Shown piece by piece: positions 1-64,000 of a stretch of DNA of 64,000 bases. Position 1 is the first letter of the stretch; every line of letters begins with the position of its first letter. The notes beneath the pieces were generated by a model that made no database searches, was not told the origin of the DNA, and was given only the letters and a program-made list of their open reading frames with translations. Position numbers and translations under genes: made by a program. Location: the NCBI GenBank assembly GCA_017427985.1, contig JAFRRS010000013.1, positions 4,565 to 68,564 of the forward strand, in the 5' to 3' direction. This stretch comes from Bacteroidales bacterium. Lineage in GTDB: Bacteria; Bacteroidota; Bacteroidia; Bacteroidales; F082.

Positions 1-300
1 TTTTCGGATTTTTCTTCAAAAACGACTTAAAAGCCTTCTCCGCCGTCTCATATTCGCCTGTAAGTATAAGACAATCAGCGTATTGGCTAAAATATTGAGC
101 CTGTCCGTATTTGTTGTAAAGAGCATAATAAATATCGCGTGCCTCCTCGTAGTTTTTCTTCATGTAATACTCACGCGCCAACGCCTCATCAAATCTCCTG
201 TTCTCGTCAACCGACTGAGCGTCAATGTTTTGCAAAAAAGAAAACATGAAAATGAAGGAAAATGCTATTGTCAGAAACAAAGGGAAACGCAGCGATTTCA
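1..300 (-). CDS. TPR-like secreted protein, 5' part only (gene runs off the window start); the signal-peptide segment is out of frame with the body
   Basis: A minus-strand frame is open from about 290 down to 1. It reads ..QNIDAQSVDENRRFDEALAREYYMKKNYEEARDIYYALYNKYGQAQYFSQYADCLILTGEYETAEKAFKSFLKKNPK, which is TPR-like. The ATG at 298-300 encodes a signal-like MKSLRFPLFLTIAFSFIFMF, but in another frame that stops after 46 codons. The two frames meet at the A6 run 234-239. Confidence 0.4.
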
Positions 301-305
301 TGGCG

Positions 306-779
306 TCACTCCTTCCTCAGTTGGTTCACGACTTCCTTCTGTGCGTCAAACTTTTCCTGAAAATATCTGATTTGAGCCTCCATCACGTCAAGCACCTTCT
401 CCTCTTCACGGGTGTATTGCCATGCTGTCTGCTCGTCGAGAATCTTGTTTTTGATGTCATCGTCCAAATCGGAGAGCTGTTTTCTTGAAAACTTCACGTT
501 ATCCTTTATCTCTTCACTCTGCGTTTCAAACTGTTGCAGATAAGCCTGCAGAAGCTGCATCTCTTCTCTAATGTCTCTGGTTCTTGCCACTGTAGTGTCG
601 AGTGCCTTATAAGCCTTCACAAGATAGTCAAAGTCCTGATTATAAAGCACTTCCACTTGACGCTCCACGACATCCACGCGTTTCTGCATCAACTTGATTT
701 GTCCTGACGGTGACTTGGAATTGCAAGCCACCATCAGAATCAAACCACTGATTGTCAATATTTTACTTAATAATTTCAA
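306..779 (-). CDS. small coiled-coil lipoprotein of unknown function
   Basis: 157-aa ORF with a lipoprotein-type signal MKLLSKILTISGLILMVAC. The rest is heptad-rich and helical. Its start overlaps the serS stop by 17 nt. Confidence 0.7.
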   Translation of the reverse strand: MKLLSKILTISGLILMVACNSKSPSGQIKLMQKRVDVVERQVEVLYNQDFDYLVKAYKALDTTVARTRDIREEMQLLQAYLQQFETQSEEIKDNVKFSRKQLSDLDDDIKNKILDEQTAWQYTREEEKVLDVMEAQIRYFQEKFDAQKEVVNQLRKE

Positions 780-2034
780 AGCCTGTGTATGGTTGAAGTG
801 CTTTTGGAATCAAAATACCGTCTTCTGTCTGGTTGTTTTCGAGCAACGCCGCCACGATTCTCGGGAGGGCGAGAGCGCTGCCGTTGAGGGTGTGTGCCAA
901 ACGGATATTGCCGTCTTTGTCTTTGAATCTCAGCTTCATACGGTTCGACTGGAACGTCTCGAAGCATGACACCGAGCTCACTTCGAGCCAGAGCTGCTGT
1001 GCTGCCGACCACACTTCGTAGTCGTAAGTCATTGCTGATGTCCAGCTCATGTCGCCGCCGCAGAGACGCAGCACATGGAACGGCAGTTCGAGTTTGCGAA
1101 GCAGTCCCGCCACGTGTTCCTTCATCGCCTCAAGGCGTTCGTAAGAGTTGTCAGGATGTGCAATCTCCACGATTTCCACCTTGTCGAACTGGTGCAGACG
1201 GTTCAATCCGCGCACGTTCTTTCCCCATGAGCCAGCCTCGCGGCGGAAGCAGTTGGAGTAGGCGACGCGTTTGATTGGGAGTTCGTTTTCCTGCACTATG
1301 ACATCGCGGAAGATGTTCGTCACCGGCACTTCGGCGGTAGGAATCATGTACATCTTATCGAGCGGCACCGCGTACATCTGAGCCTCTTTGTCCGGCAGCT
1401 GACCGGTGGCGTAGGCCGACGCCTCGTTGACGACGATAGGCGGCTGCACCTCGTAATATCCGTCTTTCACAGCCTCGTCGAGGAAGAAATTGATGAGGGC
1501 GCGTTGCAGACGTGCGCCTTTGCCTGTGTAGAACGGGAATCCGGCACCTGTCACCTTGTTGCCGAGTTCAAAGTCAGCAAGTTTGTATTTGTTGAGAAGC
1601 TCCCAGTGCGGAAGAGCGTTTTTCGGCAGCTCAGGCATCTTGCCTTCCTCGCTCACCACGAGGTTGTCGGCTGCTGTCTTGCCTCTCGGCACCATAGGAT
1701 GCGGAGTGTTAGGAATCTCTACCAACTTCTTCTGAATCAAGTCTTTAAGCTCTTCAAGACGGACACTTTTAACCTTGGTAAACTCCTTCAGTTCGGCAAC
1801 ACGCGCCTTCAACGGAGCAGCCTCAGCCGCCTTTCCCTGCTTGCATAAATCACCCACCTGACGCGCGATGGTGTTAGCCTCAGCCAAAGCCTCGTCGTTT
1901 TCCTGTTGTGTCTTACGGCGCTCATCGTCAAGAGCCAAAATCTCGTCAAGAAGCTCAAACCGCATGAAGTTCTTGATACTCAGACGGTTGATGCATTCTT
2001 CTTTATGTTCTCTAATATAAGGTATCGTTAACAT
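763..2034 (-). CDS. serS: seryl-tRNA synthetase
   Basis: 423 aa with an N-terminal coiled-coil arm. Class II motifs are present: NCFRREAGS (motif 2 region) and TLNGSALALPR (motif 3 region). Confidence 0.95.
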   Translation of the reverse strand: MLTIPYIREHKEECINRLSIKNFMRFELLDEILALDDERRKTQQENDEALAEANTIARQVGDLCKQGKAAEAAPLKARVAELKEFTKVKSVRLEELKDLIQKKLVEIPNTPHPMVPRGKTAADNLVVSEEGKMPELPKNALPHWELLNKYKLADFELGNKVTGAGFPFYTGKGARLQRALINFFLDEAVKDGYYEVQPPIVVNEASAYATGQLPDKEAQMYAVPLDKMYMIPTAEVPVTNIFRDVIVQENELPIKRVAYSNCFRREAGSWGKNVRGLNRLHQFDKVEIVEIAHPDNSYERLEAMKEHVAGLLRKLELPFHVLRLCGGDMSWTSAMTYDYEVWSAAQQLWLEVSSVSCFETFQSNRMKLRFKDKDGNIRLAHTLNGSALALPRIVAALLENNQTEDGILIPKALQPYTGFEIIK

Positions 2035-2074
2035 ATCTAAAAAATTTAACTCGCAAAAATAATAAAAATTTTTA

Positions 2075-2109
2075 AACTTCTAACTAAAAACTCCTAACTT
2101 CTAACTAAT
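2075..2109. repeat. heptanucleotide-periodic spacer AACTTCT AACTAAA AACTCCT AACTTCT AACTAAT
   Basis: Five consecutive 7-nt units were read directly. They fill the gap between the stop of the 610-aa gene (2105) and the serS leader. Confidence 0.8.
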
Positions 2110-3937
2110 TAAATCTCACGTCTCCCATGGTCATCAGCTTGTCGAGGTCCACCTTGTCGGGCTGCCAGGCGCGCACGTGAATCAGAGGCTGTGCACCGCG
2201 CAAATCGACAAGCAGGAAAAGATATCCCACATCGCCGTACGACGACGAGAAATATTCCTGTCTGACACGGATTCCGTAGACATCGTTGGTGTTGTTGGCT
2301 CTCGTGAACGCCGTCTCGGTGAATCTCAGCCTGATGTATTCGTTGTTGCCGAAGCACATCGCGAGGTTTTTCATGTAAGTGTCCTTGTCGTATTTAGTCA
2401 GCTCCGCCTCTTCCTTGGTGAGTTTCAGCGTCAGCCTGTCGGGAATCTCGGTCTTTTTCACCAATCGTCCCACGATAATCAGGGCGTCGTCGGAGTAGAT
2501 GCTTTCAAGGTAACGATGGCGTTTCAGCGCGTATGCCGTCTGGTAGTCCTCAAGGAAATTTATGAGGATAAGCCTCGACTCCTCGGGCCATTTCGTCTTC
2601 GAAACGATGTCGTATTCGGCTTGGTCGGAGAGCCTGAATGCCAGCGAGGTCACGACTTTGTTTATAGTGTCGAAGCGGAACACCACATCCTGCGAGAAAC
2701 CGACAGTGTTTTTGAAATCGAACTGCACCGTGATGCTGCGGCAGAGCACTTCGTCCTTGTATTTCAGCAACTTATACTCAGGTTTGCCTATCACCGTCAT
2801 CTTTCCGTAATGCGACAAGGTGTCGAGCATGTTGTAGCCTTCTGTTGAGAAGCAGTCGCGCACCCGTGTGATGTCGCCGCAACGTAAAGCGTTCTCTATC
2901 AACGACATCTTTTCAAGATAAACGTTCTCGGCGACGCTGCGGTTTTTCTCCACCTTGCGCCACGAAGGCGTCTCCTCCTCTTTTTTCACATTCATCGTCT
3001 TTTCAAGGTCGACGGTGTAGATATTATTCGAAAAACGCGGCACTTTGATGAGTTCTATGGCATTGGACACCGCGATGTTCATCTTCTTGGCGTCCTCCTT
3101 GAAGTCGTAGTTGACTTTTATTTTGAAGCTCTTGAGGTTTTTGTCGTGAAGCGTCACAATCAGCTTGCCGTCACGCACCGTGTTCGGCATGTATTTCCTG
3201 CCGTCGTGGCACTCGCAGCGCAGGTTCACCACGTCTTTCCCGACGGTGTTTTTCACCCTCAGTTTCACGATGATGTCTTCGCCCGAGCTCTCGATTCCAT
3301 TTTCTTTTGGAACGATGAAATTAAACGACTTCAAGATGCCGTCATTGCCGCTTATCTTATTTATAAGCCATTCATAATCAATATTTTGAACAAGAATATT
3401 ACCATCATTGTCCTTCACATCGAAACGGAGTTTTTTACCTTGAGGATGCGCGTAGCAAAGCATCAGGCTCCAGTAATACGACTTCAGCGCGTCTTCCAGG
3501 CAAGCCTCCTCCTCCATCTTGACAGCCTTGTTGATATAATTTCTAATATCATTTTTCCTGTCGTTGCACATCGACCTGAAATCCGAGCGTTTTACACATA
3601 TAAGGTATTGATACTGTTCGTCATCCTCGTCTTCGACGACAGCTTTTTGGCTCGATTTCTCCGCCAGTCTCTCCTTGAACGTCTTGACGATGTTTTCGAG
3701 TTGGTTGTCGCCGTTTCCTGGGAGATATATGGCATGCGAGTCGCAGTTTTTGGCGATATTTTCATAAAGACCGTCCATTGCCTTCTCCGTCGCTTCGTCG
3801 GAAGAGCTGCAAATATTGCTGATTCCATAAAACAGCGTGGTGTCATTCTTTATTGCCTCCACCTCCTTCTGCTTCATCTGCCCGAATGCGATGTTCGACA
3901 AAATGGTGATTATCAGTAACGTACAGAGTTTTTTCAT
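2105..3937 (-). CDS. secreted protein of unknown function
   Basis: 610-aa ORF with signal peptide MKKLCTLLIITILSNIAFGQ. I recognise no catalytic motif. A -7 box TATTTTTG (reverse complement of 3969-3976) lies upstream. Confidence 0.6.
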   Translation of the reverse strand: MKKLCTLLIITILSNIAFGQMKQKEVEAIKNDTTLFYGISNICSSSDEATEKAMDGLYENIAKNCDSHAIYLPGNGDNQLENIVKTFKERLAEKSSQKAVVEDEDDEQYQYLICVKRSDFRSMCNDRKNDIRNYINKAVKMEEEACLEDALKSYYWSLMLCYAHPQGKKLRFDVKDNDGNILVQNIDYEWLINKISGNDGILKSFNFIVPKENGIESSGEDIIVKLRVKNTVGKDVVNLRCECHDGRKYMPNTVRDGKLIVTLHDKNLKSFKIKVNYDFKEDAKKMNIAVSNAIELIKVPRFSNNIYTVDLEKTMNVKKEEETPSWRKVEKNRSVAENVYLEKMSLIENALRCGDITRVRDCFSTEGYNMLDTLSHYGKMTVIGKPEYKLLKYKDEVLCRSITVQFDFKNTVGFSQDVVFRFDTINKVVTSLAFRLSDQAEYDIVSKTKWPEESRLILINFLEDYQTAYALKRHRYLESIYSDDALIIVGRLVKKTEIPDRLTLKLTKEEAELTKYDKDTYMKNLAMCFGNNEYIRLRFTETAFTRANNTNDVYGIRVRQEYFSSSYGDVGYLFLLVDLRGAQPLIHVRAWQPDKVDLDKLMTMGDVRFN

Positions 3938-4020
3938 GATTGAATATTTTTCAATAACATTTAGAATGCAAAAATAAAAAATAGTTTAGAAAGTTGGTGA
4001 AGTTTTTGATGAAAAAGACT

Positions 4021-4575
4021 TCAGAATCCGTAATCGGCTTGTTCCTCGGCAGCGATTAGGAAGTCGTCCTCGTTCGGAAGGACGTATGTTTTTGGTGTCT
4101 TGGAGCAGGTTTTGAGGAAATAATCATGCAGTTGTATCTCGACTTTCTGCATTGTAGATTCGATTTTTGAAGGAGTGAGCCGGCATTCCCAGATGACAAT
4201 CACCTGCCAGCCGTTGTCCTGCAAAACCTGATAATTTTGTCTGTCCCGCTCCTGGTTTCTGCGTATTTTATTAATCCAAAACTCGCGGTTAGTATTCGGA
4301 ATCTTACAGCAATCCGAGTTCACAACTTCCAACTTCTCATTCCTAACTTCTAACTCGACATCGTGTCCGTGCCAGAAGCATCCGTTGACGAAAATCGCCG
4401 TGCGGTAGCGTCTCATCACGATATCAGGTTTTCCTGGAACTCCTTTAACATTAAGGCGATAGCGGTATCCGTGTTGCCACAGCCATTTGCGAACAAGCAA
4501 TTCCGGCTTCGTGTCGCGAGAATGGATGTGCGACATGCATAGGTGGCGTTGGGTGGGGGTCATTTTGTCGGTCAT
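4021..4575 (-). CDS. vsr: very-short-patch repair endonuclease (Vsr) carrying an extra ~16-aa segment
   Basis: Vsr hallmarks are present: SRDTKPEL, GKPDIV, NGCFWHGH ... PNTNREFW..KI..N..RD ... VIVIWECRL. Its start shares 1 nt with the stop of the upstream nuclease gene. Confidence 0.85.
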   Translation of the reverse strand: MTDKMTPTQRHLCMSHIHSRDTKPELLVRKWLWQHGYRYRLNVKGVPGKPDIVMRRYRTAIFVNGCFWHGHDVELEVRNEKLEVVNSDCCKIPNTNREFWINKIRRNQERDRQNYQVLQDNGWQVIVIWECRLTPSKIESTMQKVEIQLHDYFLKTCSKTPKTYVLPNEDDFLIAAEEQADYGF

Positions 4576-6794
4576 TATACAATGTATTTCATCAACTCGT
4601 CTCCTGTTTCGAAGATAGGTGTTCCATCTATGTAATCAGGTAATAATTTGGCGTCCGTAATTATGTCATGAAGACTAATTCTTGTCGAAAGCTGTACCTC
4701 TTCATCAAAGACGTAACATAAATAATTGCCTTGAGGATTTGGATATAATGCTTTTTTCATTCTTTCTTCATCCAATGTAGCATGATGATGAACATGAAAA
4801 ACGCGATATCCTTTGTTTTCAGCATTATATTCATAAAGGATTACGAATTTAACATCCAAACTTGCCAGATAAGTGGGTGATAAAGCACCGTCACGAACAT
4901 CGCTTCCGCGTTTCTTCAAGCGGACATTGTAAAGGTTGGTTCCTTTGTCGTTTTTGCCCATAATCCAATCCAGTTGTTCCTTCGAATGGTAGCAGCCAAT
5001 GAGGAAATGCTGGGTTGGATAGCGTTGAATATGGTGAGTGGTGAGCAGTGACACAGGTTGTATTGCTCTTTCAGGTTGAACAACGGTTGGCAAAACAGTT
5101 CGAGGGTCTTGTCCTAACGAACATTGTTTGCAATAAAAGCCTGTATCAACCAGATTTAGAATATACTCGTTCTCATCATTGTATTTTTTGTCTTTGTCGA
5201 GTGCGAGTGCAAAATACTGTTGTGTATCTGGAATATCATAAGGAGTGTAAACCTTTCCCAACAATTGTTGGAAATTATCTTTTATGAATTCCTCCGCATT
5301 GATTTCTTCACGTGGTGTCATGGCATAGAAATCATACTGCTCTTGGAGAACTTTTTTGATGTTTTCTCGAAATATCTTTCTGATTTCTTGTGTGCGCTCA
5401 CCGGCTCCCAGTACGTAACATGCAAGCACGAAAAGGAAATTGATATTATACGTCTGAAGGATTAGTGTGTCACGGTCAAAGAGTCGATTCTCAAAATGGT
5501 ACGAAATCCTGTGGCTCTTACCATCAATCATCTTCTCCAGTTGTAAATTGGCATTGCTGTAGTTGTTCAGTTGCTCGGCTTGCAGATGTCCGCGAATAAA
5601 GAAATTGGGCGTGATGTTGTAGCCTTCGGTCGTGTTGTCCCGGTATTGCAGGTTTGTCCGCTCAAACGCTTCTGGATCCTGATTAAAGAAATCGATATTG
5701 TATTGGATTACGTTCTTGGCGTACGTGAATTGTTTGTAAATGGAGTCCGGACCAATATCATTGTCATCCTTATAGTATTTGCTGTCACCGATGAAATAGA
5801 TTTGCTTTTTGTCTTCAATCAATGAATTGTCACGATAGATATGGTCGATGATCTTGCCGTCTTTATGTTTCTTAAGTCTATGATCCAGATTGTTGTCGCC
5901 GATGAGCGAGTCGATCATGTCCTCGAACACAAGGTTGAACTCACGAACAAGCATCGCCTGTTCATCCTGATTGTCTTTGCTTTGGACGTATTGGGATTGC
6001 TCGAAAAACGTAAAGAGCAAGTTCCAAAGCTGCACCATCTCATCCGTGAAATACTTACGTCGGTTCTGCCTGAGGACACGTACACCTTTGCCACTTTCTA
6101 TCATGGATTGGATATTTTCGGGTTTGAGCAGCTCATACCCAAAAGCAGGACGGACATTGAACTTGAATTCTTGTGCCAAATAGTTCAATACCGAGTAAAA
6201 TAGCACTATCAGTTCTTCATCAAAATTGATGTCTTTTTGTTTGGTGTGCGGATTGAGATACACTGGAACTCCGTTTTGAATCAGTGCCTTGGTCTTTGAG
6301 ATGGTTTTCTGCCAGTGTATCTTGTTTTGTCCGGAGTGCTTGAGACGGGTAATATAAGTAAATAGGCTCTTGTGTTCCTTGTCGAATTTCAAGAGTGAAA
6401 GGACAATGTCTATCATCGTTTCATTACTCGGACCTTGGTGGGAAACCACGTTTTGCATGATCTCCGCTTCGTCACTTGCCTTGTCCTTGCGTTGAAAATA
6501 GAGTTTAATGGCTCGATATATCCACACGGAAAGACTGAAGACGTTGGCCTTGTGCTCCTGTTTGAGATTGTCAAAATCGATTATCTCTTCCAGTTCATAT
6601 TCGCCGAAGGCTTTCCCGTAAATGATAAACACTTTCGGCAGAATAAACACCGTATCAGGGATTTTGCGCGAAAGGAAATAACCGACATAGGGTATCTTGG
6701 CTTTCCCATCGCGCATCTCCGTGAAATAGTGCGGGTCGAGTATGATGCTCAACCTGTCTTTATCATAGCCGTATTGCTCTATCAGTATCTTCAT
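4575..6794 (-). CDS. McrC-like / LlaJI R2-type restriction endonuclease subunit
   Basis: 739 aa, with a 4-nt ATGA overlap to the upstream McrB-like gene. It has a PD-(D/E)xK-type segment IYFIGDSKYYKD (D-x-K-Y as in McrC). The large size and gene order match LlaJI-type R2 proteins, as far as I remember them. Confidence 0.65.
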   Translation of the reverse strand: MKILIEQYGYDKDRLSIILDPHYFTEMRDGKAKIPYVGYFLSRKIPDTVFILPKVFIIYGKAFGEYELEEIIDFDNLKQEHKANVFSLSVWIYRAIKLYFQRKDKASDEAEIMQNVVSHQGPSNETMIDIVLSLLKFDKEHKSLFTYITRLKHSGQNKIHWQKTISKTKALIQNGVPVYLNPHTKQKDINFDEELIVLFYSVLNYLAQEFKFNVRPAFGYELLKPENIQSMIESGKGVRVLRQNRRKYFTDEMVQLWNLLFTFFEQSQYVQSKDNQDEQAMLVREFNLVFEDMIDSLIGDNNLDHRLKKHKDGKIIDHIYRDNSLIEDKKQIYFIGDSKYYKDDNDIGPDSIYKQFTYAKNVIQYNIDFFNQDPEAFERTNLQYRDNTTEGYNITPNFFIRGHLQAEQLNNYSNANLQLEKMIDGKSHRISYHFENRLFDRDTLILQTYNINFLFVLACYVLGAGERTQEIRKIFRENIKKVLQEQYDFYAMTPREEINAEEFIKDNFQQLLGKVYTPYDIPDTQQYFALALDKDKKYNDENEYILNLVDTGFYCKQCSLGQDPRTVLPTVVQPERAIQPVSLLTTHHIQRYPTQHFLIGCYHSKEQLDWIMGKNDKGTNLYNVRLKKRGSDVRDGALSPTYLASLDVKFVILYEYNAENKGYRVFHVHHHATLDEERMKKALYPNPQGNYLCYVFDEEVQLSTRISLHDIITDAKLLPDYIDGTPIFETGDELMKYIV

Positions 6795-8470
6795 TTAGAG
6801 GAAACGCCCAAGTAATCCATGAATTGTTGTAAGGTCTGCGTTGCTGCTTCTTCATACAAGTCTTTGAATATGAATTTGCTTGTCTGCTCTTTGTCGTCAA
6901 TGGTTGTTTTCTTGTAGAAGAAGTATTTGTTGTTCTCCGTTTCGTCACGCAGCACTTCATACCAAAGATAGAACATCACCTTGCTCTTGAATTCCTTTTC
7001 ATCCACAGAGTGCTTGATAAAGAAGTTTCCCAATTGTTTGTCCTCGCTCTGGGTGAGGTCAAAAATCCTCTTGTTGGCTTCTTTTATAAAGTCAACCCAG
7101 GGATAAGCCTTGTCTCCGATGGTTATTTCAAATGTGCCTGACTTGATATCAGTAGCATAGTTAATAGGGACATACTCCCATTCCCAACGGCGTTTAAACG
7201 CGCTGTCCATGGGAAACAGGCTTTGATCGGAGGTATTCATGGTGGCGAGAATATTCAGGTTAGCGGGCAAGCAGAGTTTTCCGTCTTTAATGCCTTCTGA
7301 ATCCTCTCCCAATTTGTCTATGAGATAGTTTGCCAAGTCTTTGTCTGCTTTGATTTTGTATTCAGAAACTCCACCTTTTCTGTCCAACAGTTGGAATAAG
7401 TCGCCGAAGATTTGTGCGCAGTTCCCGCGGTTGATTTCTTCAATGACGAGATAGGTTTGCTCTGTTGAATGGGTGTAAGCATAAATGTAGGCGTCTGTAA
7501 AGGCTTGCGGAACGAATTCATACACAATCTCCTCATCTTTGCCGGTCAAGGTCTTTTCCTCTTTGGACGTCGGTTTCATGGTAGGCTTGTAGCATCCCAC
7601 AAAAGAAGCATAATCCGTATCCGGATGGAAAGTTGTACGGAAAACATTGGGCAAATCTCTTTCTTCACCACTGTCTAATAGTTCCCCTGTTTGTTTCTTT
7701 ACTTCGTGGCTTTTGCCTGTGCCTGGGGCACCGAAGAAGATTTGCTGGAGAGGAGAATCTATCTTTGTTGTTTTCATGATAGATGGATTGTTAATAGTGT
7801 TAAATAGAGAATGAATATCGACATTAATTAATTGGCATACATCTTCATCAAACTCAACATAAGATGTGTCCGCTTGGTTAACATCATTAGTATAAATCGC
7901 ATCACAATAATCTGAAGTAAATAATGTATTCAGCGCACTTTTTATACCGTCCATATTCTCTTCAGGAATCTGTTTAAATCGAAGAAGCCAAACAATAAAA
8001 GCCAATCTTAACTCAGAAGAACCCAAATAAAAAGAAAAGCAATCATTTAGGTAATCACCCCGATATATTAACACTTGGTCTTGAATGTCCATGACAGGCT
8101 TCCACCCTGAACGTTTGGGGTATAAAAAAGTATTGTATGGGTTTGTTTTTGAATCTTTTACAGATGATTGGGAATAGAAATTGCTGCCACAATCAAAGTC
8201 TCTCCCATTTTGAGAAATACTCAAGAAAAAGTCTTTTGTGCAGTAGTCTTCATTAATTTTCACTATCTCTCCGACATGTGATGCAAATTCATCTCTATTG
8301 GCGGATAGTTTCAAATCGCAATTCTGGCTGTGATTTTTATAAAATAAGTCCAGAGCCGATGCGTATTTTAAGGCACTGACTTTTTGTGTAAGTCCTTGCT
8401 GTTTTTCAGAATCTATGCCAGAAAGCAACTTATAAGCATGTAATACTGTTGATTTTGCCAAATATGCCAT
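6791..8470 (-). CDS. McrB-family AAA+ GTPase (LlaJI R1-type) with an unassigned ~235-aa N-terminal domain
   Basis: Walker A FFGAPGTGKSH is present, along with EEINRGNCAQIFGDLFQLLDR. The McrB signature MNTSDQSLFPMDSAFKRRWEWEYV is also there. Confidence 0.8.
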   Translation of the reverse strand: MAYLAKSTVLHAYKLLSGIDSEKQQGLTQKVSALKYASALDLFYKNHSQNCDLKLSANRDEFASHVGEIVKINEDYCTKDFFLSISQNGRDFDCGSNFYSQSSVKDSKTNPYNTFLYPKRSGWKPVMDIQDQVLIYRGDYLNDCFSFYLGSSELRLAFIVWLLRFKQIPEENMDGIKSALNTLFTSDYCDAIYTNDVNQADTSYVEFDEDVCQLINVDIHSLFNTINNPSIMKTTKIDSPLQQIFFGAPGTGKSHEVKKQTGELLDSGEERDLPNVFRTTFHPDTDYASFVGCYKPTMKPTSKEEKTLTGKDEEIVYEFVPQAFTDAYIYAYTHSTEQTYLVIEEINRGNCAQIFGDLFQLLDRKGGVSEYKIKADKDLANYLIDKLGEDSEGIKDGKLCLPANLNILATMNTSDQSLFPMDSAFKRRWEWEYVPINYATDIKSGTFEITIGDKAYPWVDFIKEANKRIFDLTQSEDKQLGNFFIKHSVDEKEFKSKVMFYLWYEVLRDETENNKYFFYKKTTIDDKEQTSKFIFKDLYEEAATQTLQQFMDYLGVSSK

Positions 8471-8472
8471 AA

Positions 8473-9687
8473 CTATTTCTTTTTAACTTGTATATGATTC
8501 AATAAAGCCATTGCAACGACCCATGCCATAACGGGAGGAACGGCATTCCCTATTACTTTATATTGTGATTGTAGAGGTATTGCATTAAATCTAAAATTAT
8601 CTGGGAAAGATTGAATTCTTGCACATTCTCGTACCGAGTAACGCCTGTTTTCTACAGGATGTGTAATGCCACAATTTTCTGGCTGTGCAGAAGCTGTGAT
8701 GGTACCATTTATTTCACCAAAAGCAAAACGTCTGAAAAATTTCGGTGCATGATATTTCTTGGGATCATCCGCTATTTTCTTAAAACGAGGTGATAGTTTT
8801 TCGTATGGAATATCCTTCCACGAACGTCCTTCAAAAACAACAGAAGGTAATTCATTTTTGGAATACCCTTCATGAAACAATTCCATAGCCTTTTGTCCAT
8901 GTTTGCAGCCGCCAATTAATTCAACAGTATTTTGAGTAGTAACACTATATTCCCAGACGACATCGTCATTTTGTTCATGAACCCCCTGTAATATCCGACC
9001 CAAAAGAAGTTCTTCGTCTTTCCCTGTTAATGTTGACGGAACATTGTTCTTTTGAACCACTTTTAATAATAAATTGAAATCGAATGGCTTCAAATTCAAT
9101 TGCTTATCAATGCCAATTATGAGAACTCTGTATCTTTGTTGTGGAACGCCATAATCACTTGAGCAGACGAGTTTTATGCTTACATCGTAGCCCAACGCTT
9201 CCATTCTGTTTTGGATTTCCTGTGGGACTGTCCTTTCCCCGTCTGGCATTTTCGAAGAGAGAATACCTCTGACATTTTCAAACAAAAATGCCTTAGGGCG
9301 TTTATTTTCATCCGCCTTGGCTCGTATAATTCGTTCACATTCTTCAAACAAGGTTCCTCTCCCATTGGCATCATTAACGCCTTTTCTGCTTCCTGCATTA
9401 GAAAATGGTTGGCAAGGGAATCCTGCAAGCAAAATATCAAAATCTGGAATTTGTTTTGCATCCACATTTCGAATGTCTTCCAACAGACACTTTGCGCCAT
9501 CGTTCACTAATAAAGGATTTGCATTATAACACTTACACGCATCAATATCAAAGTCGTTTGCAAACACAATTTTTGTATTCAATCGTTTATAATCTTTCCC
9601 TAAAAAGGAAAAACCTCCTGCAAAGCCTAAATCAAGACCCCCGCAACCGGAAAAAAGGGATGCAATTTTATATTTTTTCTTGGACAT
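8473..9687 (-). CDS. DNA (cytosine-5)-methyltransferase (MTase 2)
   Basis: Motifs read: I LFSGCGGLDLGF, IV GFPCQPFS, VI FENVRGI, VIII QQRYRVLIIG, IX SVRECARIQSFPD, X IGNAVPP. Confidence 0.9.
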   Translation of the reverse strand: MSKKKYKIASLFSGCGGLDLGFAGGFSFLGKDYKRLNTKIVFANDFDIDACKCYNANPLLVNDGAKCLLEDIRNVDAKQIPDFDILLAGFPCQPFSNAGSRKGVNDANGRGTLFEECERIIRAKADENKRPKAFLFENVRGILSSKMPDGERTVPQEIQNRMEALGYDVSIKLVCSSDYGVPQQRYRVLIIGIDKQLNLKPFDFNLLLKVVQKNNVPSTLTGKDEELLLGRILQGVHEQNDDVVWEYSVTTQNTVELIGGCKHGQKAMELFHEGYSKNELPSVVFEGRSWKDIPYEKLSPRFKKIADDPKKYHAPKFFRRFAFGEINGTITASAQPENCGITHPVENRRYSVRECARIQSFPDNFRFNAIPLQSQYKVIGNAVPPVMAWVVAMALLNHIQVKKK

Positions 9688-9733
9688 AATTATTTGCCTT
9701 TTTTGCTAACTTTAAATTGTTGTATCACAACTT

Positions 9734-10642
9734 CTATTTCAGTAATTTGGAGAAAACGTCTGAATACTTAAGAATATTCTTTCTGATCTCCTTGATATCT
9801 TCATCATTAAAAGTTTTATCTCCTTTTTTCGTTATAAGAACTTCCTTCCCTTCCACTACTTTACTTACACAATGTGCCAATTGATTCCTGATTTCAACAA
9901 TTTCTGCCATATAGTCTTCAAAGAAGTTCGCGCGAGTAGGAGAATATAATTCTTTTGGGATTATATAGTTAACAGCTTTCGCCATTTGGGCTGATTCCAT
10001 ATTAGGTATTACTTCTTGTATCGGTATGCTTTTCCATTTGTGATAGCAAACCTTCTCCTTTTTACCACATCCATCCAAAGCATTCTTTATTCTTTCTTCT
10101 TGTTTTCTTGTTATATGATCGTGAAAAGTTTTTATTAGAATGTCTGTCTCATTCTGGACATAATATTTGTTTATCAAATCTAACATTATACCATCTAATT
10201 CGCTCACTTCAGCCATCACGAGCCCACGTAAATTATTCAAATCTTGAACTTTTCGAATGGTTGTCTGAATAACTACTTTTATCTTGTTTAAAAACAAGTC
10301 TTTATCTCGCCCCGAAAAATAGACACCTTCCAAATCCAAAGCTTGAGCTTTTTGTTTGATCTTTTGAAGCCCATCGGCAGAATAGAACACAACATCCGTA
10401 TAAATTTCTTTGTCTCGGATATTTTTTATCAGTAAATCTCCCGAAGGTTCGGTTTCAAGGTTTAAATCCATTAAAATGAGATCGTAGTTATTATATTGGA
10501 TTGTATCATCTTGTTTGGAATACAAATCCCAATTTAATACCAAACCATAGTCTCCTTCAACAATCTCTTTAAGATCGTCTTCTATGGATTCAGCCCAATC
10601 CGAATCATTTTCAACCCAAAGTATCTGATATTTTAATCTCAT
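9734..10642 (-). CDS. receiver (REC)-like protein with a C-terminal helical HEPN-like domain (R252-N-Q-L-A-H257)
   Basis: The N-terminus reads ILWVENDSD ... DLILMD59LNL ... VVFYS88A, which fits a CheY-like fold. The C-terminal ~160 aa is all-helical and carries RNQLAH (nt 9872-9889). A 2-nt gap separates it from the upstream kinase-like gene. Confidence 0.55.
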   Translation of the reverse strand: MRLKYQILWVENDSDWAESIEDDLKEIVEGDYGLVLNWDLYSKQDDTIQYNNYDLILMDLNLETEPSGDLLIKNIRDKEIYTDVVFYSADGLQKIKQKAQALDLEGVYFSGRDKDLFLNKIKVVIQTTIRKVQDLNNLRGLVMAEVSELDGIMLDLINKYYVQNETDILIKTFHDHITRKQEERIKNALDGCGKKEKVCYHKWKSIPIQEVIPNMESAQMAKAVNYIIPKELYSPTRANFFEDYMAEIVEIRNQLAHCVSKVVEGKEVLITKKGDKTFNDEDIKEIRKNILKYSDVFSKLLK

Positions 10643-10644
10643 AT

Positions 10645-13218
10645 TCAGAATATTATATCTAATTTTAACCCTTTTCCTTTGTTATTGTTTTGAGAACGAT
10701 AGGCCGTATCAATAGAAATAGAGCCTTTCAATTCTTTTTCAACAAACATTTTAGCATTAAACAACCCCAACCCAGATCCTGACGTTGTAGTTACTCCTTT
10801 CTCGAAAATATCCTGTTGATTTTCTAAACTATTTGCAATGCCATGTCCATCATCAAAAATGCTCATTTCAATTTGACTGCCCTTTTGAGAAAACACAACA
10901 TTGAAATGACGAGCTCCGGCTTTGATGGAATTAGAAAGAAGATTGTCAATTAATAGGTTTAACTCTAAAGGACGAAACTTCATAATGCGTTTGCAATTGT
11001 TTGTTTTACAAATGAGATTAATTTCTTCGTAATAATCCGGAAGCACGGATGTCAAATACTGATTTACAAACTCCACAATATCTGCGTCCAAAGATTCTCC
11101 TTCCACGTTAAAATTGGCTTTTGTGGCAAATCTTGAAATGGACAGCACCTTTCTATTTGCCTTGGAAATACGCTCCAACGCTTTAGTGAGATTACCTTTA
11201 TCTATTGTACCCTTATACAACTGTTTGATGATACTGTCCAAAGAATTCTGGATCGTATGCGCATTCAATCTGATATCGTGATGATACTTGATAATTCTAT
11301 CTTTATCGAGATTATCTACCGATTGCAGGAAAAGATTTTGTTTTGTTTTTTGATCAAGTTTTTTCTCTGCTTTTTTTCTCTTTTCTTCTTCCTCTTTTCT
11401 TTTCTGTTCAGCTTCTTTACGAAGCAATTCTTCTTCCCGTCTTTTAAGCTCTGCTTCTTTTGCTTGCAATTCTGCTTTTCGTTTTGCCTCGGCTTCTTCC
11501 TCTTTTTTCCTCTCTGCCTCTATTCTTTTAATTGTTTCTTCTTGGGCTTTGCGTTCAGATTCCTCTCTCTTTTTCTCCGCTTCGATGGCTCTTTGTTCAG
11601 CTTCCTCTTTTTCTTTTCTGAGTTTTCTTATATGTTGTTTTGCTTCGTCGATGCTCAGAAGCATATTTTCATCATTTGTGCTTTCAGCGATTTTCTCAAG
11701 ATCGTTGAGAAATTGAGGTTTTATGTTGTCAATCTCTTCTGGATCAGACAGAATATTTGCAAGATCTTTGTTGTAAGAGACGATTTCAACATTTTTATCA
11801 CGAGTAAGGGTTTTTATGAGTTGAATAAAATCTATCTTACTTCCAATGCTTGAATTAATCAAATAATTGGGATTGTCGTTCTCCTTATCATTTTCGAGTA
11901 GTTCTTTTCTTCTTTCCAGAGCTTCATTGGCATCTTTAAAATATTCTTTTTTCAAAAAAGCTTCGCCCCAAAGCACACCAGAAACATATCTCTCCAATCT
12001 TCTATGAGCAACTTCGAAAAGATTAAAAAGTTGTTGTGAAGTTTGGGTTTCAATCAATCCTCCATCGCGACTTGACACCTCCTTCAGTTCCTCAACATTA
12101 TCTGTCAAGACATCAACCCTGCCAAACAAATCACGTGTTCCAAGAAAACGATTATGTCCTTGTTGTGCACGGTAATCGAGCCCCCAGCTGTCATCTCCGG
12201 TATTGCCAAATGGCATTATCCTAAATCCATTTCTGAATAAAAAAACCGAACCATAATTAACAGGTTCAATGCCCATTAATCTGGTAAAATTATTTTTTGC
12301 AGAACGGTTTAGGAAATAGAGATTGATACTAACATCCTTCAGTTTGTCAAAAGAATTGTTTTTCTCATGAATAGTGTACATCTCGACCCCGCGATCGGTA
12401 AGTGTTGTGGTAATGTGATCGGGAGACAATTTCACATCTATCTGGGTCGTTTTTAGATCAAGAATGCTTGTTATACTATTTTTTAAAATCCCATTGACCA
12501 ACTCTCTTTCGTGTTTGCCTTTCTCAATACAACTCTTATCCTCAGCGAGCTCTCTATTGCACTTTATTTCGATGCCGAAATCACTCGTTTCCGCAAAAGG
12601 ATTGATTAATTTTTCAAGAGAATGCTTGAGATCCAATAAACGTTTCCTGTTCCAAGGCATTTTTTCATCATTCAGCCTTTTAATCTCAAGAATAGTTCCG
12701 TGTGTCTCTTTTTCAGGAAAAATCGCATTAGAAGTAGTTAAGGTATCGTGTCCTACATTAACATTAGCAAATTCTAAATTCTGGTCAATTTCGAAATCGG
12801 TCCAATCAACTTGAATAATTTCAAGCGTGTTTGAAGAAACACTTTTTGTCTTTAGTAATAATTCTTTGCCCAATCGATCACATGAAAAACGCCCAATACC
12901 TTTGGCTCCCGCATAATGACGCCTGATTTTATCTCTATATGATGTTTGTTTGTCATCTGAATCGTTATCTTCAGTACCATCCTTCTTAGCTGAGTACCCT
13001 AAAAAAAGCCATTTCTTTTTTATATCTTTTAAAGACATTCCCTTGCCATTATCTGCAATAATAATTTTGTCGTCAAGGAATTCTATTTCCACTTTTTTTG
13101 CGTAAGCATCATAGGCATTTTTCACCAACTCAAATATGGCCACATTATCATTGATAATTAAATCTTTACCAACAAGATCTTTTAAAGCCGAACTAATTTT
13201 AAACTGCAGCTGTTCCAT
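10645..13218 (-). CDS. dual-GHKL protein: N-terminal MORC/MutL/Hsp90-class ATPase, E/K/R-rich helix, C-terminal histidine-kinase core
   Basis: N-terminal motifs: ELVKNAYDA, ADNGKGM, GAKGIGRFS. Residues 531-622 are almost pure E/K/R/A/Q. The H-box-like segment is YHHDIRLNAHTI (aa 645-656). The kinase core has N-box DNLLSNSIKA, G1 DDGHGI and G2 GSGLGL. No TM segment or signal peptide is present. Confidence 0.65.
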   Translation of the reverse strand: MEQLQFKISSALKDLVGKDLIINDNVAIFELVKNAYDAYAKKVEIEFLDDKIIIADNGKGMSLKDIKKKWLFLGYSAKKDGTEDNDSDDKQTSYRDKIRRHYAGAKGIGRFSCDRLGKELLLKTKSVSSNTLEIIQVDWTDFEIDQNLEFANVNVGHDTLTTSNAIFPEKETHGTILEIKRLNDEKMPWNRKRLLDLKHSLEKLINPFAETSDFGIEIKCNRELAEDKSCIEKGKHERELVNGILKNSITSILDLKTTQIDVKLSPDHITTTLTDRGVEMYTIHEKNNSFDKLKDVSINLYFLNRSAKNNFTRLMGIEPVNYGSVFLFRNGFRIMPFGNTGDDSWGLDYRAQQGHNRFLGTRDLFGRVDVLTDNVEELKEVSSRDGGLIETQTSQQLFNLFEVAHRRLERYVSGVLWGEAFLKKEYFKDANEALERRKELLENDKENDNPNYLINSSIGSKIDFIQLIKTLTRDKNVEIVSYNKDLANILSDPEEIDNIKPQFLNDLEKIAESTNDENMLLSIDEAKQHIRKLRKEKEEAEQRAIEAEKKREESERKAQEETIKRIEAERKKEEEAEAKRKAELQAKEAELKRREEELLRKEAEQKRKEEEEKRKKAEKKLDQKTKQNLFLQSVDNLDKDRIIKYHHDIRLNAHTIQNSLDSIIKQLYKGTIDKGNLTKALERISKANRKVLSISRFATKANFNVEGESLDADIVEFVNQYLTSVLPDYYEEINLICKTNNCKRIMKFRPLELNLLIDNLLSNSIKAGARHFNVVFSQKGSQIEMSIFDDGHGIANSLENQQDIFEKGVTTTSGSGLGLFNAKMFVEKELKGSISIDTAYRSQNNNKGKGLKLDIIF

Positions 13219-14494
13219 GTTGTAGCATATTTAATAAAACTTCCCCCGCCAATTCCGCAAATAAAGGCGGAATGGCATTCCCAATTTGGGTGTAACGGGG
13301 TACTTCCAACTTGCGCATCTTGCCGCCAGTGGTATATTTCTTTTTAATCTCATACCAATCGGGAAACGATTGGATACGGGCACATTCACGAACGGTCATG
13401 ATGCGAGGTTCTGAATAGTGCAAATAGTCATCTGGACTGCCGGTAATGGTCGGAGAGACCACATTGGAATCCAAAATGGTGATGCCACGCTGCTTGATGC
13501 CCCATTGCTCACGTGTCTCTCCGTCAATTCGTTTGCCACGTTGCGGATATTCAGATAGCAAGCGTTTGTAGCAATTGATTTTATCTGGTGTTTGTTTGGC
13601 AAAACTGTGGCTATCTGCTATTCCATGCGTTTCTGGATAGTCGCCTCGCATCAACTTTTGGTATGCCGTCGGTTTCTTCTTGCCATATTTTCCGGAATAA
13701 AAGCCTTTGCGATCTGGTGTGGGTTCTTCTCCGTTGGATCGAAGCAAGTCAGAAATTGCGTCCTGCAAAGTGTTGGTGGACTTTAAGCCTTTTTGCGCCA
13801 GAAACGCATCTCGATTGGCTTTTAACAAACCTTCGAAACAATCAGGCGTTCCTAACTCTTTTCGAATTCCAACAAGAATAAAACGCTTGCGACGTTGAGG
13901 GACACCATACTCTGAAAAATCAATCACATGTGGTTTCACATTGTAACCCAAATCTCCCAACCCACGAATCACTTTGAGGGAATAGGGTTCATTCTCGGAA
14001 GAAGCCGATTTCCCTTTGTCGAAAGCATAAGTGAAGCCTTTCACATTCTCAAAAAGGATCATTTTAGGTCTAACTAAGTCGATGAATTTTATATATGAAA
14101 ACACCAACTGGTTTCTTACATCTTCTTCAACACGTTTGCCAGCCATAGAAAAACCTTGGCAAGGCGGTCCGCCAGCCACTAAGTCCACGTTCCCACGCAA
14201 AGATTTCAGTTGCTCCGAATACTTTTCCAATACCTCGTTGATGTCGTGTTCGGTTTTAGGCAGCCATTCCGGCCAATCAAAGTGGTTCTTGTTATCAATA
14301 AGGTTGTATTTTAATGTTTCAAAAGCAAATGCGTTTTTCTCAATAGCGAACAAGCCATGCCATCCCGATTGATAAAGCCCCAAAGACAAACCTCCACAAC
14401 CCGCAAATAGATCTATTACCGTACGAAACGCCAACTGTTTTCCCTTTTCAACAGAAGACAACTTATTATTACTCTTATAGTTAGCGTTTTTCAT
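13199..14494 (-). CDS. DNA (cytosine-5)-methyltransferase (MTase 1)
   Basis: Motifs read: I DLFAGCGGLSLG, IV GGPPCQGFS, VI FENVKGF, VIII QRRKRFILVG, IX TVRECARIQSFPD, X IGNAIPP. The stop overlaps the start of the kinase-like gene by 20 nt. Confidence 0.9.
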   Translation of the reverse strand: MKNANYKSNNKLSSVEKGKQLAFRTVIDLFAGCGGLSLGLYQSGWHGLFAIEKNAFAFETLKYNLIDNKNHFDWPEWLPKTEHDINEVLEKYSEQLKSLRGNVDLVAGGPPCQGFSMAGKRVEEDVRNQLVFSYIKFIDLVRPKMILFENVKGFTYAFDKGKSASSENEPYSLKVIRGLGDLGYNVKPHVIDFSEYGVPQRRKRFILVGIRKELGTPDCFEGLLKANRDAFLAQKGLKSTNTLQDAISDLLRSNGEEPTPDRKGFYSGKYGKKKPTAYQKLMRGDYPETHGIADSHSFAKQTPDKINCYKRLLSEYPQRGKRIDGETREQWGIKQRGITILDSNVVSPTITGSPDDYLHYSEPRIMTVRECARIQSFPDWYEIKKKYTTGGKMRKLEVPRYTQIGNAIPPLFAELAGEVLLNMLQHGTAAV

Positions 14495-14526
14495 ATCAAA
14501 ACAGATTTACTATATCCCTTAATTTG

Positions 14527-14534
14527 CAAATATA
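14527..14534 (-). promoter_or_regulatory. Bacteroidota -7 box (TATATTTG) for the defence-island operon
   Basis: The reverse complement of CAAATATA matches TAnnTTTG. It lies 32 nt upstream of the ATG at 14494. Confidence 0.45.
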
Positions 14535-14594
14535 AAAATTATTTTTCAAATAAAGTATACAATTTGTACATTTTTTTCTTAACATCAAAACACC

Positions 14595-14623
14595 AAAAAA
14601 AGCCGACGAGTTTCCTCATCGGC
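14595..14623 (-). terminator. rho-independent terminator of rplU-rpmA
   Basis: The minus-strand RNA reads GCCGAUGAG-GAAA-CUCGUCGGC followed by U7. Confidence 0.75.
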
Positions 14624-14672
14624 CTATTTTTCTGTTCGTTTCCAATTGGGCGAATATGATTCGCCCCTACGC

Positions 14673-14945
14673 TTACTCTGTCACCTCGGCGCTTACCGGG
14701 ATAACTGAAACGTAAGAACGGTTTTCTCTCTTCTTACGGAATTCCACGATGCCGTCTGTCAATGCGAACAAAGTGTGGTCCTTGCCCATGCCGACATTGT
14801 CACCTGGATTGTGTTTAGTACCGCGCTGGCGAACGATGATGTTGCCCGCGATGACTGCCTGTCCACCGAAAACCTTAACTCCGAGTCGCTTGCTGTGTGA
14901 TTCACGACCGTTTTCGGAACTACCAACGCCTTTCTTGTGTGCCAT
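14673..14945 (-). CDS. rpmA: 50S ribosomal protein L27
   Basis: The N-terminus [29 protein letters not shown] is the canonical L27 N-terminus. Confidence 0.97.
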
Positions 14946-14969
14946 AATTCTTTAAATTTTTTCGGTTTA

Positions 14970-15281
14970 TTATTCAGTGATGTTTTCAATGCGCACCTTG
15001 CTCAGATCCTGACGGTGGCCGTTGAGAGTCTGGTAACCTTTTCTTCTTTTCTTCTTGAAAACAAGAACCTTGTCTGCTCTCAGATGCTGGATGATCTTAG
15101 CATCTACCTTGGCACCTTCGAGGACGGGGGTGCCTACCCTTGTGCTGCCGTCATTGTCGATCAACAACACCTTGTCGAAGCTGATAGCGCTGTCGACATC
15201 GCCATTCAAGCGGTTGCAGAAGATTTCGTCTCCCTTGCTCACCTTGAACTGCTGCCCTGCTATTTCTACGATTGCGTACAT
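14970..15281 (-). CDS. rplU: 50S ribosomal protein L21
   Basis: The conserved N-terminus MYAIVEIAGQQFKV begins at the internal ATG 15281. A -7 box TATTTTTG (reverse complement of 15319-15326) lies between that ATG and the ORF-track start at 15329. Confidence 0.93.
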   Translation of the reverse strand: MYAIVEIAGQQFKVSKGDEIFCNRLNGDVDSAISFDKVLLIDNDGSTRVGTPVLEGAKVDAKIIQHLRADKVLVFKKKRRKGYQTLNGHRQDLSKVRIENITE

Positions 15282-15366
15282 TAATTTGTATTTATATTTT
15301 TTCAAATTTTTCGGACTGCAAAAATACAACTTTTATTAATACACGCAACAATTTTCTGAAATTAAT

Positions 15367-18300
15367 TTATCTCACCACAATTTTTTGTGTTTGTTCGTTT
15401 AATTTCAAAATGTATACGCCAGTTTGTAAAGACGTTTCAGGAAACGTCTCCACCCCATTTACGCGCCTGCTTGCAATCATGCGCCCCATCACATCGAAGA
15501 TTTGCAGCTCGCCTTCGCCTGTGATAATTATTTCAGCACCATTTTGATAGGCAAAATGCCCCTGCAGAGACGCAAAATTTTGCGTCTCTGCAAACACGAT
15601 TATAAACCTTTCTTGTCTATCGGTTGGCGAACCGATGAAGGTGTAGCGGTTGTTTTCGGTTAAATCAACAACAACATCTTCTAATCTATCGATTAATTTT
15701 ATGTCCGGTAGAGACGTTTCCTGAAACGTCTCACCCAAACGCGAAAAATAAGACGTTTCAGGAAACGTCTCTACGGAAATGGTATATTGTCCCATTTCTT
15801 TCGCCTTGAAATTCAGCGGAATCTCGCCCTGGCGGCTGCTAGAAACCATAGCGTAATCCTTGCCGTCTTGCGGGACGTATAATTTTGTGCTGCCGTCGAA
15901 GACCTGCAATTTCTCCATTGTTTTCTTGCTGTCGAAACGCACTATTGCGCGGTCGATGACGCTGCCACGGTTTCCTTTGCTGAGGTTGATGACTACCTGT
16001 CCTGATTCAGATTTTTGACCGCTGCCTTTGCCTGGCGCTTCGGTGGTGAATGTCAGCGTCTCACCGTCTTCGTCCGCGTGAACGAAGATGCCTTCCATAG
16101 CTTCAACATGGTAATCAGCGCGTTCAGCGAGTACAATTTCGCTGCCGTCGTCGTTCATAACATAGAAATCGCGGTCGATGTAAGCCGTTTCAGCAAACGG
16201 GTTGCCCACGAGGTTCCAGCCTTCCATTTCAGCACCCGGTGTCTTGGTGAGGGTGACCGTACCATCACCGCTGTAATGCTCGCCGTTGAAGGTGAGCGTC
16301 ACATCTTCGCTGTTGGCATAGAGATAGCCTCTTCCCTGCTCAAGGTCGAAATGATAGTGGTCGGATTCATCTGCCTTCCAGTTTTCCCATTCCGCATCGG
16401 CGGCTTGGTTGAAGCGGTATAGGTCGTAGGTGTTTTTGGTGAGGCCATTCACATCTGTTGGGAAGACGTCATTAGCCAAAGGCGAAGCGATGAGGTTCCA
16501 GCCGTCATTGCCATCGGGAGTGTAATGTGCTATGTCGAGAGTGACTGTTTGTTGGGATTCAACTTTCTTGTAAAGCGAAAACGATCCGCCAGTATTTGTT
16601 GTAGAGCAATCGAAACCTATGATCTGTCCGTAAGTATTGTGATATCTAAGATAAGGATAGCTTCCACCGCACCTGAAATCGTAAACGGATGTCCCCTCCA
16701 CCGTCCAGAGACCAAAGCCATCGTTATGGTCATTTGCATTTTCAACTAAATCAACCTTGTAGCAAAAATAATATGCTGCGTATTTTTGGGCTTCAGCGCT
16801 GTAGATAGTCCAACGGTCGTCATTTGGGGCGATGTGCCAAACAATGTCTGTTTGGTCTGTAGTAATCACGTCATCAATCGCAGTAACATTCGTATATTGG
16901 AATACACGGTTCATTAACATGCTGCTCATGGCAGCGCCATCTTTTACAATCAGATAGTCGCCTTCAACAAGGTCTCCGCTGAATAGTTCATAATGGTCAC
17001 CAGTTGGAGTGCCAGGCTCCACAGTGGCACTGACAGTCACGTTGGCATCGGGCATCACGAAGGAAAAAACGCCGTTGTCAGGCTCGATGTTGTAGTCGTT
17101 GCCGCCGTAAGAGAGGGTGGCTGAGGTGAGCTTATAGCCTTCTTGTGCGCCCAGCGTGACGGTATATCCGACACTGCTATAGATGTAGGTGGTATTGCCG
17201 TCGTTATATTTAATGGCATGGTTGCCAAAGCCGATGGCGGTAATGCCGCTCACGTTGTAGATGGTTTCCTCGCCTTTGAGGATGACGCCCTCGCCGAGAG
17301 TGATGGTGCGGGCGCGGCGAGCGCCGTCAATGTCGTTGCCCCTTACACCGCCAGGCACTATGGCACTGGTGGTGTTGTAGTAGTTGTTGGTGTAAAAGCA
17401 CTGATACATGTTACCGCCAATTATTGCGCCACTACTCTCATCGGAGATGACGGCAGTGCCGGTGTAAAGGCAGTTACAGACGATGGTATAGCAATCGTTG
17501 TTATAGAGTTCCGTGTTGTTGCCTACGATGCCGCCATACAAACGGCTAGCCGTTGACTCCACTCTGTTTTCGATGACGGTAGCGCCACTGACACATCCGA
17601 CCACTGAGCCCAGGTTATAGCCCGCGATGCCGGCGTGGCGAGGTGAAACGTCACCACCGGCATAGATGTTGACGCTATTCTCCACGCGGCAGTTATAAAT
17701 GATCCCTGTGTTGAGACCCACGATGCCGCCAACACTAGCTCTCCCAGCGAAGGTACAGTCGGTGAGGGCAACGTTCCTAACGGTAGCCGTAGTGTTATCG
17801 GTATCATAACCAATACGGCCGAAAAGACCGACATTTTCGTCGTTCCAGTTAACCCAGATGCCGCTTATGGTGTGGCCGCCGCCGTCATAAACGCCATTGA
17901 AAGTGTTTGCTAATTGGCGTCCGATTGGGACGTAGTTGTTTTCTGTGCCGTCATAAACCAGGTCGACTGTCTGGAGGAAGAACTTGTCGCTGTAATCGTT
18001 GCCTTCATTGACCTTGGTTGCCAGCCTATCCAAATCAAGGGTTGTTCTTATCAGGAAGGGGCTTTCAGCGGTACCATCACCGCTCCATGGGGCAATTTCG
18101 ATGATGGCTGTAACGGTGACATCCTTGTCGGGCATGTCGAAGGTGTAAACGCCGGCAGTTTCGGTTACAGCGACATCGTTGTTGTTTGAATCTTTCACGC
18201 TGAAACCGGCAAATGCGTAGTCATCGGGTGCAGTGCCGGTGTAATCGAGGGTTAGCGTCTGTGTGGCGCCGCTGAAGATAGGGTTGTTGCTACGACGCAT

Positions 18301-19752
18301 GGCGTAGTTGCCTGTGCCGATTGCGATGATAGCACTGACATTGTAAACGGTCGGGTCGCCCACAATGACGACATCCTCGCCAAGATTGACGGTACGGGCA
18401 CGGCGCGCGCCGTCCACGTCGCTGCTGTTGACGCCGCCGAGGTTGATGTTGTTATAATAGTTGTTGGTGAGATTAGAGCCTGCATTATAACCCGTGATAG
18501 AGCCGATTTTGTCGTCGCCGGTGACAATGGAACCGGTATAGAGGCAATTCTCTATAGTGCCTTCGTCGTTTTTGCCCACTATGCCACCGAAGTACTCGCA
18601 GCCACTCTTGCCATTATTGCTGACAGCAGCGCCGCTGAAGCAGCCGATGACTTTGGCATCGCTGGTATAATTATAACCAACTATTCCACCGTGGTACAAA
18701 GCATTACTGTGTCCGGCATGGATGACAACGCTGTTATTCACGCGGCAGTTCTGCACTGTGGTGAAACCACTTGCATTTCCATTGGAGAAACCAACGATAC
18801 CGCCAACATAATTATATCCCGTGAAGGTGCTGCTGGCAAGGATAACGTTTCGCACAGTGCCGGCAGAAATGCATCCGAAGAGACCGACACTACTGTCGGC
18901 ATCGGTGTTTCCAGTACGGTTGACAGTGATATTGCGGATGTAGCGTCCCTGACCATCGTAGGTGCCAGAGAAACAGGCAAAGTCATTTTCGTTATTGTAA
19001 TAGCCGATAGGGACGTACGTGTCATCACAATTGATGTCCTGTGTCTGCAAGAAAGAGAGGTTTTCACAGTCGTTATTACCGATATTGACGTATGAGGCGA
19101 GCACGGCGAGGTCGCGCTTCGACGTGATGTTATAAGTGTTGGCACTCGGACTGGTGAGCAGGGTAATAGGCGCCAAATCGGTGTAGGTAATTGCAATCCT
19201 GCCAAACGAGCTCCTCGAATTGAAACTCTCCTGCAACTGGTAGGCGTAGTCGAATGACGGATTCATGGGATGGTGGTTAATGTCGCTCATGCCGGTATTG
19301 CCTTCGTTGTTCAACATCTCGATTTTAGTGACAAAATAACGTCCACTGCCGCCGGTAACGGTGTAGGTGATGTATTTGTCTATACTCGGGGCATTGATGT
19401 TGATGCCACCTTGATTGCTGATTATTGCATTGCTGCCTGCCTCCCACTGTAAACGCAGGGTGAAGCCGTCGCTGAAGCTGACAGTGTAGTCGCCTGCACC
19501 ATTGCTCCCTCCCCCGTTATTGAGCGAACTCTCGTCGATATTCATCCAGTATAAGTTCTCATAGCCGTCAAATGGCATGTCGCTGCCATCGGCGCGGGAG
19601 AAGCCAACTTCATAGCAGTGGTAGTTTTGGTTGTAGTTCGCACTGCTGATTCTGTAAATCACGGTTTTGGTAGTAGCTTGTGCTATCTGCCCAAAAGCGA
19701 CTGCCATCACAAGCAGCAACGCTGCAAAAACTCTTGTGTATAAAGTCTTCAT
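15367..19752 (-). CDS. T9SS-sorted GLUG-repeat surface protein (1461 aa)
   Basis: Signal peptide MKTLYTRVFAALLLVMAVAFGQ. There are two GLUG-type modules (VGGIVG...NC...GGIVG). The T9SS-type C-terminus reads ...LQIFDVMGRMI...GVYILKLNEQTQKIVVR. Confidence 0.8.
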   Translation of the reverse strand: MKTLYTRVFAALLLVMAVAFGQIAQATTKTVIYRISSANYNQNYHCYEVGFSRADGSDMPFDGYENLYWMNIDESSLNNGGGSNGAGDYTVSFSDGFTLRLQWEAGSNAIISNQGGININAPSIDKYITYTVTGGSGRYFVTKIEMLNNEGNTGMSDINHHPMNPSFDYAYQLQESFNSRSSFGRIAITYTDLAPITLLTSPSANTYNITSKRDLAVLASYVNIGNNDCENLSFLQTQDINCDDTYVPIGYYNNENDFACFSGTYDGQGRYIRNITVNRTGNTDADSSVGLFGCISAGTVRNVILASSTFTGYNYVGGIVGFSNGNASGFTTVQNCRVNNSVVIHAGHSNALYHGGIVGYNYTSDAKVIGCFSGAAVSNNGKSGCEYFGGIVGKNDEGTIENCLYTGSIVTGDDKIGSITGYNAGSNLTNNYYNNINLGGVNSSDVDGARRARTVNLGEDVVIVGDPTVYNVSAIIAIGTGNYAMRRSNNPIFSGATQTLTLDYTGTAPDDYAFAGFSVKDSNNNDVAVTETAGVYTFDMPDKDVTVTAIIEIAPWSGDGTAESPFLIRTTLDLDRLATKVNEGNDYSDKFFLQTVDLVYDGTENNYVPIGRQLANTFNGVYDGGGHTISGIWVNWNDENVGLFGRIGYDTDNTTATVRNVALTDCTFAGRASVGGIVGLNTGIIYNCRVENSVNIYAGGDVSPRHAGIAGYNLGSVVGCVSGATVIENRVESTASRLYGGIVGNNTELYNNDCYTIVCNCLYTGTAVISDESSGAIIGGNMYQCFYTNNYYNTTSAIVPGGVRGNDIDGARRARTITLGEGVILKGEETIYNVSGITAIGFGNHAIKYNDGNTTYIYSSVGYTVTLGAQEGYKLTSATLSYGGNDYNIEPDNGVFSFVMPDANVTVSATVEPGTPTGDHYELFSGDLVEGDYLIVKDGAAMSSMLMNRVFQYTNVTAIDDVITTDQTDIVWHIAPNDDRWTIYSAEAQKYAAYYFCYKVDLVENANDHNDGFGLWTVEGTSVYDFRCGGSYPYLRYHNTYGQIIGFDCSTTNTGGSFSLYKKVESQQTVTLDIAHYTPDGNDGWNLIASPLANDVFPTDVNGLTKNTYDLYRFNQAADAEWENWKADESDHYHFDLEQGRGYLYANSEDVTLTFNGEHYSGDGTVTLTKTPGAEMEGWNLVGNPFAETAYIDRDFYVMNDDGSEIVLAERADYHVEAMEGIFVHADEDGETLTFTTEAPGKGSGQKSESGQVVINLSKGNRGSVIDRAIVRFDSKKTMEKLQVFDGSTKLYVPQDGKDYAMVSSSRQGEIPLNFKAKEMGQYTISVETFPETSYFSRLGETFQETSLPDIKLIDRLEDVVVDLTENNRYTFIGSPTDRQERFIIVFAETQNFASLQGHFAYQNGAEIIITGEGELQIFDVMGRMIASRRVNGVETFPETSLQTGVYILKLNEQTQKIVVR
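15430..15449. repeat. GAGACG-family hairpin H1 (AGACGTTTC-ag-GAAACGTCT)
   Basis: 9-bp stem with a 2-nt loop, inside the CDS. It encodes ..VETFPETS.. in the sorting domain. Confidence 0.9.
15563..15592. repeat. GAGACG-family hairpin H2, a 30-bp perfect palindrome TGCAGAGACGCAAAA|TTTTGCGTCTCTGCA
   Basis: Read directly. It encodes AETQNFASLQ and is identical to H6. Confidence 0.95.
15711..15732. repeat. GAGACG-family hairpin H3 (GAGACGTTTC-ct-GAAACGTCTC)
   Basis: 10-bp stem. The left flank is GTA, as in the GTAGAGACG consensus. Confidence 0.9.
15751..15770. repeat. GAGACG-family hairpin H4 (AGACGTTTC-ag-GAAACGTCT)
   Basis: 9-bp stem with right flank CTAC. It lies 18 nt from H3. Together the two encode VETFPETSYFSRLGETFQETS. 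Confidence 0.9.
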
Positions 19753-20010
19753 CTAACTTCCTTTTTTTTTCATCGCGTAACCTGCGCCTAATACTCCAAG
19801 GATTAGGAGACCGCTGCCGAGAGGAGCTTCGGCACCGTTATCGTTGTTTAAACCATGGGCTGTCGGCAACCCGAACTCCACATTATCGTATGTGTTAGTG
19901 CGATACAAATCGTTATCGACATCAGACCATTTGAAAAACATGTCGCTCTGGGCTTTTCCGCAGAATCCCATAAACATTAAAACTGCAATTGTTAAAAAGA
20001 ACTTTTTCAT
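19753..20010 (-). CDS. small secreted protein with a C-terminal hydrophobic helix and a KKK tail
   Basis: 85 aa. The signal peptide is MKKFFLTIAVLMFMGFCGKAQ and the C-terminus is APLGSGLLILGVLGAGYAMKKKGS. Its stop codon abuts the ATG of the 1461-aa gene (TAGATG). Confidence 0.6.
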   Translation of the reverse strand: MKKFFLTIAVLMFMGFCGKAQSDMFFKWSDVDNDLYRTNTYDNVEFGLPTAHGLNNDNGAEAPLGSGLLILGVLGAGYAMKKKGS

Positions 20011-20046
20011 TTATTTAATTTTTAATTGTTATTCTCTTTTTTATTA

Positions 20047-20131
20047 GTTTCCTCACCCTTTCAGGGTTCGGAATGACAACAGTCTTTGCTAACCAAACAC
20101 CCTTGTCATTCCGACCGAAGGGAGGAATCTC
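20047..20131. repeat. inverted pair of REP-like units (..CGGAATGACAA / TTGTCATTCCG..)
   Basis: Unit 20047-20078 and unit 20104-20131 are mutual reverse complements with a few mismatches. A 25-nt spacer separates them. The pair sits just downstream of the 2333-aa gene stop. Confidence 0.8.
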
Positions 20132-20133
20132 TC

Positions 20134-23100
20134 CTATTTAATGATTATTTTCTGTACGTTTTCGTTTAATTTCAGAATGTAAACGCCGGTTTGCAGAGAC
20201 GATGTGCACATCGTCTCTGCACCGTTGACGTGTTTCTGTATTATCATGCGGCCCATCACGTCGAAAACTTGCAATTCGCCTTCGCCGTTGATGATGAGGT
20301 CGGTGCCTGATTGATAGGCAAAATGGCCCTGCAGAGACGCAAAATTTTGCGTCTCTGCAAACACAATTGTAAACCTTGATTGTCTATCGGTTGGTGAACC
20401 GATAAATGTGTATCTGTTGTTTTCGGTTAAATCAACAACAACATCTTCTATTTTATCGAATAATTTTACGTCCGGTAGAGACGCGCCATGGCACGTCTCT
20501 ACAGAGATGGTATATTTCCCCATTTCTTTTGCCTTGAAATTCAACGGCATCTCGCCTTGGCGTTCTGAACCGACAATAGCGTAATCTCTGCCGTCTTGCG
20601 GGATATACAATTTGGTGTTGCCGTCGAAGATCTGCAATTTCGTCATGGTGCGGTCGCTGTCGAAACGCACGATGGCGCGGTCGATGACACTGCCGCCGTT
20701 TCCTTTGCCGAGGTTAATCACCAACGAGGCATCATCGCCACGGTTGCCTTTTACGTTTTTCGAACTTGGAGTGAATGTCACAACATCGCCGTCAGCATCT
20801 GCATGAACGAAGATGCCTTCCATCGCGTTAACGGTGGTGCTCATTGCAGGAATAATCTCCGAACCTTCTGCATTCATACAATAAAAATCTTTATCGACAG
20901 TGGCATTCTCACCCCACGGGTTACCCACAAGGTTCCAGCCTTCAAAATCAACATTATCGGTCTTGGTGAGCGTGACCTCGCCGTCGCCGCTGTAAGGTGC
21001 GCCTACAAAGTTGAGAGTCACATCGTCGCTATTGGCGTAGAGGTAGCCTTGACCATTTTCCAAAGCATGGAATGGATTCTCATTGTCATTTTGATGGGAT
21101 TTGTAGTTTTCCCATTCCGCAACGGCCGATTGGTTGAAACGGTAAAGGTCGTAGGTGTTGCTGGTGAGATTATTCACATTCGTAACCCAGGTTTTTCCTG
21201 CCAAAGGAGAAGCGATAAGGTACCAGCCGGTTTTCACGTTGTTGTCAGCGCCATAACCCACGATGTCTTTTGACAAGGTGACTGTATTCGGGGCTGCGGT
21301 GAGATACCCTGGATCGCTATAACCGCCATCAATGTGTGCATATCTAACATCATTGTTATTCCAATCATATGATGTATCCATGCCGCCCTTCAAACTTTGA
21401 CATGCATAAAACATTCCCTCACTATCATCAATATACACTTTGTCAGTGTTCCATAATGTGCTGACATAAATAGTGGTGAGGTCGTAGCAATAGAGGAACA
21501 TGCATGCCATATTTCGTACTTCCGATGTGTTCCACCCAGAAAGGTCTAATGTGGTAAGTTGATGGCATTCGCTGAATAAATATGACATATCTTGTACTGC
21601 CGACGTGTTCCACCTGGAGATGTTTAATGAGAACAGTGCCGTGCAGTGGGAAAACAATCCATCTAAATCAGTGGCTTTGGAGGTATCCCATCCAGAGAGA
21701 TCTAATGTGGTCAGACTTGAGCAGCCAGTGAACATATTACTCATGTCGACCACTTTGGATGTATTCCATTCAGAGACACCCGTAATTGTGGTCAGTTCAT
21801 CGCAACCGAAGAACATTTGCTCCATTGTTGTAACATTTGCGGTGTTCCATCCCGATACATTAATTGTGGTAAGGTTGAAATTGCTGACGAACATCATATG
21901 ACAACTTGTCATATTGTCGGTGTTAACATTGTGAAGGTCAATGCTCGTGCAGTTTTTCATAAAATAGAACAATCTAAAACAACTGCCTGTGAAACTGACA
22001 TTGCCGGTGGCGGTAACACTTGTAACCTCCGTTGTCACGACGTCGTCGCCCCATTTGTTTTCAGAGTTAAACTCACCCCAGTTGAGCGAAAGCGCTCCGG
22101 TGGTGCTGTCGTAGGTGTAGCGCGCCAAGACTTCCACTGTGACAATGGCATCTTCGTCAGCCACAACAAAAGTGTTGCCGGTGATGTAATTGCCGTTAAC
22201 TAAAAACAGCGCGCGCTCTTCATCAGGAACAGTGCCTGTGTAGCTCAATGTGACCTCGGTACCAGTTGTGTAGTATGAAACGTCGTTGAAGCTGGCAACC
22301 GCGGTGGCGGTGGCGGTTATGTCATCGCCGAGTGTGATGGTGTAAACCTGACGAGCACCATCCTGGTCGCTCGAAGCGCTTGAGCCGCCGTTCTCGCTGC
22401 CCACACCTACATTTGAGGCATTTGCTGTGCCTGCCACGGTGCAGTTGTAGTAGTAGTTTTGGCTTAGGTAGTTTCGATTATGACCAACGATTGCTCCTAC
22501 ATATTTACCCACTTCCGGAATACTTGCTTCCAACACAAGACAATTCTTGATTTCTCCATAATTATAGCCTACAATACCACCATAACCATTATGATCAGAA
22601 CCACCATAGGTAATACTTGCTGAACATGTGCAATCCGTAATGATTCCTGCATTTGAATTTAAACCTGCAATGCCTCCGTGATTATCGCAATAAGATCCAT
22701 GGATATTGACGGTGCCCGTAACGTGACAGTTTTGCAGTGTGCCATAGTAGTTTCTGCCGGCGATGCCACCTGTTCTGATTCTACCGTTAATGCGAGTGTC
22801 GGAAAGGGTTAGATTCTTAATAGTTCCATTGCCCAAATAGCCAATTAAACCAATATCGTCATTTAAAGTGTTGTAAATGCGGATACCTCTAACGGTGTAG
22901 CCACAACCATCTAAACTACCATGGAATACATTGTTTAAATTGCCAATGGAAGTGTAGTTGTTCTCAACACTTGTGGCATCGTCCCAGTTTGTAGTGTATG
23001 AATAAGTGATATCGTTGCCCAACTTAAAATGCTTTTTATAGAAAGTGTTGGCTGTGTAGCTATCGGTGCCGTTCACGTTCTTGGCCAATAGGTTGAGACC

Positions 23101-26100
23101 GGTAGTGGTGGTGATGATATATGGATGCTCCTCACTGCCGTCGGCGCCGTCAGCGATACCCCACACGTCGGTGAATGTGGCGCTGACAGTAACATCAGAT
23201 GCTGGCATTTCAAAACTGTTGCCGCTGATGGCATGGATGCTGCCGTCGTCGTATGAGTAAGCTAAGTTATATCCGGTGTTAATAGTGCCAGTATAGCTTA
23301 GTGCGACGTTCTGCGTGGCACCGCTGTAGATAGTGGTAGTGGTGCCGTTATTGTAGCTGATAGCCTTGTTGCCTATGGCGGTGAGGCCACTCAAGCTGTA
23401 AACCGTCTGGTTTCCCGCCAAGGCGATGTTTTCTTCCAATGTGATGACTCGTGCACGACGGGCACCGTTGCAGTCGCTTTGGTTCACACCGCCAATGCTG
23501 GAGGTGTAGTAGTTGTTTGTCAGGGTACCCCCATTATTAGTGCCGACAATGGATCCCCTACTTCCACCATTATGTATAGTACCAATAAAGATGCAGTCTT
23601 TTATAGTGCCTTGATAAGTGTTTCCCGCAATTCCGCCGAAGTTAGATCCGATACCATCAGTGAGGGTGGCTGCACTGACACAGCCACTTATAGTACCATA
23701 AGACTGTTTTCCCACGATGCCGCCATGATAAGACACACCATCTTTACAAAGGCGAATGGTCACATCGTTTTCCACACGGCAATTTGTCACGGTACAATGA
23801 TTAGTTTCTCCAATGATACCACCCACATTTTGAGCGCCGACAATAATGCTATTGGCAAGTATGACGTTCTTAACCGTACCATGACTAACTTCTCCGAATA
23901 TACCTTGATATCTTTTGTCAGTACGGATACGAATGCCGCTTATAGTTTTGTTGTTGCCGTCGAAGTTGCCGCAGAAGTATTTATTAAGGCCGATAGCGGT
24001 GTAGTTGCTCTCGTTTGCGCCCAGACCTTCATAGCTGTATGTGATGTCGGCACCCAATTTGAAATGCTTTCCATTGAAGCTGTTGGAGGTGTAGCCATCG
24101 ATGCCGTTCACATTCTTGGCCAATAAGTCGAGACCTGTGGTGTTAGTAATAATATATGGATGCTCCTCAGTGCCGTCGGCAGCTGGTGTGTTGGTGACAC
24201 CCCACACGTCGGAGACGATGGCGCTCACACTGACGTTATTGTCAGGCATGGTTAGAGTGTTGCCATTGACAGTGGCGTTATTTGTGGCAGTAAAACCGGT
24301 GCATCCGTAACCCAAAGCTGGCACACCAGTGTATCTCAGCTTGACGTTCTGTGTGGCTCCGCTGTAAAGAGTGGTGGTGGTGCCGTCGTTGTAGCTGAGG
24401 GCCGTGGTGCCAATGGCGGTGAGACCACTCAAGCTGTACGCTGCCTGGTCACCTGCGATGGCTATGTTCTCATCCAAGGTGATGACACGGGCACGACGGG
24501 CACCGTCACAGTCGTTGCCGCTGGGGTTTGCTATGCCAACGCCAACGCCCCAAATACCCTCTGTGGTGTAGTAGTTGTTGGTAAGGATGCCTGCGTTTGT
24601 TCCTGCAATGGCACCGTAGTAATTATATGCATCGACGGTGCTTCCAATATATATACAGTCCTTGACGGTACCGGAAGAGGCGTTAGCACCAACGATGCCA
24701 CCATAATAGCGGACGTTAGGCATATCATTTCTGTCGACGATGGCCGCGCTGATGCAGCCGGAGACAGTACCTATGTTCTCACCAACGATGCCTCCATGAT
24801 AAAGAGAAATATAGTCTTTCGGTAATATTTCAACAGAACCTTCTATGCGGCAATTCGTCAAGATACCATTATTCCGACCTGCGATGCCACCGACATTAGT
24901 TTTGCCTTTAAATATGCTGTTAGCAAGGACGACGTTCTTCACCGTGCCATTGATACCGACACTTTTGAATACACCTTGGGAATCGTTGGTAGTGTAGATT
25001 CGGATGCCGCTGATGGTCTTGTTGTCGCCGTCGAATGTGCCGTGGAATTTATAGCTGCCAGTGCCGATGGGAGTATAGTTGCTCTCATTCTCGTCGAGGC
25101 CTTCATAGCCATAGGTGATGTCGGCGCCCAGCTTGAAGAACTTGTTGTTGTATTCATTGCCTCCGTTCACGTTGGATGCCAGCAGGTCGAGTTGAGAAGG
25201 ATACATAATGACGTATGGGTCTTCCTCACTGTCGCCGCTGCCTGTCCAAGGGATGGTAGTCCATTGCGCGTAAAGATCGATGATGGTTCCGTCCTCGGTG
25301 GTGAGACCTAAGACTTCCTGGCTGTTACTGTAGCTATCGCCGTTTCCGCCAGGCTGGGTGTTCCATCCTGCAAAGCTGAATCCCTCGCGACTGAAAGCAT
25401 TGGCGGTGAGATTCTGCGCCACGCCATATTCGAAGACCTGATCGCTCATCGTCCCTGTAACAGGGAAGACAACACTTCCATTCCCATTGAATCGGAAGGT
25501 GTAGGTGCTCCAGCGAATTGGGAAAGTGGTGCTGAGTGAGCCGGTGTAGCTGCCAGTGCCAGTGGCGGTGACAGTGCCGTTGCCAGCCGAGGTGTTGTTA
25601 GCCCATGCTAAGGTGTAGTTAGTGGCCTCAGTGAGTTGCACACGGTTAGAGTTATCCATGATACCTTTATAGAAATACACCGTCGGATGCGGCTCGATGG
25701 CAGTGGTGTTCACCACATATTCGTTTGCCAACCCAGCGAAAGAGGTATTGGTGGCGGCAAGAGTGTAAGTGGCTGTGCAGGTGACACCTGTAAAAGTCTT
25801 GTTGAAACTACTGTTGCTGCCTTGATAATAGTTACCCGAAAGGTCGTTGAAGAGACTGTTGTTGATGCCTGTAATCGCCAAGGTGGTACCCGCCGAAGCG
25901 TTGATGATGCCCTTGTAGGTGATGACGTTGGTGTAGTCGCCTGCGACATATTCCACATCGCCCCATGTTGTATTCAACTTTCTGTACGCTCCCGAGACAT
26001 GCACAATCTCGCTGAACGGCACGCTGATATAGAAAGTGTTGCCTTTGACGTATGGACCAGCTGATACGGTGATGTATGATGTGCTGTTGTTAAAGAGCGT

Positions 26101-27135
26101 CGGCAATGCTATATCGACAGCTTGGATGTGAGCCTTGACGTTCTTGGCATACCAGTCGTCGTCTCCCGAACCCGAGGCGTTGAGGCGAATCACAATGGTG
26201 TCAAATGTCGTGGGCACGATGAGACGGCCGTCGCCAGCACGATAATTCGACTTGAACAATTGTTTTGTGAGGGGGTGGGTCGTTCCGTATCCCCAGGGGT
26301 TGGTAGCGCCTTCATTGCTGCCTACAGTGGTGACGGGGAACGAGTAGTTTCGGTAGGTATCGTCGATGCTTCCGGTATTCATCTCAAATCCTGCCGTGTA
26401 GCGCGAGAGGCTTGGAGTGCCGGGATTACCGTTTTGGGGGTTGAGGGAGGTGCCAGGGCGGCTGTCGCAGCTAACGGTGTTGTCAAACAGTATCTGCAGG
26501 TACTGGTAGCCGTCGTCTGACTCCTTGGCATCGAAGGATAGCGTCATGCGCAACTGGGCACCGATGGCTTGGAAATAGGCCTTGGGTGCGGCATTGTTGA
26601 AATAGTTGCTGCTGAGTGCGTACTTGTATCCGTTGTCTAAATAGCCATCGTCGGTGACCAAATAGGCGCTCGATTGGATGGTGACCGTTTTCTCAGCGAA
26701 GACGCCAGACGTGGGAACACTGGTGCCGTTGGTGAAGGAGCGGTCGTAATAAGCCAGCTGGAATCCGTTGACGTCGAGCACCTCGAAGCGATAGGAACGC
26801 TGACTGGTGCTCTGATATTTGAAAGCCTCGGTACCCGCCGCACTTTCAGTAACTTCCACTATCTTGGTAGTAATGCCTTCAGGGAAGGTGTAGTCGTTGC
26901 TCACTGCAGTGTAGTGCTGTCCGGCATAAGCCGAGAGGTTCACCGTGCGGTATTTGATGGTCTGCTCCGGCAGACTGCTGCCGCTACGCGTGATGGTGAA
27001 CGTGGTTTTGTGGGTGCTGCCGTTGTGCGATGCCTCAATGGTGAAGGTCTGAGCCCAGACAGTCTGTCCAAAAGCGACAGCCGCCATAATCATTATCGTT
27101 GAAATGATCTGCTTGAAAGTAAAAGTTTTTTTCAT
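20134..27135 (-). CDS. giant T9SS-sorted multidomain adhesin-like protein (2333 aa)
   Basis: It has a signal peptide and a Calx-beta-like N-terminus (YRTVNLSAYAGQHYTAV..FPEG). A Listeria/Bacteroides-type repeat is present (GFSFAGWNTQPGG). There are three GLUG modules and BspA-type LRRs (CSSLTTLDLSGWDTSKATDLDGLF). The T9SS C-terminus reads ..LQVFDVMGRMI..GVYILKLNENVQKIIIK. Confidence 0.85.
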   Translation of the reverse strand: MKKTFTFKQIISTIMIMAAVAFGQTVWAQTFTIEASHNGSTHKTTFTITRSGSSLPEQTIKYRTVNLSAYAGQHYTAVSNDYTFPEGITTKIVEVTESAAGTEAFKYQSTSQRSYRFEVLDVNGFQLAYYDRSFTNGTSVPTSGVFAEKTVTIQSSAYLVTDDGYLDNGYKYALSSNYFNNAAPKAYFQAIGAQLRMTLSFDAKESDDGYQYLQILFDNTVSCDSRPGTSLNPQNGNPGTPSLSRYTAGFEMNTGSIDDTYRNYSFPVTTVGSNEGATNPWGYGTTHPLTKQLFKSNYRAGDGRLIVPTTFDTIVIRLNASGSGDDDWYAKNVKAHIQAVDIALPTLFNNSTSYITVSAGPYVKGNTFYISVPFSEIVHVSGAYRKLNTTWGDVEYVAGDYTNVITYKGIINASAGTTLAITGINNSLFNDLSGNYYQGSNSSFNKTFTGVTCTATYTLAATNTSFAGLANEYVVNTTAIEPHPTVYFYKGIMDNSNRVQLTEATNYTLAWANNTSAGNGTVTATGTGSYTGSLSTTFPIRWSTYTFRFNGNGSVVFPVTGTMSDQVFEYGVAQNLTANAFSREGFSFAGWNTQPGGNGDSYSNSQEVLGLTTEDGTIIDLYAQWTTIPWTGSGDSEEDPYVIMYPSQLDLLASNVNGGNEYNNKFFKLGADITYGYEGLDENESNYTPIGTGSYKFHGTFDGDNKTISGIRIYTTNDSQGVFKSVGINGTVKNVVLANSIFKGKTNVGGIAGRNNGILTNCRIEGSVEILPKDYISLYHGGIVGENIGTVSGCISAAIVDRNDMPNVRYYGGIVGANASSGTVKDCIYIGSTVDAYNYYGAIAGTNAGILTNNYYTTEGIWGVGVGIANPSGNDCDGARRARVITLDENIAIAGDQAAYSLSGLTAIGTTALSYNDGTTTTLYSGATQNVKLRYTGVPALGYGCTGFTATNNATVNGNTLTMPDNNVSVSAIVSDVWGVTNTPAADGTEEHPYIITNTTGLDLLAKNVNGIDGYTSNSFNGKHFKLGADITYSYEGLGANESNYTAIGLNKYFCGNFDGNNKTISGIRIRTDKRYQGIFGEVSHGTVKNVILANSIIVGAQNVGGIIGETNHCTVTNCRVENDVTIRLCKDGVSYHGGIVGKQSYGTISGCVSAATLTDGIGSNFGGIAGNTYQGTIKDCIFIGTIHNGGSRGSIVGTNNGGTLTNNYYTSSIGGVNQSDCNGARRARVITLEENIALAGNQTVYSLSGLTAIGNKAISYNNGTTTTIYSGATQNVALSYTGTINTGYNLAYSYDDGSIHAISGNSFEMPASDVTVSATFTDVWGIADGADGSEEHPYIITTTTGLNLLAKNVNGTDSYTANTFYKKHFKLGNDITYSYTTNWDDATSVENNYTSIGNLNNVFHGSLDGCGYTVRGIRIYNTLNDDIGLIGYLGNGTIKNLTLSDTRINGRIRTGGIAGRNYYGTLQNCHVTGTVNIHGSYCDNHGGIAGLNSNAGIITDCTCSASITYGGSDHNGYGGIVGYNYGEIKNCLVLEASIPEVGKYVGAIVGHNRNYLSQNYYYNCTVAGTANASNVGVGSENGGSSASSDQDGARQVYTITLGDDITATATAVASFNDVSYYTTGTEVTLSYTGTVPDEERALFLVNGNYITGNTFVVADEDAIVTVEVLARYTYDSTTGALSLNWGEFNSENKWGDDVVTTEVTSVTATGNVSFTGSCFRLFYFMKNCTSIDLHNVNTDNMTSCHMMFVSNFNLTTINVSGWNTANVTTMEQMFFGCDELTTITGVSEWNTSKVVDMSNMFTGCSSLTTLDLSGWDTSKATDLDGLFSHCTALFSLNISRWNTSAVQDMSYLFSECHQLTTLDLSGWNTSEVRNMACMFLYCYDLTTIYVSTLWNTDKVYIDDSEGMFYACQSLKGGMDTSYDWNNNDVRYAHIDGGYSDPGYLTAAPNTVTLSKDIVGYGADNNVKTGWYLIASPLAGKTWVTNVNNLTSNTYDLYRFNQSAVAEWENYKSHQNDNENPFHALENGQGYLYANSDDVTLNFVGAPYSGDGEVTLTKTDNVDFEGWNLVGNPWGENATVDKDFYCMNAEGSEIIPAMSTTVNAMEGIFVHADADGDVVTFTPSSKNVKGNRGDDASLVINLGKGNGGSVIDRAIVRFDSDRTMTKLQIFDGNTKLYIPQDGRDYAIVGSERQGEMPLNFKAKEMGKYTISVETCHGASLPDVKLFDKIEDVVVDLTENNRYTFIGSPTDRQSRFTIVFAETQNFASLQGHFAYQSGTDLIINGEGELQVFDVMGRMIIQKHVNGAETMCTSSLQTGVYILKLNENVQKIIIK
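20192..20221. repeat. GAGACG-family hairpin H5, a 30-bp perfect palindrome TGCAGAGACGATGTG|CACATCGTCTCTGCA
   Basis: Read directly. It encodes AETMCTSSLQ, at a position homologous to H1. Confidence 0.95.
20330..20359. repeat. GAGACG-family hairpin H6, identical to H2
   Basis: The sequence is TGCAGAGACGCAAAATTTTGCGTCTCTGCA. Confidence 0.95.
20475..20502. repeat. GAGACG-family hairpin H7 (GTAGAGACGCGCCA|TGGCACGTCTCTAC, one mismatch)
   Basis: It encodes VETCHGASL, at a position homologous to H3/H4. Confidence 0.9.
21435..22040 (-). repeat. BspA-type leucine-rich repeat block inside the 2333-aa CDS (approximate bounds)
   Basis: The protein shows repeated ..C..LTT(I/L)(D/N)(L/V)SGW(N/D)TS.V..M..MF units. 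Confidence 0.6.
22160..25260 (-). repeat. three tandem ~1.03-kb GLUG modules inside the 2333-aa CDS (approximate bounds)
   Basis: Each module begins (S/E)EE(D/H)PY(V/I)I... followed by ...LDLLA(S/K)NVNG. Antisense ORFs at 23066 and 24101 share the N-terminus MPFTFLAN and lie exactly 1035 nt apart. Confidence 0.7.
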
Positions 27136-27174
27136 GTATAATTTTTACTATTTATCTTGATTTTTTTGAGGTCG

Positions 27175-27182
27175 CAAAAATA
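27175..27182 (-). promoter_or_regulatory. -7 box TATTTTTG upstream of the 2333-aa gene
   Basis: The reverse complement of CAAAAATA matches the box. It lies 40 nt upstream of the ATG at 27135. Confidence 0.4.
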
Positions 27183-27311
27183 TACCAAAAAAACATCGGG
27201 GATTTTATTCTCGATGTATAACATTTTATTTTACGTGTACAAGGTGTTTTAATTTTTAGAATTGAGACAATAATTTTATTATTTTTGCGCCCTCAAATAC
27301 TAAAAGGAATA

Positions 27312-28346
27312 ATGAAGGAAATGCAGTTTTCGGCAGTGGTGATGACGACGCTGATGGCGTTGGCGCTGGTTTTCATGTTACCGACCAAGGTCCATGAAGA
27401 CCGTGTGGCAAATCGCTCGCGCTGGCTCATGACAGGCGGTCTCGTGCTGATTGGAGTGCAGTTCCTCATCCAATATCTCAGCGGCATGCGCACCTCAAAT
27501 ATGACGCATGCCGTGATGGTGAATCTGGTGCATTTCATCCCCGCCGCAGTGCTGATGTCGCTCAACGTCATCAACCTGGAACGCCAGGGGCGCATCAAAC
27601 GCATCGAATGGATAATCGGCGCGGCGACATGGGTCGTGGCGACGGTGCTTGTGCTCTGCAAATCGCTTGTGGCGGCGAGCGTGATTTACGGAATCATGCA
27701 GATTTACTACAGCTACATACAGCTTCACGAGATGTCGCGCCTCGAGTTCATGCTCGACGAATATTACGACGACGGTCGCCGCGGACTGCTGTGGTGGATG
27801 AAGCTCACCATAGTGAACCTGTCGCTCACCACAGTGATGGTGCCTCTCATGATTTTCAGCCAAGACTGGCTTTTGACGAGCTTCGCCCTCGTTCTCTTCA
27901 TCGGAATATTTTACATGTGGTTCTGCTTCGTGCGCTACGTCGTCTCAGGCGCGTCGAGTCATCTGCAGGAAGCTGAGCAGAGCGCCGAGCAGGAGCAACA
28001 CGAGATATCCGCGACAGCTGAATCGCTGCAAAGAGTTGAAAAAGCCGTGGAAAAATGGACGGCGGCGGGCGGACATCTGCACAGCGGCACCACCAAGCCT
28101 ATGGCGGCACAGGAGATGAAGCTGCCGCAATACCTGTTGTCGGCATGGATCAAGGCGCAAGGCTACGCCTCTTATTCAAAATGGATCACCACATTACGCG
28201 TTGAAGAGGCGAAAAACACCATCAGCGCGCATCCCGAATGGTCAAACGAGGCCGTCGCCGACCACTGCGGCATCAGCCGTTCCCACTTCCAGCGAGTGTT
28301 TCTGGAAATTACTGGCGTGACGCCCACACAGTTTCAGAAAAACTAA
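27312..28346 (+). CDS. membrane-anchored AraC-family transcriptional regulator
   Basis: It has about 6 N-terminal TM helices and a C-terminal AraC HTH (AVADHCGISRSHFQRVFLEITGVTPTQF). The ORF-track TTG start at 27285 overlaps a TATTTTTG -7 box. I therefore prefer the first ATG at 27312. Confidence 0.75.
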   Translation: MKEMQFSAVVMTTLMALALVFMLPTKVHEDRVANRSRWLMTGGLVLIGVQFLIQYLSGMRTSNMTHAVMVNLVHFIPAAVLMSLNVINLERQGRIKRIEWIIGAATWVVATVLVLCKSLVAASVIYGIMQIYYSYIQLHEMSRLEFMLDEYYDDGRRGLLWWMKLTIVNLSLTTVMVPLMIFSQDWLLTSFALVLFIGIFYMWFCFVRYVVSGASSHLQEAEQSAEQEQHEISATAESLQRVEKAVEKWTAAGGHLHSGTTKPMAAQEMKLPQYLLSAWIKAQGYASYSKWITTLRVEEAKNTISAHPEWSNEAVADHCGISRSHFQRVFLEITGVTPTQFQKN

Positions 28347-28350
28347 CTGA

Positions 28351-28815
28351 CTAACTGAACAACTTCAAAAACGCACGACACCCTTCTGTTATATCTCTAA
28401 ACGTTGTCTCAAAATCCCCAGTGTACCACGGGTCTGCCACATCGCGATGCTTGCCTGCGTAGCTCATCATGAGCGAAATTTTATGTTCAGTGTCCTCACC
28501 AAGCATTCTCTTCAAATTTCTTAAATTATTCTCATCCATTGCGATGATGTAATCGTAATAATCATAGTCTTTTCTGGTAATTTGCCTCGCCTGCCGTGAG
28601 TTGAATTTTATGCCTTTTTGAGTCAAAATCCTCTTCGCCGGCGGATAGATGTCATTCCCGATTTCCTCGGTCGATGTCGCCGCCGACGCAATCTCAAACT
28701 CCCCTGCCCTTCCAGCCTTCTCGACCATATCTTTGAAAATAAACTCCGCCATCGGGCTCCGGCAGATATTGCCATGGCAAATAAAAAGAATGCGATGATT
28801 TTGCATAAGAATCAA
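28351..28815 (-). CDS. low-molecular-weight protein-tyrosine phosphatase
   Basis: The P-loop ILFICHGNICRSPMAE (C-X5-R-S) is present. The DPWY acid loop is also there. Confidence 0.9.
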   Translation of the reverse strand: MILMQNHRILFICHGNICRSPMAEFIFKDMVEKAGRAGEFEIASAATSTEEIGNDIYPPAKRILTQKGIKFNSRQARQITRKDYDYYDYIIAMDENNLRNLKRMLGEDTEHKISLMMSYAGKHRDVADPWYTGDFETTFRDITEGCRAFLKLFS

Positions 28816-28819
28816 TCAA

Positions 28820-29233
28820 TTAACAAACCGACAACAATTCTCGTCCTATTTCATGAACGCCATCGACAATACGCTGACGTTGCGCTGGACGCGGATTGCG
28901 CAAGCCGTTGGCATAATGAGATAAAAGCCGTTGGTTTATACCAGTAACACGGCTCAATGCAGCCATTTTTGCATACGGCTCACAAGCATGAAGCAGCGAC
29001 GCCACATCAACATAATTATAATCAAAAGTATAATCGCCTGTGACTAGCCATTGTGGAACGAAATCGCCGTCTTGAAGCATGCCGTCTATATGAAAACGGA
29101 GCGTGTCGGAAATCTCCTTTTTCAACTCATTGATGTCATGAGCGGTAACAACAACAGAACCTGGCACATTATCGCCCAATGCCGCACAGAAGTTCTTCTC
29201 AATCCATTCGATATTAACTTTAATTGTTTCCAT
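28820..29233 (-). CDS. HicB-like antitoxin-fold protein with a C-terminal HTH (orphan)
   Basis: The N-terminus METIKVNIEWIEKNFCAALGDNVPGSVVVTAHDINELKKEI resembles HicB/UPF0150-type proteins. The C-terminus LSRVTGINQRLLSHYANGLRNPRPAQ looks like an XRE-like HTH. The assignment is from memory only. Confidence 0.4.
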   Translation of the reverse strand: METIKVNIEWIEKNFCAALGDNVPGSVVVTAHDINELKKEISDTLRFHIDGMLQDGDFVPQWLVTGDYTFDYNYVDVASLLHACEPYAKMAALSRVTGINQRLLSHYANGLRNPRPAQRQRIVDGVHEIGRELLSVC

Positions 29234-29376
29234 AAAATATATCAAAATATCAATCCACCCATTAAATTAACGATGCAAAGATATAAAAAATAATATCATG
29301 AAAAGAATTTCTTGAAAAATTTTTGCCAAAACAAGATTTTCCACGCAGTGATTGGAAAATCTCTGGCCACATGCAT

Positions 29377-29418
29377 AAAAAAACTGTGCCACACTAACAG
29401 TTTTGTAGAATGGCACAG
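29377..29418 (-). terminator. rho-independent terminator after the 71-aa gene
   Basis: The minus-strand RNA reads CUGUGCCA-(19-nt loop)-UGGCACAG followed by U7. Confidence 0.6.
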
Positions 29419-29455
29419 TTTGGTTTACACTTCTAAATTAACATTTAGTTGATGC

Positions 29456-29671
29456 TTATTTTTTCGAAACATCAAACCAAGCTTTGTTAACGCATGTTTT
29501 GGACAAATCTTGACCATACTTGTTTTTAAAGGCATCAAATACTTTCTGTTTACCTTCGTTCGTGTTAAACAAATTGCCAAATGTGTCGTCAATCTCAACC
29601 GACGCTCCTGGTGACAGCTTCACTCCGTTTGAATTAACCACACTTTTTAATAATACTTTAAATAAACCCAT
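29456..29671 (-). CDS. small conserved-looking protein (71 aa), function unknown
   Basis: The ORF reads MGLFKVLLKSVVNSNGVKLSPGASVEI...YGQDLSK. It resembles a small Bacteroidota family (DUF6140-like, from memory) and has its own terminator. Confidence 0.45.
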   Translation of the reverse strand: MGLFKVLLKSVVNSNGVKLSPGASVEIDDTFGNLFNTNEGKQKVFDAFKNKYGQDLSKTCVNKAWFDVSKK

Positions 29672-29734
29672 AATATAAATTATTAAATACCCTACTCACT
29701 TTAATATCGGCTTTTCGGACACTCCGATAATATA

Positions 29735-30265
29735 TTATTCTATACCTCTCGATGAAATCACTTCCGTTATATCTGGATTAAAAATAACTTCGACTTTAAC
29801 ATAGCCTTCACCATAAAATGTCTTTGCCTTGCATCTTAATAATGCCTTATAACCTAACATATATGGTTCAAAATTATTTTTGAAATCGTTTGCTTTATGT
29901 ATACAACCATCTCTTGCCTCCACGCATTTATAATACATTTCATAAGCTTTTTCTATTTCCTCCTCAGAACTCGACGAACGCCATTTTGTTAATTTATTAT
30001 AGTAATAATCTACGTAATCCACAAAAGAATTGTAGTCCTCTTCAATTTTTTGATATTCTGGATCTTCTGTGTAGTCATTTATATACACCGGTTCTATTTT
30101 ATTTATTTCAATATTAGTAATCTCTGTGTTTTCTTCTTCAAAGATATAGTTCTTAAATAGTTTTTTCATTCTTCGTTCAGTAGAATTACATGAAGCCAAA
30201 GCGATTAACATTATTAATGCTACAAATAGCATGATCATGTTTTTAGAAATTAGTGTGTTTTTCAT
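29735..30265 (-). CDS. lipoprotein of unknown function
   Basis: 176 aa with a lipobox LIALASC. The gene is AT-rich. Confidence 0.6.
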   Translation of the reverse strand: MKNTLISKNMIMLFVALIMLIALASCNSTERRMKKLFKNYIFEEENTEITNIEINKIEPVYINDYTEDPEYQKIEEDYNSFVDYVDYYYNKLTKWRSSSSEEEIEKAYEMYYKCVEARDGCIHKANDFKNNFEPYMLGYKALLRCKAKTFYGEGYVKVEVIFNPDITEVISSRGIE

Positions 30266-30346
30266 TTGATTTAATTTTTTAGTTAAACATTAATTTGATT
30301 GTTACCTTAGTTTTGACAATAAAAAAAACCGTGAAACTTTTTGTTC

Positions 30347-30460
30347 TGAAACTGAGGTTCGGCAAAACCTTTACTACTGAACAAGAAAGCCCACGGTAAT
30401 CGTGAGCGTTTCTCCTTTCTTGAAGTAGTAAAGAACTAAAATTTGCCGATTTCAGTTTCA
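30347..30460. other. 114-nt long imperfect hairpin (candidate sRNA, leader structure or MITE-like element)
   Basis: Nested complementary arms were read by eye: TGAAACTGA/TCAGTTTCA, TCGGCAAA/TTTGCCGA, CTTTACTACT/AGTAGTAAAG, CAAGAAAG/CTTTCTTG and CACG/CGTG. Confidence 0.7.
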
Positions 30461-30545
30461 ACAAGAAAGCGAAAACGCCTTTTTATATGTCTTTAAATTC
30501 TTTTACTTTTTTCTGTTTCTTATTATTCTTTTTAGATTTAACCCT

Positions 30546-30591
30546 GCAAAGATAGGGATTTTTTTGAACAAAACAAAAATATTTTTGAAAA
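30546..30591 (-). promoter_or_regulatory. promoter module copy 1 (-7 box TATCTTTG at 30547-30554)
   Basis: The sequence is GCAAAGATAGGGATTTTTTTGAACAAAACAAAAATATTTTTGAAAA. About 90 percent of it recurs at 31980-32026. Confidence 0.5.
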
Positions 30592-30605
30592 AGTGGCTGA
30601 CAATT

Positions 30606-30678
30606 CGAAAAAACAAAATCCAACCGCCTTTTTAGTAGAGTAGCACCGTAATCGGGTTAGCAAACTACAAAGGCGGTT
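30606..30678 (-). terminator. putative terminator of the DUF1016 gene
   Basis: AACCGCCTTT (30622-30631) pairs with AAAGGCGGTT (30669-30678). A T-rich run follows on the minus strand. The 37-nt loop is large. Confidence 0.4.
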
Positions 30679-30837
30679 TCTCTTTTATATCACCACACTA
30701 ATATTCTCCGTTATCTCTCCGTTTCCGAATGGCATTATATCCTATTTCAGGCAATGGAGTTTGTTGCCCTCCAATTTGAGTGATGTCATCACAAAATGTG
30801 ATGAGATACCAGCATTACACGTTGTCTTCACAACTCA

Positions 30838-31866
30838 TCAGCCTTGGACAATCCTTTTTAGTTCCTCCTCGGTTGGCATATATAATTTGTATTGAGAAGA
30901 GAAAAGCTGTTTGCTTTCTGAAAGCATTGAATACTCGACAACTGTCTTGTCATTTTGCGAACATAATATAATACCAATAGTTGGATTGTCGGTTTCTGTT
31001 CGTTTCTGTTTCTCATAAAGTCGCACATACATATCCATCTGGCCGACATCCTGAGGCGTCAAAACACCAGTTTTCAAATCAATCAAAACAAAGCATTTCA
31101 AAATATAATTGTATAAAACCAAATCAACGTAGTAATGCTTTCCTGCTTCGGTCGTTATTCTCTGCTGTCGAGCTACAAAAGCAAATCCTTTGCCAAGTTC
31201 AAGCAGGAAATCCTGAAGCTTGCTTATCAAAGCCTTCTCCAAATCGGCTTCCAGATAATCGGAATTCTCTTTAATATCAAGAAATTCAAGAACATAAGGG
31301 TCTTTCAAAAGTTTTGAAGGAGATACATTGACATTATTCTTTTCTGCTTCGTGTTTGACAACATCCTTGTTATGGCTTGCAAGCAGTCGCTGATAATAAA
31401 ATGAGTTTATTTGTCTTTCAAGTTGTCGCGAACTCCAGCCGTTATCTGCAGCCTCTTTTAGATAAAACGTTCTAACTTTTTCATCTTCAACACGAAGCAA
31501 AAGGCGATAATGTGTCCAACTCAATTCGCCACGCAGTGCGTGACCAATTGGAAACATCATATAAAACTGCCTGATATACTTCAAGTTAGTTATTCCAAAT
31601 CCTTTACCAAACTCTTTTGTTAAAGCAACAGATAATTTCTCAATAATTTGTTTGCCATATTCAGCACGACCACTACCATTCTGTTCCTGCATCACAATTC
31701 GTTTCCCTATCAGCCAATAAGCCTGAACCATAGCAGTATTTACACTGCTTGCCACGTATTTTCGTGCAGCGTGCAAAATGTTACTGATGTCGTTGATGTA
31801 ATCCGTTGTTTCTTTGATGTTTAATAACGAAACATCTTTCTTTTCGTAAAACTCATTTTTTGCCAT
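30838..31866 (-). CDS. PDDEXK nuclease-fold protein, YhcG/DUF1016 family (copy 1)
   Basis: The C-terminal core reads YYVDLVLYNYILKCFVLIDLKTGVLTPQDVGQMDMYV...PTIGIILC. Confidence 0.75.
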   Translation of the reverse strand: MAKNEFYEKKDVSLLNIKETTDYINDISNILHAARKYVASSVNTAMVQAYWLIGKRIVMQEQNGSGRAEYGKQIIEKLSVALTKEFGKGFGITNLKYIRQFYMMFPIGHALRGELSWTHYRLLLRVEDEKVRTFYLKEAADNGWSSRQLERQINSFYYQRLLASHNKDVVKHEAEKNNVNVSPSKLLKDPYVLEFLDIKENSDYLEADLEKALISKLQDFLLELGKGFAFVARQQRITTEAGKHYYVDLVLYNYILKCFVLIDLKTGVLTPQDVGQMDMYVRLYEKQKRTETDNPTIGIILCSQNDKTVVEYSMLSESKQLFSSQYKLYMPTEEELKRIVQG

Positions 31867-31979
31867 ACTTTTTTATTTTTTAATTATTAAACAATAAAAT
31901 ATACTATCGCAATCATGCGAATCCTCATCCCATTCAATCTGTTTTACGATGCTATTTTAGTTTCGATTCTAATTCAAGC

Positions 31980-32026
31980 GCAAAGATAGGGATTTTTTTT
32001 GAACAAAACAAGGCTATTTTTGAAAA
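31980..32026 (-). promoter_or_regulatory. promoter module copy 2 (-7 box TATCTTTG at 31981-31988)
   Basis: It matches 30546-591 in the same orientation. It lies upstream of the DUF1016 copy 1 start. Confidence 0.5.
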
Positions 32027-32031
32027 TTGTT

Positions 32032-32262
32032 GAGATTCCTCGCACTTCGTGCTCGGAATGACAAATCATTATTAATTAATTCTGTGGCGCGGCATGCGAG
32101 AACCCGCTAATTCAAAGGAACCATCAAGCCGCGCCTTAATGATACCACCATTATACCTGTCATTCCGAGCGCAGCGAGGAATCTCAATTTGTTTGTCGGA
32201 GATTTCTCCGCTTCGCTGCGGTCGAAATGACGAGTTGAAAATATTGCTTTAGTCGAAATGAC
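32032..32262. repeat. cluster of REP-like units (GAGATTCCTCGC..CGGAATGACA types)
   Basis: Units 32032-32063 and 32158-32185 form an inverted pair. The pair encloses a GGCGCGGC/GCCGCGCC stem. A GAGATTTCTCCGC..GGTCGAAATGAC unit lies at 32199-32231, with a partial copy at 32252-32262. Confidence 0.8.
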
Positions 32263-32273
32263 GGCTGGAAGTG

Positions 32274-32318
32274 CAATCCTGTTAATCTTGTTAATCCTGT
32301 CTAAAAAATCAATCCTGT
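32274..32318 (+). repeat. 9-nt tandem repeat CAATCCTGT TAATCTTGT TAATCCTGT CTAAAAAAT CAATCCTGT
   Basis: Read directly from the sequence. Confidence 0.85.
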
Positions 32319-32367
32319 CAGAAGAAATTTTTTCTGCTTTTTCTGTTGTTTCTGCGTGAGAATTTAT

Positions 32368-32375
32368 TAATTTTG
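32368..32375 (+). promoter_or_regulatory. -7 box TAATTTTG for purL
   Basis: It matches TAnnTTTG and lies 20 nt upstream of the ATG at 32396. Confidence 0.5.
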
Positions 32376-32395
32376 CGCCTTGAAAATTTCATATC

Positions 32396-35300
32396 ATGAT
32401 AATCTTTTTCAAAACCCGTCAGAACACTGTCATCGCTGTTGAAAGCGTTGAAAATCACAATGATAACGACATCAAGAAGTTTAACTGGCTCTTCGGCGAC
32501 GCCACAAAAATCGAAGAAAATGTCGTCAAAGGCTTCTTCTTCGGACCGCGCCGCGAGATGATAACACCTTGGAGCACCAACGCCGTCGAAATAACTCAAA
32601 ACATGGGCATTCGCGGCGTTTCTCGTATCGAGGAATTCCATCCCGTCGAGGAAAACGACAACAGCTTCGACCCGATGCTGCAAAACAAATACCACGACCT
32701 CGACCAGAACGTGTTTTTCATCGACCGCAAGCCTGAGCCGCTGAAATATATCACCGACATCGACGCATACAACAACGAGGAAGGACTCGCACTCAGCCAG
32801 GAAGAGATTGATTATCTGAAAGGTATAAGCAAGAAGATAGGCCGCGCCCTCACCGACTCGGAGGTCTACGGCTTCGCACAGGTCAACTCGGAGCACTGCC
32901 GCCATAAGATTTTCAACGGCACCTTTATTATTAATGGCAAGGAGATGCCCGACACGCTCTTCGCACTCATCAAGAAGACCTCGAAGACCAACACCAACCG
33001 CCTCGTTTCGGCATACAAAGACAACGTCGCCTTCATCCTCGGACCGAAGGTCGAGCAGTTCGCGCCGGCAACACAGCACAAAGCCGACTTCTTCAAAATC
33101 AAAGATATAGACACCGTTATCTCTGTCAAGGCAGAGACACATAACTTCCCGACGACCGTCGAGCCGTTCAACGGAGCCGCAACAGGCACCGGCGGTGAGA
33201 TCCGTGACCGTCTCGCTGGCGGTAGAGGCTCTATCCCGTTAGCAGGAACAGCCGTTTACATGACTTGCTACCCTCGTAACGACGAGAGCCGCGAGTGGGA
33301 AGACAACTTCAAAGCACGTCCGTGGCTCTATCAGACTCCTGAAGAGCTGCTCATCAAGGCATCGAACGGCGCATCAGACTTCGGAAACAAGTTCGGGCAG
33401 CCGCTCATCAACGGCTCGCTCCTTACCTTCGAACATAGCGAAAACGACAATAAAACCAACGACTATGGCTACGACAAGGTCATCATGCTCGCAGGCGGTA
33501 TCGGATTCGCTCCAGCCGACGACAGCATGAAGGAAGACCCAGAGCCGGGCGACCTCATCATCGTTTTGGGCGGCGACAACTACCGCATCGGTATGGGCGG
33601 CGCCGCGGTCTCGAGCGTGGGTACCGGACAATATTCCAACGCCATCGAGCTCAACGCCGTGCAGCGTGCCAACCCGGAGATGCAGAAACGTGTGGCTAAC
33701 GTCATCCGCGCCATGGTGGAAAACGACAGCAACCCTGTGCGTTCGATCCACGACCACGGCGCCGGCGGTCACCTCAACTGCCTCAGCGAGCTCATCGACA
33801 AGAGCGGCGGCACGGTCTATGTCGATAACCTCCCGGTCGGCGACCCTACCCTTTCCGACAAGGAAATCATCGGAAACGAGTCGCAGGAACGCATGGGACT
33901 ACTTGTAAATAAACAAGATACGGAGATCATCCGTCAGACAGCCGAACGCGAACGCGCACCTTATTATATGGTTGGCGAATCGACCGACGACCAGCGCCTG
34001 AGATTTGTCCGCAAAAACGGCGTCAATCCTATCGATTTGAGCCTCTCCGACTTCTTCGGAAGCGCTCCAAAGACCGTCCTGACCGACAACGACGTCGATT
34101 ACAAATTCAAGAAAATAGAATATCAGAATAATAAGTTCGAAGATTACCTCAAGAAGGTGCTTCAACTCGAAGGCGTGGCTTGCAAAGACTGGCTCACCAA
34201 CAAGGTTGACCGCTCGGTTACAGGTCGCGTCGCCTTGCAGCAGTGCGCCGGCGAGGTGCAGCTTCCACTCACCGACCTCGGCATTATGGCACTTGACTAT
34301 CAAGGTGTTAGAGGTATCGGAACAGCCCTCGGTCACGCTCCTGCAGCGGCTTTGATAAGCCCTGAAGCAGGCTCGAGATTGTCTGTTGCTGAGTCACTTA
34401 CCAACTTGGTGTGGGCACCGATTGAGGAAAACCTCAAAGGCGTTTCATTGAGTGCCAACTGGATGTGGCCAGCCAAGAACCCGGGCGAGAACGCACGACT
34501 CTATCGCGCTGTTAAAGCGTTGAGCGACTTTGTGTTAGCTCTCGGCATCAACGTCCCGACAGGTAAAGACTCCTTGTCGATGACGCAGAAATACAAGAAC
34601 GGTCAGAAGGTCCTCGCTCCTGGCACCGTCATCGTGACGGCAGCAGGCGAAGTCACCGACATCCGTAAAGCCGTTAAGCCAGTGATTGTCAACGACAAAG
34701 ACACTGAGATTCTGTACATCGACTTCTCGAAAGACGCATTCAAACTCGGCGGCAGCAGCTTCGCACAGATTATCAACAGAGTCGGCGAAAATACTCCAGA
34801 CATCGTTGATACTGAATACTTTAAGAAGTGTTTCAACACCTTACAGAAGCTCCTTGAGCAGAAACTCGTCCTTGCAGGTCACGACGTGTCGGCAGGCGGC
34901 TTGATCACCACTTTGCTTGAGATGACGTTCGCCAACAACGAAGGCGGTATGGACATCGACCTCAGCGCTTTCGCAGGCAACGACCTCATCAGCGTGGCAT
35001 TCAGCGAGCAACCGGCTGTCGTTATCCAAGTTAGAGATAAGAAAGTCAAGGAGTTACTCGACAAAGAAGGCGTTAAATATGCCGTCATCGGCAAGCCAAA
35101 CAGCAAGCGCAGTATTTCGTTGAAGAAAGATAAAGAAGCTTACGAATTGGATATCAATGCTTTACGCGACCTCTGGTATAAGAGTTCATATCTCCTCGAC
35201 AGAAAACAGAGCGGCGAAGCGAAGGCAAAAGAACGTTTCGAAAACTATAAGAATCAAGCACTTAAGTTCGATTTCGGCAGTTTCACAGGCAAGGCCAAAG

Positions 35301-36091
35301 ATTTGGGCATCGACATGCACCGTCGCACTCCTTCGGGCATAAAAGCCGCCATCATCCGTGAAAAAGGCTGCCAATGTGACCGCGAAATGGCTTATGCGCT
35401 CTACACCGCCGGATTCGACGTCAAGGACGTGCACATGACCGACCTCGTAAGCGGACGCGAAGACCTCAGCGACGTGAACATGATAGTGTTTGTTGGCGGT
35501 TTCAGCAACTCCGACGTTCTCGGTTCGGCTAAGGGCTGGGCAGGAGCATTCCTCTTCAACGAGAAAGCTCGCAAAGCTCTCGAGAACTTCTACAAACGTC
35601 CTGACACCATGAGTCTCGGCGTCTGCAACGGCTGCCAGCTCATGACCGAGCTCAACCTCATTTACCCTGACCACGACAAGCATCCGCACATGATTCACAA
35701 CGACTCACACAAGTTCGAGTCTGGATTCGTGAACGTAAACATCGAGGACAGCAACAGCATCATGCTCTCGACGCTCAAAGGACGCCGTCTCGGTGTGTGG
35801 ATTGCTCACGGCGAGGGCAAGTTCAACTTCCCTTACGGCGAAGAGAAATACGACATCGCGATGCGTTACAGCTACAGCGGATACCCAGCCAATCCTAACG
35901 GTTCGCCATGGTCGGCAGCGGCCATCACCTCCGCCGACGGCCGTCATCTCGCGATGATGCCTCACCTCGAAAGAGCTTTCTTACCATGGCAGTGGGCGTA
36001 CTATCCAGACGACCGCAAAAACGACGAGATAGCACCATGGATTGAGGCGTTTGTGAATGCGAGGGAATGGATAAAGAAAAATAAGAAGTAG
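32396..36091 (+). CDS. purL: phosphoribosylformylglycinamidine (FGAM) synthase, single-chain form
   Basis: 1231 aa. It has duplicated AIR-synthase-like halves and a C-terminal glutaminase with [10 protein letters not shown]. Confidence 0.97.
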
Positions 36092-37204
36092 TTACATCAA
36101 CTTCTTCAAATCCTCCATATCCGGCAAGGCTTCCCGAAGTCTTGCCGGAAGTTCTTTTGATGTACGATAAGTCGCGACACCCATTGGTTTCGAGGTATCT
36201 GAAAACGATAGTTGTACAATCTCTTCATTTTTCGATTTACACAAAATTATCCCAATTGACGGATTCTCATCTGGGAGTTTCACATATTTATCCAATGCTG
36301 CAAGATAAAAATTGAGTTTCCCAGTATATTCAGGCTTAAACTCACCTCTTTTTAATTCAAAAGCCACCAAGCTTCTCAGCTTACGCGAATAAAAAAGCAG
36401 ATCGACGAAATATTCCTTTCCTGCCACTTCCACTCGGAACTGATTGCCGATGTAAGCGAAATCGGAGCCAAAAGCCATTATAAAATTCTTGATATTTCTG
36501 ATGATCTCGTTTTCAATAACACGTTCATCAACTACATCATCATTTTCAACATCAACAAAATCAATCACATAGTTATCTTTAAATGACTGCAGTGCCTTTT
36601 GTTTAAACTTCGGTTCAGCAAGCGTCGTCCCAAAATTAGTCTGATGAATTTTGCCTTCTTTCTCGTAAAGGTTTTCGTTGATGTGGTATCTTGTTGTATC
36701 AACATCCCAGAACTCAGATGCACATCTTCTGATATAAAACAATCGCTCTTTAAATGATTTAGTTTTCGATAATATTACATTATGATTCGTAAAACTAACA
36801 TTTAAAAAAGCATTCAAATCGTCGTCGGTAAATTCGTCAGTTGACAACTGACGAATTTCTAACTCTTTGACTATTATACTATTAAAATCGCCAGTTGACA
36901 ACTGGCGATTTTCAAACACATCTTTCCAGCTCTCATAAAAAGTTCTCATCAACTTAATATTTGATTCTGAATATCCCCTTAATCCCGGCAACTCCTTTTG
37001 CAAAAGTTCGGAAATGATTTTTATGGCATTACTACCCCACTTCGCCGAACGGCTGTTGATGGAAATGAACCGCCCGATAGCGTAATTAAGGTACAAAACC
37101 TCTTTGTTGACATGTTGAATCGCGCGATAACGGCTCTGCGTTATGGCATCTTTCAAGGCTTTCACCGCCTGCAAATAATCTTGTGTAATCATTAAAGATT
37201 CCAT
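36092..37204 (-). CDS. PDDEXK nuclease-fold protein, YhcG/DUF1016 family (copy 2)
   Basis: The core reads YFVDLLFYSRKLRSLVAFELKRGEFKPEYTGKLNFYL...PSIGIILC. Its stop codon directly abuts the purL stop. Confidence 0.75.
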   Translation of the reverse strand: MESLMITQDYLQAVKALKDAITQSRYRAIQHVNKEVLYLNYAIGRFISINSRSAKWGSNAIKIISELLQKELPGLRGYSESNIKLMRTFYESWKDVFENRQLSTGDFNSIIVKELEIRQLSTDEFTDDDLNAFLNVSFTNHNVILSKTKSFKERLFYIRRCASEFWDVDTTRYHINENLYEKEGKIHQTNFGTTLAEPKFKQKALQSFKDNYVIDFVDVENDDVVDERVIENEIIRNIKNFIMAFGSDFAYIGNQFRVEVAGKEYFVDLLFYSRKLRSLVAFELKRGEFKPEYTGKLNFYLAALDKYVKLPDENPSIGIILCKSKNEEIVQLSFSDTSKPMGVATYRTSKELPARLREALPDMEDLKKLM

Positions 37205-37354
37205 AAATTTTAAATTACATAGTTAAACAAAAATAAAACGATAATATCAACTTATCGTTTGAGTTTCATGTTACAAAAATACAAAAAATATTTAAAAAAA
37301 GCAACTTTTTAACTTTTTTTTCTTCCAAATTGATTTGTATTTCATTTTTATTCT

Positions 37355-37362
37355 TATCTTTG
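37355..37362 (+). promoter_or_regulatory. -7 box TATCTTTG
   Basis: It matches TAnnTTTG. It lies ~320 nt upstream of the lipoprotein ATG at 37682. Confidence 0.45.
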
Positions 37363-37369
37363 TACCGTT

Positions 37370-37620
37370 GTTAGCTAAGTTGTTAACAACAAACATATTA
37401 AGAAAAGGCGTTGTACTACGCTTTATCTGCGGAAAACAGAATCTCGCAAATTCAAACCGTCTGCACGATAAGGCAAAGCTAACGCCCATTAGTTGCTTAT
37501 ACATTCCTTATTGTATATTCTAACAGCGTGGGCTTCAGCATTGCTTATTCTCAGACGGTGGGCAATGCGAGAGCCTTGTTTTCGGGATGAGCAATAGTTC
37601 TGACTCCCGCGCTTCTTTTT
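37370..37620 (+). ncRNA. candidate structured leader or ncRNA (unclassified)
   Basis: Nested long-range helices were read by eye. GAAAACAG (37432-39) pairs with CT(T)GTTTTC (37574-83). TCTCGCA (37443-49) pairs with TGCGAGA (37566-72). ACCGTCTG (37456-63) pairs with CAGACGGT (37552-59). The T-run 37612-37621 follows a weak CGGGA/TCCCG stem. Confidence 0.35.
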
Positions 37621-37681
37621 TATATGTTTCCAAAGTAATCTTTTAATTAGCGTTTGGGGAGTAACGCATAAAGGAGGTTTT

Positions 37682-38593
37682 ATGATAAAATCAAAAATAA
37701 TAATGCTGTTTATAACAACGGCATTGTTACTATCTTCATGTGCCACTTATCTTGACGTCAAAGGGGTAGCGTATCAATCAATTCGCTCGGAAAATTATGC
37801 CGACACGAAAGAGATTCCATCAGATGTATCTATTGTGGTTTATTGCAATATAGATGCTTCAGGTTTGTTTGATGTAACAATTTTGAACAACACTGACAAG
37901 GTTATGACCATTGACCGGACTAAAACTTTTTTTAGCGATGGAACTGGCAATTCGATTACTTACTATGACCCGACCATCATAGCAAACTCACAATCTGTAA
38001 CACAGGGTAATACAACAGGAGGCAGTGTTAATCTTGGTGCCATTGCCGGAGCTGTTGGTGTAGGCGGTGCTTTAGGCACTGCACTAAGCGGTGTTACCGT
38101 TGGTGGTGCTAACAGCACTGCCACAACTAACACTAACACCACTTATGTTATTGATCAACCACAAATACACATACCTCCTCATGGTTTATCTTCTTTGGGA
38201 AGGGTTTTTCAAATCTCAGGCATTGGAAAAGGATTCCTTAGCCAAGCTATTAATTCCACATCTCAAGATGTTAATAATTCTTTTACACCAAAACAGACTT
38301 ACGCATCCGTCAACTTATGTGTTTCATATTCGACAGACAATGAAACATTTGAAACTATAGTAACAGACATCTATGCAAACAGTCTATTGGTCAGCAAAGT
38401 TAGGACAACTGGCAAAGTTAACGATGCATTGAGAAGAATTTATACCTATAAAAACGATGCGTTGTCAGAATCATGGTATTTATTGTTTTTCGAATCAAAA
38501 GCTGGTGATAGCAACAATTATTTCGAATGGCCACAAGAATATAGGGGCAATAATTTTTATTCAGAAACAAAATCTTTTATTAATTACAAATAA
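37682..38593 (+). CDS. lipoprotein of unknown function with a Gly/Thr-rich middle
   Basis: 303 aa with lipobox LLLSSC. AAGGAGG at 37671-37677 sits 4 nt before the ATG. Confidence 0.6.
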   Translation: MIKSKIIMLFITTALLLSSCATYLDVKGVAYQSIRSENYADTKEIPSDVSIVVYCNIDASGLFDVTILNNTDKVMTIDRTKTFFSDGTGNSITYYDPTIIANSQSVTQGNTTGGSVNLGAIAGAVGVGGALGTALSGVTVGGANSTATTNTNTTYVIDQPQIHIPPHGLSSLGRVFQISGIGKGFLSQAINSTSQDVNNSFTPKQTYASVNLCVSYSTDNETFETIVTDIYANSLLVSKVRTTGKVNDALRRIYTYKNDALSESWYLLFFESKAGDSNNYFEWPQEYRGNNFYSETKSFINYK

Positions 38594-38595
38594 TC

Positions 38596-39120
38596 ATGAA
38601 AAAGCAAATATTTAAAATAATAGCACTTTTGCTAACAATAGCAATGCTGTCATCGTGCAGCACGCAAACTTTTATTGTTCATGGCACTCCAGGTACAGTT
38701 ATTTCTAATTCAAACAACGAAGATATTGCTGTTATTGATAAAACAGGGCAAGCAAATATTACTTTGGAAAGAAAACCTTATTCACATTATCTATTGGCAA
38801 AATCTCCAAATTCTGATGTAAAGGTCCCATTCGCCTTAGATTATAAAAACCATAATAGAAATCTTCCGAACAGCCTAATATGCGTAGGAGCTGCCGCCAT
38901 ATCGTTAGCAATAGCAGTAACGGCTGGTCAGGGAGAACCAATGAATATTCCTAATCTTGTTATCGGTATAGTAGGTGTAGTAGGAAGTTATATGGCTTTT
39001 ATTAAAATCATGACAAATTCTGGTAGGGAAAACGACGTTTATCGCAATTATGATTATTTACCGAATCAAACAACAAATAACGATTTGATAATTAACAACA
39101 ATACTAAAATCACAGAATAA
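38596..39120 (+). CDS. lipoprotein/membrane protein of unknown function
   Basis: 174 aa with lipobox AMLSSC and two C-terminal hydrophobic helices. A 2-nt gap separates it from the upstream gene. Confidence 0.6.
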   Translation: MKKQIFKIIALLLTIAMLSSCSTQTFIVHGTPGTVISNSNNEDIAVIDKTGQANITLERKPYSHYLLAKSPNSDVKVPFALDYKNHNRNLPNSLICVGAAAISLAIAVTAGQGEPMNIPNLVIGIVGVVGSYMAFIKIMTNSGRENDVYRNYDYLPNQTTNNDLIINNNTKITE

Positions 39121-39219
39121 GAATTTCGTTTAAATTAGTGCCGGAGGCACGACACCTTATTTACCCCGCACAAGCGCAGCGCAGTGTGGGGGCCTCGCAG
39201 AGAAAAACCAAACAATAAT

Positions 39220-39255
39220 GGTGAGGCGCGCCGGAACGGCGCGCCTCACCATTTT
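39220..39255 (+). terminator. strong rho-independent terminator
   Basis: The stem GGTGAGGCGCGCCG-gaa-CGGCGCGCCTCACC (14 bp) is followed by ATTTT. Confidence 0.85.
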
Positions 39256-39346
39256 GATATATATCACATCCTATCACAAATCGCCCCAGGCGTTGCCTGG
39301 GGCTAATAGGATGGCGTGCCTTCAGCACGCTTTGGACTCAACAGAT

Positions 39347-39694
39347 TTACTCCATTTCTGAAATCATTTTTTCAATAAAAGGTTTCATTGTCGGGATATC
39401 ATTTTGTATAGTTTCCCATAATTGGTCTGGACGAATTTTATAATACCCATGAACCAAAACATGACGCATTCGCTCAATGTCATCCCAAGGAAGTTCATTA
39501 TGTTCAATGCGAAATTCTTTTGTCAGCATGTAAACTGCTTCACCAATAATTTCAACTTGTTTAACAAATCCATAAAACACAATAGGATCAGTTGAAACCT
39601 CTTCAAATGTATGCTTTTCTTTTGATGAAAGTATTACATTTATAGAGTTCAATATGTGCTCTAACCTTTCCTTATCCCTAATTTTCTCTCTCAT
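39347..39694 (-). CDS. hepT: HepT-like HEPN toxin (DUF86)
   Basis: 115 aa with an Rx4H motif in ERMRHVLVHGYY. It overlaps the upstream NTase gene by 17 nt. Confidence 0.8.
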   Translation of the reverse strand: MREKIRDKERLEHILNSINVILSSKEKHTFEEVSTDPIVFYGFVKQVEIIGEAVYMLTKEFRIEHNELPWDDIERMRHVLVHGYYKIRPDQLWETIQNDIPTMKPFIEKMISEME

Positions 39695-39983
39695 AAATCA
39701 AAATCTTATCTCTATTTGCACTCTCAGCTGCACTCGGTATCAAACATCCTTCCTCAACAAGGTCAACGCGACGATTTAACACCTTTTCAAGCATTCCCAT
39801 CATGTGAGAAATCGTCATCAATGAAATCCTTGCATTTTTATCATATCTGACAAGAATATCCACATCACTTTCAGAAGTCTCCTCCCCTCTTGAAAACGAA
39901 CCAAACAGCCATGCTTTCAAAACAGGTTGTGTTTTGAAATAATTGGCAATTAAATCGGTCATTTCCAGTGTATGTATACTCAT
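39678..39983 (-). CDS. mntA: MntA-like minimal nucleotidyltransferase antitoxin
   Basis: The motif LFGSFSRGEETSESDVDILV (GSxxRG..DxD) is present. I prefer the internal ATG (MSIHTLEM..). Confidence 0.8.
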   Translation of the reverse strand: MSIHTLEMTDLIANYFKTQPVLKAWLFGSFSRGEETSESDVDILVRYDKNARISLMTISHMMGMLEKVLNRRVDLVEEGCLIPSAAESANRDKILIYEREN

Positions 39984-40048
39984 TGTATTATTGTTGATTT
40001 TGCAAAAATACAAAATAATTACAATTTCGTCAAGTTTTTTCTGTTTTT

Positions 40049-41047
40049 TTATCTCATCAGCTTATATATCATCTCCCGATACAAATCCTTTTGACTTATA
40101 TCGCCGACGTTGTATCCTTTTGATTTCAAATCAAATTCCCTTAAAACGGCAATGTTTTCAACGCATTTTTTGATATTGTAACGTCGGGCGGCCTCGAAGT
40201 AATCGTCGACAAAGAAGGGACTTACACCTAAAACACTTGCAACGTTGTTTTTCGATTTGTCGGTGGCGTAATGCAGCTTCAGGAGCTTGCAGTAATAGGC
40301 GTAAAGCATTATCACTGTGGCGATTAGCGGATTTTCTTTTGTGTTGTCGCCGAAATAATTGATGATTTGAACCGCCTTGGGGAAGTCGCCATAGCTGATG
40401 GCTTTCTGAAGCTCAAACACATTGAAATCCTTGGAGATTCCGATGTTGTACTCCACGTCGAAATCGTCGATTTCTTTTTTCTGAGGCACCGCAACCATCA
40501 GCTTTTCCAACTCGTTGCGCACCTTCAGCAGGTCGGTGCCGAGATAGTCGGCGAGCATCTGGCAGGCTTTGTGCTGAATCTTATAGTTGCGCCCGCTGAG
40601 ATAATTGACAATCCATTTCGGGATGTCGCGGTCGTATAGCTTCTTCGACTCGAACAAAACATAGTCTTTGTCTAATGTTTTCGCGAACTTCAGACGCTTG
40701 TCGAGCTTTTTGTATTTGTAGTTTAAAACTAAAATCGTGGTCTCAGGAATCATCTCCAAAAACGGTTCCATCGACTCGATATTTTTCACGTCTTGAGCTT
40801 CTTTTACAATGATTACCAAGTAGTTACCCATCATCGGGAAGTTGCGCGCCTGCGTCACGATGTCGTGCACATTGACGTCCTTTCCGTAAAGGATAATCTG
40901 GTTGAAAGCCTTGTCGGCTTCATCCAGCACGGTGCTCTCGATGGCGTCGCTGATTGAGTCGATGAAATACGGCTCCTCACCCATCAGAAAATACACCGGA
41001 TGGTAAATCTTGTTTTTGATGTCCGAAAGAATCTGCTCGTAGGTCAT
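40049..41047 (-). CDS. holA: DNA polymerase III delta subunit
   Basis: 332 aa. The N-terminus YHPVYFLMGEEPYFID and the overall layout are typical of HolA, from memory. Confidence 0.75.
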   Translation of the reverse strand: MTYEQILSDIKNKIYHPVYFLMGEEPYFIDSISDAIESTVLDEADKAFNQIILYGKDVNVHDIVTQARNFPMMGNYLVIIVKEAQDVKNIESMEPFLEMIPETTILVLNYKYKKLDKRLKFAKTLDKDYVLFESKKLYDRDIPKWIVNYLSGRNYKIQHKACQMLADYLGTDLLKVRNELEKLMVAVPQKKEIDDFDVEYNIGISKDFNVFELQKAISYGDFPKAVQIINYFGDNTKENPLIATVIMLYAYYCKLLKLHYATDKSKNNVASVLGVSPFFVDDYFEAARRYNIKKCVENIAVLREFDLKSKGYNVGDISQKDLYREMIYKLMR

Positions 41048-41817
41048 CAGAACTGCAAGTGTTTGACTGTCAGTTTGTTTTCTATAATCTGATGTAATGC
41101 GTCGATGCCTATCTTGATGTGCTCGTCAACGAACATCGAGCTCACTTTCTTGTCGCTTGCCTCAGTTTTCACGCCTTCAGGAATCATCGGCTGGTCGGAA
41201 ACGAGGAGCAATGCGCCTGTTGGAATCTCATTGGCAAAGCCGGCGGCAAAGATGGTAGCAGTCTCCATATCGACCGCCATGCAACGTGTCTTGTGCAGAT
41301 ATTCCTTAAATTCTTCATCGTATTCCCACACGCGTCTATTTGTTGTATAGACGGTACCTGTCCAGTAGTCGTGACCGTGGTCGCGGATGGTTGTCGAGAT
41401 AGCTTTCTGCAGCGAGAAGGCCGGCAGCGCAGGAACTTCAGGCAAGAGATAGTTGTTCGACGTTCCTTCGCCACGGATTGCAGCGATAGGCAGGATGAGG
41501 TCACCGACCTGGTTTTTCTTCTTCACACCGCCGCATTTTCCCAGGAAAAGCACGGCTTTCGGATGAACAGCGCTCAGCAAATCCATGATTGTGGCAGCGT
41601 TGGCGCTTCCCATTCCGAAGTTGATCATCGTGATGTCGCCTGCCGTGGCGCAAGGCATCGAGCGGTCGCGGCTCACTATCGAGACGTGGTTCCAGAATGC
41701 AAAAAGCTCCAGATAATGAGAGAAATTCGTCAAAAGAATATATTCCCCAAACTTGTCCAGCGCTTGTCCAGTGTAGCGTGGCAGCCAGTTTTCCGTGATT
41801 TCCTGTTTCGTCTTCAT
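41047..41817 (-). CDS. AMP nucleosidase (short PNP/UDP-fold form)
   Basis: 256 aa with a PNP_UDP-type core (NFGMGSANAATIMDLL, VDMETATIFA). The N-terminus ENWLPRYTG matches Bacteroidota AMP nucleosidases as I recall them. Confidence 0.65.
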   Translation of the reverse strand: MKTKQEITENWLPRYTGQALDKFGEYILLTNFSHYLELFAFWNHVSIVSRDRSMPCATAGDITMINFGMGSANAATIMDLLSAVHPKAVLFLGKCGGVKKKNQVGDLILPIAAIRGEGTSNNYLLPEVPALPAFSLQKAISTTIRDHGHDYWTGTVYTTNRRVWEYDEEFKEYLHKTRCMAVDMETATIFAAGFANEIPTGALLLVSDQPMIPEGVKTEASDKKVSSMFVDEHIKIGIDALHQIIENKLTVKHLQF

Positions 41818-41878
41818 AACGTATAATTTTTTGCAAAGATAGGTTAAATTTTCTGTATTTTTGCAAAAATTTTTGAAA

Positions 41879-42655
41879 ATGGCAATATTATTTGAAAATC
41901 TGGTTTTCGGGCCGATTCATAGTCGCAGGTTGGGTAACTCGCTGGGTGTCAATTTGATGCCGGTGATTGGAAAGATTTGCACCTTTAACTGTGTTTATTG
42001 CGAATGCGGCTGGAATCCGGAGAAAAGAAACGAGCGCCCGCATCTGGCGACACCGCAGGAATATGAGCAAACACTGGAGAATGCGCTGAAAGAACTCGTC
42101 GGGACGACAAAAGAACCCGACAGCATCACGTTTTCAGGCAACGGCGAGCCGACACTGCATCCTGATTTTCCGGAAATCATCGACATAACCGTAAGACTAC
42201 GAGACAGATACGTTCCGAAAGCCGTCATCAGCGTGCTGACGAACGGCACGAGGATTCACGACGAGAAAATCTTCAAGGCACTGCATAAAGTCGACAACAA
42301 CATCTGCAAACTAGACGGCGGCACCATCGACACAATTAATAAGGTGAATCTTCCAAACGTAAAAATCAATCTCGAGCAATACATCGAAGACCTGCAACGC
42401 TTTGACGGTCAAGTGGTTATACAAACGCTTTTCCTACGCGGAGAGCACAATGGCGAGATAATCGACAACACGACGGAAGAGGAAATCAACCTCTGGCTCG
42501 ACCATCTTAAAAAGATAAAACCAAGAAAAACAATGATTTACGTCATCGACAGAGAGACTCCCGAGAAAAACCTCGAGAAGCTTTCAAAAGAAGAGATGAG
42601 CAGCATAGCCGAAAGAGTTAAATCATTGGGTTTCAACGTGGAATATTATTCATAA
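41879..42655 (+). CDS. radical SAM protein
   Basis: The CxxxCxxC motif occurs in GKICTFNCVYCECGW. The ORF-track TTG start overlaps the -7 box TATTTTTG (41856-41863). I therefore use the ATG at 41879. Confidence 0.8.
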   Translation: MAILFENLVFGPIHSRRLGNSLGVNLMPVIGKICTFNCVYCECGWNPEKRNERPHLATPQEYEQTLENALKELVGTTKEPDSITFSGNGEPTLHPDFPEIIDITVRLRDRYVPKAVISVLTNGTRIHDEKIFKALHKVDNNICKLDGGTIDTINKVNLPNVKINLEQYIEDLQRFDGQVVIQTLFLRGEHNGEIIDNTTEEEINLWLDHLKKIKPRKTMIYVIDRETPEKNLEKLSKEEMSSIAERVKSLGFNVEYYS

Positions 42656-42735
42656 AATATTTTTAAAAATTTTAGTTCCTATTAAAAAAATTGCTAAATT
42701 TGCAACGCAAAAAATGTAAATAAAAGTTAATCATC

Positions 42736-43344
42736 ATGAATAATAAGAAACTGACTATCATCAACATCGCATTGGCACTCGTCTCGTGCGTGTTAGTCTA
42801 CTTGATTTACAAAAGCATCAGCGAGCCTGTAGTTTTTGAAAACACACGTAAAGAAAGAGAAGTAAAAGTTGTGCAGAGCCTCAAGGACATCAGAAGCACA
42901 CAAACCCTGTTCAAACAGACTTACAACAGGTTCACCGCCGACTTCGATTCTCTCATCAACTATATCCAGACTGGCGAACTTCCAGTCGTAAATATCATCG
43001 CTGACCCTAACGATACAACTTTCACGAAGACCATCAACGACACAGTGGGTTACATCTCAGTTTATGACTCATTGTTCAAGAAAAGAGAAAACTTCGACAT
43101 CAACAGCATCAAAGTTGTCCCTTATTCACAAAACGATATCTTCGAACTCCAGGCAGGTTACATCACCCGCGGCGGTTTGAAAGTGGCTGTGTTCGAGGCA
43201 AAGACACCTTTCAACACTTATCTTTGGGATCTCGACCAGCAGAGAGTCAACAACCTGAGAGCCGAGCAGGAAGACCTTGAAAAATACGCAGGTCTGAAAG
43301 TCGGTTCGATGGACGAGGCCTCATTAAACGGTAACTGGGAATAA
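42736..43344 (+). CDS. membrane-anchored protein of unknown function
   Basis: 202 aa with a single N-terminal TM helix (LTIINIALALVSCVLVYLIY). Confidence 0.55.
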   Translation: MNNKKLTIINIALALVSCVLVYLIYKSISEPVVFENTRKEREVKVVQSLKDIRSTQTLFKQTYNRFTADFDSLINYIQTGELPVVNIIADPNDTTFTKTINDTVGYISVYDSLFKKRENFDINSIKVVPYSQNDIFELQAGYITRGGLKVAVFEAKTPFNTYLWDLDQQRVNNLRAEQEDLEKYAGLKVGSMDEASLNGNWE

Positions 43345-43345
43345 T

Positions 43346-43900
43346 ATGTCTCCGGAGACCGCAAACGTGAACAAACAAGAAACAACCATCCAGCATTCGT
43401 TGGATGGTTTTTCGTATGTTTTGGTGCCAGCCGCCCTTTATCAGGAAGATTTAAAAGAGAAATATCTCGACTTTCTCGGACTTATGAAAGAAGGCTGCGT
43501 CGTATGCACCGATTACATTGAAGCAGCAGATGCGTACAACGTGTACTGCCTTCCAGAAAAGAAGGAGTTTCGTCATCCCACAAGCATACTTTTGGAGAAT
43601 CTGATAAAGGAAAACAAAGAGCGCACCGACGACGCCCGCATCTATCTGAACATCAAAGACCAGCAGTTCGAGATGATAGTTTTGAAAGGAACCAAGTTGT
43701 TGTTTTACAACACTTTCCGTTTCAAGACGAAAGAAGATTTCCTTTATTTCCTGCTTTTCTCGATAGAGCAGCTGCATCTTGAAGCCGAGTCGGTGCCGGT
43801 ATATTTTCTCGGCATGATTGAGGAAGACTCGAAGCTTGTGGAATTCACCTCGCGTTACGTGCGCGACATCCGTTTCAAAAAAGAGATAAAATGCGAATAA
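43346..43900 (+). CDS. hypothetical protein (DUF3822-like, from memory)
   Basis: 184-aa ORF. It is tightly coupled to the upstream gene (1-nt gap) and to downstream rsmD (10-nt overlap). Confidence 0.45.
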   Translation: MSPETANVNKQETTIQHSLDGFSYVLVPAALYQEDLKEKYLDFLGLMKEGCVVCTDYIEAADAYNVYCLPEKKEFRHPTSILLENLIKENKERTDDARIYLNIKDQQFEMIVLKGTKLLFYNTFRFKTKEDFLYFLLFSIEQLHLEAESVPVYFLGMIEEDSKLVEFTSRYVRDIRFKKEIKCE

Positions 43901-44442
43901 TAAGAGGAAGACACCAGAGACGACAGATTGTGGCGCCCGACAACCTGCCAACACGCCCTACCACCGACATGGCGAAGGAGAGTCTGTTTAACATCCTTGA
44001 AAATCAAATAGATATAGAAGAGACAACGGCTCTCGACTTGTTTGCGGGCACGGGAAACATCTCTTACGAACTCGTTTCGAGAGGCTGCCCGCATGTCACT
44101 GCCGTCGATGAGAACAGCAACTGCGTGAAATTCATCAGAGAGACTGCCAGCAAGCTGAATATGAACGAGTTATCGGTTGTGAAATCGGACGTTTTCAGGT
44201 TTCTGCCGATGCACAAGGCGAAATACGACTTGATTTTCGCCGACCCGCCATACGACTGCAAGCATTATGACCTGCTTGTCGATTTGGTTTTCCAGAATGA
44301 GCTTCTGAAAGAAGACGGCATCTTCGTTGTGGAGCACGACAGGACTATTGATTTCTCGGGGCATCCGAATTATTATGACCATAGAAAATATGGGAAGGTT
44401 AATTTTACTTTTTTTAGTTTAGAGTGTAGTGTTGATAGTTAA
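43891..44442 (+). CDS. rsmD: 16S rRNA (guanine966-N2)-methyltransferase
   Basis: The motifs LDLFAGTGNISYE (SAM motif I) and LIFADPPY are present. Confidence 0.85.
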   Translation: MRIIRGRHQRRQIVAPDNLPTRPTTDMAKESLFNILENQIDIEETTALDLFAGTGNISYELVSRGCPHVTAVDENSNCVKFIRETASKLNMNELSVVKSDVFRFLPMHKAKYDLIFADPPYDCKHYDLLVDLVFQNELLKEDGIFVVEHDRTIDFSGHPNYYDHRKYGKVNFTFFSLECSVDS

Positions 44443-44462
44443 GTAATTTAAAAGTTTAAGAT

Positions 44463-46055
44463 ATGAAAGTAACCATTAAAACTTTAATCACTTTGGTGAT
44501 AATCGCGATGACGATGAGCATTAACGCTCAGGTCAATGTTGACGAATACGAATTTGAAGGCGCGAACTGCACCAGCATCATGGTGGGCAAGGACGCCTCC
44601 ACCGACGGCTCGGTGATGACATCGCACACATGCGACAGCCGTTACCGCACCTGGATGCGCTGGGAGAAAGCCACCAACAACGAGAAAGGCGCGACGATGA
44701 AGGTCTACAAAGGCACCATGCACACCGCCGACCCATACGACAGCCGCGGGGTGAAGGAAGCAGGCGAGATTCCGCAGGCAGCGCACACCTTCGCCTACCT
44801 CAACACTGCTTATCCATGCTTCAACGAGAAACAGCTTGCCATCGGCGAGACCACATTCTCAGGTCCTGACACTCTCGTGAACAATAACGGAATGTTCATG
44901 ATTGAGGAACTCGAGCGCGTGGCGCTGCAGCGTTGTGACAACGCCCGCGACGCCATAAGACTCATCGGCGAGCTCATCAAGGAATACGGATACGGCGACG
45001 GCGGCGAGGCAATAACCATCGCTGACACCAAAGAGGTGTGGCTGATGGAAATCATGGGCGAGGGCCCGAAGAAAATCGGCGGCATCTGGGCGGCGCAGAG
45101 AGTGCCTGACGGCGAAGTCAGCGTCTCTGCCAACATCCCGAGAATAAAATACTTGGACAGAGACAACAAAGACTATTTCATGTGCTCCGACAACGTCGAG
45201 AAGGTGGCGAAGAAATACGGCCTCTGGGACGGCAAGGAAGAGTTTATATGGTACAAGGCTTTTGCAAGCAGCTACTCCAACGGCAAGAACTTCCGCGAGC
45301 GTGAGTGGTTCATCTTCAACGAGCTGGCTCCGTCGTTGAACCTCGACAGAGACGCACAGGACATCCCGTTCTCAGTGAAGCCGGAAAACAAAGTCGACGT
45401 GCGCGACGTGATGAGGCTCCTCCGCAGCTACTACGAAGGCACCGACATGGACCTCACGCGCAACCTCAAAATCGTGAGCCGCAACGGCGACACCATCGTC
45501 TCCCCTACCGCCAACCCGTGGATGGGCGGCAACGAGCAGAAGGTTTACAATATGCTGAAACCCGGAACTATTGAATTTAAACGCGGCGTAGCGATGTCGT
45601 GGTGCTCGTATTCTTTCGTGGCTCAGCTCCGCGGCTGGATGCCTGACGAAATCGGCGGCATCTGCTGGATGGGCGTCGAGAACCCGGGACAAAGCCCGAG
45701 AATCCCTGTTTACAGCGGCAGCACCGAGATGCCTTCATGCTTCAACAGATGCGGTCACGACCATTTCGACGAGAGCACCGTTTTGTGGCGCTACAGAAAA
45801 GCCAACAAGCTCGCCCAAGTCAACTGGGGATTGTGCAAAGACTTGATGTACAGCAACATACAGCGTTATGAAGACAAGGCGATGATTGAGATGCCTGAAC
45901 TCGAGAAAAGAGTTGAAAGTCTCCTCAAAGATGGCAAAAAAGACGAGGCAGCGAAAGAACTGAACCGTTACACCGCCGACTTCGAGGCTGCAACAGCAGA
46001 AACATGGAAGGAAATGGAACACAAATTCTGGGAGAGATTCTGGACCGGATTCTAA
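44463..46055 (+). CDS. C69-family dipeptidase
   Basis: A signal peptide is followed by the nucleophile context GANCTSIMVGKDASTDGSVMTSHTCD. Confidence 0.85.
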   Translation: MKVTIKTLITLVIIAMTMSINAQVNVDEYEFEGANCTSIMVGKDASTDGSVMTSHTCDSRYRTWMRWEKATNNEKGATMKVYKGTMHTADPYDSRGVKEAGEIPQAAHTFAYLNTAYPCFNEKQLAIGETTFSGPDTLVNNNGMFMIEELERVALQRCDNARDAIRLIGELIKEYGYGDGGEAITIADTKEVWLMEIMGEGPKKIGGIWAAQRVPDGEVSVSANIPRIKYLDRDNKDYFMCSDNVEKVAKKYGLWDGKEEFIWYKAFASSYSNGKNFREREWFIFNELAPSLNLDRDAQDIPFSVKPENKVDVRDVMRLLRSYYEGTDMDLTRNLKIVSRNGDTIVSPTANPWMGGNEQKVYNMLKPGTIEFKRGVAMSWCSYSFVAQLRGWMPDEIGGICWMGVENPGQSPRIPVYSGSTEMPSCFNRCGHDHFDESTVLWRYRKANKLAQVNWGLCKDLMYSNIQRYEDKAMIEMPELEKRVESLLKDGKKDEAAKELNRYTADFEAATAETWKEMEHKFWERFWTGF

Positions 46056-46093
46056 GGGAACCCCATTCAGAAAGAAACAATCTCAAAATAAGA

Positions 46094-46127
46094 AAAGGCT
46101 TTGATGAACTCAAAGCCTTTCTTTTTT
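46094..46127. terminator. bidirectional terminator between convergent genes
   Basis: The stem AAAGGCTTTGA-tgaac-TCAAAGCCTTT (11 bp) is flanked by A-rich and T-rich runs. Confidence 0.75.
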
Positions 46128-47568
46128 ATGGTAAAAACCTTTTAATCTGATAAATCAAATCGGACGCTTTCTTGAACAGCGAGAAGCCTTTCCTTGATTT
46201 CTCCTTCACGACGTCAACAGCGCCTTTTGCCTTGTCGATCACCGATGGCGACTGGTCCTCAAAGACCTCATCGAGGTTATGCTCCCCGATTTTCCCCTCC
46301 ACGTTGTTCAAAAACTCCTCCAAATTCCAAGGCTTCGCCGCCGAAGTCTTTTTCGGCTTCATTCCTTTTGAGATTTTCTCCATATATTCCTCGCCGTAAC
46401 GCGCATCGTAGTACGCCTTCAAAATGTAGAAAGGCTTGTCCTGGTCAGGGTTTTCCTCCCTCTTCGCATTTTGAATCTCTGTCCTTTTGCTAATAAAACT
46501 CTGCGGAAACTGGTTAAACGGCTTGCAAACAGGATAGACTTCCAACAGAAGATGCTCCACAATCTCCTGCGAATGAATCATCGTATAAGCCTTTATCTCA
46601 TGGATGAACGACTGGTCGTGGATGATGTCCTTAAGCTTCAATCCGAAATAGTGAAGAAGCAGTTTCTCGTATTCCCAGATGACGCCAGGCATGATGTTTT
46701 TGTCTCTCTCAATGGCCTGTTTCCTCTTTTCGACATCGAAAATCATAGCCCACGGCTCCACATTCATCGCGAAAGGACAATGTGCCATCTCCCACAAGTC
46801 CAAATCATCGAGGATGTTTTTGAAAATATGGTAAATCTGGTCGCGTTTCTTTATCTCGGGCGCGTATTTCCATTCTATTTTCTTCTCCACGAACTCCCAC
46901 ACGTGCGCGTCGACTTTTCCGAACTTGTTCATCCTAGCCAGTTGGTCGTAAGCCTCGAGTTTCTCTTCAAGAACCTTGATTTCCAAGTCCTGGCTGATGG
47001 TGCATTTGTAGCAATCGAGTTGTGTTTCAAGAACTTTTCTCGTTATTGAGCTCGCGTTGAAGTCATCGAGTCCGCGCTCGATTTGCAGGCGCAGGAAGTT
47101 AGGATATGTCATTCCAGGCTCTTCCGACAGCGCAATCAGTTCTTCGACGCCTTTTATCAGCTCCTCGGGGTTGTTGTCGACCATGATTCTCTGGCGGTCG
47201 GCATCAGAAGCCTCTTTCAACACTTTCTCGAAGCTCTCGCGCATCGCCTTCACGCTGTCGTGCAAAGTCTTGACATACATCTTCATGAGAGTGTCGTCGT
47301 CATAAATCCCGCCACCATTGTTCGCGCTTTCCGCTTGCTCGGTAAGTGCGCGAGAATAAGCGTCGGAGATTTTCACGGCTATGTTCTCGTCGTTCATCTT
47401 CGCATAGAAAGTGTTGACATCGGGCGACGTCTCCATGAGTTCGAGAAGCCTGTTATAGTATTTTTCCGCTTCGTCGTAATATTTTCCAGTAATATTACGG
47501 TTTTTCATGTCATCAAGGATATTCTTGTAGCCTTGCTTGATCGATTCAGCCATTTGTTTTTCCATCAT
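46126..47568 (-). CDS. cytoplasmic helical protein of unknown function
   Basis: 480-aa ORF with backbone-like GC content. It has no signal peptide and no motif I recognise. Confidence 0.55.
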   Translation of the reverse strand: MMEKQMAESIKQGYKNILDDMKNRNITGKYYDEAEKYYNRLLELMETSPDVNTFYAKMNDENIAVKISDAYSRALTEQAESANNGGGIYDDDTLMKMYVKTLHDSVKAMRESFEKVLKEASDADRQRIMVDNNPEELIKGVEELIALSEEPGMTYPNFLRLQIERGLDDFNASSITRKVLETQLDCYKCTISQDLEIKVLEEKLEAYDQLARMNKFGKVDAHVWEFVEKKIEWKYAPEIKKRDQIYHIFKNILDDLDLWEMAHCPFAMNVEPWAMIFDVEKRKQAIERDKNIMPGVIWEYEKLLLHYFGLKLKDIIHDQSFIHEIKAYTMIHSQEIVEHLLLEVYPVCKPFNQFPQSFISKRTEIQNAKREENPDQDKPFYILKAYYDARYGEEYMEKISKGMKPKKTSAAKPWNLEEFLNNVEGKIGEHNLDEVFEDQSPSVIDKAKGAVDVVKEKSRKGFSLFKKASDLIYQIKRFLP

Positions 47569-47583
47569 AACCTGTTCCTCCTT

Positions 47584-48273
47584 TTATCCTTTGATGTTGA
47601 TGATTTCCTTATATTTTTTCAGCTGCTTCTCAATGTCCTCGTCGCTGTAAGGCATGAGGCGGCGGTATCTGTTTTCCCTGACAAGATTAGGGTCGATGCG
47701 TCTTCCTTTTGACCAGGCCTTGAAGTATTTCTCGTTTCTTTCGTTGCGCTCCTGCATCTCCTTTTTAATGTCGACAACGAATTTCTGCATGTAATACTTA
47801 TATTTTCCAGGCACCACGGCGTTGGTGTAGACATCGATTTCGTCGAGATGGTTCCATTCGTCGAGAAGAGCCTTTCCTCCAGCTTCGTCGTAATAAATCT
47901 CGTTGTTGTTCTGGTTTGTCAACTCGGTAATCTTAGTCCCCATATCGATGACCGATGAGTTTGAAAGTCCGGTTTTTGGGTATTTTTCAATCTCGTCGAG
48001 AATCTTGTCGGCACATTTTTTGCGCACCGGATCATCCACCTCTTTATAGTATTCGCTTTCCATCTCGTACTGGTCCTGCCATGCGGCGAAGGCACAGTCG
48101 ATGTTGAGTGAGCCCAGGTTGTCCTTGATTTCCTCGAAGCTGTCGTATTTATACATCAAATCCCTGAGATTCGACTCAGCCTCGAACGAATGTTTCTTCT
48201 TGGGATTGTTGGCGTACCGTTCAACCCTTGCGTCGTAATACGCACGATACTCTTCCATTCTTTTGTCAGCCAT
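47584..48273 (-). CDS. cytoplasmic protein of unknown function
   Basis: 229-aa ORF, 15 nt upstream of the 480-aa gene. Confidence 0.55.
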   Translation of the reverse strand: MADKRMEEYRAYYDARVERYANNPKKKHSFEAESNLRDLMYKYDSFEEIKDNLGSLNIDCAFAAWQDQYEMESEYYKEVDDPVRKKCADKILDEIEKYPKTGLSNSSVIDMGTKITELTNQNNNEIYYDEAGGKALLDEWNHLDEIDVYTNAVVPGKYKYYMQKFVVDIKKEMQERNERNEKYFKAWSKGRRIDPNLVRENRYRRLMPYSDEDIEKQLKKYKEIINIKG

Positions 48274-48348
48274 AATTACAGATTTAGTTGTTTGCCTGAC
48301 TGCAAATTTACGGAATTTTTCGAATAAAACAAGTTTTGTTTTAAAAAA

Positions 48349-48921
48349 CTATATCATCCTGATGTTGTTGACAAACATATTGACTGCAATCGCCAGTAAA
48401 ATCACGCCGAAGAACTTGCGAAGTATAAAGATGAGATTCTGGCCCAAGAGTTTCTGTATTTTGTCAAGATAGCGAATCACGATGTAATCGAGGGCGATAT
48501 TCAGGAGCAAGCCTATCAAGATGTTGACGATGGCGTAGTCGGCGCGCAGCGACAGCAGACCGGTCAAGGCACCGGGACCGGCTATCAGCGGGAACGCCAC
48601 AGGCACTATGCTCGCTCCTCCGTTGTTGTTCTCGTTTTTTATAATCTCACGTCCGAGAATCATTTCCACGGCGAGGACGAAAAGCACGAACGAGCCAGCC
48701 ACCGCAAACGACGCCGAGTCGATGCCGAACAGCCTCAGCAAGCCGTCGCCCGCGAAGAAAAACGCCAGAAACAAGCCCAGAGCCACCAGACAGGCCTGCC
48801 CCGCCTTGATAACCTTGTCCTGTTCCCTCATGCTAACAAAAATCGGGATGGAGCCGAAGATGTCGATGATGGCTGCCATCACGAAGAAAGCACCGAATAT
48901 TTCTACGAAGTTGATGTTCAT
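48349..48921 (-). CDS. MarC-family (UPF0056) membrane protein
   Basis: Multi-TM protein starting at the internal MNINFVEIFGAFFVMAAIIDIFGSIPIF. The 23-codon extension in the ORF track is read through a REP unit (..SIPLRFSRNDE..). Confidence 0.78.
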   Translation of the reverse strand: MNINFVEIFGAFFVMAAIIDIFGSIPIFVSMREQDKVIKAGQACLVALGLFLAFFFAGDGLLRLFGIDSASFAVAGSFVLFVLAVEMILGREIIKNENNNGGASIVPVAFPLIAGPGALTGLLSLRADYAIVNILIGLLLNIALDYIVIRYLDKIQKLLGQNLIFILRKFFGVILLAIAVNMFVNNIRMI

Positions 48922-48942
48922 TTTTATACTTGTTTCGTTTTC

Positions 48943-49028
48943 GTCATTTCGACTGAAGCGTAGCGGAATGGAGAAATCTCCTGCAAACACATGAGATTTC
49001 TCCGCTCCCTACGATCGGTCGAAATGAC
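48943..49028. repeat. inverted pair of REP-like units (GTCATTTCGAC...GGAGAAATCTC / GAGATTTCTCC...GTCGAAATGAC)
   Basis: Units 48943-48980 and 48993-49028 were read directly. They belong to the same family as 32199-32231. Confidence 0.85.
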
Positions 49029-49035
49029 GGGGTTA

Positions 49036-50349
49036 TTACATGTTTCTGCAGATATAGTGATAATGCGGGCCGAAGCGTTTGAATGCGGCTTCATCGAGTT
49101 CCTCCTGATATTTCGGGTGGGCTACTGAGATGATGAGCCGTGCGCGTTCCTGCAGCGAGCGTCCGTAGAGGTTCACTGCGCCGTATTCTGTGATAAACCA
49201 ATGGATATGGTTGCGTGTGGTGACAGCGCCGGAGCCCAAATCGAGAGCAGGCACGATCTTGTTGATACCTTTTTTGGTTGTCGAAGGCATCGCTATGATA
49301 GCCTTGCCGCCTTGGGCGCGCGACGAGCCGTAAACGTAGTCGATCTGACCGCCCACACCTGAGTAAATCTTGTCACCCAGCGAGTCGGCGCACACCTGCC
49401 CTGAAAGGTCGATCTGGATTGCCGAGTTGATAGACGTCATCTTTGGCTGCTGCGCAATGACAAACGGGTCGTTGGTGTATTCCACGTCTTTCAGCAAGAC
49501 CTCGTGGTTGCCGTCGATGAAGTTATAAATCTTCTGCGAGCCCATCACGAAGGTGGAGACGATTTTGCCTTTGTCGAGCTTCTTGTTGTCACCGGTGATG
49601 ACGCCTTCTTTCACCAAAGGCAAGATGCCGTCGGAGAACATCTCGGTATGGATTCCGATGTTCTTGTGGTTATGAAGACACGAAAGGATGGCGTTAGGGA
49701 TGCTACCGATACCCATCTGGAGGCAGGCGCCGTCCTCGATGAGCTCAGCGCAATAACGCCCTATGGTCTTCTCCACTTCGTTCGGCTCAGGCATATCGAC
49801 AGTGAGCAACGGGGTGTCGTCTTCAACGAAAACATTGATTCTGCTGATGTGGACGAGCGCGTCGCCGAAAGTGCGCGGCACGTGTTTGTTGACAACCGCG
49901 ATGACGAACTCGGCACTCTCCATTGCCGCCAAGGTCGCGTCGACGGAAGAACCTAACGACACATAGCCGAACTTGTCGGGCGGACACACCTGAATCATAG
50001 CGACGTTGCATTTGATATATTTCTCGCGATAGAGTTTCGAGGTCTCGCCAAGAAACACCGGGATGTAGTCTGCAAGACCTTTCTGCACGCTCTCGCGGAC
50101 GTTGGCGCCGACGAAGAAGGCGTTGTGCTGGAAGATACCCTCAAACTCCGGATTGACGTATGGGGCCGCGCCCTCGGTGTGAAGGTGGTGGATATAAACG
50201 TTTTTCAACTCTCCTGCCCTTCCGCGGTCACAGAGAGCCTTCACCAGACACTGCGGCACACTCGACACCGAACTGATGTGAACATGGTCGCCCGATTTTA
50301 TGACTTTCACGGCATCAGCCGCTGAAACTGCTTGATATTGTTTCCTCAT
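49036..50349 (-). CDS. acetyl-CoA hydrolase/CoA-transferase family enzyme (4-hydroxybutyrate/succinate CoA-transferase-like)
   Basis: 437 aa with LQMGIGSIPNA, HTEMFSDG and SGVGGQIDYV. Confidence 0.85.
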   Translation of the reverse strand: MRKQYQAVSAADAVKVIKSGDHVHISSVSSVPQCLVKALCDRGRAGELKNVYIHHLHTEGAAPYVNPEFEGIFQHNAFFVGANVRESVQKGLADYIPVFLGETSKLYREKYIKCNVAMIQVCPPDKFGYVSLGSSVDATLAAMESAEFVIAVVNKHVPRTFGDALVHISRINVFVEDDTPLLTVDMPEPNEVEKTIGRYCAELIEDGACLQMGIGSIPNAILSCLHNHKNIGIHTEMFSDGILPLVKEGVITGDNKKLDKGKIVSTFVMGSQKIYNFIDGNHEVLLKDVEYTNDPFVIAQQPKMTSINSAIQIDLSGQVCADSLGDKIYSGVGGQIDYVYGSSRAQGGKAIIAMPSTTKKGINKIVPALDLGSGAVTTRNHIHWFITEYGAVNLYGRSLQERARLIISVAHPKYQEELDEAAFKRFGPHYHYICRNM

Positions 50350-50361
50350 GATGATAATCTA

Positions 50362-53300
50362 CTATTTAATGATTAAACGTTCTGTAAAGACGCAAGATTT
50401 TGTGTCTCTGCCATCATAATTGACGCGAATAATATACATTCCAGGATTCAATTCTGAAACATTGATTTCCGTTTCGGTTGATGTCAGAACCTTGCGACCT
50501 GTAATGTCGTAAATTTCAATGCGTTGTTGAGACGCAAAATTCTGCGTCTCTATGGGCAAATGATGATTTGACCCTACGAATATGATATCATGGGCTGGGT
50601 TCGGGTAAACCGAAATCGTCACATCGCCGTTTTCTGCAATGCCATCAGGGACGAAATTCATTGTGACATCGAACTCGAAATCGACATGTTGTCCGTCGCT
50701 GGTGGCGCGCATAACGAGGTGTGCACTGCCACTTTCATTTGTAAGACGTGTCATATTGAGAGCCTTGCCGTCCATATTCGCCTCGAGCGCGTTCTCGTTG
50801 GAATTTGAGACGATGCTGTAAACGATTGCCTCGTCTGGGTCGTCAGGGTCGGATGCCACGCCTTCGAGATTGACTTCAATTGTCTGCGGGAACTCGCTGA
50901 AGACCACGTTTTCCACAGGATTCACAATATATGGCGGCAAATCCTGAGGCACGCCAGGAGCTGTCCCGTTGAAGTCGTCGATGCAGAAATAAGCCGGAGT
51001 CAACATTCCGTAGGCGTTTCCTTTAGTTGATGAGAGGCTGAATGAGATGGTGTGAACGGCACCGAGCTGGCTGAGGTCAAACCACTCCCATGTGTCGACG
51101 ACGTAATCTTCATCGTTGTTGTCAAAACGATAATCCGCCAAGTAAAAATCAAGTGTTCCAACGACTTGGCCGCTTGCGTTTTTGCCTGTCGCGGTAAGCT
51201 TGAACCAGTCAGGGTCGTTGCCTGTAGTGCCGCCAAATGGTGTTGAAGACGCGTCTCCCTCGACGACGCTCTGATAAGCCCAAAGGTTGTTGGTGACATA
51301 ACATCCAGTGATGGCATGTGCCTGACCGTCAGAGGCATAGACATCGGTCTGTGCGCCGAATGTGTAAGCGACACCGTATTGTGCCGTGCTGTTGTGACCG
51401 CCGGCAGTCACCGCGGTGTATTGTGCATCCATGCCTGTCTGCGTCAAATCAGTGTGGTTTGAAGCGGTGAATCCGCCCCAGAAATATGAAGAGTAATAAT
51501 TCGTGAAGATCCAGCCGCCGCTGAACATCTCGTTCTCGCCTTCACTGCCAATCCAGTAGCCGCTTGTGCCAATCTCGACATCTTCAAATGAGGCGGTCCC
51601 GACTGTCACCACGACTTCAACGCCCGACACGCTGACGTTCATGTCGACGTGCTTGCCGTTGCTTGTGGCACGGATAACCAACGTCTTGTTTGTGAACGCG
51701 TTAGCGGTGTTTCTTGTCACCGTAAGCATGTCGTCATCGTCGATTGAGGCGGTGATTTCCGACGGGCAGCTCTGCACCGTGATGACGATGAAAGCGTTGT
51801 TGTTGTCGGGGTCGTCGAAAGTGTCGCTGAGGTCGAAATTCAGACTCTCCGGATAGCTCGTGAAGTTGATTGGAGCGAGCTGGTTTGCAACGACAGGCGG
51901 CAAATCCTCGGCGACGCATTCCACCGAGAAGCTTGTCTGCACCGATTGTCCTGCGCTTTCGGCATTGAGCGTGATTGTAGCTGTTCCGCCAGTGCTTGCG
52001 AGACGTGTGACGGTTAAAACCTTATTGTTCAAAGTCGTTGAAACGAGTGTCGGGTTGCTGTTTGAAGCGACGGTGATAACGATGTTGTTGTTCGGGTCGT
52101 CAGGGTCGTTGAAAGTGTTGGTCAGGTTGACGGTCTGGCTTGCCGGATATGTGTTGAAAGTGATGTTGCTGATTGGGTTTGCCACGACTGGCGGAAGGTT
52201 TGTTCCTGAAGCGTATTCGTCGGCACCGGCACAAGGTGTTGAAGCTGAACGGTTCTGCTCGTCGATGTCTTTCGGAACGTATGAAAGCGGGTTCGCGACT
52301 GTCAAGCCATCAGCTGAAGTGACATGTAAGTCGCTGGCACCCACGAAGTTAGGCGTGCAGAGACTTGAATGCGTGTCGAAACCGGTAGCCGTTGTCCAGT
52401 CGCCCAATGTGGCGCAGTTTGTGGAAGCGAAATACCCAATATTGCTTCCCGAAAACTGGATGCGGTTGTAGTCGCTCATGCGGCTTTCGACGTTGTTGTT
52501 GAAGCGGAAAACATAGCCGTTTGATGAAGTGTTTACAAGCAAATTGTTGTAAAAATTGAAGTTTGTTCCGTTTTTCTGAACGAAAATGTTTCCATTGTTA
52601 CCTGTTCCGCTGCATTTGATGGTGTTATGCGCAAAATCGACATAAGCGCAGTCGTTGTAGTCGATGGAGAAAGCATAACTGTTGCTGCTCGCGTTAGAGT
52701 TCAAATTGATGATGTTGTTTCTGATAATCACGTGGTTGTCGGCTGTTCCAACGCAAGGACGAATCGCGAAAACAGTGGAATAGCTCGTCGTGCGGGTGAC
52801 GTTCATAATGTTTTTCTCAAAAACAGCGCTGTTGTAGCATTGGAAAACGTCAATAGCCCTGTAATCCGTCTTGAAATCGTTGGCGTTGACAATGGTGTTG
52901 CCACGAATGATAATATTATGGTAAAAAGTAGGGTAAATCGACTTGAACTGTTGGTTTTCGAAGTAGCAGTTTTCGATGAGCAGACCTTCGTTGAACTGGC
53001 TCATGTTCTTACCTTGGACGTAAAGCGCGATGCAGCCGTTGATGAACTGGCAGCCCACGAACTGTGTGTCGTGGTTGATGATGCCGTCGCCGTTGTTCAT
53101 GTGGACGAGGTTTTTGTCGTTATCGCTTGAATTTGTAGGCACTTCGACGCCCACGAAGCGCACGTTTTCAAAGCGGTCATAGTCGCATTGTCCGTCAAAC
53201 ACCAGCAGTCTTGCCTTTGACGTCGATGTCGTTGTCAGCGTCATGTTTTCGAAAGTGACGTAGTCGGCGCCACTGAGTTTGAGTGTGCTGTTGTCGGTGT

Positions 53301-53604
53301 AGCCGGCGTTGCTTGTCACCACGACTTGCTGGTTGTCGGCGCCCATGCCTCTGAAAACCACGCGGTTGGTAGCCGATGCGCCGTTGATTTGGTTGATTGT
53401 CACGTATTCTTCATAAGTCCCCGGGGCGATTTCAAAAATCACCTGACCCGACACGCCTGCCGACAACGCCGAGGCCGCCGCGCTGAGCGAGGTGTAGTTG
53501 GGGTTTTGTGAAGAATTGCTGTTGATGGTGTAAGTGCCTGACAATTGGGCATTTACGATTGTCGCAAAAAGAAGCGACAGTGCTAAAAAGAAACACTTTT
53601 TCAT
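50362..53604 (-). CDS. T9SS-sorted surface protein: N-terminal parallel beta-helix repeats, Ig-like repeats, DUF4465-like domain
   Basis: It has a signal peptide and repeated N..F..N beta-helix rungs. The DUF4465-like block ASFEDVEIGTSGYW..FWGGFTASNHTD..AQYGVAYTF maps to about nt 50964-51609. The T9SS C-terminus reads VYPNPAHDIIFVG...MYIIRV...RLIIK. Confidence 0.75.
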   Translation of the reverse strand: MKKCFFLALSLLFATIVNAQLSGTYTINSNSSQNPNYTSLSAAASALSAGVSGQVIFEIAPGTYEEYVTINQINGASATNRVVFRGMGADNQQVVVTSNAGYTDNSTLKLSGADYVTFENMTLTTTSTSKARLLVFDGQCDYDRFENVRFVGVEVPTNSSDNDKNLVHMNNGDGIINHDTQFVGCQFINGCIALYVQGKNMSQFNEGLLIENCYFENQQFKSIYPTFYHNIIIRGNTIVNANDFKTDYRAIDVFQCYNSAVFEKNIMNVTRTTSYSTVFAIRPCVGTADNHVIIRNNIINLNSNASSNSYAFSIDYNDCAYVDFAHNTIKCSGTGNNGNIFVQKNGTNFNFYNNLLVNTSSNGYVFRFNNNVESRMSDYNRIQFSGSNIGYFASTNCATLGDWTTATGFDTHSSLCTPNFVGASDLHVTSADGLTVANPLSYVPKDIDEQNRSASTPCAGADEYASGTNLPPVVANPISNITFNTYPASQTVNLTNTFNDPDDPNNNIVITVASNSNPTLVSTTLNNKVLTVTRLASTGGTATITLNAESAGQSVQTSFSVECVAEDLPPVVANQLAPINFTSYPESLNFDLSDTFDDPDNNNAFIVITVQSCPSEITASIDDDDMLTVTRNTANAFTNKTLVIRATSNGKHVDMNVSVSGVEVVVTVGTASFEDVEIGTSGYWIGSEGENEMFSGGWIFTNYYSSYFWGGFTASNHTDLTQTGMDAQYTAVTAGGHNSTAQYGVAYTFGAQTDVYASDGQAHAITGCYVTNNLWAYQSVVEGDASSTPFGGTTGNDPDWFKLTATGKNASGQVVGTLDFYLADYRFDNNDEDYVVDTWEWFDLSQLGAVHTISFSLSSTKGNAYGMLTPAYFCIDDFNGTAPGVPQDLPPYIVNPVENVVFSEFPQTIEVNLEGVASDPDDPDEAIVYSIVSNSNENALEANMDGKALNMTRLTNESGSAHLVMRATSDGQHVDFEFDVTMNFVPDGIAENGDVTISVYPNPAHDIIFVGSNHHLPIETQNFASQQRIEIYDITGRKVLTSTETEINVSELNPGMYIIRVNYDGRDTKSCVFTERLIIK
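50387..50409. repeat. GAGACG-family hairpin H8 (degenerate: AAAGACGCAAGA|TTTTGTGTCTCT)
   Basis: It has two mismatches plus one G-T pair. It encodes GRDTKSCVFTE in a different frame from H2/H6. Confidence 0.7.
50529..50550. repeat. GAGACG-family hairpin H9 (GAGACGCAAAA|TTCTGCGTCTC, one mismatch)
   Basis: It encodes IETQNFASQQ, between the first two strands of the sorting domain. Confidence 0.85.
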
Positions 53605-53644
53605 TTTAATTTAATTTTAATCCCGAAATAAATTTAACAATATC

Positions 53645-53780
53645 GCTTGGCAAGGTCTTCTGACTCGCCCGAGTCTGCCGCCTTCCCATCTTTCGACAGT
53701 GGCTTGATTGACAGACCTTTACGCCGGACTTACAGCAGCGGGTACTGTTGCCGATTCCCACGGCATTCCCTTTTCCAAAG
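53645..53780 (-). promoter_or_regulatory. cobalamin (B12) riboswitch
   Basis: The minus-strand RNA reads ..GGAAAAGGGAAUGCCGUGGGAAUCGGCAACAGUACCCGCUGCUGUAAGUCCGG..GUCAAUCAAGCCACUGUCGAAAGAUGGGAAGGCGG... It contains AGGGAA, the GGUG-GAA-UCC-like stem, ACCCGC.GCUGUAA, the B12 box GCCACUG and GGGAAGGC. Confidence 0.85.
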
Positions 53781-53786
53781 CGGCTG

Positions 53787-53794
53787 CAAAGGTA
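53787..53794 (-). promoter_or_regulatory. -7 box TACCTTTG driving the riboswitch transcript
   Basis: The reverse complement of CAAAGGTA matches TAnnTTTG. It lies just upstream of the riboswitch 5' end. Confidence 0.5.
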
Positions 53795-53995
53795 CAAATA
53801 TTTTTCTCGTCAGATATCATATTTCAGATAATTATTTTTCAGATAAAAAATATCGTTATCTTTGCACCGACAAACACTCTATCCCATGTCAAAGACTGAC
53901 GATTTCAAAACAAACCGCACTATTCGCAAAGTGTCATTGCCGGCTGACGGCGACAGACTGTTGGAGGTTTTCGAGGCGACGAACGTTTAGCTTAT

Positions 53996-54275
53996 CAGAA
54001 AATTACAGAAAAGAAAAAACTTTCCCTTACCGCCCAAATCGGCATCGCGCTCGTGCTGGCGGTGATAGCGGGCGTGCTGCGGCGGCATCGACCGCATCAT
54101 CGACATGGGACGCACAGTGATGTCGGTCACAGGCGACTATCTGATAAGCGTCAACGAGGTGGAAATCAACGATTACTGCACTTATTTAAACATTGTCGAC
54201 AATGCCAAGGCAAATGATGATTCGCCCCGACGTTATGTCTTCCGCTCGCCCGAAGGTGAGATAAAAGAGTTTTAA
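53996..54275 (+). pseudogene. remnant of a dicarboxylate/amino-acid:cation symporter (DAACS) gene with a large internal deletion
   Basis: An N-terminal-like frame (ITEKKKLSLTAQIGIALVLAVIAGVL) joins a C-terminal-like frame near 54070-54090, with a +1 shift. The C-terminal frame reads GIDRIIDMGRTVMSVTGDYLISV.. (compare GltP GIDRILDMARTALNVVGNAL). No intact ORF remains. Confidence 0.55.
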
Positions 54276-54278
54276 TAT

Positions 54279-55190
54279 TTAATACGCGTGCATTCCGCCA
54301 AGGAGATTGACACCGAAGTAGGTCATCAGCACAAAAAGAAATGCGAAGATGTTGAAAATGTGATAGTTAAGAGGTTTCTGCAAGAATCTTATCTTGCCTC
54401 TGTGCAACGGAATCGCATAAACTATCAGCGTTATCAGCGACCAGGTCTCCTTCGGGTCCCACGACCAGTAATTACCCCATGAAATGTTAGCCCACACCGA
54501 ACCAATCATGATTCCGAAAGCGAGGCACATCACACCTGGATAATGCAGCTGACGCGACACTTTTGCCATACGCTCTATTTCAAACATCGAGTTTTTGTTG
54601 CAAATCCTGACAATCACAGCAGCCAAGCCGTTGATTAACATAAAGGCGAGCAAGGCGTAGGCAACCATAATTATCGCGACATGCAGACCGAGCAATGGCG
54701 ACGAGAGCACCGGCATCAACGGAGTGATTTTCGGGTTTGCCGAACTCATCACCGCGACGAGCATCATCAATCCGCTGACAATCAATCCAGTGGCGACAAT
54801 GTTGACCCTGCCGTCTTTCTTCAAAGCCATTATGCCGGCGATTAGCAGCGACACCCATGCCATGAAATGCTGTGTCTCGGCGCTGCTGGCAAGCGGAATG
54901 TGACCGGCAACTATCCAGCGCAGGATTATTAAAAATGTCAAAAATGCAAAGATTATCCAATTTATTGATAATGAGATATTTGCAAGCGATTTTGGCATGT
55001 TTTTTCCAATAGCCGTGAAAACGCAATACAAAACGAAGAACACCAATCCAAAGAACAATGAGCCATACGCCACGTAGTTGTATTTTGACCAGACGTTGTA
55101 GATGTAAATGTCACCCAATTCGGCAGCGACATCTTTCGGTAAAGTCTTGAGTTCCTGAGCGTTAGCCATTGTGCCGAACATCAGCATCAC
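54279..55190 (-). CDS. ccsA: cytochrome c biogenesis protein CcsA/ResC family
   Basis: Multi-TM protein with the Trp-rich heme-handling motif WGNYWSWDPKETW. Confidence 0.75.
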   Translation of the reverse strand: MMLMFGTMANAQELKTLPKDVAAELGDIYIYNVWSKYNYVAYGSLFFGLVFFVLYCVFTAIGKNMPKSLANISLSINWIIFAFLTFLIILRWIVAGHIPLASSAETQHFMAWVSLLIAGIMALKKDGRVNIVATGLIVSGLMMLVAVMSSANPKITPLMPVLSSPLLGLHVAIIMVAYALLAFMLINGLAAVIVRICNKNSMFEIERMAKVSRQLHYPGVMCLAFGIMIGSVWANISWGNYWSWDPKETWSLITLIVYAIPLHRGKIRFLQKPLNYHIFNIFAFLFVLMTYFGVNLLGGMHAY

Positions 55191-55630
55191 AAACAGAATG
55201 ATTTCTGAATCCAGAACTGTTCGAGAGCCACCTCGCCGCCACGCTCGATTTCGTGTTCGAATTCGCCAGTCTCTTCGGCTTCCATCTCCACCGCCACCTC
55301 GTTGCCGCCATGCTCAAACTCAATCTCGCTGCCCATCGTCCAGCCATGACCGAAGTCATAACCTATATTAATAACAACATGCGGCAGGTCGACTCTACCA
55401 TGACCTGGAGAGTCTTTGTAACGGTCGGGATGCGAGTAGCGGAAGATGTTATCGCTATAAAAATTGCGGGTATAAACAGCCTCGCCGTAGCCTCCAATTG
55501 TTAATTTTGACTTTGTAACTTTTTGATTTTCAGTAGAGATTGTGTCGTTTTCAGCAGCTTTTGCATCTTCCGTCAAGGAGAAGGAAATCAAAGCCGTCAG
55601 AGCGAAAAATGATAATAAAAACCTTTTCAT
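55187..55630 (-). CDS. secreted protein resembling the N-terminal third of an outer-membrane beta-barrel; possibly truncated
   Basis: 147 aa with a signal peptide. It contains GGYGEAVYTRNF.. and ends ..EQFWIQKSFCL, overlapping ccsA by 4 nt. The truncation is inferred from length only. Confidence 0.35.
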   Translation of the reverse strand: MKRFLLSFFALTALISFSLTEDAKAAENDTISTENQKVTKSKLTIGGYGEAVYTRNFYSDNIFRYSHPDRYKDSPGHGRVDLPHVVINIGYDFGHGWTMGSEIEFEHGGNEVAVEMEAEETGEFEHEIERGGEVALEQFWIQKSFCL

Positions 55631-55911
55631 TTCCTAAAAAATAACCTTTTAATTCACGATGCGAAAATAGTTCACATCAAAAAGTGCCAGGGTCACCATT
55701 TTTAGGTATTTTGAGGTTTAGGAGTCATTATTTTAGGGGATTTTTATTTATAAAAAATTATTTCTTTTGTAAATTGTTGCTTTTCAATACATTGCAATAA
55801 ATATTAAAAATTTTTTAAAAAAATCTCAACTTTTTTGTAGTTTATATTATAAACTTGTTTATCTTTGCAGCGTCGTTTAAGACATAAAGTGCACTTAAAA
55901 TTATTTGATGA

Positions 55912-55974
55912 TTTAAAAATTTAAAATTCAAAGATTCAAATTTACAATTAAAACTAACAATTTAAAATTTAAAA
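55912..55974 (+). repeat. heptamer-periodic AT-rich leader (nine units of ~TTTAAAA/ATTCAAA type)
   Basis: The units TTTAAAA ATTTAAA ATTCAAA GATTCAA ATTTACA ATTAAAA CTAACAA TTTAAAA TTTAAAA sit directly before the ATG at 55977. Confidence 0.8.
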
Positions 55975-55976
55975 CT

Positions 55977-56561
55977 ATGGAAAACAACATTGAAAACAAA
56001 GAAATGACAGCTCAGCAGAGCCTCGGAATCATCACCGAGATGATGAACAACAGCCGCAAATCGATCCTTCAAGACAGCGGCAAGCACTTTATCCTTTGGG
56101 GAGTGCTGCTTATCGTGGTCTCAATCGTCAACTACGAGCTTTGGCACATCACCGGCAACCCGGCGTGGAACTGCCTGTGGTTTGCAATGCCTGCGATAGG
56201 CTTCCCTGTCGTACGAATCCTCGAAAGGAAAAATTCAGATGTTCCACAGAGCTACCTCAACAGGCAAATCGGTGCGATATGGCTCGCCTACTGTATTTTC
56301 GCGCTTACGATCAGCATTATCGCGATGCTGGCTGTCCCGATGCCCATCACACTCGTTATTGTAATCGCCTTTGGCTTTGCCGAATGTATCTCAGGAATAC
56401 TTTTGAAAAACTGGGCGATTATCATCAGCGGCTTCATCCTCGGTGTCGGCGGTGCCGTAGCTGCGGCGATGCTTTTCTCTGCAGAGCAATTGCTGATATT
56501 TACAGTCGGTGGAATTATCCTTGTCGCCACTGGCTTGATTGTCAAATCCCAATACAAATAA
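55977..56561 (+). CDS. integral membrane protein of unknown function
   Basis: 194 aa with 4-5 TM helices. Confidence 0.6.
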   Translation: MENNIENKEMTAQQSLGIITEMMNNSRKSILQDSGKHFILWGVLLIVVSIVNYELWHITGNPAWNCLWFAMPAIGFPVVRILERKNSDVPQSYLNRQIGAIWLAYCIFALTISIIAMLAVPMPITLVIVIAFGFAECISGILLKNWAIIISGFILGVGGAVAAAMLFSAEQLLIFTVGGIILVATGLIVKSQYK

Positions 56562-56564
56562 GCC

Positions 56565-56846
56565 ATGTTTCCGAAACTTGACCCAATATTGCATTCCGAG
56601 CTGAGGCTGGCGGTGATGTCAATCCTGGCTGGTGTCGACAGTGCCGAGTTCAGCTACATCAAGAAGCAGACCGGCGCCACGTCGGGCAACCTCAGCGTGC
56701 AGCTTGACAAGCTCAGCGCGGCGGGCTACATCAGCGTCGAGAAAGGCTTCAAGGGCAAGGTGCCTTGCACGACCTGCAAAATCACACAGGCAGGACTCGC
56801 AGCCTTCGAAAACTACGTCAACTCACTGAAAGAGTACCTCATTTAA
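56565..56846 (+). CDS. small winged-helix transcriptional regulator
   Basis: 93 aa reading LHSELRLAVMSILAGVDSAEFSYIKKQTGATSGNLSVQLDKLSAAGYISVEK. Confidence 0.6.
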   Translation: MFPKLDPILHSELRLAVMSILAGVDSAEFSYIKKQTGATSGNLSVQLDKLSAAGYISVEKGFKGKVPCTTCKITQAGLAAFENYVNSLKEYLI

Positions 56847-56868
56847 GACTTAATACATAAAGATTTTT

Positions 56869-56900
56869 GGGGGACAAAGTGATTTTTGTCCCCTTTTTTT
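56869..56900 (+). terminator. rho-independent terminator
   Basis: The stem GGGGACAAA-gtgatt-TTTGTCCCC is followed by T7. Confidence 0.85.
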
Positions 56901-56970
56901 GTTATCTTTGCAGTCATAAACCGCAGTAAAATGGCGCTATTTGAATTTTTTTAAAAATTTTTTTAAAAAT

Positions 56971-57017
56971 ATCGTACACGATATAAAAATATTTTGTAAT
57001 TTTGCATCGTGAACGAT
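56971..57017 (+). promoter_or_regulatory. two ATCGTnnACGAT palindromic operators bracketing a -7 box
   Basis: The first operator is ATCGTacACGAT (56971-56982). The -7 box is TAATTTTG (56997-57004). The second operator is ATCGTgaACGAT (57006-57017). Confidence 0.55.
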
Positions 57018-57055
57018 ATAATTCAAATCAATATTAACAATTAAAATTTATAATT

Positions 57056-57511
57056 ATGGACAAACAGAAATCAATCGAAGCATTGCAGTTCTTCGTGACA
57101 GGCCTCTCGGAAGGCGCTTTCGTACACAAAGTACAGGGACAGATTTTCAACTCGGAAAACTTCAACAAACTCGGCGAGAAATACATCGGCCACTACAATG
57201 AGGAGATGGAATGGGTTGAGAAATTCATCGACCGCATCATCGACCTCGGCGGCTGCCCGAAAGTTGAGAAACACGACGCTCGCGAGCTGATTTGCGATCC
57301 TCTGGAATACGTCAAGGCTGACCTCGCCATCCAAGTGCAAGGCGTGGAAATCCTACGCAAATGCATGGCAACAGTGGCAGACGACCCAACGACTTACGAC
57401 ATGCTGAAAGCCTACTTGCTCGACGAAGAGGAAGACCAGTATTGGAGTGAGGAACAACTCGAGCTTATCGAGAAAATCGGCTACCAGAACTGGCTCATCA
57501 AGCAGCTGTAA
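57056..57511 (+). CDS. ferritin-like / bacterioferritin-like protein
   Basis: 151 aa with a four-helix ferritin-like pattern (..HYNEEMEWVEKFIDRIIDLGG.. ..LLDEEEDQYW..). Confidence 0.65.
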   Translation: MDKQKSIEALQFFVTGLSEGAFVHKVQGQIFNSENFNKLGEKYIGHYNEEMEWVEKFIDRIIDLGGCPKVEKHDARELICDPLEYVKADLAIQVQGVEILRKCMATVADDPTTYDMLKAYLLDEEEDQYWSEEQLELIEKIGYQNWLIKQL

Positions 57512-57526
57512 TCAAGAAATGCTGAA

Positions 57527-57967
57527 ATGAGACCCGAGTTCCTTTTGGAAAACCAGCTCTGTTTTAGGCTCTATACCGCTTCGCGCCTTCTCACACAGGC
57601 CTATCATCCGCTGCTTTCTGAACACGGATTGACTTACCCGCAGTACCTGGTGCTGCTGGTGCTGTGGGAGAAGGACGCCCAGCCGGTGAACGACATCGCC
57701 AAACGTCTTTATCTGGAGACCAACACGGTGACGCCGCTCATCCAACGTATGGAAAAGGAAGGCATCGTCACGCGTTCTAAAGGCGAGAAAGATGCCCGTC
57801 AGATGATTGTCCGATTGACCAAGAAAGGCTGGGATCTTCAGGTTGAACTCGTTGATGTCCCAACAGCAATGGGCAACGCCGTCATCTGCGAAAGCGTCAA
57901 TACTGAGACCGCTCCCGAGCTGTTCAAGATGTTGGACGACATAATCGCAAAGCTTAAAACAAAATGA
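57527..57967 (+). CDS. MarR-family regulator, OhrR-type
   Basis: It has the N-terminal LENQLCFRLYTASR (the reactive-Cys context of OhrR) and a wHTH core. Confidence 0.8.
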   Translation: MRPEFLLENQLCFRLYTASRLLTQAYHPLLSEHGLTYPQYLVLLVLWEKDAQPVNDIAKRLYLETNTVTPLIQRMEKEGIVTRSKGEKDARQMIVRLTKKGWDLQVELVDVPTAMGNAVICESVNTETAPELFKMLDDIIAKLKTK

Positions 57968-58584
57968 AAAAAGGTATAATCTGCATGGCCGTCGGTCTGC
58001 TTTTGGCTCTGGCGTCATGCGTTCAAAACAATGGAAAAATGACTACGATTTATGATTTCAAAGCCCTCTCAAACAGAGGCCGGGAAGTGGATATGGCCCA
58101 GTATAAAGGTCAGGTCCTGATGATTGTCAACACCGCCTCGAAGTGCGGCTTCACCCCGCAATACGACGGTTTGGAGGCTCTTTATCAGAAATATAAAGAC
58201 CAGGGATTCGTCATTCTCGGCTTCCCATGCGACCAGTTCAAACACCAGGAACCGGGTACCGACGAGGAAATCGCAGAATTCTGCCGCATCAACCACGGCG
58301 TCACATTCCCTCTGATGAAGAAAATCGACGTGTTTGGCGAGAACGCCGACCCTATCTTCAAATATCTCACCACCCAGGTTCCTGATGAAGAGGTCCACGG
58401 ACTGAAAGACAAGGCCACTATGAAACTCGTCGACAGCATAAGCAAGGCCGACGGCCGCAAGCCGGGCGAAATCCGCTGGAACTTCACCAAATTCCTCATC
58501 TCAAAAGACGGCAGCGTAATCAAACGTTTCGCTCCGACAACAAAACCTGAAGAGATGGAGGACGACATCAAGGCGATGCTGTAA
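57964..58584 (+). CDS. glutathione peroxidase-family protein (Cys type) with a lipoprotein-like signal
   Basis: The motifs NTASKCGFTPQY, LGFPCDQF and WNFTKFLI are present. It overlaps the MarR gene by 4 nt. Confidence 0.9.
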   Translation: MKKGIICMAVGLLLALASCVQNNGKMTTIYDFKALSNRGREVDMAQYKGQVLMIVNTASKCGFTPQYDGLEALYQKYKDQGFVILGFPCDQFKHQEPGTDEEIAEFCRINHGVTFPLMKKIDVFGENADPIFKYLTTQVPDEEVHGLKDKATMKLVDSISKADGRKPGEIRWNFTKFLISKDGSVIKRFAPTTKPEEMEDDIKAML

Positions 58585-58606
58585 AGATTTTTATTATCTT
58601 TGCGGC

Positions 58607-59416
58607 ATGGAATTTTGTGATAACTATGTCATAATAGACAATAGCCTCGACCGCTTGACCGAGCCGGCGATGGGCGATTACATCACTCATGCCTATTGTT
58701 CGGCAGGCATATGCGAGATATGGTACAACGACGCGTGTTTCAACCTCCACAAGGGCGACAGCATGATTATCGTGGCGAACCGGTCTGTTACAAAGGTCGT
58801 TCCTTCGCCCGATTTTCAGGTTAAAGTGATTTATGTGGAGATGGGATTCCTGCAGGTGTGCGCTCCGCATTCCAACTACGGCACGCGCGGAGGCTTGTCG
58901 CTTTACATCGACCCGATTATGCGGCTCAACGATGACGAGCAACGTCGCTGTGAGCGCGACTTCGACGATGTTTTCCATCGCGTGGAGCATCCGCACAAAT
59001 ATTTCCATGGCGACGAGATGTCGGTGGCGCTTCAGCTGCTTTTCATTGACTTTTTCGAGTTCCATTCCAGAATATACGGCGACGTCGACCTCTCGGCGCA
59101 GACCACCTCGGTGATGAACCGTTTCGTCGATATGCTCGACAACGGCGACTACAAGAAATCGCGCGAGGTGGCATATTTCGCGTCGGAGCTCTGCGTCAGT
59201 CCGAAGTACCTCTCCGAGGTGTGCAAAAAAGTGAGCGGCTATTCGGCCAACTACTGGATCAACCGCTACGCCGCCATCGAGATCTCCCATCTTTTAAAAG
59301 ACAGAACCCTTTCATTGACAGACATTTCCGACATTTTCGGCTTCTCGTCGCTGTCGCATTTCTCCAGATTCGTGCAGAACAATTTAGGAGCGTCGCCGAG
59401 TTCGTTTAGAGAATAA
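58607..59416 (+). CDS. AraC-family transcriptional regulator
   Basis: The C-terminal double HTH reads ..ASELCVSPKYLSEVCKKVSGYSANYWINRY.. ..FGFSSLSHFSRFVQNNLGASPSSF. A -7 box TATCTTTG (58595-58602) ends only 4 nt before the ATG, so the mRNA may be leaderless. Confidence 0.8.
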   Translation: MEFCDNYVIIDNSLDRLTEPAMGDYITHAYCSAGICEIWYNDACFNLHKGDSMIIVANRSVTKVVPSPDFQVKVIYVEMGFLQVCAPHSNYGTRGGLSLYIDPIMRLNDDEQRRCERDFDDVFHRVEHPHKYFHGDEMSVALQLLFIDFFEFHSRIYGDVDLSAQTTSVMNRFVDMLDNGDYKKSREVAYFASELCVSPKYLSEVCKKVSGYSANYWINRYAAIEISHLLKDRTLSLTDISDIFGFSSLSHFSRFVQNNLGASPSSFRE

Positions 59417-59464
59417 CCGCAAAATTTGAAAATTTTACCTCAAAATGTGTAACGGCCATATTAA
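59416..59464 (+). promoter_or_regulatory. conserved ~49-nt upstream module, copy A
   Basis: The sequence ACCGCAAAATTTGAAAATTTTACCTCAAAATGTGTAACGGCCATATTAA matches 63312-63360 at about 41 of 49 positions. It is followed by a -7 box TAATTTTG. Confidence 0.5.
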
Positions 59465-59523
59465 TTTATGGTGGTAATTTTGCATTGTCAAATTAAACAT
59501 TTAAAATTTAAAGATTTAAGAAT

Positions 59524-60369
59524 ATGCAGAATATCAGATTATCGAACGGCGTTGAGATGCCGGTTTTGGGTTACGGAGTGTTTCAGGTGCCGCCACAAGA
59601 GGCGGAAAGATGCGTAAGCGACGCATTGTCAGTGGGTTATAGACTTATCGATACAGCTCAGGCTTATGCCAACGAAGAAGGCGTGGGCGAGGCTGTCGCG
59701 AAAAGCGGCATCAAACGCGAGGACATTTTCATTGTGACGAAGGTGTGGATCAGCAACAACGGCGAAGAGAAGGCGGCTAAAAGCATCGACGAGAGCCTTC
59801 GCAAGCTGAAGACCGACTATATCGACCTTTTGCTCATCCATCAGGCCTACGGCGACGTATTCGGCACCTGGAGAGCCATGGAAGACGCCTACCGCGACGG
59901 CAAGCTCCGCGCAATAGGTGTGAGCAACTTCCAGCAGGCACGTTTCTTCGACTTTACGCATTACGTGGATATGAAGCCAATGGTCAATCAGCTGCAGTGC
60001 AATGCCATGATACAGCAAACCGGCATCGAGCCTACGCTCAACGAGTTCGACACCAAGATGATGGCATGGGGACCGCTCGGCGGTCAGGGCGTGGACGGCA
60101 TCATCAAGAGCGAATTGTTAGGCGGCATCGGCGCAAAATACGGCAAGACCGCATCGCAGGTGGCACTACGCTGGCTCACACAGCGCGGCATCGTGGCAAT
60201 TCCGAAATCAACACATAAAGAAAGAATGCAGCAGAATCTCGACATCTTCGACTTCGAGCTCACAGCAGAAGATATGAAGCAAATCGCCACGATGAACCAG
60301 ATGGACACCGGCGCCATCAACTTCAGCGATATTAATTTTGTGAAGTATTTGATTGAGACTTACGGTTAG
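59524..60369 (+). CDS. aldo/keto reductase
   Basis: 281 aa with LIDTAQAYANE, YIDLLLIHQ and IPKSTHKERM. Confidence 0.9.
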   Translation: MQNIRLSNGVEMPVLGYGVFQVPPQEAERCVSDALSVGYRLIDTAQAYANEEGVGEAVAKSGIKREDIFIVTKVWISNNGEEKAAKSIDESLRKLKTDYIDLLLIHQAYGDVFGTWRAMEDAYRDGKLRAIGVSNFQQARFFDFTHYVDMKPMVNQLQCNAMIQQTGIEPTLNEFDTKMMAWGPLGGQGVDGIIKSELLGGIGAKYGKTASQVALRWLTQRGIVAIPKSTHKERMQQNLDIFDFELTAEDMKQIATMNQMDTGAINFSDINFVKYLIETYG

Positions 60370-60373
60370 TAAA

Positions 60374-60408
60374 TTGACAATTGATAATTGAAAGTTGATA
60401 ATTGATAA
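60374..60408 (+). repeat. heptamer tandem TTGACAA TTGATAA TTGAAAG TTGATAA TTGATAA
   Basis: Read directly. It fills most of the 48-nt spacer between the reductase stop and the next ATG. It places stop codons in all three frames. Confidence 0.9.
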
Positions 60409-60417
60409 GGATAGGAT

Positions 60418-61539
60418 ATGAAAAAATTAGCATTATTCGCATTAGCGATGCTGATGCTGGCCGCTTGTGGAACTAAATCCATTAAAGAAAACGAAAAACC
60501 TATGGATACTCTCACTTTCAACGCTGAGCAGGCCGCTTTTATGTCAGCAATCGCCTGCAACGAAGCAAAAGCTGACTATATTGCTTTAGCAGATGCCATC
60601 AACGGCGGACTCGACGCCGGTTTGACAGTCAGTCAGGTGAAGGAGGCTCTGAGCCATCTTTACGCTTACACAGGATTTCCACGCTCTTTGAACGCTCTCG
60701 GCACCTTGCAGAAGGTGCTTGAGCAGCACAAAAACGAAGGCAAAACCACCATCCAAGGCGTAGATGCCTCGCCATTGCCAAAAGATTTCGACGCTTTGAA
60801 AGTCGGCACCGAGGTGCAGACCAAAGTCAGCGGCCGTGCCTTCGACTATGCTTTCTGTCCGGCTGAAGATTACTATCTGAAAGCACATCTTTTTGGTGAC
60901 ATCTTCGCCCGCGACAACCTCACCTATGCCGACCGTGAACTCATCACTGTGAGTGCTTTGAGCGGATTGGAAAACGTGATGCCGCAGCTTCAGGCACATG
61001 TGCGCGGAGCGTTGAACATGGGAGTCACTGAAGAGCAGCTTAGAAACATTCCTGTGGCATTGAAAGCCAATGGCTTAACATCAGAAGCATTGCGTTGTGA
61101 ATCAGCTATCGCCGCTGCTGTTGACGGAAAAACCGATGTCGTTTGTTCACAATCGGAGTGGCCTATTGGTGAGCCGAATACAATGTTTGAGAAATATTTC
61201 ATCGGCAACAGCTATCTTGCTGTCCTCGACCCGTCGGTTGGTTTGTGCAACGTCACATTCGAGCCTGGTTGCCGCAACAACTGGCACATCCATCACGGAG
61301 CGGTGCAGGTGCTGATGTGTGTGAGCGGTCGCGGATGGTATCAGGAGTGGGGCAAGGAGCCTGTCGAGCTGAAACCTGGCGTTGTCATAGCCATCCCCGA
61401 AGGCGTGAAACACTGGCACGGTGCCGCCACCGACTCATGGATGCAGCACTTGACATATCACGCCGACGCAAAGCCGGGAAACAGCACGGAATGGCTGGAA
61501 GAGGTTGATGACACGCAATATAATTCAGTTATTAGATAG
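60418..61539 (+). CDS. carboxymuconolactone decarboxylase (AhpD-like) - cupin fusion protein with a lipoprotein signal
   Basis: The signal reads LAMLMLAAC. The CMD-type helical half contains ..LSHLYAYTGFPRSLNA... The C-terminal cupin contains NNWHIHHGAVQVLMCVSGRGWYQEWG. Confidence 0.78.
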   Translation: MKKLALFALAMLMLAACGTKSIKENEKPMDTLTFNAEQAAFMSAIACNEAKADYIALADAINGGLDAGLTVSQVKEALSHLYAYTGFPRSLNALGTLQKVLEQHKNEGKTTIQGVDASPLPKDFDALKVGTEVQTKVSGRAFDYAFCPAEDYYLKAHLFGDIFARDNLTYADRELITVSALSGLENVMPQLQAHVRGALNMGVTEEQLRNIPVALKANGLTSEALRCESAIAAAVDGKTDVVCSQSEWPIGEPNTMFEKYFIGNSYLAVLDPSVGLCNVTFEPGCRNNWHIHHGAVQVLMCVSGRGWYQEWGKEPVELKPGVVIAIPEGVKHWHGAATDSWMQHLTYHADAKPGNSTEWLEEVDDTQYNSVIR

Positions 61540-61565
61540 TACGGATAAGGCTGCCTTATCCGTAC
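61539..61565. other. perfect 12-bp hairpin GTACGGATAAGG-ctg-CCTTATCCGTAC
   Basis: Read directly. It starts at the last base of the stop codon of the CMD-cupin gene. No clean T-run follows. Confidence 0.7.
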
Positions 61566-61599
61566 AGGTTTAAGTTTGAAGTTTTGGAAGAAAATTACT

Positions 61600-62217
61600 A
61601 TGAAAGCATTACTTATTAACGGAAGTCCACATGCAAACGGCTGCACCGCTACAGCATTGGACATAGTGGCAAAAGAACTGGAAAACAACGGCATTGAAAC
61701 AGAAATCGTTCATGTAGGTAATAAAAACATCCGCGGCTGCATAGCCTGTTTCAAATGCCAGCAAACAGGTCGCTGCGTGTTCGACGACATGGTCAACGAG
61801 CTGGCTCCGAAGTTCGAACAAGCTGACGCTTTGGTCATCGGCTCCCCGGTGTATTACGCCGGAATGGCCGGTACCATGAACTCATTCCTCGACCGATTCT
61901 TCTTCAGCACACCATTCGAGAAACGCATGAAAGTCGGCGCCGCTGTCTGCTCGGCACGTCGCGCAGGCACCACCGCCACTTTCGACCAGATGAACAAGTA
62001 TTTCACTATCAGTGAGATGCCTATAGCGGCAGGACGTTATTGGAACATGGTGCATGGTTACACACCTGAAGACGTGATGGCTGATGCTGAAGGCGCACAG
62101 AACCTCCGTATCCTCGGTCGCAACATTGCATTTCTCGTAAAGGCCATCGCTGCCGAAAAGGAAAAGAACGGCTTGCCGGAGAAGGAAGAGACTGTTTACA
62201 CGAATTTTATCAGGTGA
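61600..62217 (+). CDS. FMN-dependent NAD(P)H oxidoreductase / iron-sulfur flavoprotein-like
   Basis: MKALLINGSPHANGCT (flavodoxin-like fold) is followed by a Cys cluster RGCIACFKCQQTGRC. I prefer the internal ATG at 61600. Confidence 0.8.
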   Translation: MKALLINGSPHANGCTATALDIVAKELENNGIETEIVHVGNKNIRGCIACFKCQQTGRCVFDDMVNELAPKFEQADALVIGSPVYYAGMAGTMNSFLDRFFFSTPFEKRMKVGAAVCSARRAGTTATFDQMNKYFTISEMPIAAGRYWNMVHGYTPEDVMADAEGAQNLRILGRNIAFLVKAIAAEKEKNGLPEKEETVYTNFIR

Positions 62218-62234
62218 TAGCTTAATAGAAGAAG

Positions 62235-62390
62235 ATGTACAGCCTAAAATATAAAGTAACCACAAGCACCTGCGACAGCGAGGGACGGCTGAAACTGTAT
62301 TCGGCACTGCAGATGATGCAGGACTGCTCGGAGATGTGGATCGACTCGACGGCGGTATCATCATTTCAATGGCTTTGGGCAATGAAGTGA
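62235..62390 (+). pseudogene. 51-codon remnant resembling an acyl-ACP thioesterase N-terminus
   Basis: It reads MYSLKYKVTTSTCDSEGRLKLYSALQMMQDCSEMWIDS.. and then stops. Full-length family members are ~250 aa. The assignment is from memory. Confidence 0.35.
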
Positions 62391-62421
62391 GCGTGATTAT
62401 GGAGTTTATCAACTAATCGTC

Positions 62422-63345
62422 ATGAAAACAAAAAAAATCATCAAGTCATCTGCTGCTCTCGGTCCGGCTCTCATCATCCTTGCCGGGATATTTTGGGGCA
62501 GCATGGGAATTTTCGTGCGGCATCTGGCCGAATATGGCTTCACACCAATCCAGATCGTCTGTATCCGTGTGGTGCTTGCCGCACTGCTGTTTTGCGTGAT
62601 ACAGCTCATCATCGACCCCAAGGGCTTCCACATCGCTCTGCGCGACATACCGCTCTTCCTGGGCCTCGGACTCGGCAGCATACTCTTCTTCACGGTGTGC
62701 TATTTCACCGCCATCTCGATGATGACGCTCTCCACGGCGGCCATCCTGCTCTACACCTCGCCAATATGGATTATGCTGATGTCGTTGCTGTTTTTCCACG
62801 AGAAGCTGACCGGACGAAAAGTCATTGCCCTTATTTTAGCCTTTGGCGGCTGCGTTCTGGTGTCGGGCATCTCGGGCGGCGGACTGACTCTGGTGGGACT
62901 CCTTGTCGGACTCGGCTCCGGCATCGGTTACGGACTTTACAGCATCCTCGGCACCGTCGCCCTGCGGCGTTATTCGCCCTACACCGTCACCACCTGGACG
63001 TTTATCATTGCGGCCATTGGCTCGATTTTTATAAGCCATCCTGCCGATATGGTTGAGAAAATCTCTGCCGCATCATCTTTTTCTGGACTGTTGGGCTTCA
63101 GTTTGCTTACCGCATTGGTGACGGCAGTGATTCCGTTCCTCGCCTATACGCTCGGCCTGCGCAGTGTTGAAGCCAGCAAAGCGGGAATCCTCGCCACAAT
63201 CGAGCCGATGGTCGCCACACTGTTCGGAATATTGGTCTTCTCCGAACCCTTGACCCTTATGTCGGGACTCGGTGTGCTGCTGATTCTGGCGGCGGTGGTG
63301 ATTCTAAATTTACCGCAAAATTTGAAAAATTTACCTCCAAATTGA
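62422..63345 (+). CDS. EamA/DMT-family transporter
   Basis: 307 aa with 10 TM helices in two EamA halves. The last ~11 codons (LPQNLKNLPPN) are read through upstream-module copy B. Confidence 0.85.
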   Translation: MKTKKIIKSSAALGPALIILAGIFWGSMGIFVRHLAEYGFTPIQIVCIRVVLAALLFCVIQLIIDPKGFHIALRDIPLFLGLGLGSILFFTVCYFTAISMMTLSTAAILLYTSPIWIMLMSLLFFHEKLTGRKVIALILAFGGCVLVSGISGGGLTLVGLLVGLGSGIGYGLYSILGTVALRRYSPYTVTTWTFIIAAIGSIFISHPADMVEKISAASSFSGLLGFSLLTALVTAVIPFLAYTLGLRSVEASKAGILATIEPMVATLFGILVFSEPLTLMSGLGVLLILAAVVILNLPQNLKNLPPN

Positions 63346-63360
63346 TAATTGCCATTTTAA
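63312..63360 (+). promoter_or_regulatory. conserved ~49-nt upstream module, copy B
   Basis: The sequence is ACCGCAAAATTTGAAAAATTTACCTCCAAATTGATAATTGCCATTTTAA. It is followed by a -7 box TATTTTTG (63372-63379). Confidence 0.5.
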
Positions 63361-63425
63361 TAATTTTTTTGTATTTTTGCAGTGAGATATAGCTTAGTAG
63401 CTTGATAGTTTAAAAGATTAAATTT

Positions 63426-64000
63426 ATGAAAAGATTAGCAATCATCGCAGCCTTAGCTGTGCTTTTGGCATCGGGCTGCTGCCCTAAACAAGTAAAACAA
63501 GACACGATGAAACAGCAACTGACATTAACCCAAGAGTGGGACAAGGTGTTCCCACTGAGCGAGAAAGTAAACCACAGCAAAGTAACGTTCGAAAACCAGT
63601 ACGGCTTGACACTCGCCGCTGACCTTTACACTCCCAAAGAGGCGGAAGGCAAACTGGCTGCCATTGCCGTCAGCGGACCGTTCGGCGCCACAAAGGAACA
63701 GTCGAGCGGACTTTATGCTATGCGTATGGCAGAACATGGTTTTGTTACATTGGCATTCGACCCCTCCTACACCGGTGAGAGCAGCGGAGAACCCCGTCGC
63801 ACAGCTTCACCCGACATCAACACCGAGGACTTTATGGCCGCTGTAGATTATCTCTCGCAGCTGGAGAATGTGGATGCCGACCGCATCGGCATCATCGGCA
63901 TCTGCGGCTGGGGTGGCATAGCCCTCAACGCTGCCGCCGCCGACCCTCGTATTAAGGCTACGGTGGCAAGCACCATGTACGATATGTCGCGTGTAAGTGG
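63426..64000 (+). CDS. alpha/beta hydrolase (dienelactone-hydrolase-like, Cys nucleophile), 5' part; runs off the window end
   Basis: It has a lipoprotein-like signal LLASGC and ..IAVSGPFGATKEQ... The elbow is IIGICGWGG (GxCxG). The frame is open to 64000. Confidence 0.75.
   Translation, partial: MKRLAIIAALAVLLASGCCPKQVKQDTMKQQLTLTQEWDKVFPLSEKVNHSKVTFENQYGLTLAADLYTPKEAEGKLAAIAVSGPFGATKEQSSGLYAMRMAEHGFVTLAFDPSYTGESSGEPRRTASPDINTEDFMAAVDYLSQLENVDADRIGIIGICGWGGIALNAAAADPRIKATVASTMYDMSRVS

Follow-up and report, generated by a model that had tools for sequence, protein, structure and literature searches.

A tightly packed C5-methyltransferase, two-GHKL sensor kinase and REC partner as a candidate restriction-modification-like immune module

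Histidine-kinase-like (HK-like) proteins that join HATPase_c_3, DHp and HATPase_c domains, encoded with a receiver-like (RR-like) gene and a C5-methylase, have already been described (Bellieny-Rabelo, Pretorius & Moleleki 2021, PMC8011034), and the two families correspond to Pfam HEF_HK PF19191 and Response_reg_2 PF19192. No further domain was seen in the RR-like protein, regulation of restriction-modification (R-M) was proposed as the role of the modules and NTP sensing was suggested. Ambrosia from Pseudomonas aeruginosa (bioRxiv 10.1101/2025.09.30.679545) is loosely similar, in that a DNA methylase, an HK/Hsp90-like HATPase and a REC protein are found in one cluster; its five genes encode an XRE regulator, an N6-adenine MTase, the HATPase, a REC protein with a reported wHTH and an HNH nuclease. 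For this MTase/HATPase/REC/HNH system protection against phage has been shown experimentally, and the REC substitution D60A abolishes defence. Infection raised reporter expression, and the authors lean towards transcriptional control; pre-methylation by the MTase gave the phage no protection.

In two further groups an NTPase module controls a nuclease. In the BbrUII/HgiDII type II enzymes and paraMORC3-Shedu (PMC12137116; Iyer et al. 2008, PMC2292703), of which the Shedu protein VcSduA has been experimentally validated (PMC12137116), an N-terminal MutL/MORC ATPase with intact motifs controls the output. The paraMORC-HEPN fusions known from R-M contexts (Anantharaman et al. 2013, PMC3710099), namely paraMORC-Ymh HEPN proteins, and the PrrC/RloC anticodon nucleases couple an R-M-embedded NTPase sensor to a HEPN RNase that serves as a second line of defence. 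DefensePredictor names a predicted HATPase/REC system in a figure legend only. MADS was considered as a relative and set aside as an unrelated eight-gene system. Detocs is a phosphorelay that serves immunity, in which a soluble sensor kinase is paired with an enzymatic effector fused to REC; it reportedly combines a TPR sensor with a buffer REC protein and an effector that is a nucleosidase, and lacks a methylase.

The locus described here lies in a window of 64,000 nucleotides from a Bacteroidales bacterium (GCA_017427985.1, JAFRRS010000013.1:4565-68564). Three genes on the minus strand form a tightly packed triad. The first encodes the C5-cytosine DNA methyltransferase M1 (13199..14494; Pfam DNA_methylase, E 1.3e-56), whose stop overlaps the start of the kinase gene by 20 nt. 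The second is an intact reading frame for an 857-aa sensor kinase (10645..13218), and the ATG of the third, the partner, follows the kinase stop after a gap of 2 nt. In six unrelated contexts the MTase immediately preceding the kinase shares 65-74% identity with M1, and across six unrelated neighbourhoods no unit other than the triad is conserved. In the window it occupies a low-GC island beside a LlaJI-type R-M system and vsr (4021-4575). The island holds two C5-MTases, the kinase, the REC-HEPN-like gene, a McrB-like gene, a LlaJI-like gene and Vsr, and contains no XRE, N6-MTase or HNH gene. A tie of MORC-type GHKL modules to R-M, raised by an earlier sequence-only reading of this DNA, is borne out by the overlapping C5-methylase gene and the nearby Vsr. 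That reading missed the context itself, and it is the C5-methylase and REC/probable-HEPN neighbours that carry the meaning of the module. The LlaJI-type genes were rejected as part of the triad system: almost none of the other loci has them, and the second MTase shares only 29% identity with M1. PADLOC v2 models did not recognise kinase or partner as a known defence system, the Detocs models (DtcA/B/C) matched neither protein, and PHROGs returned only families of unknown function.

The module of PMC8011034 is a close counterpart. Its kinase is soluble, has the same architecture and carries a His followed by an acidic residue in DHp; the window, too, has an upstream C5-methylase, a nearby vsr and an adjacent gene for a protein with a REC fold and an invariant Asp; and the taxa overlap (Bacteroides/Prevotella, Flavobacterium, Chryseobacterium, Vibrio). 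The coupling of a GHKL module to a histidine kinase, which the sequence-only reading had called unusual, is therefore not new as an architecture: it was published in 2021 (PMC8011034), and at least 577 species genomes encode it, among them those of gut Bacteroidales, Campylobacter, Vibrio and Pseudomonas. PF19191 and PF19192 matched neither the window proteins (the DHp segment at E<=10) nor 61 relatives nor five proteobacterial pairs, a result that is uninformative and weighs little because no family member was matched and the model is perhaps narrow. Unlike in PMC8011034, the second domain of the partner is here read as HEPN, and the paper describes neither the long ER/K expansion nor the quantisation in heptads nor the shuffling of cassettes. 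What is added, then, is the tightly packed C5-MTase/kinase/partner triad, a probable HEPN RNase domain in the partner with an invariant R-N-x-x-A-H motif, the co-evolution and shuffling of kinase and REC, and a linker of 73+7n residues with an Ala stripe. The window module differs from Ambrosia in its C5-MTase, its REC-HEPN-like partner and its lack of XRE and HNH genes, AbrB and AbrC being compared by description only.

From N to C terminus the 857-aa protein consists of a MutL/Hsp90/MORC-class GHKL domain, about 330 conserved residues of no assigned family, a charged helix of about 150 residues and a DHp-CA core. Pfam reports two different GHKL domains in this one polypeptide, as had been proposed: HATPase_c_3 at aa 25-146 (E 6e-21) and HATPase_c at aa 751-841 (E 1.4e-18). 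Both domains are found in all 61 diverse relatives, and the catalytic residues of both ATP sites, together with His647, are invariant in 131 diverse representatives. The fusion is hence not a chance one, and both ATP sites are intact across homologues. Pfam reports no PAS, GAF or TPR domain, and no hydrophobic, TM-like stretch is present (the maximum Kyte-Doolittle value over 19 residues is 0.88), in agreement with the earlier reading; the kinase is a soluble protein. Since these input domains are missing, the N-terminal ~530 residues are the only candidate sensor, as that reading had argued for the MORC-like module and the unassigned residues behind it.

The first part of the sensor (aa 1-190; 12649..13218, minus strand) contains the motifs quoted in the sequence-only reading, ELVKNAYDA (aa 30-38), ADNGKGM (aa 55-61) and GAKGIGRFS (aa 104-112). 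These supply motif I (E30/N34/D37), motif II (D56-N-G-K-G-M61) and the lid (G104-A-K-G-I-G-R-F-S112), and E30, N34, D37, D56-x-G58-x-G60 and G104-x-K106-G107-x-G109 are invariant in the 131 representatives. A profile of the sensor half matched HtpG (1.7e-5), MutL (3.7e-5), PMS1 (4e-5) and MORC3 (3e-4) in the PDB and gave no match to histidine kinases, which assigns the module to the MutL/Hsp90/MORC class of GHKL ATPases. The NCBIfam model for the N terminus of BbrUII/HgiDII restriction enzymes aligns with aa 16-190 (E 1e-18), at 67 bits against a family cut-off of 550, and the similarity to the GHKL nucleases is confined to the GHKL domain. Those nucleases (PMC12137116, PMC2292703) are tied to cytosine methylases and vsr, like the window module. 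They differ in having the nuclease fused in the same polypeptide, where the window protein has a histidine-kinase core and a separate effector.

The second part (aa 191-516; 11671..12648, minus strand) has dense invariant columns, for example between N321 and V368, and aa 316-369 (nt 12112-12273) are the most conserved block of the whole protein. The isolated region has no Pfam match, and the sensor profile found no solved relative for it in the PDB, matches ending at aa ~130. Behind the GHKL domain, where MORC/paraMORC ATPases (Iyer et al. 2008) have an S5-fold transducer domain, AlphaFold2 draws a beta-rich segment (aa 258-302) and a helix, with low confidence at aa 316-369; a fold search with the kinase model was dominated by DHp-CA matches and gave no signal from the middle region. 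The ATPase and middle region might instead recognise a phage protein or a change in the nucleotide pool, with the MTase accessory or independent. The best PDB match of the sensor profile is indeed HtpG/Hsp90, a protein-clamping GHKL, NTP sensing was suggested in PMC8011034, and no DNA-binding motif was identified in the sensor. We consider this improbable, given that the MTase gene is almost always found next door and varies in step with the sensor half and not with the kinase, and that restriction enzymes and MutL/MORC proteins, which act on DNA, are the nearest relatives with a name that the N-terminal module has. A sensor working on DNA is accordingly the reading we carry forward.

The C-terminal part is a classical histidine-kinase core, as the sequence-only reading had it for residues ~640-857. 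The DHp helical hairpin (aa 630-702; 11113..11331, minus strand) is modelled by AlphaFold2 as helices 595-669 and 674-702. The phospho-acceptor His647 (codon 11278-11280, minus strand), followed by Asp648, lies within the helix 595-669 and is invariant in 28 close and 131 distant relatives. The CA domain (aa 703-857 and the stop codon; 10645..11112, minus strand; HATPase_c, E 1.4e-18) contains the N box (N763), G1 (D789-x-G791-x-G793), F (F805) and G2 (G814-x-G816-x-G818). Among the 131 representatives N763 and G791 are invariant and D789, G793, F805, G814, G816 and G818 are at least 90% conserved. By sequence the core matches ZraS and PrrB in the PDB, and the modelled fold of residues ~630-857 matches the DHp-CA portions of HK853, EnvZ, WalK and ZraS (Foldseek, E ~1e-10). 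Like these canonical class I kinases, the window kinase has a DHp-CA fold with H, N, G1, F and G2 boxes, and a helix that runs on into DHp α1. It departs from them in having a second GHKL ATPase in place of a PAS, HAMP, GAF or transmembrane input, a far longer and almost fully charged linker, and a partner that is not a transcription factor.

That partner begins with a REC domain (aa 1-132; 10247..10642, minus strand; Pfam Response_reg PF00072, E 8.5e-6 for the isolated domain, below the gathering score). Its AlphaFold2 model (pLDDT 82.9) finds REC domains as its best PDB fold matches (TM 0.6-0.72), and the phospho-acceptor Asp59 (codon 10466-10468, minus strand) and S88 are invariant. The remainder (aa 133-302 and the stop codon; 9734..10246, minus strand) is all-alpha in the model. 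A fold search with the whole model returned REC matches only, and the C-terminal profile gave only noise against PDB sequences (ferritin, YcdA, E>0.1). This domain is probably a HEPN ribonuclease. The assignment draws on sub-threshold Pfam matches to HEPN_RiboL-PSP (7e-4) and Abi_2 (0.018) and on nine hits, likewise sub-threshold, to six HEPN-clan families among 17 partner homologues; overall, the families matched are RiboL-PSP, HepT (7.5e-4), MAE_28990, Swt1, Abi_2 and Apea. A Pseudomonas orthologue matches HEPN_RiboL-PSP at 1e-4, and none of the HEPN matches reaches its gathering score. To these is added a short Rx4H motif, R252-N-Q-L-A-H257 (9872-9889, minus strand), in which R, N, A and H do not vary among 17 divergent homologues, those of kinase types B and D among them. 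The domain would accordingly be expected to have RNase activity. In the proteins of PMC3710099 sensor and HEPN are fused, whereas here His-Asp phosphotransfer would connect them; the HEPN family also differs, being RiboL-PSP/Abi2-like at best.

The nature of this domain bears on a two-component reading, in which the kinase responds to a cue in the cytoplasm and the partner, once phosphorylated, switches transcription of the neighbouring R-M genes. This is the published view of the authors of PMC8011034 and of Ambrosia, it fits the rise in Ambrosia reporter expression, and in the window the second MTase and the LlaJI-type genes follow the triad directly on the same strand. Pfam, however, finds no DNA-binding domain in the partner or its orthologues, and the C-terminal domain has the invariant Rx4H and the HEPN-clan matches instead. 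No restriction gene is conserved beside the triad, which stands alone in Campylobacter and several Bacteroidales loci, and the alternative outputs described below are enzyme-like and not regulator-like. Gene regulation therefore seems to us an unlikely role, and an RNase effector is preferred.

The triad is conserved across many phyla, and the 80 species loci in which its distribution was followed range from Bacteroidota to Pseudomonas, Vibrio, Paenibacillus, Patescibacteria and methanogenic archaea. In 70 of them the gene immediately upstream of the kinase is an M1-type MTase, and in 55 a partner with REC and Rx4H follows downstream. Similarity between REC domains tracks similarity between kinase cassettes (rho 0.44; partial 0.40 controlling for the sensor; exceeded in 0/500 permutations), although a permutation test on similarity matrices only partly removes phylogenetic non-independence. 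The MTase and the HEPN domain co-vary with the sensor instead of the kinase cassette. Kinase and REC thus co-evolve and are shuffled relative to sensor and MTase, as would be expected if a cognate pair for phosphotransfer had been plugged into a sensor that is itself conserved. Related loci carry alternative output cassettes comprising a REC-like adaptor and a caspase-like protein, and such exchangeable outputs are typical of immune systems.

The same circuit could serve addiction, the kinase and RNase causing post-segregational killing when the linked methylation is lost and so stabilising the island. MTase and sensor are tightly coupled and co-evolve, horizontal transfer drives a sporadic distribution, and R-M systems are known to act in this way (discussed in PMC8011034). 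Sequence data do not separate addiction from defence, two roles that most such modules combine; the exchangeable cassettes and the defence-island neighbours at related loci (AbiH, Eco57I-like, LlaJI and TIR genes) fit an immune role at least equally well. As the primary function we give addiction little weight, and defence is the function we infer.

We propose that M1, kinase and partner constitute one three-gene immune module resembling R-M, in which His-Asp phosphotransfer carries the signal to an RNase; we judge this proposal to be evenly balanced. The C5-methyltransferase would mark the host's own DNA. The 857-aa protein would act as a soluble homodimeric sensor kinase, whose MutL/MORC-type ATPase and middle region, a module related to the N-terminal module of GHKL-containing restriction enzymes, may work as a clamp or sensor driven by ATP, most likely on DNA. 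The signal would be DNA or its methylation state. The state of the sensor would travel along a register-preserving charged coiled coil into DHp helix 1 and there switch the autophosphorylation that the C-terminal CA domain carries out on His647. From His647 the phosphoryl group would pass to Asp59 of the adjacent REC protein, and phosphorylation would activate the effector, a HEPN-type RNase, so that the infected cell is arrested or killed or invader transcripts are degraded. Given the transcriptional model for Ambrosia and the finding that pre-methylation did not protect phage, the R-M analogy for the triad may be wrong in detail.

More tentatively, and with the balance somewhat against it, the DNA-clamping ATPase would detect DNA without the cognate C5 mark, close the coiled coil and turn the kinase on, and the phosphorelay would activate an RNase or caspase-like protease, in what would be a new class of methylation-linked immunity. 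In this restriction system a signalling pathway would take the place of the 'R', and recombination around the linker would swap its kinase/receiver cassettes in plug-and-play fashion. If the model is true, the triad would be a clear case of immunity using a classical His-Asp phosphorelay post-translationally and not for gene regulation. Its self/non-self input would come from DNA methylation, with a MORC-type ATPase as the sensor. In eukaryotes MORC ATPases are poorly understood epigenetic readers.

The helix that would carry the signal (aa 517-629; 11332..11670, minus strand) runs from sensor to kinase and is covered in the AlphaFold2 model by helices 517-587 and 595-669. Its ER/K-rich core (aa 536-620; 11359-11613, minus strand) is exactly the 85-residue string quoted by the sequence-only reading, which had described a helix of ~90 residues made of E, K and R only. 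The string is charged and helical in the model; "E/K/R-only" overstates, since these residues make up 71% of it (E30 K19 R11 A12 Q4 L4 I3 S1 T1). The same reading had taken the helix for a single-alpha-helix (SAH) or coiled-coil-like rigid spacer. The SAH-like charge statistics stand, and a neutral rod is disfavoured by what follows.

A true ER/K single alpha-helix would be a stiff monomeric spacer setting the distance between the two halves. Besides the composition, large hydrophobics amount to 8-10%, opposite-charge i/i+3-4 pairs to 0.75 per residue, and hydrophobic occupancy of the a/d positions in the best register is 0.22 against 0.80 for GCN4; AlphaFold2, too, draws a single long helix. 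Against this, the distance from A511 to H647 equals 73+7n in 104 of the 131 representatives (79%, p 1e-95; range 73-192 residues), and modulus 7 alone shows quantisation. A conserved apolar stripe, mostly Ala, occupies one heptad position over 14 heptads (0/20000 permutations in a phase-mean test, chosen as suited to a single-position stripe), and Fourier power at periods 3.5 and 7 is not significant against shuffling (p ~0.08-0.09). The helix also runs straight into DHp, an obligate dimer, and 39 of the 131 relatives have linkers that are not ER/K-rich. Replication slippage as the source of the seven-residue (21-nt) steps was rejected, as TRF gives only weak, short repeats in the linker DNA. 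The monomeric spacer is therefore possible but doubtful. The heptad-quantised length and the conserved Ala stripe make a weak coiled coil that keeps register and runs on into DHp helix 1 more likely than a free single helix. Dependence on linker length in steps of seven is also known from engineered LOV-kinases such as YF1. The modal linker is nine heptads shorter than that of the window protein, so the very long ER/K version is a clade-specific expansion, and the family provides a natural length series of 73-192 residues for studying long-helix signalling into a kinase.

An intact minus-strand ORF (10645..13218) encodes 857 residues carrying two GHKL modules, as the sequence-only reading had proposed: HATPase_c_3 at aa 25-146 (Pfam, E 6e-21) and HATPase_c at aa 751-841 (E 1.4e-18). 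A profile of residues 1-530 from 28 diverse relatives, run against PDB sequences, matched HtpG (1.7e-5), MutL (3.7e-5), PMS1 (4e-5), MORC3 (3e-4) and also TRAP1, which bears out the placing of the N-terminal module in the MORC/MutL/Hsp90 class; these matches are confined to the first ~130 residues. In NCBIfam, aa 16-190 align to the N-terminus of the BbrUII/HgiDII-family restriction enzymes (E 1e-18, 67 bits against a family cut-off of 550 bits). The C-terminal part matches ZraS and PrrB in sequence and, in the AlphaFold2 model (mean pLDDT 66.5), superposes on the DHp-CA structures of HK853, EnvZ, WalK, ZraS and SrrB (Foldseek E ~1e-10), in keeping with the predicted histidine-kinase core. The two ATPase modules thus do belong to different classes. 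The Pfam scan reported no PAS, GAF, TPR or HAMP domain in the kinase, and since the highest 19-residue hydrophobicity window is 0.88 the protein is soluble; the sequence-only reading had likewise recognised no TM segment, PAS, GAF or TPR. The identical sequence is public as MBQ6083721.1 ('MAG: ATP-binding protein [Bacteroidales bacterium]'), and the product of the next gene as MBQ6083720.1 ('hypothetical protein').

Relatives number in the thousands by word-indexed search. Nearly all of the best 120 are 840-863 aa long, and both Pfam domains occur in all of these but one truncated entry; 61/61 members scanned singly also have both. With aa 1-530, an exhaustive HMMER search of 1.84 billion cluster representatives gave 4486 matches (E<=1e-3), of which 399 reached E<=1e-30. 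When 131 representatives sharing 32-54% identity with the window kinase were aligned, E30, N34, D37, D56, G58, G60, G104, K106, G107 and G109 of the sensor ATPase proved invariant and, with the profile matches, identify the N-terminal region as a GHKL fold. Within the kinase core the phospho-acceptor H647, N763 and G791 are invariant, and conservation is 90% or more at D789, G793, F805, G814, G816 and G818. Neither finding that would have refuted the sequence-only reading, an N-terminus without a GHKL fold or a kinase core without a conserved His, was therefore made. Both ATP lids are intact in homologues, with the exception of a minority of kinase cassettes, type D (L009 6001-8589, P0063; also P0025 and P0107), in which the G1 box DDGxG has become VSN-KPF and Pfam detects HATPase_c only faintly. 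These cassettes retain His647 and a partner with REC and Rx4H, and may be a variant limited to phosphotransfer, or a pseudokinase. Conservation across the protein peaks in a block at aa 316-369 (window 12112-12273), with N321, G323, F326, R329-N-G-F-R-I-x-P336, G341-D-D-S-W-G346, Q352-Q-G354 and R362-D-L-x-G-R-V368; it is also the worst modelled (pLDDT around 30) and may be an interface or a ligand- or DNA-binding loop that needs a partner for folding.

The kinase gene is the middle member of a conserved triad. A C5-methyltransferase gene, M1 (13199-14494), lies upstream and overlaps the kinase start by 20 nt, and a 302-aa partner is encoded downstream (9734-10642), beginning 2 nt past the kinase stop. 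Methyltransferase, kinase and partner are the only genes in common among six unrelated metagenomic neighbourhoods. A scan of one genome per species placed relatives in at least 577 genomes; among the best 80 loci, an M1-type methylase is immediately upstream in 70 and a partner homologue immediately downstream in 55, and most of the loci lacking that homologue carry one of two alternative two-gene cassettes. Bacterial hosts in the scan include Bacteroidota, Treponema, Fibrobacter, Mycoplasmataceae, Vibrio, Pseudomonas, Marinomonas, Methylobacterium, Paenibacillus, Patescibacteria, Planctomycetota, Verrucomicrobia and Chlorobiota, and the archaeal host is Methanimicrococcus. Candidatus Methanimicrococcus MAGs from termite gut (L037, L040) hold the complete triad, with kinases 41-42% identical to that of the window; its presence in methanogenic archaea indicates inter-domain horizontal transfer.

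Methylases upstream of the kinase in the six unrelated neighbourhoods are 65-74% identical to M1, whereas the second methylase of the window (8473-9687, minus strand) is only 29% identical to it and is part of a separate LlaJI-type restriction-modification system. The other members of that system, all on the minus strand, are a McrB-like AAA_5 protein (6791-8470), a RE_LlaJI-domain protein (4575-6794) and Vsr (4021-4575). Its genes all abut or overlap, and it lies directly downstream of the triad (4021-9687). Together the two occupy a low-GC island (34-42% vs ~50%) behind the rplU-rpmA terminator-like hairpin at 14600-14625.

In the AlphaFold2 model of the partner (pLDDT 82.9) the N-terminal domain is a (beta-alpha)5 fold whose top PDB fold matches are receiver domains (TM 0.6-0.72), with D59 (motif LILMD) and S88 both invariant. 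The C-terminal domain, 170 residues long, is modelled as all-alpha and contains R252-N-Q-L-A-H257, in which R, N, A and H do not vary, even between partner types that share no more than 26-42% identity. Scanned alone, this domain matches HEPN_RiboL-PSP (7e-4) and Abi_2 (0.018) in Pfam. The Pseudomonas orthologue matches HEPN_RiboL-PSP at 1e-4, and 17 homologues gave nine sub-threshold matches to six HEPN-clan families, with one match each to unrelated families. None of these HEPN matches, from the domain, the 17 homologues or the Pseudomonas orthologue, reached the gathering score, and a profile search of the domain against the PDB was empty. On this evidence the C-terminal domain is quite likely to be a HEPN domain. 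Scans of the partners revealed no DNA-binding domain.

The charged string cited in the sequence-only reading is found exactly at aa 536-620, and with the intact ORF and both GHKL domains this confirms that observation as a whole. The string is not 'E/K/R-only', but 71% E/K/R (E30 K19 R11 A12 Q4 L4 I3 S1 T1). Its composition resembles an ER/K single alpha-helix (SAH), with 0.75 opposite-charge i/i+3-4 pairs per residue and a best-register a/d occupancy by large hydrophobics of 0.22, against 0.80 in GCN4; the ER/K control sequence for these statistics is indicative only. The sequence-only reading had offered a SAH or a coiled-coil-like rigid spacer. Two results argue that register matters. From A511 to H647 the residue count is 73+7n (n = 0-11 and 17) in 104/131 representatives (chi-square p 1e-95), with nothing comparable for other moduli from 3 to 11; the mode is n = 0 and the window protein has n = 9. 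A single heptad position stays apolar, usually as Ala, through 14 heptads in 28 homologues (A526, L533, A540, A547, A568, A582, A589, A603 and A617 in the window protein), with a mean apolar fraction of 0.72 vs 0.29 overall (0/20000 permutations; period 7 only). No strong DNA repeat was found in the linker DNA that would account for steps of 21 nt. Spacing and stripe favour a coiled coil. The linker is therefore probably a weak, highly charged parallel coiled coil in a DHp-anchored dimer, acting as a signalling helix, and the inert rod is the less likely reading. In the AlphaFold2 model a single helix spans aa 517-669 and bears His647, with a low-confidence break at 588-594, and is followed by a second helix (674-702); the linker is thus continuous with DHp helix 1. 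By analogy with MutL, Hsp90 and MORC, ATP-driven dimerisation of the N-terminal GHKL domains may zip the marginal coiled coil and so set the DHp state. A long ER/K-rich stretch occurs in only 45/131 members, and 39/131 have no ER/K-rich stretch at all; the long one of the window protein is clade-specific.

Close homologues show 70-85% conservation over the first ~620 residues, and their DHp-CA part splits into at least four discrete types. The L019 protein is 69% identical to that of the window in the sensor and 25% in the kinase, and those of L047 and L052 are 42-46% and 46-47% identical, respectively; the histories of the two parts are decoupled. Across 52 loci REC similarity tracks the kinase cassette (Spearman rho 0.44; partial 0.40 given sensor; 0/500 permutations), the HEPN domain tracks the sensor (rho 0.32 vs 0.05 with kinase) and so does the methylase (partial 0.30 vs -0.17 with kinase), in a test that only partly removes phylogenetic dependence. 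Such a pattern would be expected of a kinase and REC that form a cognate phosphotransfer pair and are exchanged together on a conserved chassis of sensor, methylase and effector. Behind the type C kinase lies an alternative output cassette (L005 10541-11948; L011 8550-9951; also L022, L023, L027, L034, L035, L053). Its first product is REC-like and 231 aa long (LILIDEQ...FATDYNL...VVIYSA); the second, of ~239 aa, has an HG...C signature and matches Peptidase_C25 (caspase-fold) weakly (0.014-0.017), which suggests a protease effector replacing the predicted RNase. A third output type, from Flavobacteriia/Sphingobacteriia, places a ~240-aa and then a ~220-aa gene downstream of the kinase (L031, L036, L041-L046, L049, L050, L056, L058); neither product matches Pfam or resembles the other partner types.

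The interpretation in the sequence-only reading is right in part: the coupling of a MORC-type module to a histidine kinase is real but not, as first thought, unusual. HATPase_c_3 + HEF_HK + HATPase_c was described in 174/222 proteins, with a linked RR-like gene in 91.6%, a C5-methylase upstream and vsr downstream, in taxa including Bacteroides, Prevotella, Flavobacterium, Chryseobacterium and Vibrio; that purely computational study proposed a role in regulation of R-M (Bellieny-Rabelo et al. 2021, PMC8011034). The window triad clearly belongs with these HK-like/RR-like modules in its architecture, context and taxa, although PF19191 and PF19192 gave zero matches across family members in the Pfam copy searched. 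[quoted passage not shown] ParaMORCs in R-M operons were defined by Iyer et al. 2008 (PMC2292703), and paraMORC-HEPN fusions in R-M contexts have been seen as PrrC/RloC analogues (Anantharaman et al. 2013, PMC3710099). VcSduA, a paraMORC3-Shedu protein, is a validated defence system that needs its GHKL ATPase (PMC12137116). Ambrosia of P. aeruginosa, also validated and loosely similar to the triad in its described gene content, comprises XRE, an N6-MTase, a HATPase protein, a REC protein and an HNH nuclease; every gene is required, REC D60A is inactive and its authors favour transcriptional control (bioRxiv 10.1101/2025.09.30.679545). Neither the kinase nor the partner of the window was recognised by PADLOC v2.

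The kind of system is thus already in the literature, and the window copy is a member with a clade-specific long ER/K linker. To it we add a probable enzymatic (HEPN) output of the partner, a strict methyltransferase-kinase-partner triad across phyla, co-evolving, shuffled kinase/REC cassettes and a heptad-quantised linker. With these four additions, what was a 'TCS-like element near R-M genes' can be framed as a proposed phosphorelay-based, methylation-linked immune module, a concrete model open to testing; we would put its chances of being right at about even.

Elsewhere in the window, a 610-aa ORF (2105-3937, minus strand) begins with what resembles a signal peptide and matches nothing in Pfam at E<=0.001. 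At 15367-19752 (minus strand) lies a repetitive surface protein of 1461 aa; its weak C-terminal sorting domain for type IX secretion (Por_Secre_tail) fits a Bacteroidota host. Two paralogous YhcG/DUF1016 PD-(D/E)xK nuclease genes (30838-31866 and 36092-37204, both minus strand) lie in low-GC islets flanking purL (32396-36091, plus strand).

Follow-up and report, generated by a model that had tools for sequence, protein, structure and literature searches.

The window (the whole stretch of Bacteroidales DNA analysed here, 64 kb) contains three genes for T9SS cargo proteins, all on the minus strand (Table 1). Genes A and B are paralogues that carry the same C-terminal module; gene C is unrelated to them. 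The products of all three match TIGR04183 at the extreme C-terminus; the score of the gene A product against Pfam PF18962 (22.2 bits) is under the cut-off of 27. An identical copy of the gene A protein was found on 8 metagenome contigs. In T9SS cargo proteins in general, the C-terminal domain (CTD) is cleaved off after export. Analysis of the genomic neighborhood revealed that gene A lies next to genes for ribosomal proteins L21 and L27, a C5 methylase and an ATPase. A link between the palindromes described below and the adjacent C5 methylase, or Esp3I/BsmBI-like CGTCTC sites, was considered and found unsupported, with the hexamers occurring 17 and 26 times (11 and 14.5 expected) and showing no depletion.

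Table 1. Genes, sorting domain and palindromic elements in the window (REP: putative REP copy; peptides as encoded on the minus strand)
Feature	Position	Strand	Description
Host gene A	15367..19752	minus	1461-aa T9SS cargo protein; GLUG and InlB-B-repeat-like regions, family-specific pre-CTD beta-sandwich, type A sorting domain (ORF, Pfam, NCBIfam)
T9SS type A sorting domain of gene A	15373..15531	minus	aa 1408-1460 of 1461; TIGR04183 28.2 bits, cut-off 23
H1 REP including feet	15426..15453	minus	mRNA sense GTGG-AGACGTTTCCTGAAACGTCT-TTAC; peptide VETFPETSL, aa 1434-1442, within CTD
H1 core	15430-15449	minus	9-bp stem, 2-nt centre
H2	15563..15592	minus	perfect 30-bp palindrome TGCAGAGACGCAAAATTTTGCGTCTCTGCA; peptide AETQNFASLQ, aa 1387-1396
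H4+H3 inverted REP dimer	15708..15774	minus	67 nt, encodes VETFPETSYFSRLGETFQETSL, aa 1327-1348
H3	15711-15732	minus	10-bp stem
H4	15751-15770	minus	
Paralogue B	20134..27135	minus	2333-aa T9SS cargo protein, C-terminal module as in gene A; TIGR04183 33.5 bits
Paralogue B REP, H1-homologous site	20192..20221	minus	inner ATGTGCACAT; peptide AETMCTSSLQ
Paralogue B REP, H2-homologous site	20330..20359	minus	same as H2
Paralogue B lone double-foot REP, H3/H4-homologous site	20475..20502	minus	mRNA sense GTAGAGACGTGCCATGGCGCGTCTCTAC; peptide VETCHGASL (core 20479-20498)
Third T9SS cargo gene (C), unrelated	50362..53604	minus	TIGR04183 46.3 bits
H2-type REP, one mismatch	50526..50553	minus	in CTD of gene C; peptide IETQNFASQ

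The profile of the C-terminal module matches the RgpB CTD (5hfs) and RemA (8gl6_D, E = 1.4e-7). The AlphaFold model of the module is all-beta (pLDDT 83.9), with an Ig-like beta-sandwich CTD, and Foldseek reported local matches of this model to the RgpB CTD (7pq4) and the mirolase CTD (8qb1) with a probability of 1.0, a TM of 0.51-0.55 relative to the target and E-values of only 0.014-0.058. Four hairpins, H1-H4, had been assigned to the T9SS sorting region of gene A by a reading of the sequence alone (hereafter the sequence-only reading). All four are present, H2 is indeed a perfect palindrome and the in-frame peptides are those that had been claimed. The assignment to the sorting region is correct for H1, which falls within the TIGR04183 match, and fails for H2, which lies upstream of it in the linker joining the pre-CTD domain to the CTD, and for H3 and H4, which sit in a loop of the beta-sandwich domain that precedes the CTD. 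In the AlphaFold model the peptides encoded by the palindromes form coil or turn of low confidence: the H2 region (model residues 139-145) has pLDDT < 50, and the peptide of the H4+H3 dimer is predicted as coil with pLDDT 55-61. We infer that these sites of the module are structurally permissive and that the module itself is a multi-copy, recombining unit.

The four hairpins of gene A are read in a common frame (xx-GAG-ACG-...-TCT-C), which yields the peptides VETFPETS(L), AETQNFASLQ and VETFPETSYFSRLGETFQETS. The window has 9 matches to the pattern AGACG-N4-20-CGTCT where 0.80 would be expected, a count reached by 0 of 100 shuffles; the motif is strongly over-represented, as the sequence-only reading required. 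The ninth of these matches (50808-50836) is without self-complementarity and was dropped as probably due to chance. A relaxed scan of the window yielded 8 true hairpins and no more; each lies in the 3' end of one of the three cargo genes, and none is intergenic. The paralogue was said to hold only one hairpin where gene A has H3/H4; this was borne out, and its other two sites turned out to be occupied as well. These elements are short palindromes, as expected of REPs (20-40 bp), with stems of 9-15 bp that form stable hairpins as single-stranded DNA, at -6.8 to -15.3 kcal/mol and z of -4 to -7 (H1: -6.8 kcal/mol, z = -4.0; H2: -15.3 kcal/mol, z = -7.1; lone double-foot copy of gene B: -10.7 kcal/mol). 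Folded as RNA, the 401-nt region gave z = -9.4. A scan of positions 14500-21000 by E-value identified no Rfam family, only sub-threshold matches to hairpins resembling miRNA precursors.

H3 is the reverse complement of both H4 and H1 (centre CT vs AG). Together H3 and H4 provide arms of 24 nt that are 100% complementary, separated by a 19-nt spacer and bearing GTAG feet on the outside, and the pair folds into one long hairpin (-26.2 kcal/mol, z = -10.3), in the manner of the inverted doublets known as REPINs. The spacing of 39 nt is that of a non-coding dimer at another locus (L038). No other copy of the dimer or of its spacer was seen among the loci examined, and a protein search with the doublet peptide gave no candidates, so that the pair shows no sign of being a replicating unit of the REPIN kind. 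The near-tandem pair had been interpreted as a local direct duplication; its reverse-complementary arms identify it as an inverted dimer instead.

The palindromes belong to a family with the 28-bp consensus GTAG-AGACG-N10-CGTCT-CTAC, in which the inner 10 nt are variable yet self-complementary; the inner length is always exactly 10 in the related MAG loci (822 kb). A pattern-only metagenome scan matched at least 120 contigs from many biomes. Among the matches listed, the inner 10 nt form a perfect palindrome in 94 of 145 hairpins and have one mismatch in 34 (chance ~1/1024), and across the at least 120 contigs the listed hairpins lie mostly in short open frames and mostly in non-coding DNA. 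In 119 distinct copies the inner four pairs show 39-70 double-sided changes each, with all four types of Watson-Crick pair present, and the inner-stem covariation score was reached by 0 of 500 shuffles. The feet (5' GT[AG]G and 3' C[TC]AC) are present on the outside of H4/H3, in the lone copy of gene B and in the family at large. H1 departs from them with GTGG...TTAC, and H2 and two of the gene B copies with a co-varied GCAG...CTGC; compensatory changes thus extend even to the feet and lower stem of copies that are in frame (e.g. GCAG/CTGC, GGAC/GTCC).

None of the frames of the element contains a stop codon, and frame 1 reads V-E-T-x4-S-L, so that the element is simply translated. Within the module it is read in two frames, elsewhere in three; among 120 module homologues frame 1 is used 12 times, frame 2 11 times and frame 0 (RR...RLY) never, a usage that supports filtering at the protein level. 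A motif at the level of the peptide was ruled out, as the inner residues vary (FPET, QNFA, CHGA, MCTS, HGRA, WRAA), the DNA stays palindromic and other frames are used. A fixed 24-nt mobile unit that would be in frame by construction was also discarded in view of length differences of +3, +24 and +39 nt and of a non-coding array with a period of 46 nt. The proposal that these are palindromes at the nucleic acid level which happen to be translated, as with the Rickettsia palindromic elements (RPEs), is upheld by the co-varying inner stem, the multiple frames and the lack of a conserved peptide motif. The idea that the element is special to T9SS tails is not: it corresponds to the described 'double-foot' family of REPs and is mostly extragenic in the unbiased scan.

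On 8 of the at least 120 contigs from the scan there is a homologous RAYT-like ORF, with the hairpin inside it and/or just upstream. This ORF matches NF047646 'REP-associated tyrosine transposase' (E 1e-12 to 1e-17, with scores under the curated 80-bit cut-off) and PF01797, and it carries the subclass 2.4 motifs NH[IV]H, WQ and YIxNN. REP-encoded peptides were found in 93 of its 120 best homologues, nearly all of the ETQNFASL type that corresponds to the H2 core; some homologues are named RayT or listed as Bacteroidales MAG proteins by their sources. REPs flank a RAYT gene or interrupt it in frame at L080, L082, L094, L095, L116, L118, L122, L135 and L199, and the H2 core in particular is among the REPs that do so. 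Among contigs from the same study as the window, a Bacteroidales RayT gene has H2-type hairpins upstream and two in frame, and in a rumen MAG locus a RAYT gene directly adjoins a gene of this CTD family. The arrays of REPs have periods of 45 or 48 nt inside the RAYT coding sequence, in contrast to 46 nt in the upstream non-coding array, which likewise supports filtering at the protein level. The 64-kb window itself was found to contain no RAYT gene. We consider it likely that H1-H4 are REP copies of the double-foot type, associated with RAYT/TnpA_REP subclass 2.4.

In related rumen Bacteroidales, 29 of 34 copies (85%) fall in the C-terminal module, which makes up 7.5% of the sequence (p = 4e-28). 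The many, mostly extragenic copies expected of a REP are seen in the family at large (at least 120 contigs) and not among the 8 copies of the window or in its relatives. Such a concentration in one module is atypical for REPs, and simple random transposition does not account for the pattern. A hairpin occupies the module at 18 of 78 loci and a strict REP peptide is present in about one fifth of the homologous modules; across the module family at least six loop positions are occupied, in two reading frames. In the unbiased metagenome sample, REPs also occur in or beside unrelated T9SS CTDs (L121, L140, L148, L170), and in two of these the element lies exactly at the junction between cargo and CTD (...SLQ-IYPNP in L148, ...SLR-VYPNP in L170). 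The sequence-only reading knew of no earlier description for T9SS C-terminal domains, and our search of the accessible literature likewise found no paper that links REPs with these domains. What is new is the location of the REPs in a T9SS tail; the kind of element and the phenomenon are known.

Comparison of closely related genomes indicates that the copies come and go. A near-conspecific MAG from an independent study (L002) is collinear with the window at about 93.5% nucleotide identity and has H2 as well as all three REPs of gene B. At the H3/H4 site it has one 28-nt REP of another subtype, and at the H1 site the non-palindromic GTGGAAACGATTTCAAAACCATCGCAA without a hairpin, which indicates recent REP turnover. 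Where one REP is present in L014, L012 carries two side by side, and the TTTCCTGAAA subtype occurs at the homologous site in other genomes (P0001, L012). The paralogues A and B form a mosaic, with 88-95% identity from the H3 site to ~20 nt beyond H2 and 60-78% in the CTD proper. In many homologues the H1 site encodes VE/QT-x-x-KP-S-QT by non-palindromic codons. The same peptides with non-palindromic codons had been named in advance as an outcome that would count against an inserted hairpin, and at this one site it was partly observed; we read it as probable decay of an old REP and not as a sign of a peptide-first origin. As a separate observation, the share of 85% in the module, the REPs at cargo/CTD junctions, the swaps of subtype at fixed sites between near-identical genomes and the break of the A/B mosaic just after H2 could be taken as hints of the speculative REP-mediated shuffling considered below.

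We propose the following explanation. The hairpins would be copies of a non-autonomous REP, a palindrome of ~28 bp with a GT[AG]G foot at its 5' end and a C[TC]AC foot at its 3' end; between the feet, the lower stem (AGACG/CGTCT) would be conserved, and the upper stem would vary while staying self-complementary. By analogy with other REP/TnpA_REP pairs, for which these steps are established, the element is expected to fold into a hairpin in single-stranded DNA; the HUH-Y1 enzyme TnpA_REP (RayT) would then recognise the foot and stem and cut and rejoin the strand, and such strand exchange would allow REPs to spread, to form dimers and to take each other's place. Cleavage and strand transfer by TnpA_REP on a folded single strand can be assayed (Corneloup et al. 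2021, PMC8266576); the REP subtypes in question here include CAAAATTTTG and TTTCCTGAAA. In the module, REPs would have settled at three sites that code for loops or linkers, where their translation would add or replace 8-21 loop residues. The TTTCCTGAAA-type copies (H1, H3, H4) would have come recently to sites already occupied by an older REP or by the remains of one, through strand exchange of the RayT type or through gene conversion with another paralogous module as donor; transposition and conversion of this kind would leave the same pattern. The copies presumably persist because the sites are permissive, the module is multi-copy and recombining, and the CTD is in general removed after export. 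Nothing we saw suggests that the gene benefits from the hairpins or that the hairpin itself is under selection in the module, and any effect on the mRNA (pausing, stability) would be a side effect.

A role of the hairpins as functional RNA or DNA structures that are selected in T9SS cargo genes, be it for translational pausing, mRNA stabilisation or processing, would agree with the very stable folds (as ssDNA, -15 kcal/mol for H2 and -26 kcal/mol for the dimer; z = -9.4 for the RNA region), the 29 of 34 rumen Bacteroidales copies in the module, the recurrence in or beside the unrelated CTDs of L121, L140, L148 and L170 and the compensatory changes that in-frame copies show in their feet and lower stem. 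Nonetheless, we regard it as quite improbable, because some homologues use a perfect hairpin and others non-palindromic codons for the same H1-site peptide, which means that decay is allowed; presence and subtype differ at 93% genome identity; and the strict REP peptide and the hairpin are limited to about one fifth of the modules and to 18 of 78 loci. Moreover, the sense-strand G.U bias of the non-Watson-Crick pairs is not significant (17 vs 10), no Rfam family is matched, and the identical element family is mostly non-coding and associated with a transposase. Another possibility, which we consider unlikely, is that the copies spread only via duplication and gene conversion of the module and are fossils of one or a few old insertions, with no current mobility of the REPs. 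The occupation of at least six loop positions in two frames across the family, different subtypes at one site, the extra REP abutting the resident one in L012, the same subtypes in non-coding DNA and unrelated genes, and RAYT genes with H2-type REPs in Bacteroidales of the same study all argue against it; the positions common to A, B and many homologues, the A/B identity mosaic reminiscent of a conversion tract, the presence of TTTCCTGAAA at the homologous site in P0001 and L012 and the absence of a RAYT gene from the window speak for it. It overlaps with the REP explanation given above and disputes only the route by which the latest copies arrived.

The inverted repeats could also be imagined as sites at which a recombinase inverts or swaps C-terminal segments: H1 and H3 form 25-nt inverted repeats 252 nt apart, H3 and H4 24-nt ones, their arms are nearly perfect, and the asymmetric 2-nt centre (AG vs CT) recalls the crossover sites of invertases. 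However, there is no recombinase gene nearby (the neighbours being those of L21, L27, the C5 methylase and the ATPase), the strand opposite the H1-H3 segment offers no open frame that would fit the gene, the centres of other copies are different and symmetric, and the family-wide tie is with a Y1 HUH transposase. Sites of the invertase or shufflon type were ruled out on the absence of the recombinase and the non-coding opposite strand, and we hold any version of this idea to be extremely improbable. It is hardly conceivable that the hairpins reflect faulty metagenome assembly or mere chance: the 1461-aa protein recurs unchanged on 8 contigs, the collinear MAG L002 (93.5%) is independent and shares H2 and all three gene B REPs, and the frame is open through all copies, even though palindromes and repeated C-terminal modules do break assemblies and many of the homologues are partial and on short contigs. 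Finally, we regard as unlikely the speculation that REPs are preferentially targeted to or retained in T9SS tails and act there as recombination junctions for exchanging pre-CTD and CTD segments, i.e. for domain shuffling of the secretion signal.

The assignment to REPs has some consequences for the annotation of Bacteroidota. The recurrent peptides VET....SL, RD....VST and RR...RLY would represent three frames of one REP family, which also appears in spurious small ORFs. REP insertions may lower the HMM scores of sorting domains, as gene A is under the PF18962 cut-off though clearly a T9SS cargo; if this is true, predictions of T9SS cargo in REP-rich Bacteroidota may miss members. The at least six permissive loop or linker positions, which accept 8-21 residues, could guide the engineering of T9SS secretion tags. 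In genomes that otherwise have few REPs, the module is where this selfish repeat mainly resides; its turnover can be seen at 93% identity, and rumen MAG populations could be used to study REP dynamics outside Proteobacteria. The known workings of REPs and of the T9SS are unchanged by these findings.

Among the known systems, the RPEs are palindromic repeats that are inserted in frame, translated and tolerated at surface-exposed positions; elements of the RPE-1 type are ~100-150 bp long. To our knowledge, RPEs occur only in Rickettsia, and no RAYT partner has been demonstrated for them. The resemblance of the present elements to them is functional only, as the sequences are unrelated; a rumen Bacteroidales host and the consensus GTAGAGACG-N10-CGTCTCTAC set the palindromes of the window apart from RPEs. 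Two RPE families, RPE-4 and RPE-6, have been classed as CGTC REPs in a survey of REPs tagged with GTAG or CGTC (Di Nocera, De Gregorio and Rocco 2013, BMC Genomics 14:522, PMC3733652). The intragenic REPs of that survey occur as single elements or dimers, in frame, and encode ~20-30 aa; the commonest type of dimer has the GTAG tags outside ('HH'), and the sub-families differ by complementary changes in the stem, with some G-T pairs (PMC3733652). The copies described here are similar in that single and dimeric REPs, with the tags outside, are in frame in genes that look functional, and they are different in that GTAG is paired with CTAC, whereas in the survey GTAG is unpaired at one end. GTAG REPs were reported from Proteobacteria, Cyanobacteria, Chloroflexi and PVC, with only CGTC REPs in Bacteroidetes, and the intragenic hosts were mainly genes of DNA replication and repair, not secretion-signal domains (PMC3733652).

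REPINs are doublets of REPs that form hairpins and are mobilised by RAYTs, a replicating unit of which each genome has many extragenic, near-identical copies (Bertels and Rainey 2011, PMC3116915). H3/H4 is REPIN-like in being composed of two inverted REPs with a short spacer that form one long hairpin, and unlike a REPIN in that the doublet was seen once among the loci examined, inside a coding sequence. The closest counterpart is provided by the double-foot REPs of TnpA_REP/RAYT subclass 2.4 (group 4 of Bertels), which abound in Bacteroidetes and Cyanobacteria (Quentin et al. 2018, BMC Genomics 19:475, PMC6006769). The present case differs from this subclass in that the copies are in T9SS cargo genes, concentrated in one module, instead of in the transposase gene or intergenic, that H2 and two of the gene B copies have the GCAG/CTGC foot, and that the window is without a RAYT gene. 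It agrees with the subclass in the long palindrome, with GT[AG]G/C[TC]AC feet in the family at large and in some of the copies of the window, and in the RAYT-like ORFs with NH[IFV]H, WQ and YIxNNP. Double-foot REPs have been suggested to arise via a central deletion in an inverted REP dimer (PMC6006769), and H3/H4 is such an inverted dimer.

The translated hairpins of gene A are real. Inspection of the region 15200-16000 located H1-H4 near the 3' end of this T9SS cargo gene (1461 aa), where the sequence-only reading had placed them, and confirmed that all four are translated in one common frame (GAG-ACG...TCT-C), yielding the peptides VETFPETSL (H1), AETQNFASLQ (H2) and VETFPETSYFSRLGETFQETSL (H4/H3). 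The over-representation relative to shuffled controls that this reading implied was also found: AGACG-N4-20-CGTCT has 9 matches in the window (0.8 expected), a number reached in 0 of 100 shuffles. The ninth match (50808-50836) was dropped, its arms not being self-complementary; a relaxed scan gives 8 genuine hairpins in the window, all within the last ~135 codons of gene A, its paralogue gene B and the unrelated cargo gene C.

Hairpins, palindromes and genes (window coordinates)
Feature	Position	Strand	Description
H1	15430-15449		core AGACGTTTCAGGAAACGTCT; in gene A
H2	15563-15592		perfect 30-bp palindrome; in gene A
H3	15711-15732		in gene A
H4	15751-15770		in gene A
Gene A	15367..19752	minus	hairpin host
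Gene B	20134..27135	minus	hairpin host
Gene C	50362..53604	minus	hairpin host
Methylase region	10645..14494		C5 cytosine DNA methylase (PF00145) and overlapping gene
YhcG/DUF1016 paralogue	30838..31866		
YhcG/DUF1016 ORF	36092..37204	minus	PDDEXK-nuclease gene
Palindrome	36830-36858		29 bp, AAATTCGTCAGTTGACAACTGACGAATTT
Palindrome	36884-36912		29 bp, AAAATCGCCAGTTGACAACTGGCGATTTT
Hairpin	39217-39253		GC-rich, 17-bp stem, AATGGTGAGGCGCGCCGGAACGGCGCGCCTCACCATT
Hairpin	39283-39303		9-bp stem
Hairpin	61539-61565		13-bp stem, GTACGGATAAGGCTGCCTTATCCGTAC

A palindromic nucleic-acid element translated in frame, as originally proposed, has to be weighed against a peptide motif as the origin of the repeats. 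In homologous modules from 77 loci of rumen and hindgut Bacteroidales MAGs (822 kb), AGACG-N10-CGTCT occurs 33 times, with an inner length of 10 essentially without exception and the consensus GTAG-AGACG-N10-CGTCT-CTAC including flanks. The inner decamer varies among copies, yet is self-complementary (TTTCCTGAAA, CAAAATTTTG, ATGTGCACAT, TGCCATGGCG, CACGGCCGTG and others); 119 distinct 28-mers exhibit 39-70 double-sided changes at four inner pairs, and 0 of 500 shuffles match the observed covariation. Depending on the frame, the DNA translates as VET....SL or as RD....VST; among 120 homologous proteins frame 1 is used 12 times, frame 2 11 times and frame 0 never. Changing inner sequence with pairing kept and the use of different frames rule out the peptide motif as the origin and bear out the translated nucleic-acid element. 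The opposite finding, the same peptide encoded by non-palindromic codons, was made for some homologues at the H1 site (VE/QT-x-x-KP-S-QT), while others possess a perfect hairpin there. At this site the palindrome apparently decays and the peptide is kept, which speaks against the hairpin itself being selected; the absence of a significant sense-strand G.U excess among non-canonical pairs (17 vs 10) is consistent with this.

The earlier view of H3 and H4 as a near-tandem pair generated by local duplication has to be revised. H3 reads as the reverse complement of both H1 and H4 (centre CT vs AG); the H3/H4 pair is therefore inverted, with 24-nt arms, 100% complementary, separated by a 19-nt spacer, and with outer feet GTAG...CTAC and degenerate inner feet. 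The arrangement is that of an inverted dimer of short palindromic repeats (REPs), i.e. an 'HH' dimer, or REPIN-like. A non-coding REP dimer in a related locus (L038) has a spacing of 39 nt, identical to that of H3/H4, and the 67-mer H4/H3 dimer is predicted to fold as single-stranded DNA into one long hairpin (-26.2 kcal/mol). A protein search with the doublet peptide and a search for the spacer in related loci found no second copy of the dimer with its spacer.

A pattern-only metagenome scan for GTAGAGACG-N10-CGTCTCTAC returned at least 120 contigs from soils, sediments, fresh water and guts. Among the matches listed, the inner decamer of 145 hairpins is a perfect palindrome in 94 cases and has one mismatch in 34; the majority of hairpins lie in short open frames and are therefore probably intergenic, and several are just upstream of start codons. 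When all ORFs on these contigs were clustered, one family emerged, shared by 8 contigs, with the hairpin always inside the ORF and often also upstream. Its members match PF01797 and, with E-values of 1e-12 to 1e-17 and scores below the curated cut-off, NF047646 'REP-associated tyrosine transposase'. These features agree with published work on subclass 2.4 (Bertels group 4) of these transposases (TnpA_REP, RAYT or RayT), which is abundant in Bacteroidetes and Cyanobacteria, carries the motifs NH[IFV]H, WQ and YIxNNP, and is partnered by 'double-foot' REPs with a 5' GT[AG]G foot and a 3' C[TC]AC foot (PMC6006769). Interruption of RayT by in-frame REPs is a known phenomenon (PMC6006769); its extent is striking here. 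A search with one such RAYT identified 4812 homologues, and 93 of the best 120 contain REP-encoded peptides after the HuH motif, almost all of them ETQNFASL-type peptides as encoded by H2's core; this fraction may be inflated, since the query itself contained such a peptide. Some homologues are named RayT in the sources or are listed as Bacteroidales MAG proteins. On the XIEF21-1 contigs, from the window's own study, H2-type hairpins precede the start codon of the RayT gene (two detected, 46 nt apart) and two more lie in frame within it, and in a rumen MAG locus (L033) a RAYT gene adjoins a gene of this CTD (T9SS C-terminal sorting domain) family. Given the family membership and the RAYT association in related sequences, the window hairpins would be mobilised by a RAYT.

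Bacteroidales RayT genes (L118 33-707; L199 9864-10633; proteins P0121-P0240) carry one to five tandem in-frame ETQNFASL-type REPs after the HuH motif, and some have upstream REPs (two detected in L199, 46 nt apart; one in L118, just before the start codon), the period being 45 or 48 nt inside and 46 nt outside the coding sequence. On XIEF21-1 contigs the gene immediately upstream of RayT is a YhcG/DUF1016 nuclease gene (L199-L202 8548-9723), and the window has two such genes; this may be a coincidence. One of the two contains, in frame, two related 29-bp palindromes 54 nt apart with compensatory differences, which encode ENRQLSTGDF and EIRQLSTDEF and belong to a family other than the REPs of gene A; it has ~29 extra residues at the palindromes compared with its paralogue. 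Two further hairpins downstream of ORF 38596..39120 may be terminators or another repeat, and a third, which sits exactly in the gap separating ORF 60418..61539 from ORF 61576..62217, probably represents a terminator-like intergenic element. Although every REP carries a pair of inverted CGTCTC (Esp3I/BsmBI-type) sites, the window shows no depletion of this hexamer. A C5 cytosine DNA methylase gene, located just downstream of gene A and of L21/L27, overlaps the gene of an 857-aa protein in which two HATPase_c domains occur.

Genes A, B and C all encode a type A T9SS sorting domain, which in gene A spans aa 1408-1460 (TIGR04183). The placement of the hairpins inside the sorting region thus holds for H1, whereas H2, H3 and H4 lie outside this domain. 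A profile of the last ~200 residues (A, B and 38 homologues) matches RemA (8gl6_D, E = 1.4e-7) and the RgpB CTD. The AlphaFold model of the last 210 residues of the gene A product is all-beta (pLDDT 83.9), its C-terminal part matching locally the RgpB and mirolase CTD structures; in this model the H4/H3 peptide forms a 20-residue coil joining two strands (pLDDT 55-61), the H2 peptide a linker preceding the CTD (pLDDT <50), and the H1 peptide a strand end and turn. PF18962 scores below its gathering threshold on aa 1413-1459 of gene A (22.2 vs 27 bits), and TIGR04183 passes. REP-encoded insertions in the sorting domain may depress HMM scores, a possible source of missed T9SS cargo predictions.

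Of 34 copies counted over the 875 kb of window plus related loci, 29 fall in the C-terminal module (pre-CTD beta-sandwich and CTD), which makes up 7.5% of bases (binomial p = 4e-28, a test that treats the copies as independent although many are shared by descent among orthologues and paralogues); distinct site-by-subtype combinations number at least about a dozen. One of the 5 remaining copies lies in a different T9SS CTD, and in the unbiased metagenome sample four long-ORF hairpins among the matches listed fall within, or immediately ahead of, TIGR04183 domains in unrelated proteins. The concentration could stem partly from permissive loops and linkers, partly from removal of the CTD, which is cleaved off after export, partly from the many recombining copies of the module, and partly from fast loss of extragenic copies in these genomes. 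Nucleotide identity between A and B (15367-16000 vs 20134-20770) is mosaic, 88-95% from the H3 site to ~20 nt 3' of H2 and then 60-78% across the sorting domain proper. The pattern resembles a gene-conversion tract that stops beside a REP, and the drop just after H2 leaves room for REPs as recombination junctions.

Recent turnover is visible in L002 (JAFZKP010000043.1; MAG Bacteroidales bacterium RGIG7852, water-buffalo reticulum), whose sequence runs collinear with window 14118-26719 (93.5% nucleotide identity) and so points to the probable taxon and habitat of the window's organism. Its gene A orthologue is changed at all three hairpin sites: a single double-foot REP belonging to a different subtype (GTAGGGACGTGCCATGGCGCGTCCGTAC) stands in place of the 67-nt inverted H3/H4 dimer (window +39 nt), the H2 REP is retained apart from one mutation in its stem, and the H1 site is non-palindromic and encodes VETISKPSQN (window +3 nt). 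These differences indicate that gene A acquired its TTTCCTGAAA-type copies recently, as replacements at sites already holding a REP or REP remnant. In another pair of loci, L012 has two abutting REPs at the position where L014 has one.

The element itself is not of a new type: it belongs to the double-foot REPs of the RAYT subclass 2.4 system. REPs inserted in frame are likewise a known phenomenon, intragenic cases in other genes having been catalogued earlier (PMC3733652). The novelty lies in the host context and its strength: within a group of rumen Bacteroidales this REP family resides mainly in T9SS C-terminal modules, and turnover is seen between near-identical genomes.

Follow-up and report, generated by a model that had tools for sequence, protein, structure and literature searches.

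In-frame palindromes in T9SS cargo genes of a rumen Bacteroidales bacterium: probable double-foot REPs with replacement, not compensation, between paralogues

The hairpins that lie in frame in three secreted-protein genes of a rumen Bacteroidales bacterium are, with a probability of roughly 0.8 in our estimate, double-foot REPs of the RAYT subclass 2.4 class, and the paired differences among them reflect replacement rather than compensation in situ. The stretch of DNA analysed (64,000 nt, the window) had been described in an earlier note, which found palindromes in two paralogous genes and read their differing inner stems as compensatory changes under selection. The palindromes, their translations and the base-for-base identity of H6 and H2 were re-derived from the sequence and agree with that description. 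A double-foot REP of this class is a perfect palindrome of 28-30 nt with GT[AG]G at its 5' end and the complement C[TC]AC at its 3' end, in which a conserved outer stem (here AGACG/CGTCT) surrounds a subtype-specific 10-nt inner palindrome. The host genes and the putative REP copies are as follows.

20134..27135, minus strand: host gene 1, a 2333-aa secreted protein (DUF285, GLUG, Por_Secre_tail 26.4 bits)
20192..20221: H5, putative REP copy at position 3 of the 2333-aa gene, a perfect 30-nt palindrome, TGCAGAGACG-ATGTGCACAT-CGTCTCTGCA
20330..20359: H6, putative REP copy at position 2 of the 2333-aa gene, perfect, inner CAAAATTTTG, same sequence as H2
20475..20502: H7, putative REP copy at position 1 of the 2333-aa gene, GTAGAGACG-CGCCATGGCA-CGTCTCTAC, double foot GTAG/CTAC
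15367..19752, minus strand: host gene 2, a 1461-aa paralogue of the 2333-aa protein (Por_Secre_tail 22.2 bits)
15426..15453: H1, putative REP copy at position 3 of the 1461-aa gene, inner TTTCAGGAAA on the plus strand, TTTCCTGAAA in sense
15563..15592: H2, putative REP copy at position 2 of the 1461-aa gene, base for base the same as H6
15708..15774: H3/H4, putative inverted REP dimer at position 1 of the 1461-aa gene, two opposed copies of the TTTCCTGAAA subtype
50362..53604, minus strand: host gene 3, a 1080-aa DUF4465 protein unrelated to the other two (Por_Secre_tail 47.7 bits)
50526..50553: putative REP copy in the 1080-aa DUF4465 protein gene, in a canonical T9SS tail, inner CAAAATTCTG
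50384..50411: putative decayed REP copy in the same T9SS tail as the preceding one, between the last two strands

The 64-kb window holds six matches to GAGACG-N(0-30)-CGTCTC against 0.10 expected, and six or more were found in none of 100 shuffles, which rules out a chance origin of the palindromes. All six strict matches have an inner spacer of ten, that is, GAGACG-N10-CGTCTC. The arms of H5 (TGCAGAGACGATGTG|CACATCGTCTCTGCA, 15+15 nt) pair with no mismatch, and those of H7 (14+14 nt) with a single one, C.A on the plus strand and G.U on the mRNA strand. In the H3/H4 dimer the 24-nt arms are 100% complementary and the spacer is 19 nt. The outer stem GAGACG/CGTCTC, said in the earlier note to be kept, is already degenerate in H1, as is the foot (AAGACG...CGTCTC, with feet GTAA/CCAC). 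Feet of the form GTAG...CTAC are present in H7 and at the outer ends of the H3/H4 dimer; three copies (H5, H6 and H2) have GCAG...CTGC, the GYAG variant of PMC3733652, which is off the consensus. Only three genes in the window have a T9SS tail, and all eight or nine copies lie at their 3' ends. That every copy here is within a gene, with none between genes, is uncommon for REPs. Searches with Rfam covariance models returned, for the palindromes, sub-threshold look-alikes of miRNA precursors only (highest score 37.5 bits, threshold 70).

The 2333-aa and 1461-aa proteins are true paralogues (64% identity over the C-terminal 400 aa), and in their alignment the hairpins occupy homologous positions (1, 2 and 3), confirming what had been claimed for them; H5-H7 lie within the last 125 codons of the 2333-aa gene. 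The T9SS C-terminal sorting domain (PF18962, cut-off 27 bits) is matched slightly below the cut-off by the last 48 residues of both proteins (26.4 and 22.2 bits), and their homologues carry precomputed PF18962 matches and the NCBI name 'T9SS type A sorting domain'. The palindrome can be translated without a stop in two of its three frames, as V-E-T-x4-S-L-Q or as R-D-x5-V-S-T. On the minus strand, the 2333-aa protein has the peptides AETMCTSSLQ (H5), AETQNFASLQ (H6) and VETCHGASL (H7), and the 1461-aa protein has VETFPETSLQ (H1), AETQNFASLQ (H2) and VETFPETSYFSRLGETFQETSL (H3/H4). The copy at 50526-50553 encodes IETQNFASQQ, and the decayed one at 50384-50411 is read in the other open frame (GRDTKSCVFT). 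In an AlphaFold model (pLDDT 76) the peptides are predicted to fall in loops or linkers, namely a loop at 67-77, a low-confidence linker at 115-127, and a strand end plus loop at 161-171.

The inner stems of the paralogues do differ on both arms, as the earlier note observed, but the change is wholesale rather than stepwise. The inner 10-mers differ at 8/10 (p = 8e-5) and 6/10 (p = 0.006) positions, compared with 20% divergence in the flanks; they are either swapped as a whole or identical (H6/H2), never gradually diverged. The 1461-aa gene carries three copies of one subtype (TTTCCTGAAA) at two sites. For position 3, 21 distinct sequences of a single subtype lineage were compared; 59.3% of cells are paired, exactly as after shuffling (59.3%; 343 of 500 shuffles as high), and apart from one double change almost all the changes break pairs. 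In this lineage, inner differences are paired no more often than by chance, and the claim of compensatory substitution at homologous codons, under selection in these genes, fails there. Covariation arises only when different subtypes are pooled. These results point to subtype replacement at shared sites, not stepwise compensation, as the source of the paired differences. Near position 2 the paralogues share a tract of low divergence (third-codon positions 5/38 vs 47/128, p = 0.005), which accounts for the identity of H6 and H2 without selection. A gene-conversion tract bounded by REPs was considered and rejected, the tract starting inside the segment between positions 1 and 2 and ending about 20 nt past H6, not at the palindromes.

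Subtype turnover is seen in a syntenic gene pair of two related genomes. The 1461-aa gene has a counterpart in L123 (MAG RGIG7852) that is 81% identical to it; there, position 1 is occupied by a GTAGGGACG-TGCCATGGCG type, and position 3 by a decayed copy of another type. The counterpart of the 2333-aa gene in L123 is 97.7% identical and has kept all three copies. In many homologues the hairpins at these positions are missing or decayed. Deep conservation, with a position-3 hairpin in every homologue, was rejected; L121 and many others are without it, and in the VEKPSQ lineage it is mostly decayed. Loops with a REP are only 1-3 residues longer than the REP-free loops of homologues, so that plain insertion of 28-30 nt does not fit the event. 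At position 3 all the subtypes (at least five) are in exactly one codon register, which requires site-specific exchange or very old occupancy. A candidate double change in situ is found in the series ATGTGCACAT, ATGAGCACAT, ATGAGCTCAT (L157, L161 and L126).

The family extends well beyond the window. A scan of viral contigs by the outer sequence alone (AGAGACG-N10-CGTCTCT) gave at least 120 loci, and the inner sequences among the matches listed are discrete, recurring types. Among these matches, the five inner pairs of the GT..AC-footed copies are Watson-Crick in 83, 100, 94, 55 and 85% of the copies (chance expectation 25%); the central pairs 5-6 and 4-7 are 85% and 55% complementary. In 55 distinct members picked by outer sequence only, inner-pair covariation was 0.326 versus 0.085 when shuffled (0/500 shuffles as high), and slid controls scored 0.04-0.09. 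Since every subtype is a palindrome in its own right, the inner stems covary when the family is taken as a whole. It is in this sense that the palindrome, and not the peptide, is the conserved unit, as had been argued from the two paralogues. The same 28-mers are also intergenic in related MAGs, extragenic copies are many and dispersed in related rumen MAG loci and viral contigs, and the subtypes of the window turn up again at further sites, between genes and in different genomes.

The hairpins are stable as RNA. Single ones fold with -14 to -24 kcal/mol (z-scores -3.4 to -7.6), and the H3/H4 pair forms one long hairpin (-49.7 kcal/mol, z = -9.8). The stability of the single hairpins, with z down to -7.6, would suit a function in these particular genes, either in the mRNA (a 3'-end stabiliser, or a translational pause before the secretion tail) or as DNA structures, with the inner differences being true compensatory substitutions, and so would the presence of copies in all three T9SS-tail genes and nowhere else in the window. 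We regard such a function as quite unlikely, the same elements being found in intergenic DNA and around transposase genes, and the hairpins being absent from many homologues. The first three mismatches noticed were all G.U on the mRNA strand, but this signal was gone in a wider count: an unfiltered scan gave 27 G.T vs 37 A.C (p = 0.26), and a hand count of REP-like matches on the mRNA strand about 6 G.U vs about 13 A.C, so that A.C is at least as common. The complete retention of the copies of the 2333-aa gene between the window and L123 also speaks for function, but the REPs have 1 change in 88 nt and the flanks 13 in 509 nt, which are indistinguishable. Similarly, the one possible stepwise double change in homologues stands against a lineage in which pairing equals that of shuffles and changes break pairs. 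Finally, the central dinucleotide is 85% complementary though it cannot pair in a hairpin.

Complementarity that reaches the palindrome centre is a better fit to copying than to hairpin selection. Quasi-palindrome correction by template switch is established in E. coli, and intrastrand switching of this kind at replication could mirror one-sided changes from one arm onto the other; the mirrored central change in the series ATGTGCACAT, ATGAGCACAT, ATGAGCTCAT has this form. As the source of arm complementarity in general it is nevertheless unlikely, since it gives no account of 8/10 inner bases turning at once into a pre-existing subtype, nor of three identical subtype copies at two sites of one gene, and in decayed lineages one-sided changes pile up uncorrected. 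Subtype replacement among double-foot REPs remains the preferred reading.

The palindromes would belong to a class whose cognate enzymes are RAYT-like Y1 (HuH) tyrosine transposases of subclass 2.4, or RAYT group 4 (Bertels et al., 2017). Subclass 2.4 TnpA_REP proteins are about 194 aa long, with motifs NH[IFV]H, WQ and YIxNNP, and are abundant in Cyanobacteria and Bacteroidetes; their REPs are of the 'double foot' kind, and REPs are also inserted in frame in the tnpA_REP gene itself (Quentin et al., 2018; PMC6006769). In related MAGs, L141:3444-3911 (Bact_22) and L149:6887-7480 (RGIG9752) encode Y1 proteins with HIHLI and (Y/H)DHIIR motifs. The L149 protein (197 aa) has NHIHLI, GWQDSYHDHIIRD and YIVLNP, and the L141 protein NHIHLI, SWQERYNDHIIRN and YIENNP. 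By their motifs, and for L149 also by length, they fit subclass 2.4, with profile scores below the cut-offs: their sole NCBIfam match is NF047646 (REP-associated tyrosine transposase; 60.5/53.1 bits, cut-off 80), and the RAYT-like protein scores 22.8 bits with Pfam Y1_Tnp (curated cut-off 23). Both genes have GTAG palindromes within them and directly after the stop.

The association is not confined to these two genes. Over 80 metagenome loci, strict double-foot palindromes occur at 0.63/kb in the RAYT-like gene +-200 nt versus 0.03/kb elsewhere, and in 30 of the 80 loci one lies inside the gene. The commonest class near RAYT-like genes is GTAGAGACG (22/54), with inner types CAAAATTTTG (that of H2/H6), CGATTAATCG and TTTCATGAAA; GTAGAGACG-N10-CGTCTCTAC is found inside and within about 100 nt of such genes, for example in L196, L204, L206, L238, L255 and L258. 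These figures were measured on the palindrome class in metagenome loci, not on the genome of this organism, and tblastn gave no Y1/RAYT homologue in the 64-kb window. The proposal in the earlier note of a link to hairpin-binding transposase-like proteins is thereby borne out for the palindrome class, which lies within and beside RAYT-like Y1 genes. The analysis establishes family membership by sequence, the class-level RAYT association, presence/absence and decay in homologues, subtype turnover in the syntenic gene pair, and the loop location.

Judged by sequence, the window hairpins match the published double-foot REPs of TnpA_REP subclass 2.4 (PMC6006769). Shared features are the long perfect hairpin, with 5' GT[AG]G and 3' C[TC]AC in some of the window copies, occurrence in Bacteroidetes, copies next to the transposase gene as well as in frame within it, and locus-specific stem subtypes; all of these were found again in the 80 loci. 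Unlike the published REPs, the window copies are in frame in T9SS cargo genes, at recurrent loop positions and with subtype turnover; the window is without a transposase gene, and some feet are GCAG, not GTAG. REPs within genes, and REP subfamilies whose stems differ by complementary changes, have been described before (Di Nocera et al., 2013; PMC3733652). Those GTAG/CGTC REPs likewise add 10-30 in-frame residues to otherwise normal proteins, as singles or dimers, but they have a single unpaired GTAG tail and their hosts are mainly DNA repair/replication genes in Opitutus, Rickettsia and Thauera; neither a Bacteroidetes GTAG family nor secretion-tail hosts are reported in that paper. Rickettsia palindromic elements, as cited there (Ogata et al., 2000), are also selfish palindromes in frame, surface-exposed and tolerated; on that account RPE-1 differs in being about 100-150 bp, restricted to Rickettsia, of other sequence and with no known transposase partner. 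In E. coli REP/BIME, the RAYT (TnpA_REP, PDB 4ER8) is alike in principle, a Y1 HuH enzyme that recognises a GTAG-footed ssDNA hairpin and can cut and rejoin it, and inverted REP dimers resemble H3/H4. However, E. coli REPs are imperfect, bulged, single-footed and extragenic, and the enzyme is of subclass 2.2, not 2.4. Literature searches for 'Type IX secretion' with 'extragenic palindrome' found nothing relevant, and those on the literal GTAGAGACG and CGTCTCTAC matched unrelated primers only.

The outer sequence GAGACG/CGTCTC, common to every copy, could also be read as inverted type IIS sites (CGTCTC, BsmBI/Esp3I-like), and GACGC/GCGTC as sites of a LlaJI-like system. Such a system (RE_LlaJI, AAA_5, two C5 methylases and Vsr) lies 6-16 kb away, at 4021-14494; LlaJI recognises GACGC (PMC1459862), which is contained in the CAAAATTTTG and CGCCATGGCA subtypes. 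A restriction-modification link is hardly credible, however. Outside the palindromes GAGACG is at its expected frequency (28 vs 26), as is GACGC (117 vs 123), which speaks against both versions and leaves the type IIS suggestion of the earlier note without support. Moreover, several subtypes are without GACGC (GACGAT, GACGTT), and the family spans many genomes and adjoins transposase genes whatever their restriction-modification content.

How double-foot REPs came to this arrangement can be outlined. In better-studied relatives of these RAYTs, the REP hairpin is bound on single-stranded DNA and cut and rejoined at the foot. In this lineage of rumen Bacteroidales, loops and linkers that tolerate insertions, in the C-terminal module of T9SS cargo proteins, have probably acquired fixed in-frame copies, and at the same site one REP subtype has probably been replaced by another, giving the 'compensatory' differences between paralogues; both arms change together in any swap because every subtype is a palindrome. 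The swap might occur by exchange at shared feet or outer stems, through RAYT cleavage and rejoining or through gene conversion via the 9-bp shared arms; for the specific mechanism of exchange we would put the odds at even. The copies probably persist through tolerance, not through service to the host gene. In a bolder and rather improbable version, intragenic REP feet would be site-specific exchange points at which entire REP cassettes are exchanged without loss of codon register, by a RAYT-like enzyme or by recombination primed by the shared 9-bp arms. This would give T9SS cargo genes programmable loop cassettes, and the palindromes would also be breakpoints that shuffle or homogenise secretion tails between cargo genes. 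The occurrence of at least five subtypes in one register, the spread of a subtype to two sites and the low-divergence tract are compatible with this version and do not demonstrate it.

Apparent structure-level selection inside a gene is in this way turned into a recognisable mobile-repeat phenomenon, with the caution that swapped palindromic subtypes can mimic covariation between paralogues without compensatory evolution. Intragenic REPs are extended to Bacteroidales T9SS cargo genes, whose C-terminal module looks like a preferred, tolerant landing place for them. Turnover of subtypes in exact register offers a concrete, testable way into the movement or exchange of REPs by RAYT-type enzymes, of which we know of no direct demonstration. 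The copies also have effects on annotation, among them sub-threshold Por_Secre_tail scores, spurious small ORFs (e.g. RDAxxxVST) and fragmented gene calls.

The palindromes in the 3' ends of the two paralogous genes (H1 to H4 in the 1461-aa gene, H5 to H7 in the 2333-aa gene) are double-foot REPs, short mobile palindromes of a known kind, in a new host context. In the window, they lie in three genes:

20134-27135 (-), 2333-aa gene; its 3' end spans 20192-20502 and carries three palindromes
20192-20221, H5, perfect palindrome of 15+15 nt
20330-20359, H6, perfect palindrome of 15+15 nt
20475-20502, H7, palindrome of 14+14 nt with one mismatch
15367-19752, 1461-aa gene, true paralogue of the 2333-aa gene (64% identity over the last 400 aa)
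15426-15453, H1, palindrome of the 1461-aa gene
15563-15592, H2, palindrome of the 1461-aa gene, identical in sequence to H6
15708-15774, H3/H4, inverted dimer in the 1461-aa gene
50362-53604, third, unrelated host gene (DUF4465, Por_Secre_tail at 47.7 bits), with two further copies in its tail

In the paralogue alignment, the palindromes of both genes fall at the same three positions (H1 and H5; H2 and H6; H3/H4 and H7). The earlier note described the palindromes accurately. GAGACG-N(0-30)-CGTCTC occurs 6 times in the whole window against 0.10 expected. The hairpins fold at -14 to -24 kcal/mol, with z-scores as low as -7.6, and the H3/H4 dimer at -49.7 kcal/mol. Whichever way the palindrome is oriented, two of its three frames are open and TAG interrupts the third. 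The usual in-frame peptide is V/A-E-T-x4-S-L-Q, and one of the two copies in the DUF4465 gene uses the other open frame (RDTKSCVFT). Among window ORFs, only the three palindrome-bearing genes have a tail of the type IX secretion (T9SS) type, and no copies were found outside them in the 64 kb. No gene for a RAYT, the REP-associated Y1 (HuH) tyrosine transposase, was found in the window.

The family is widely dispersed. A scan of viral contigs that fixed the outer sequence only (AGAGACG-N10-CGTCTCT) returned at least 120 loci. Among the matches listed, the majority form is GTAGAGACG-N10-CGTCTCTAC, most copies are in short ORFs, i.e., intergenic DNA, and discrete inner types recur (CGATTAATCG, CAAAATTTTG, CGCCATGGCG, TTGCATGCAA, CACGGCCGTG, and others). 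Over 47 distinct listed copies with GT..AC feet, complementarity at the five inner pairs is 83, 100, 94, 55, and 85%, where chance would give 25%; the inner sequence of listed footless matches is largely random-looking. In one viral contig (L074, ~9200), two tandem REPs lie in frame within a 710-aa phage ORF (GVETQGRASLPAPAEPTIGVETQGLASLPAPAEPT), indicating that in-frame REPs are not limited to T9SS cargo or transposase genes.

The earlier note had proposed that compensatory inner-stem changes reveal selection on the hairpin rather than on the peptide. At the family level, the palindrome is indeed the conserved unit, as indicated by the strong covariation among 55 distinct members selected by outer sequence only: the inner-stem score is 0.326 vs 0.085 when shuffled (0/500 shuffles reach it; slid controls, 0.04-0.09), and the three inner stem pairs are changed on both sides in 17, 30, and 33 of the sequences. 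Within one subtype the signal disappears. In the VEKPSQ lineage at position 3 (21 distinct sequences), 59.3% of cells are paired, a value identical to that of shuffles, and only one double change occurs. Such an outcome was given in the earlier note as a refutation, and in-situ compensation is not upheld. Covariation returns on pooling subtypes (0.337 vs 0.144, 0/500 shuffles), hence the signal lies between subtypes, not within them. On the mRNA strand, each of the first three mismatches noticed was G.U; no such bias is present in a wider set (27 G.T vs 37 A.C, unfiltered) or among clear REPs (~6 vs ~13). The central dinucleotide is also palindromic, although hairpin pairing is impossible there, which favors symmetry at the DNA level, from a copying origin or a symmetric recognition partner, over selection on an RNA stem.

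The differences between the paralogues are REPLACEMENTS, that is, subtype replacement plus decay, not compensatory substitution under selection in these genes. The flanks differ at 100/500 positions (20%), while the inner 10-mers differ at 8/10 in position 3 (p = 8e-5) and at 6/10 in position 1 (p = 0.006). The position 2 palindromes do not differ (0/30); they sit within a low-divergence tract (third-codon positions, 5/38 vs 47/128, p = 0.005), which needs no special explanation since it is not bounded by the palindromes. Three copies of subtype TTTCCTGAAA occupy two separate sites of the 1461-aa gene. MAG RGIG7852 (L123, JAFZKP010000043.1) has both genes, identically arranged. There, the counterpart of the 1461-aa gene (syntenic, 81% identity) differs in its position 1 subtype, which is GTAGGGACG-TGCCATGGCG-CGTCCGTAC, and its position 3 holds a VEKPSQ type that has decayed; in the counterpart of the 2333-aa gene (97.7% identity), all three copies persist, with one loop substitution. 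Copy-and-replace is a credible origin of the paralogue differences; compensatory evolution converging on identical 10-mers is not. The same 28-mers are also intergenic in related MAGs (e.g., L135:7941, L131:19649, L187:1985, L193:12771). Among homologues, the series ATGTGCACAT, ATGAGCACAT, ATGAGCTCAT could be a real in-situ mirrored change, and would fit template-switch correction.

A GTDB genome scan with a profile of the C-terminal module found 73 loci, essentially all in rumen or gut Bacteroidales MAGs. Many of 89 homologous tails are hairpin-free at all three positions (e.g., L121, L124, L127, L133), and others have intact or decayed copies. REPs are also present in further loops of the module, such as GRDGACTVST ~140 residues from the C-terminus. 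Position 3 holds at least five subtypes in one codon register in these tails (MCTSS, CHGAS, WRAAS, FPETS, VEKPSQ). The commonest, VEKPSQ (GAGACG-GTTGAAAAAC-CGTCTC), has an intact palindrome in L158 and L159; most other copies are eroded but still encode a similar peptide. REP-bearing loops are just 1-3 residues longer than REP-free loops, and the arms coincide with native residues V-E/Q-T and V/I-S-T. Either the loops have been occupied by REPs for very long, the "native" ones being eroded REPs, or arm-like sequence already in place lets REPs enter by exchange. In other subfamilies of the tails, the position 3 loop consists of slipped short tandem repeats (L176 ~10480, L177, L179, L194, L187), such as GCATTCC x3 and TGCCAAC x3, encoding AFRIPHSAFS and ANCQLPTANFS; it is a generally permissive spot and a hotspot for length variation. 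Public gene calls break the large cargo proteins into several ORFs (L121:6669-10789, L122:566-2217). Most homologous tails lack a precomputed Por_Secre_tail match, and REP-encoded inserts may contribute to the sub-threshold domain scores.

The earlier note also named association with genes for hairpin-binding transposase-like proteins as a check, and for this class of palindrome the association is borne out. RAYT-like genes with the HuH motif NHIHLI were found in two MAG loci:

L141:3444-3911, RAYT-like gene
L149:6887-7480, RAYT-like gene

Their products have the Y motif YHDHIIRD or YNDHIIRN. Their sole NCBIfam match is "REP-associated tyrosine transposase" (60.5 and 53.1 bits, under the cut-off of 80), and Pfam Y1_Tnp scores 22.8 vs a cut-off of 23. 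Both genes contain in-frame GTAG palindromes and are followed by others immediately past the stop codon. The L141 stop TAG is part of the GTAG foot of the downstream REP (L141:3735-3990; cf. L149:7170-7580; L196-L275). About 36 residues of the L149 protein are absent from L141, which may be a decayed copy. In L149 (6887-10540), the gene and the two REPs downstream of it precede, by ~300 nt, a T9SS cargo gene from the same tail family; the tail of this cargo gene has no intact REP.

A metagenome scan with an alignment of the two proteins gave 80 loci, in which GTAG...CTAC palindromes lie within the RAYT-like gene and in the ~100 nt flanking it on each side. A locus usually holds a single subtype, which varies from locus to locus. 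Strictly defined copies occur in the gene +-200 nt at 33 loci (30/33 inside the gene), and density is 0.63/kb near the gene vs 0.03/kb elsewhere. The commonest class at RAYT-like loci is GTAGAGACG (22/54); the H2/H6 inner sequence recurs exactly in L258, and TTTCATGAAA is present in L196. These loci match TnpA_REP subclass 2.4 (RAYT group 4) of Cyanobacteria and Bacteroidetes, which is characterized by a ~194-aa protein with motifs NH[IFV]H, WQ, and YIxNNP, "double foot" REPs, and in-frame REP insertions in its own transposase gene (Quentin et al., 2018). An earlier study had already described REPs within genes, as well as subfamilies whose stem changes are complementary (Di Nocera et al., 2013, PMC3733652). 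The constant register of different subtypes suggests, from sequence comparison, that REPs are exchanged at shared feet or arms; a RAYT may cut and rejoin there, or gene conversion may swap one subtype for another.

REPs favor gene 3' ends (PMC3733652). In an AlphaFold model (pLDDT 76), the last 188 residues form two beta-sandwich halves, with the REP peptides in an inter-strand loop (position 1, residues 67-75), a low-confidence linker joining the halves (position 2, residues 115-124), and a strand end plus the next loop (position 3, residues 161-170). The T9SS sorting domain proper is removed after export. Insertions near the 3' end would survive in these tails through loop tolerance and removal of the sorting domain. 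The homologous loci were selected through the tail itself, so REP enrichment in tails is not quantifiable from them.

Directly upstream of the 1080-aa DUF4465 gene is a cobalamin riboswitch (RF00174, 82.7 bits, window 53633-53805, -), suggesting that a secreted or surface protein is expressed under B12 control. A second, longer palindromic family (window 20040-20130 and 48945-49033; core GTCATT[CT]CGAC...GGAAT / ...GTCGAAATGAC, nested inverted repeats) lies directly 3' of the stop codons of the 2333-aa gene and a 437-aa gene at 49036, and could represent either a further repeat family or a structure resembling a terminator. An R-M/defence island (window 4021-14494, -) encodes Vsr, an LlaJI-like endonuclease, McrB-like AAA_5, two C5 cytosine methylases, a receiver-domain protein, and a double HATPase protein. 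Some REP subtypes contain GACGC, the LlaJI site, which is about as frequent across the window as expected (117 occurrences vs 123).
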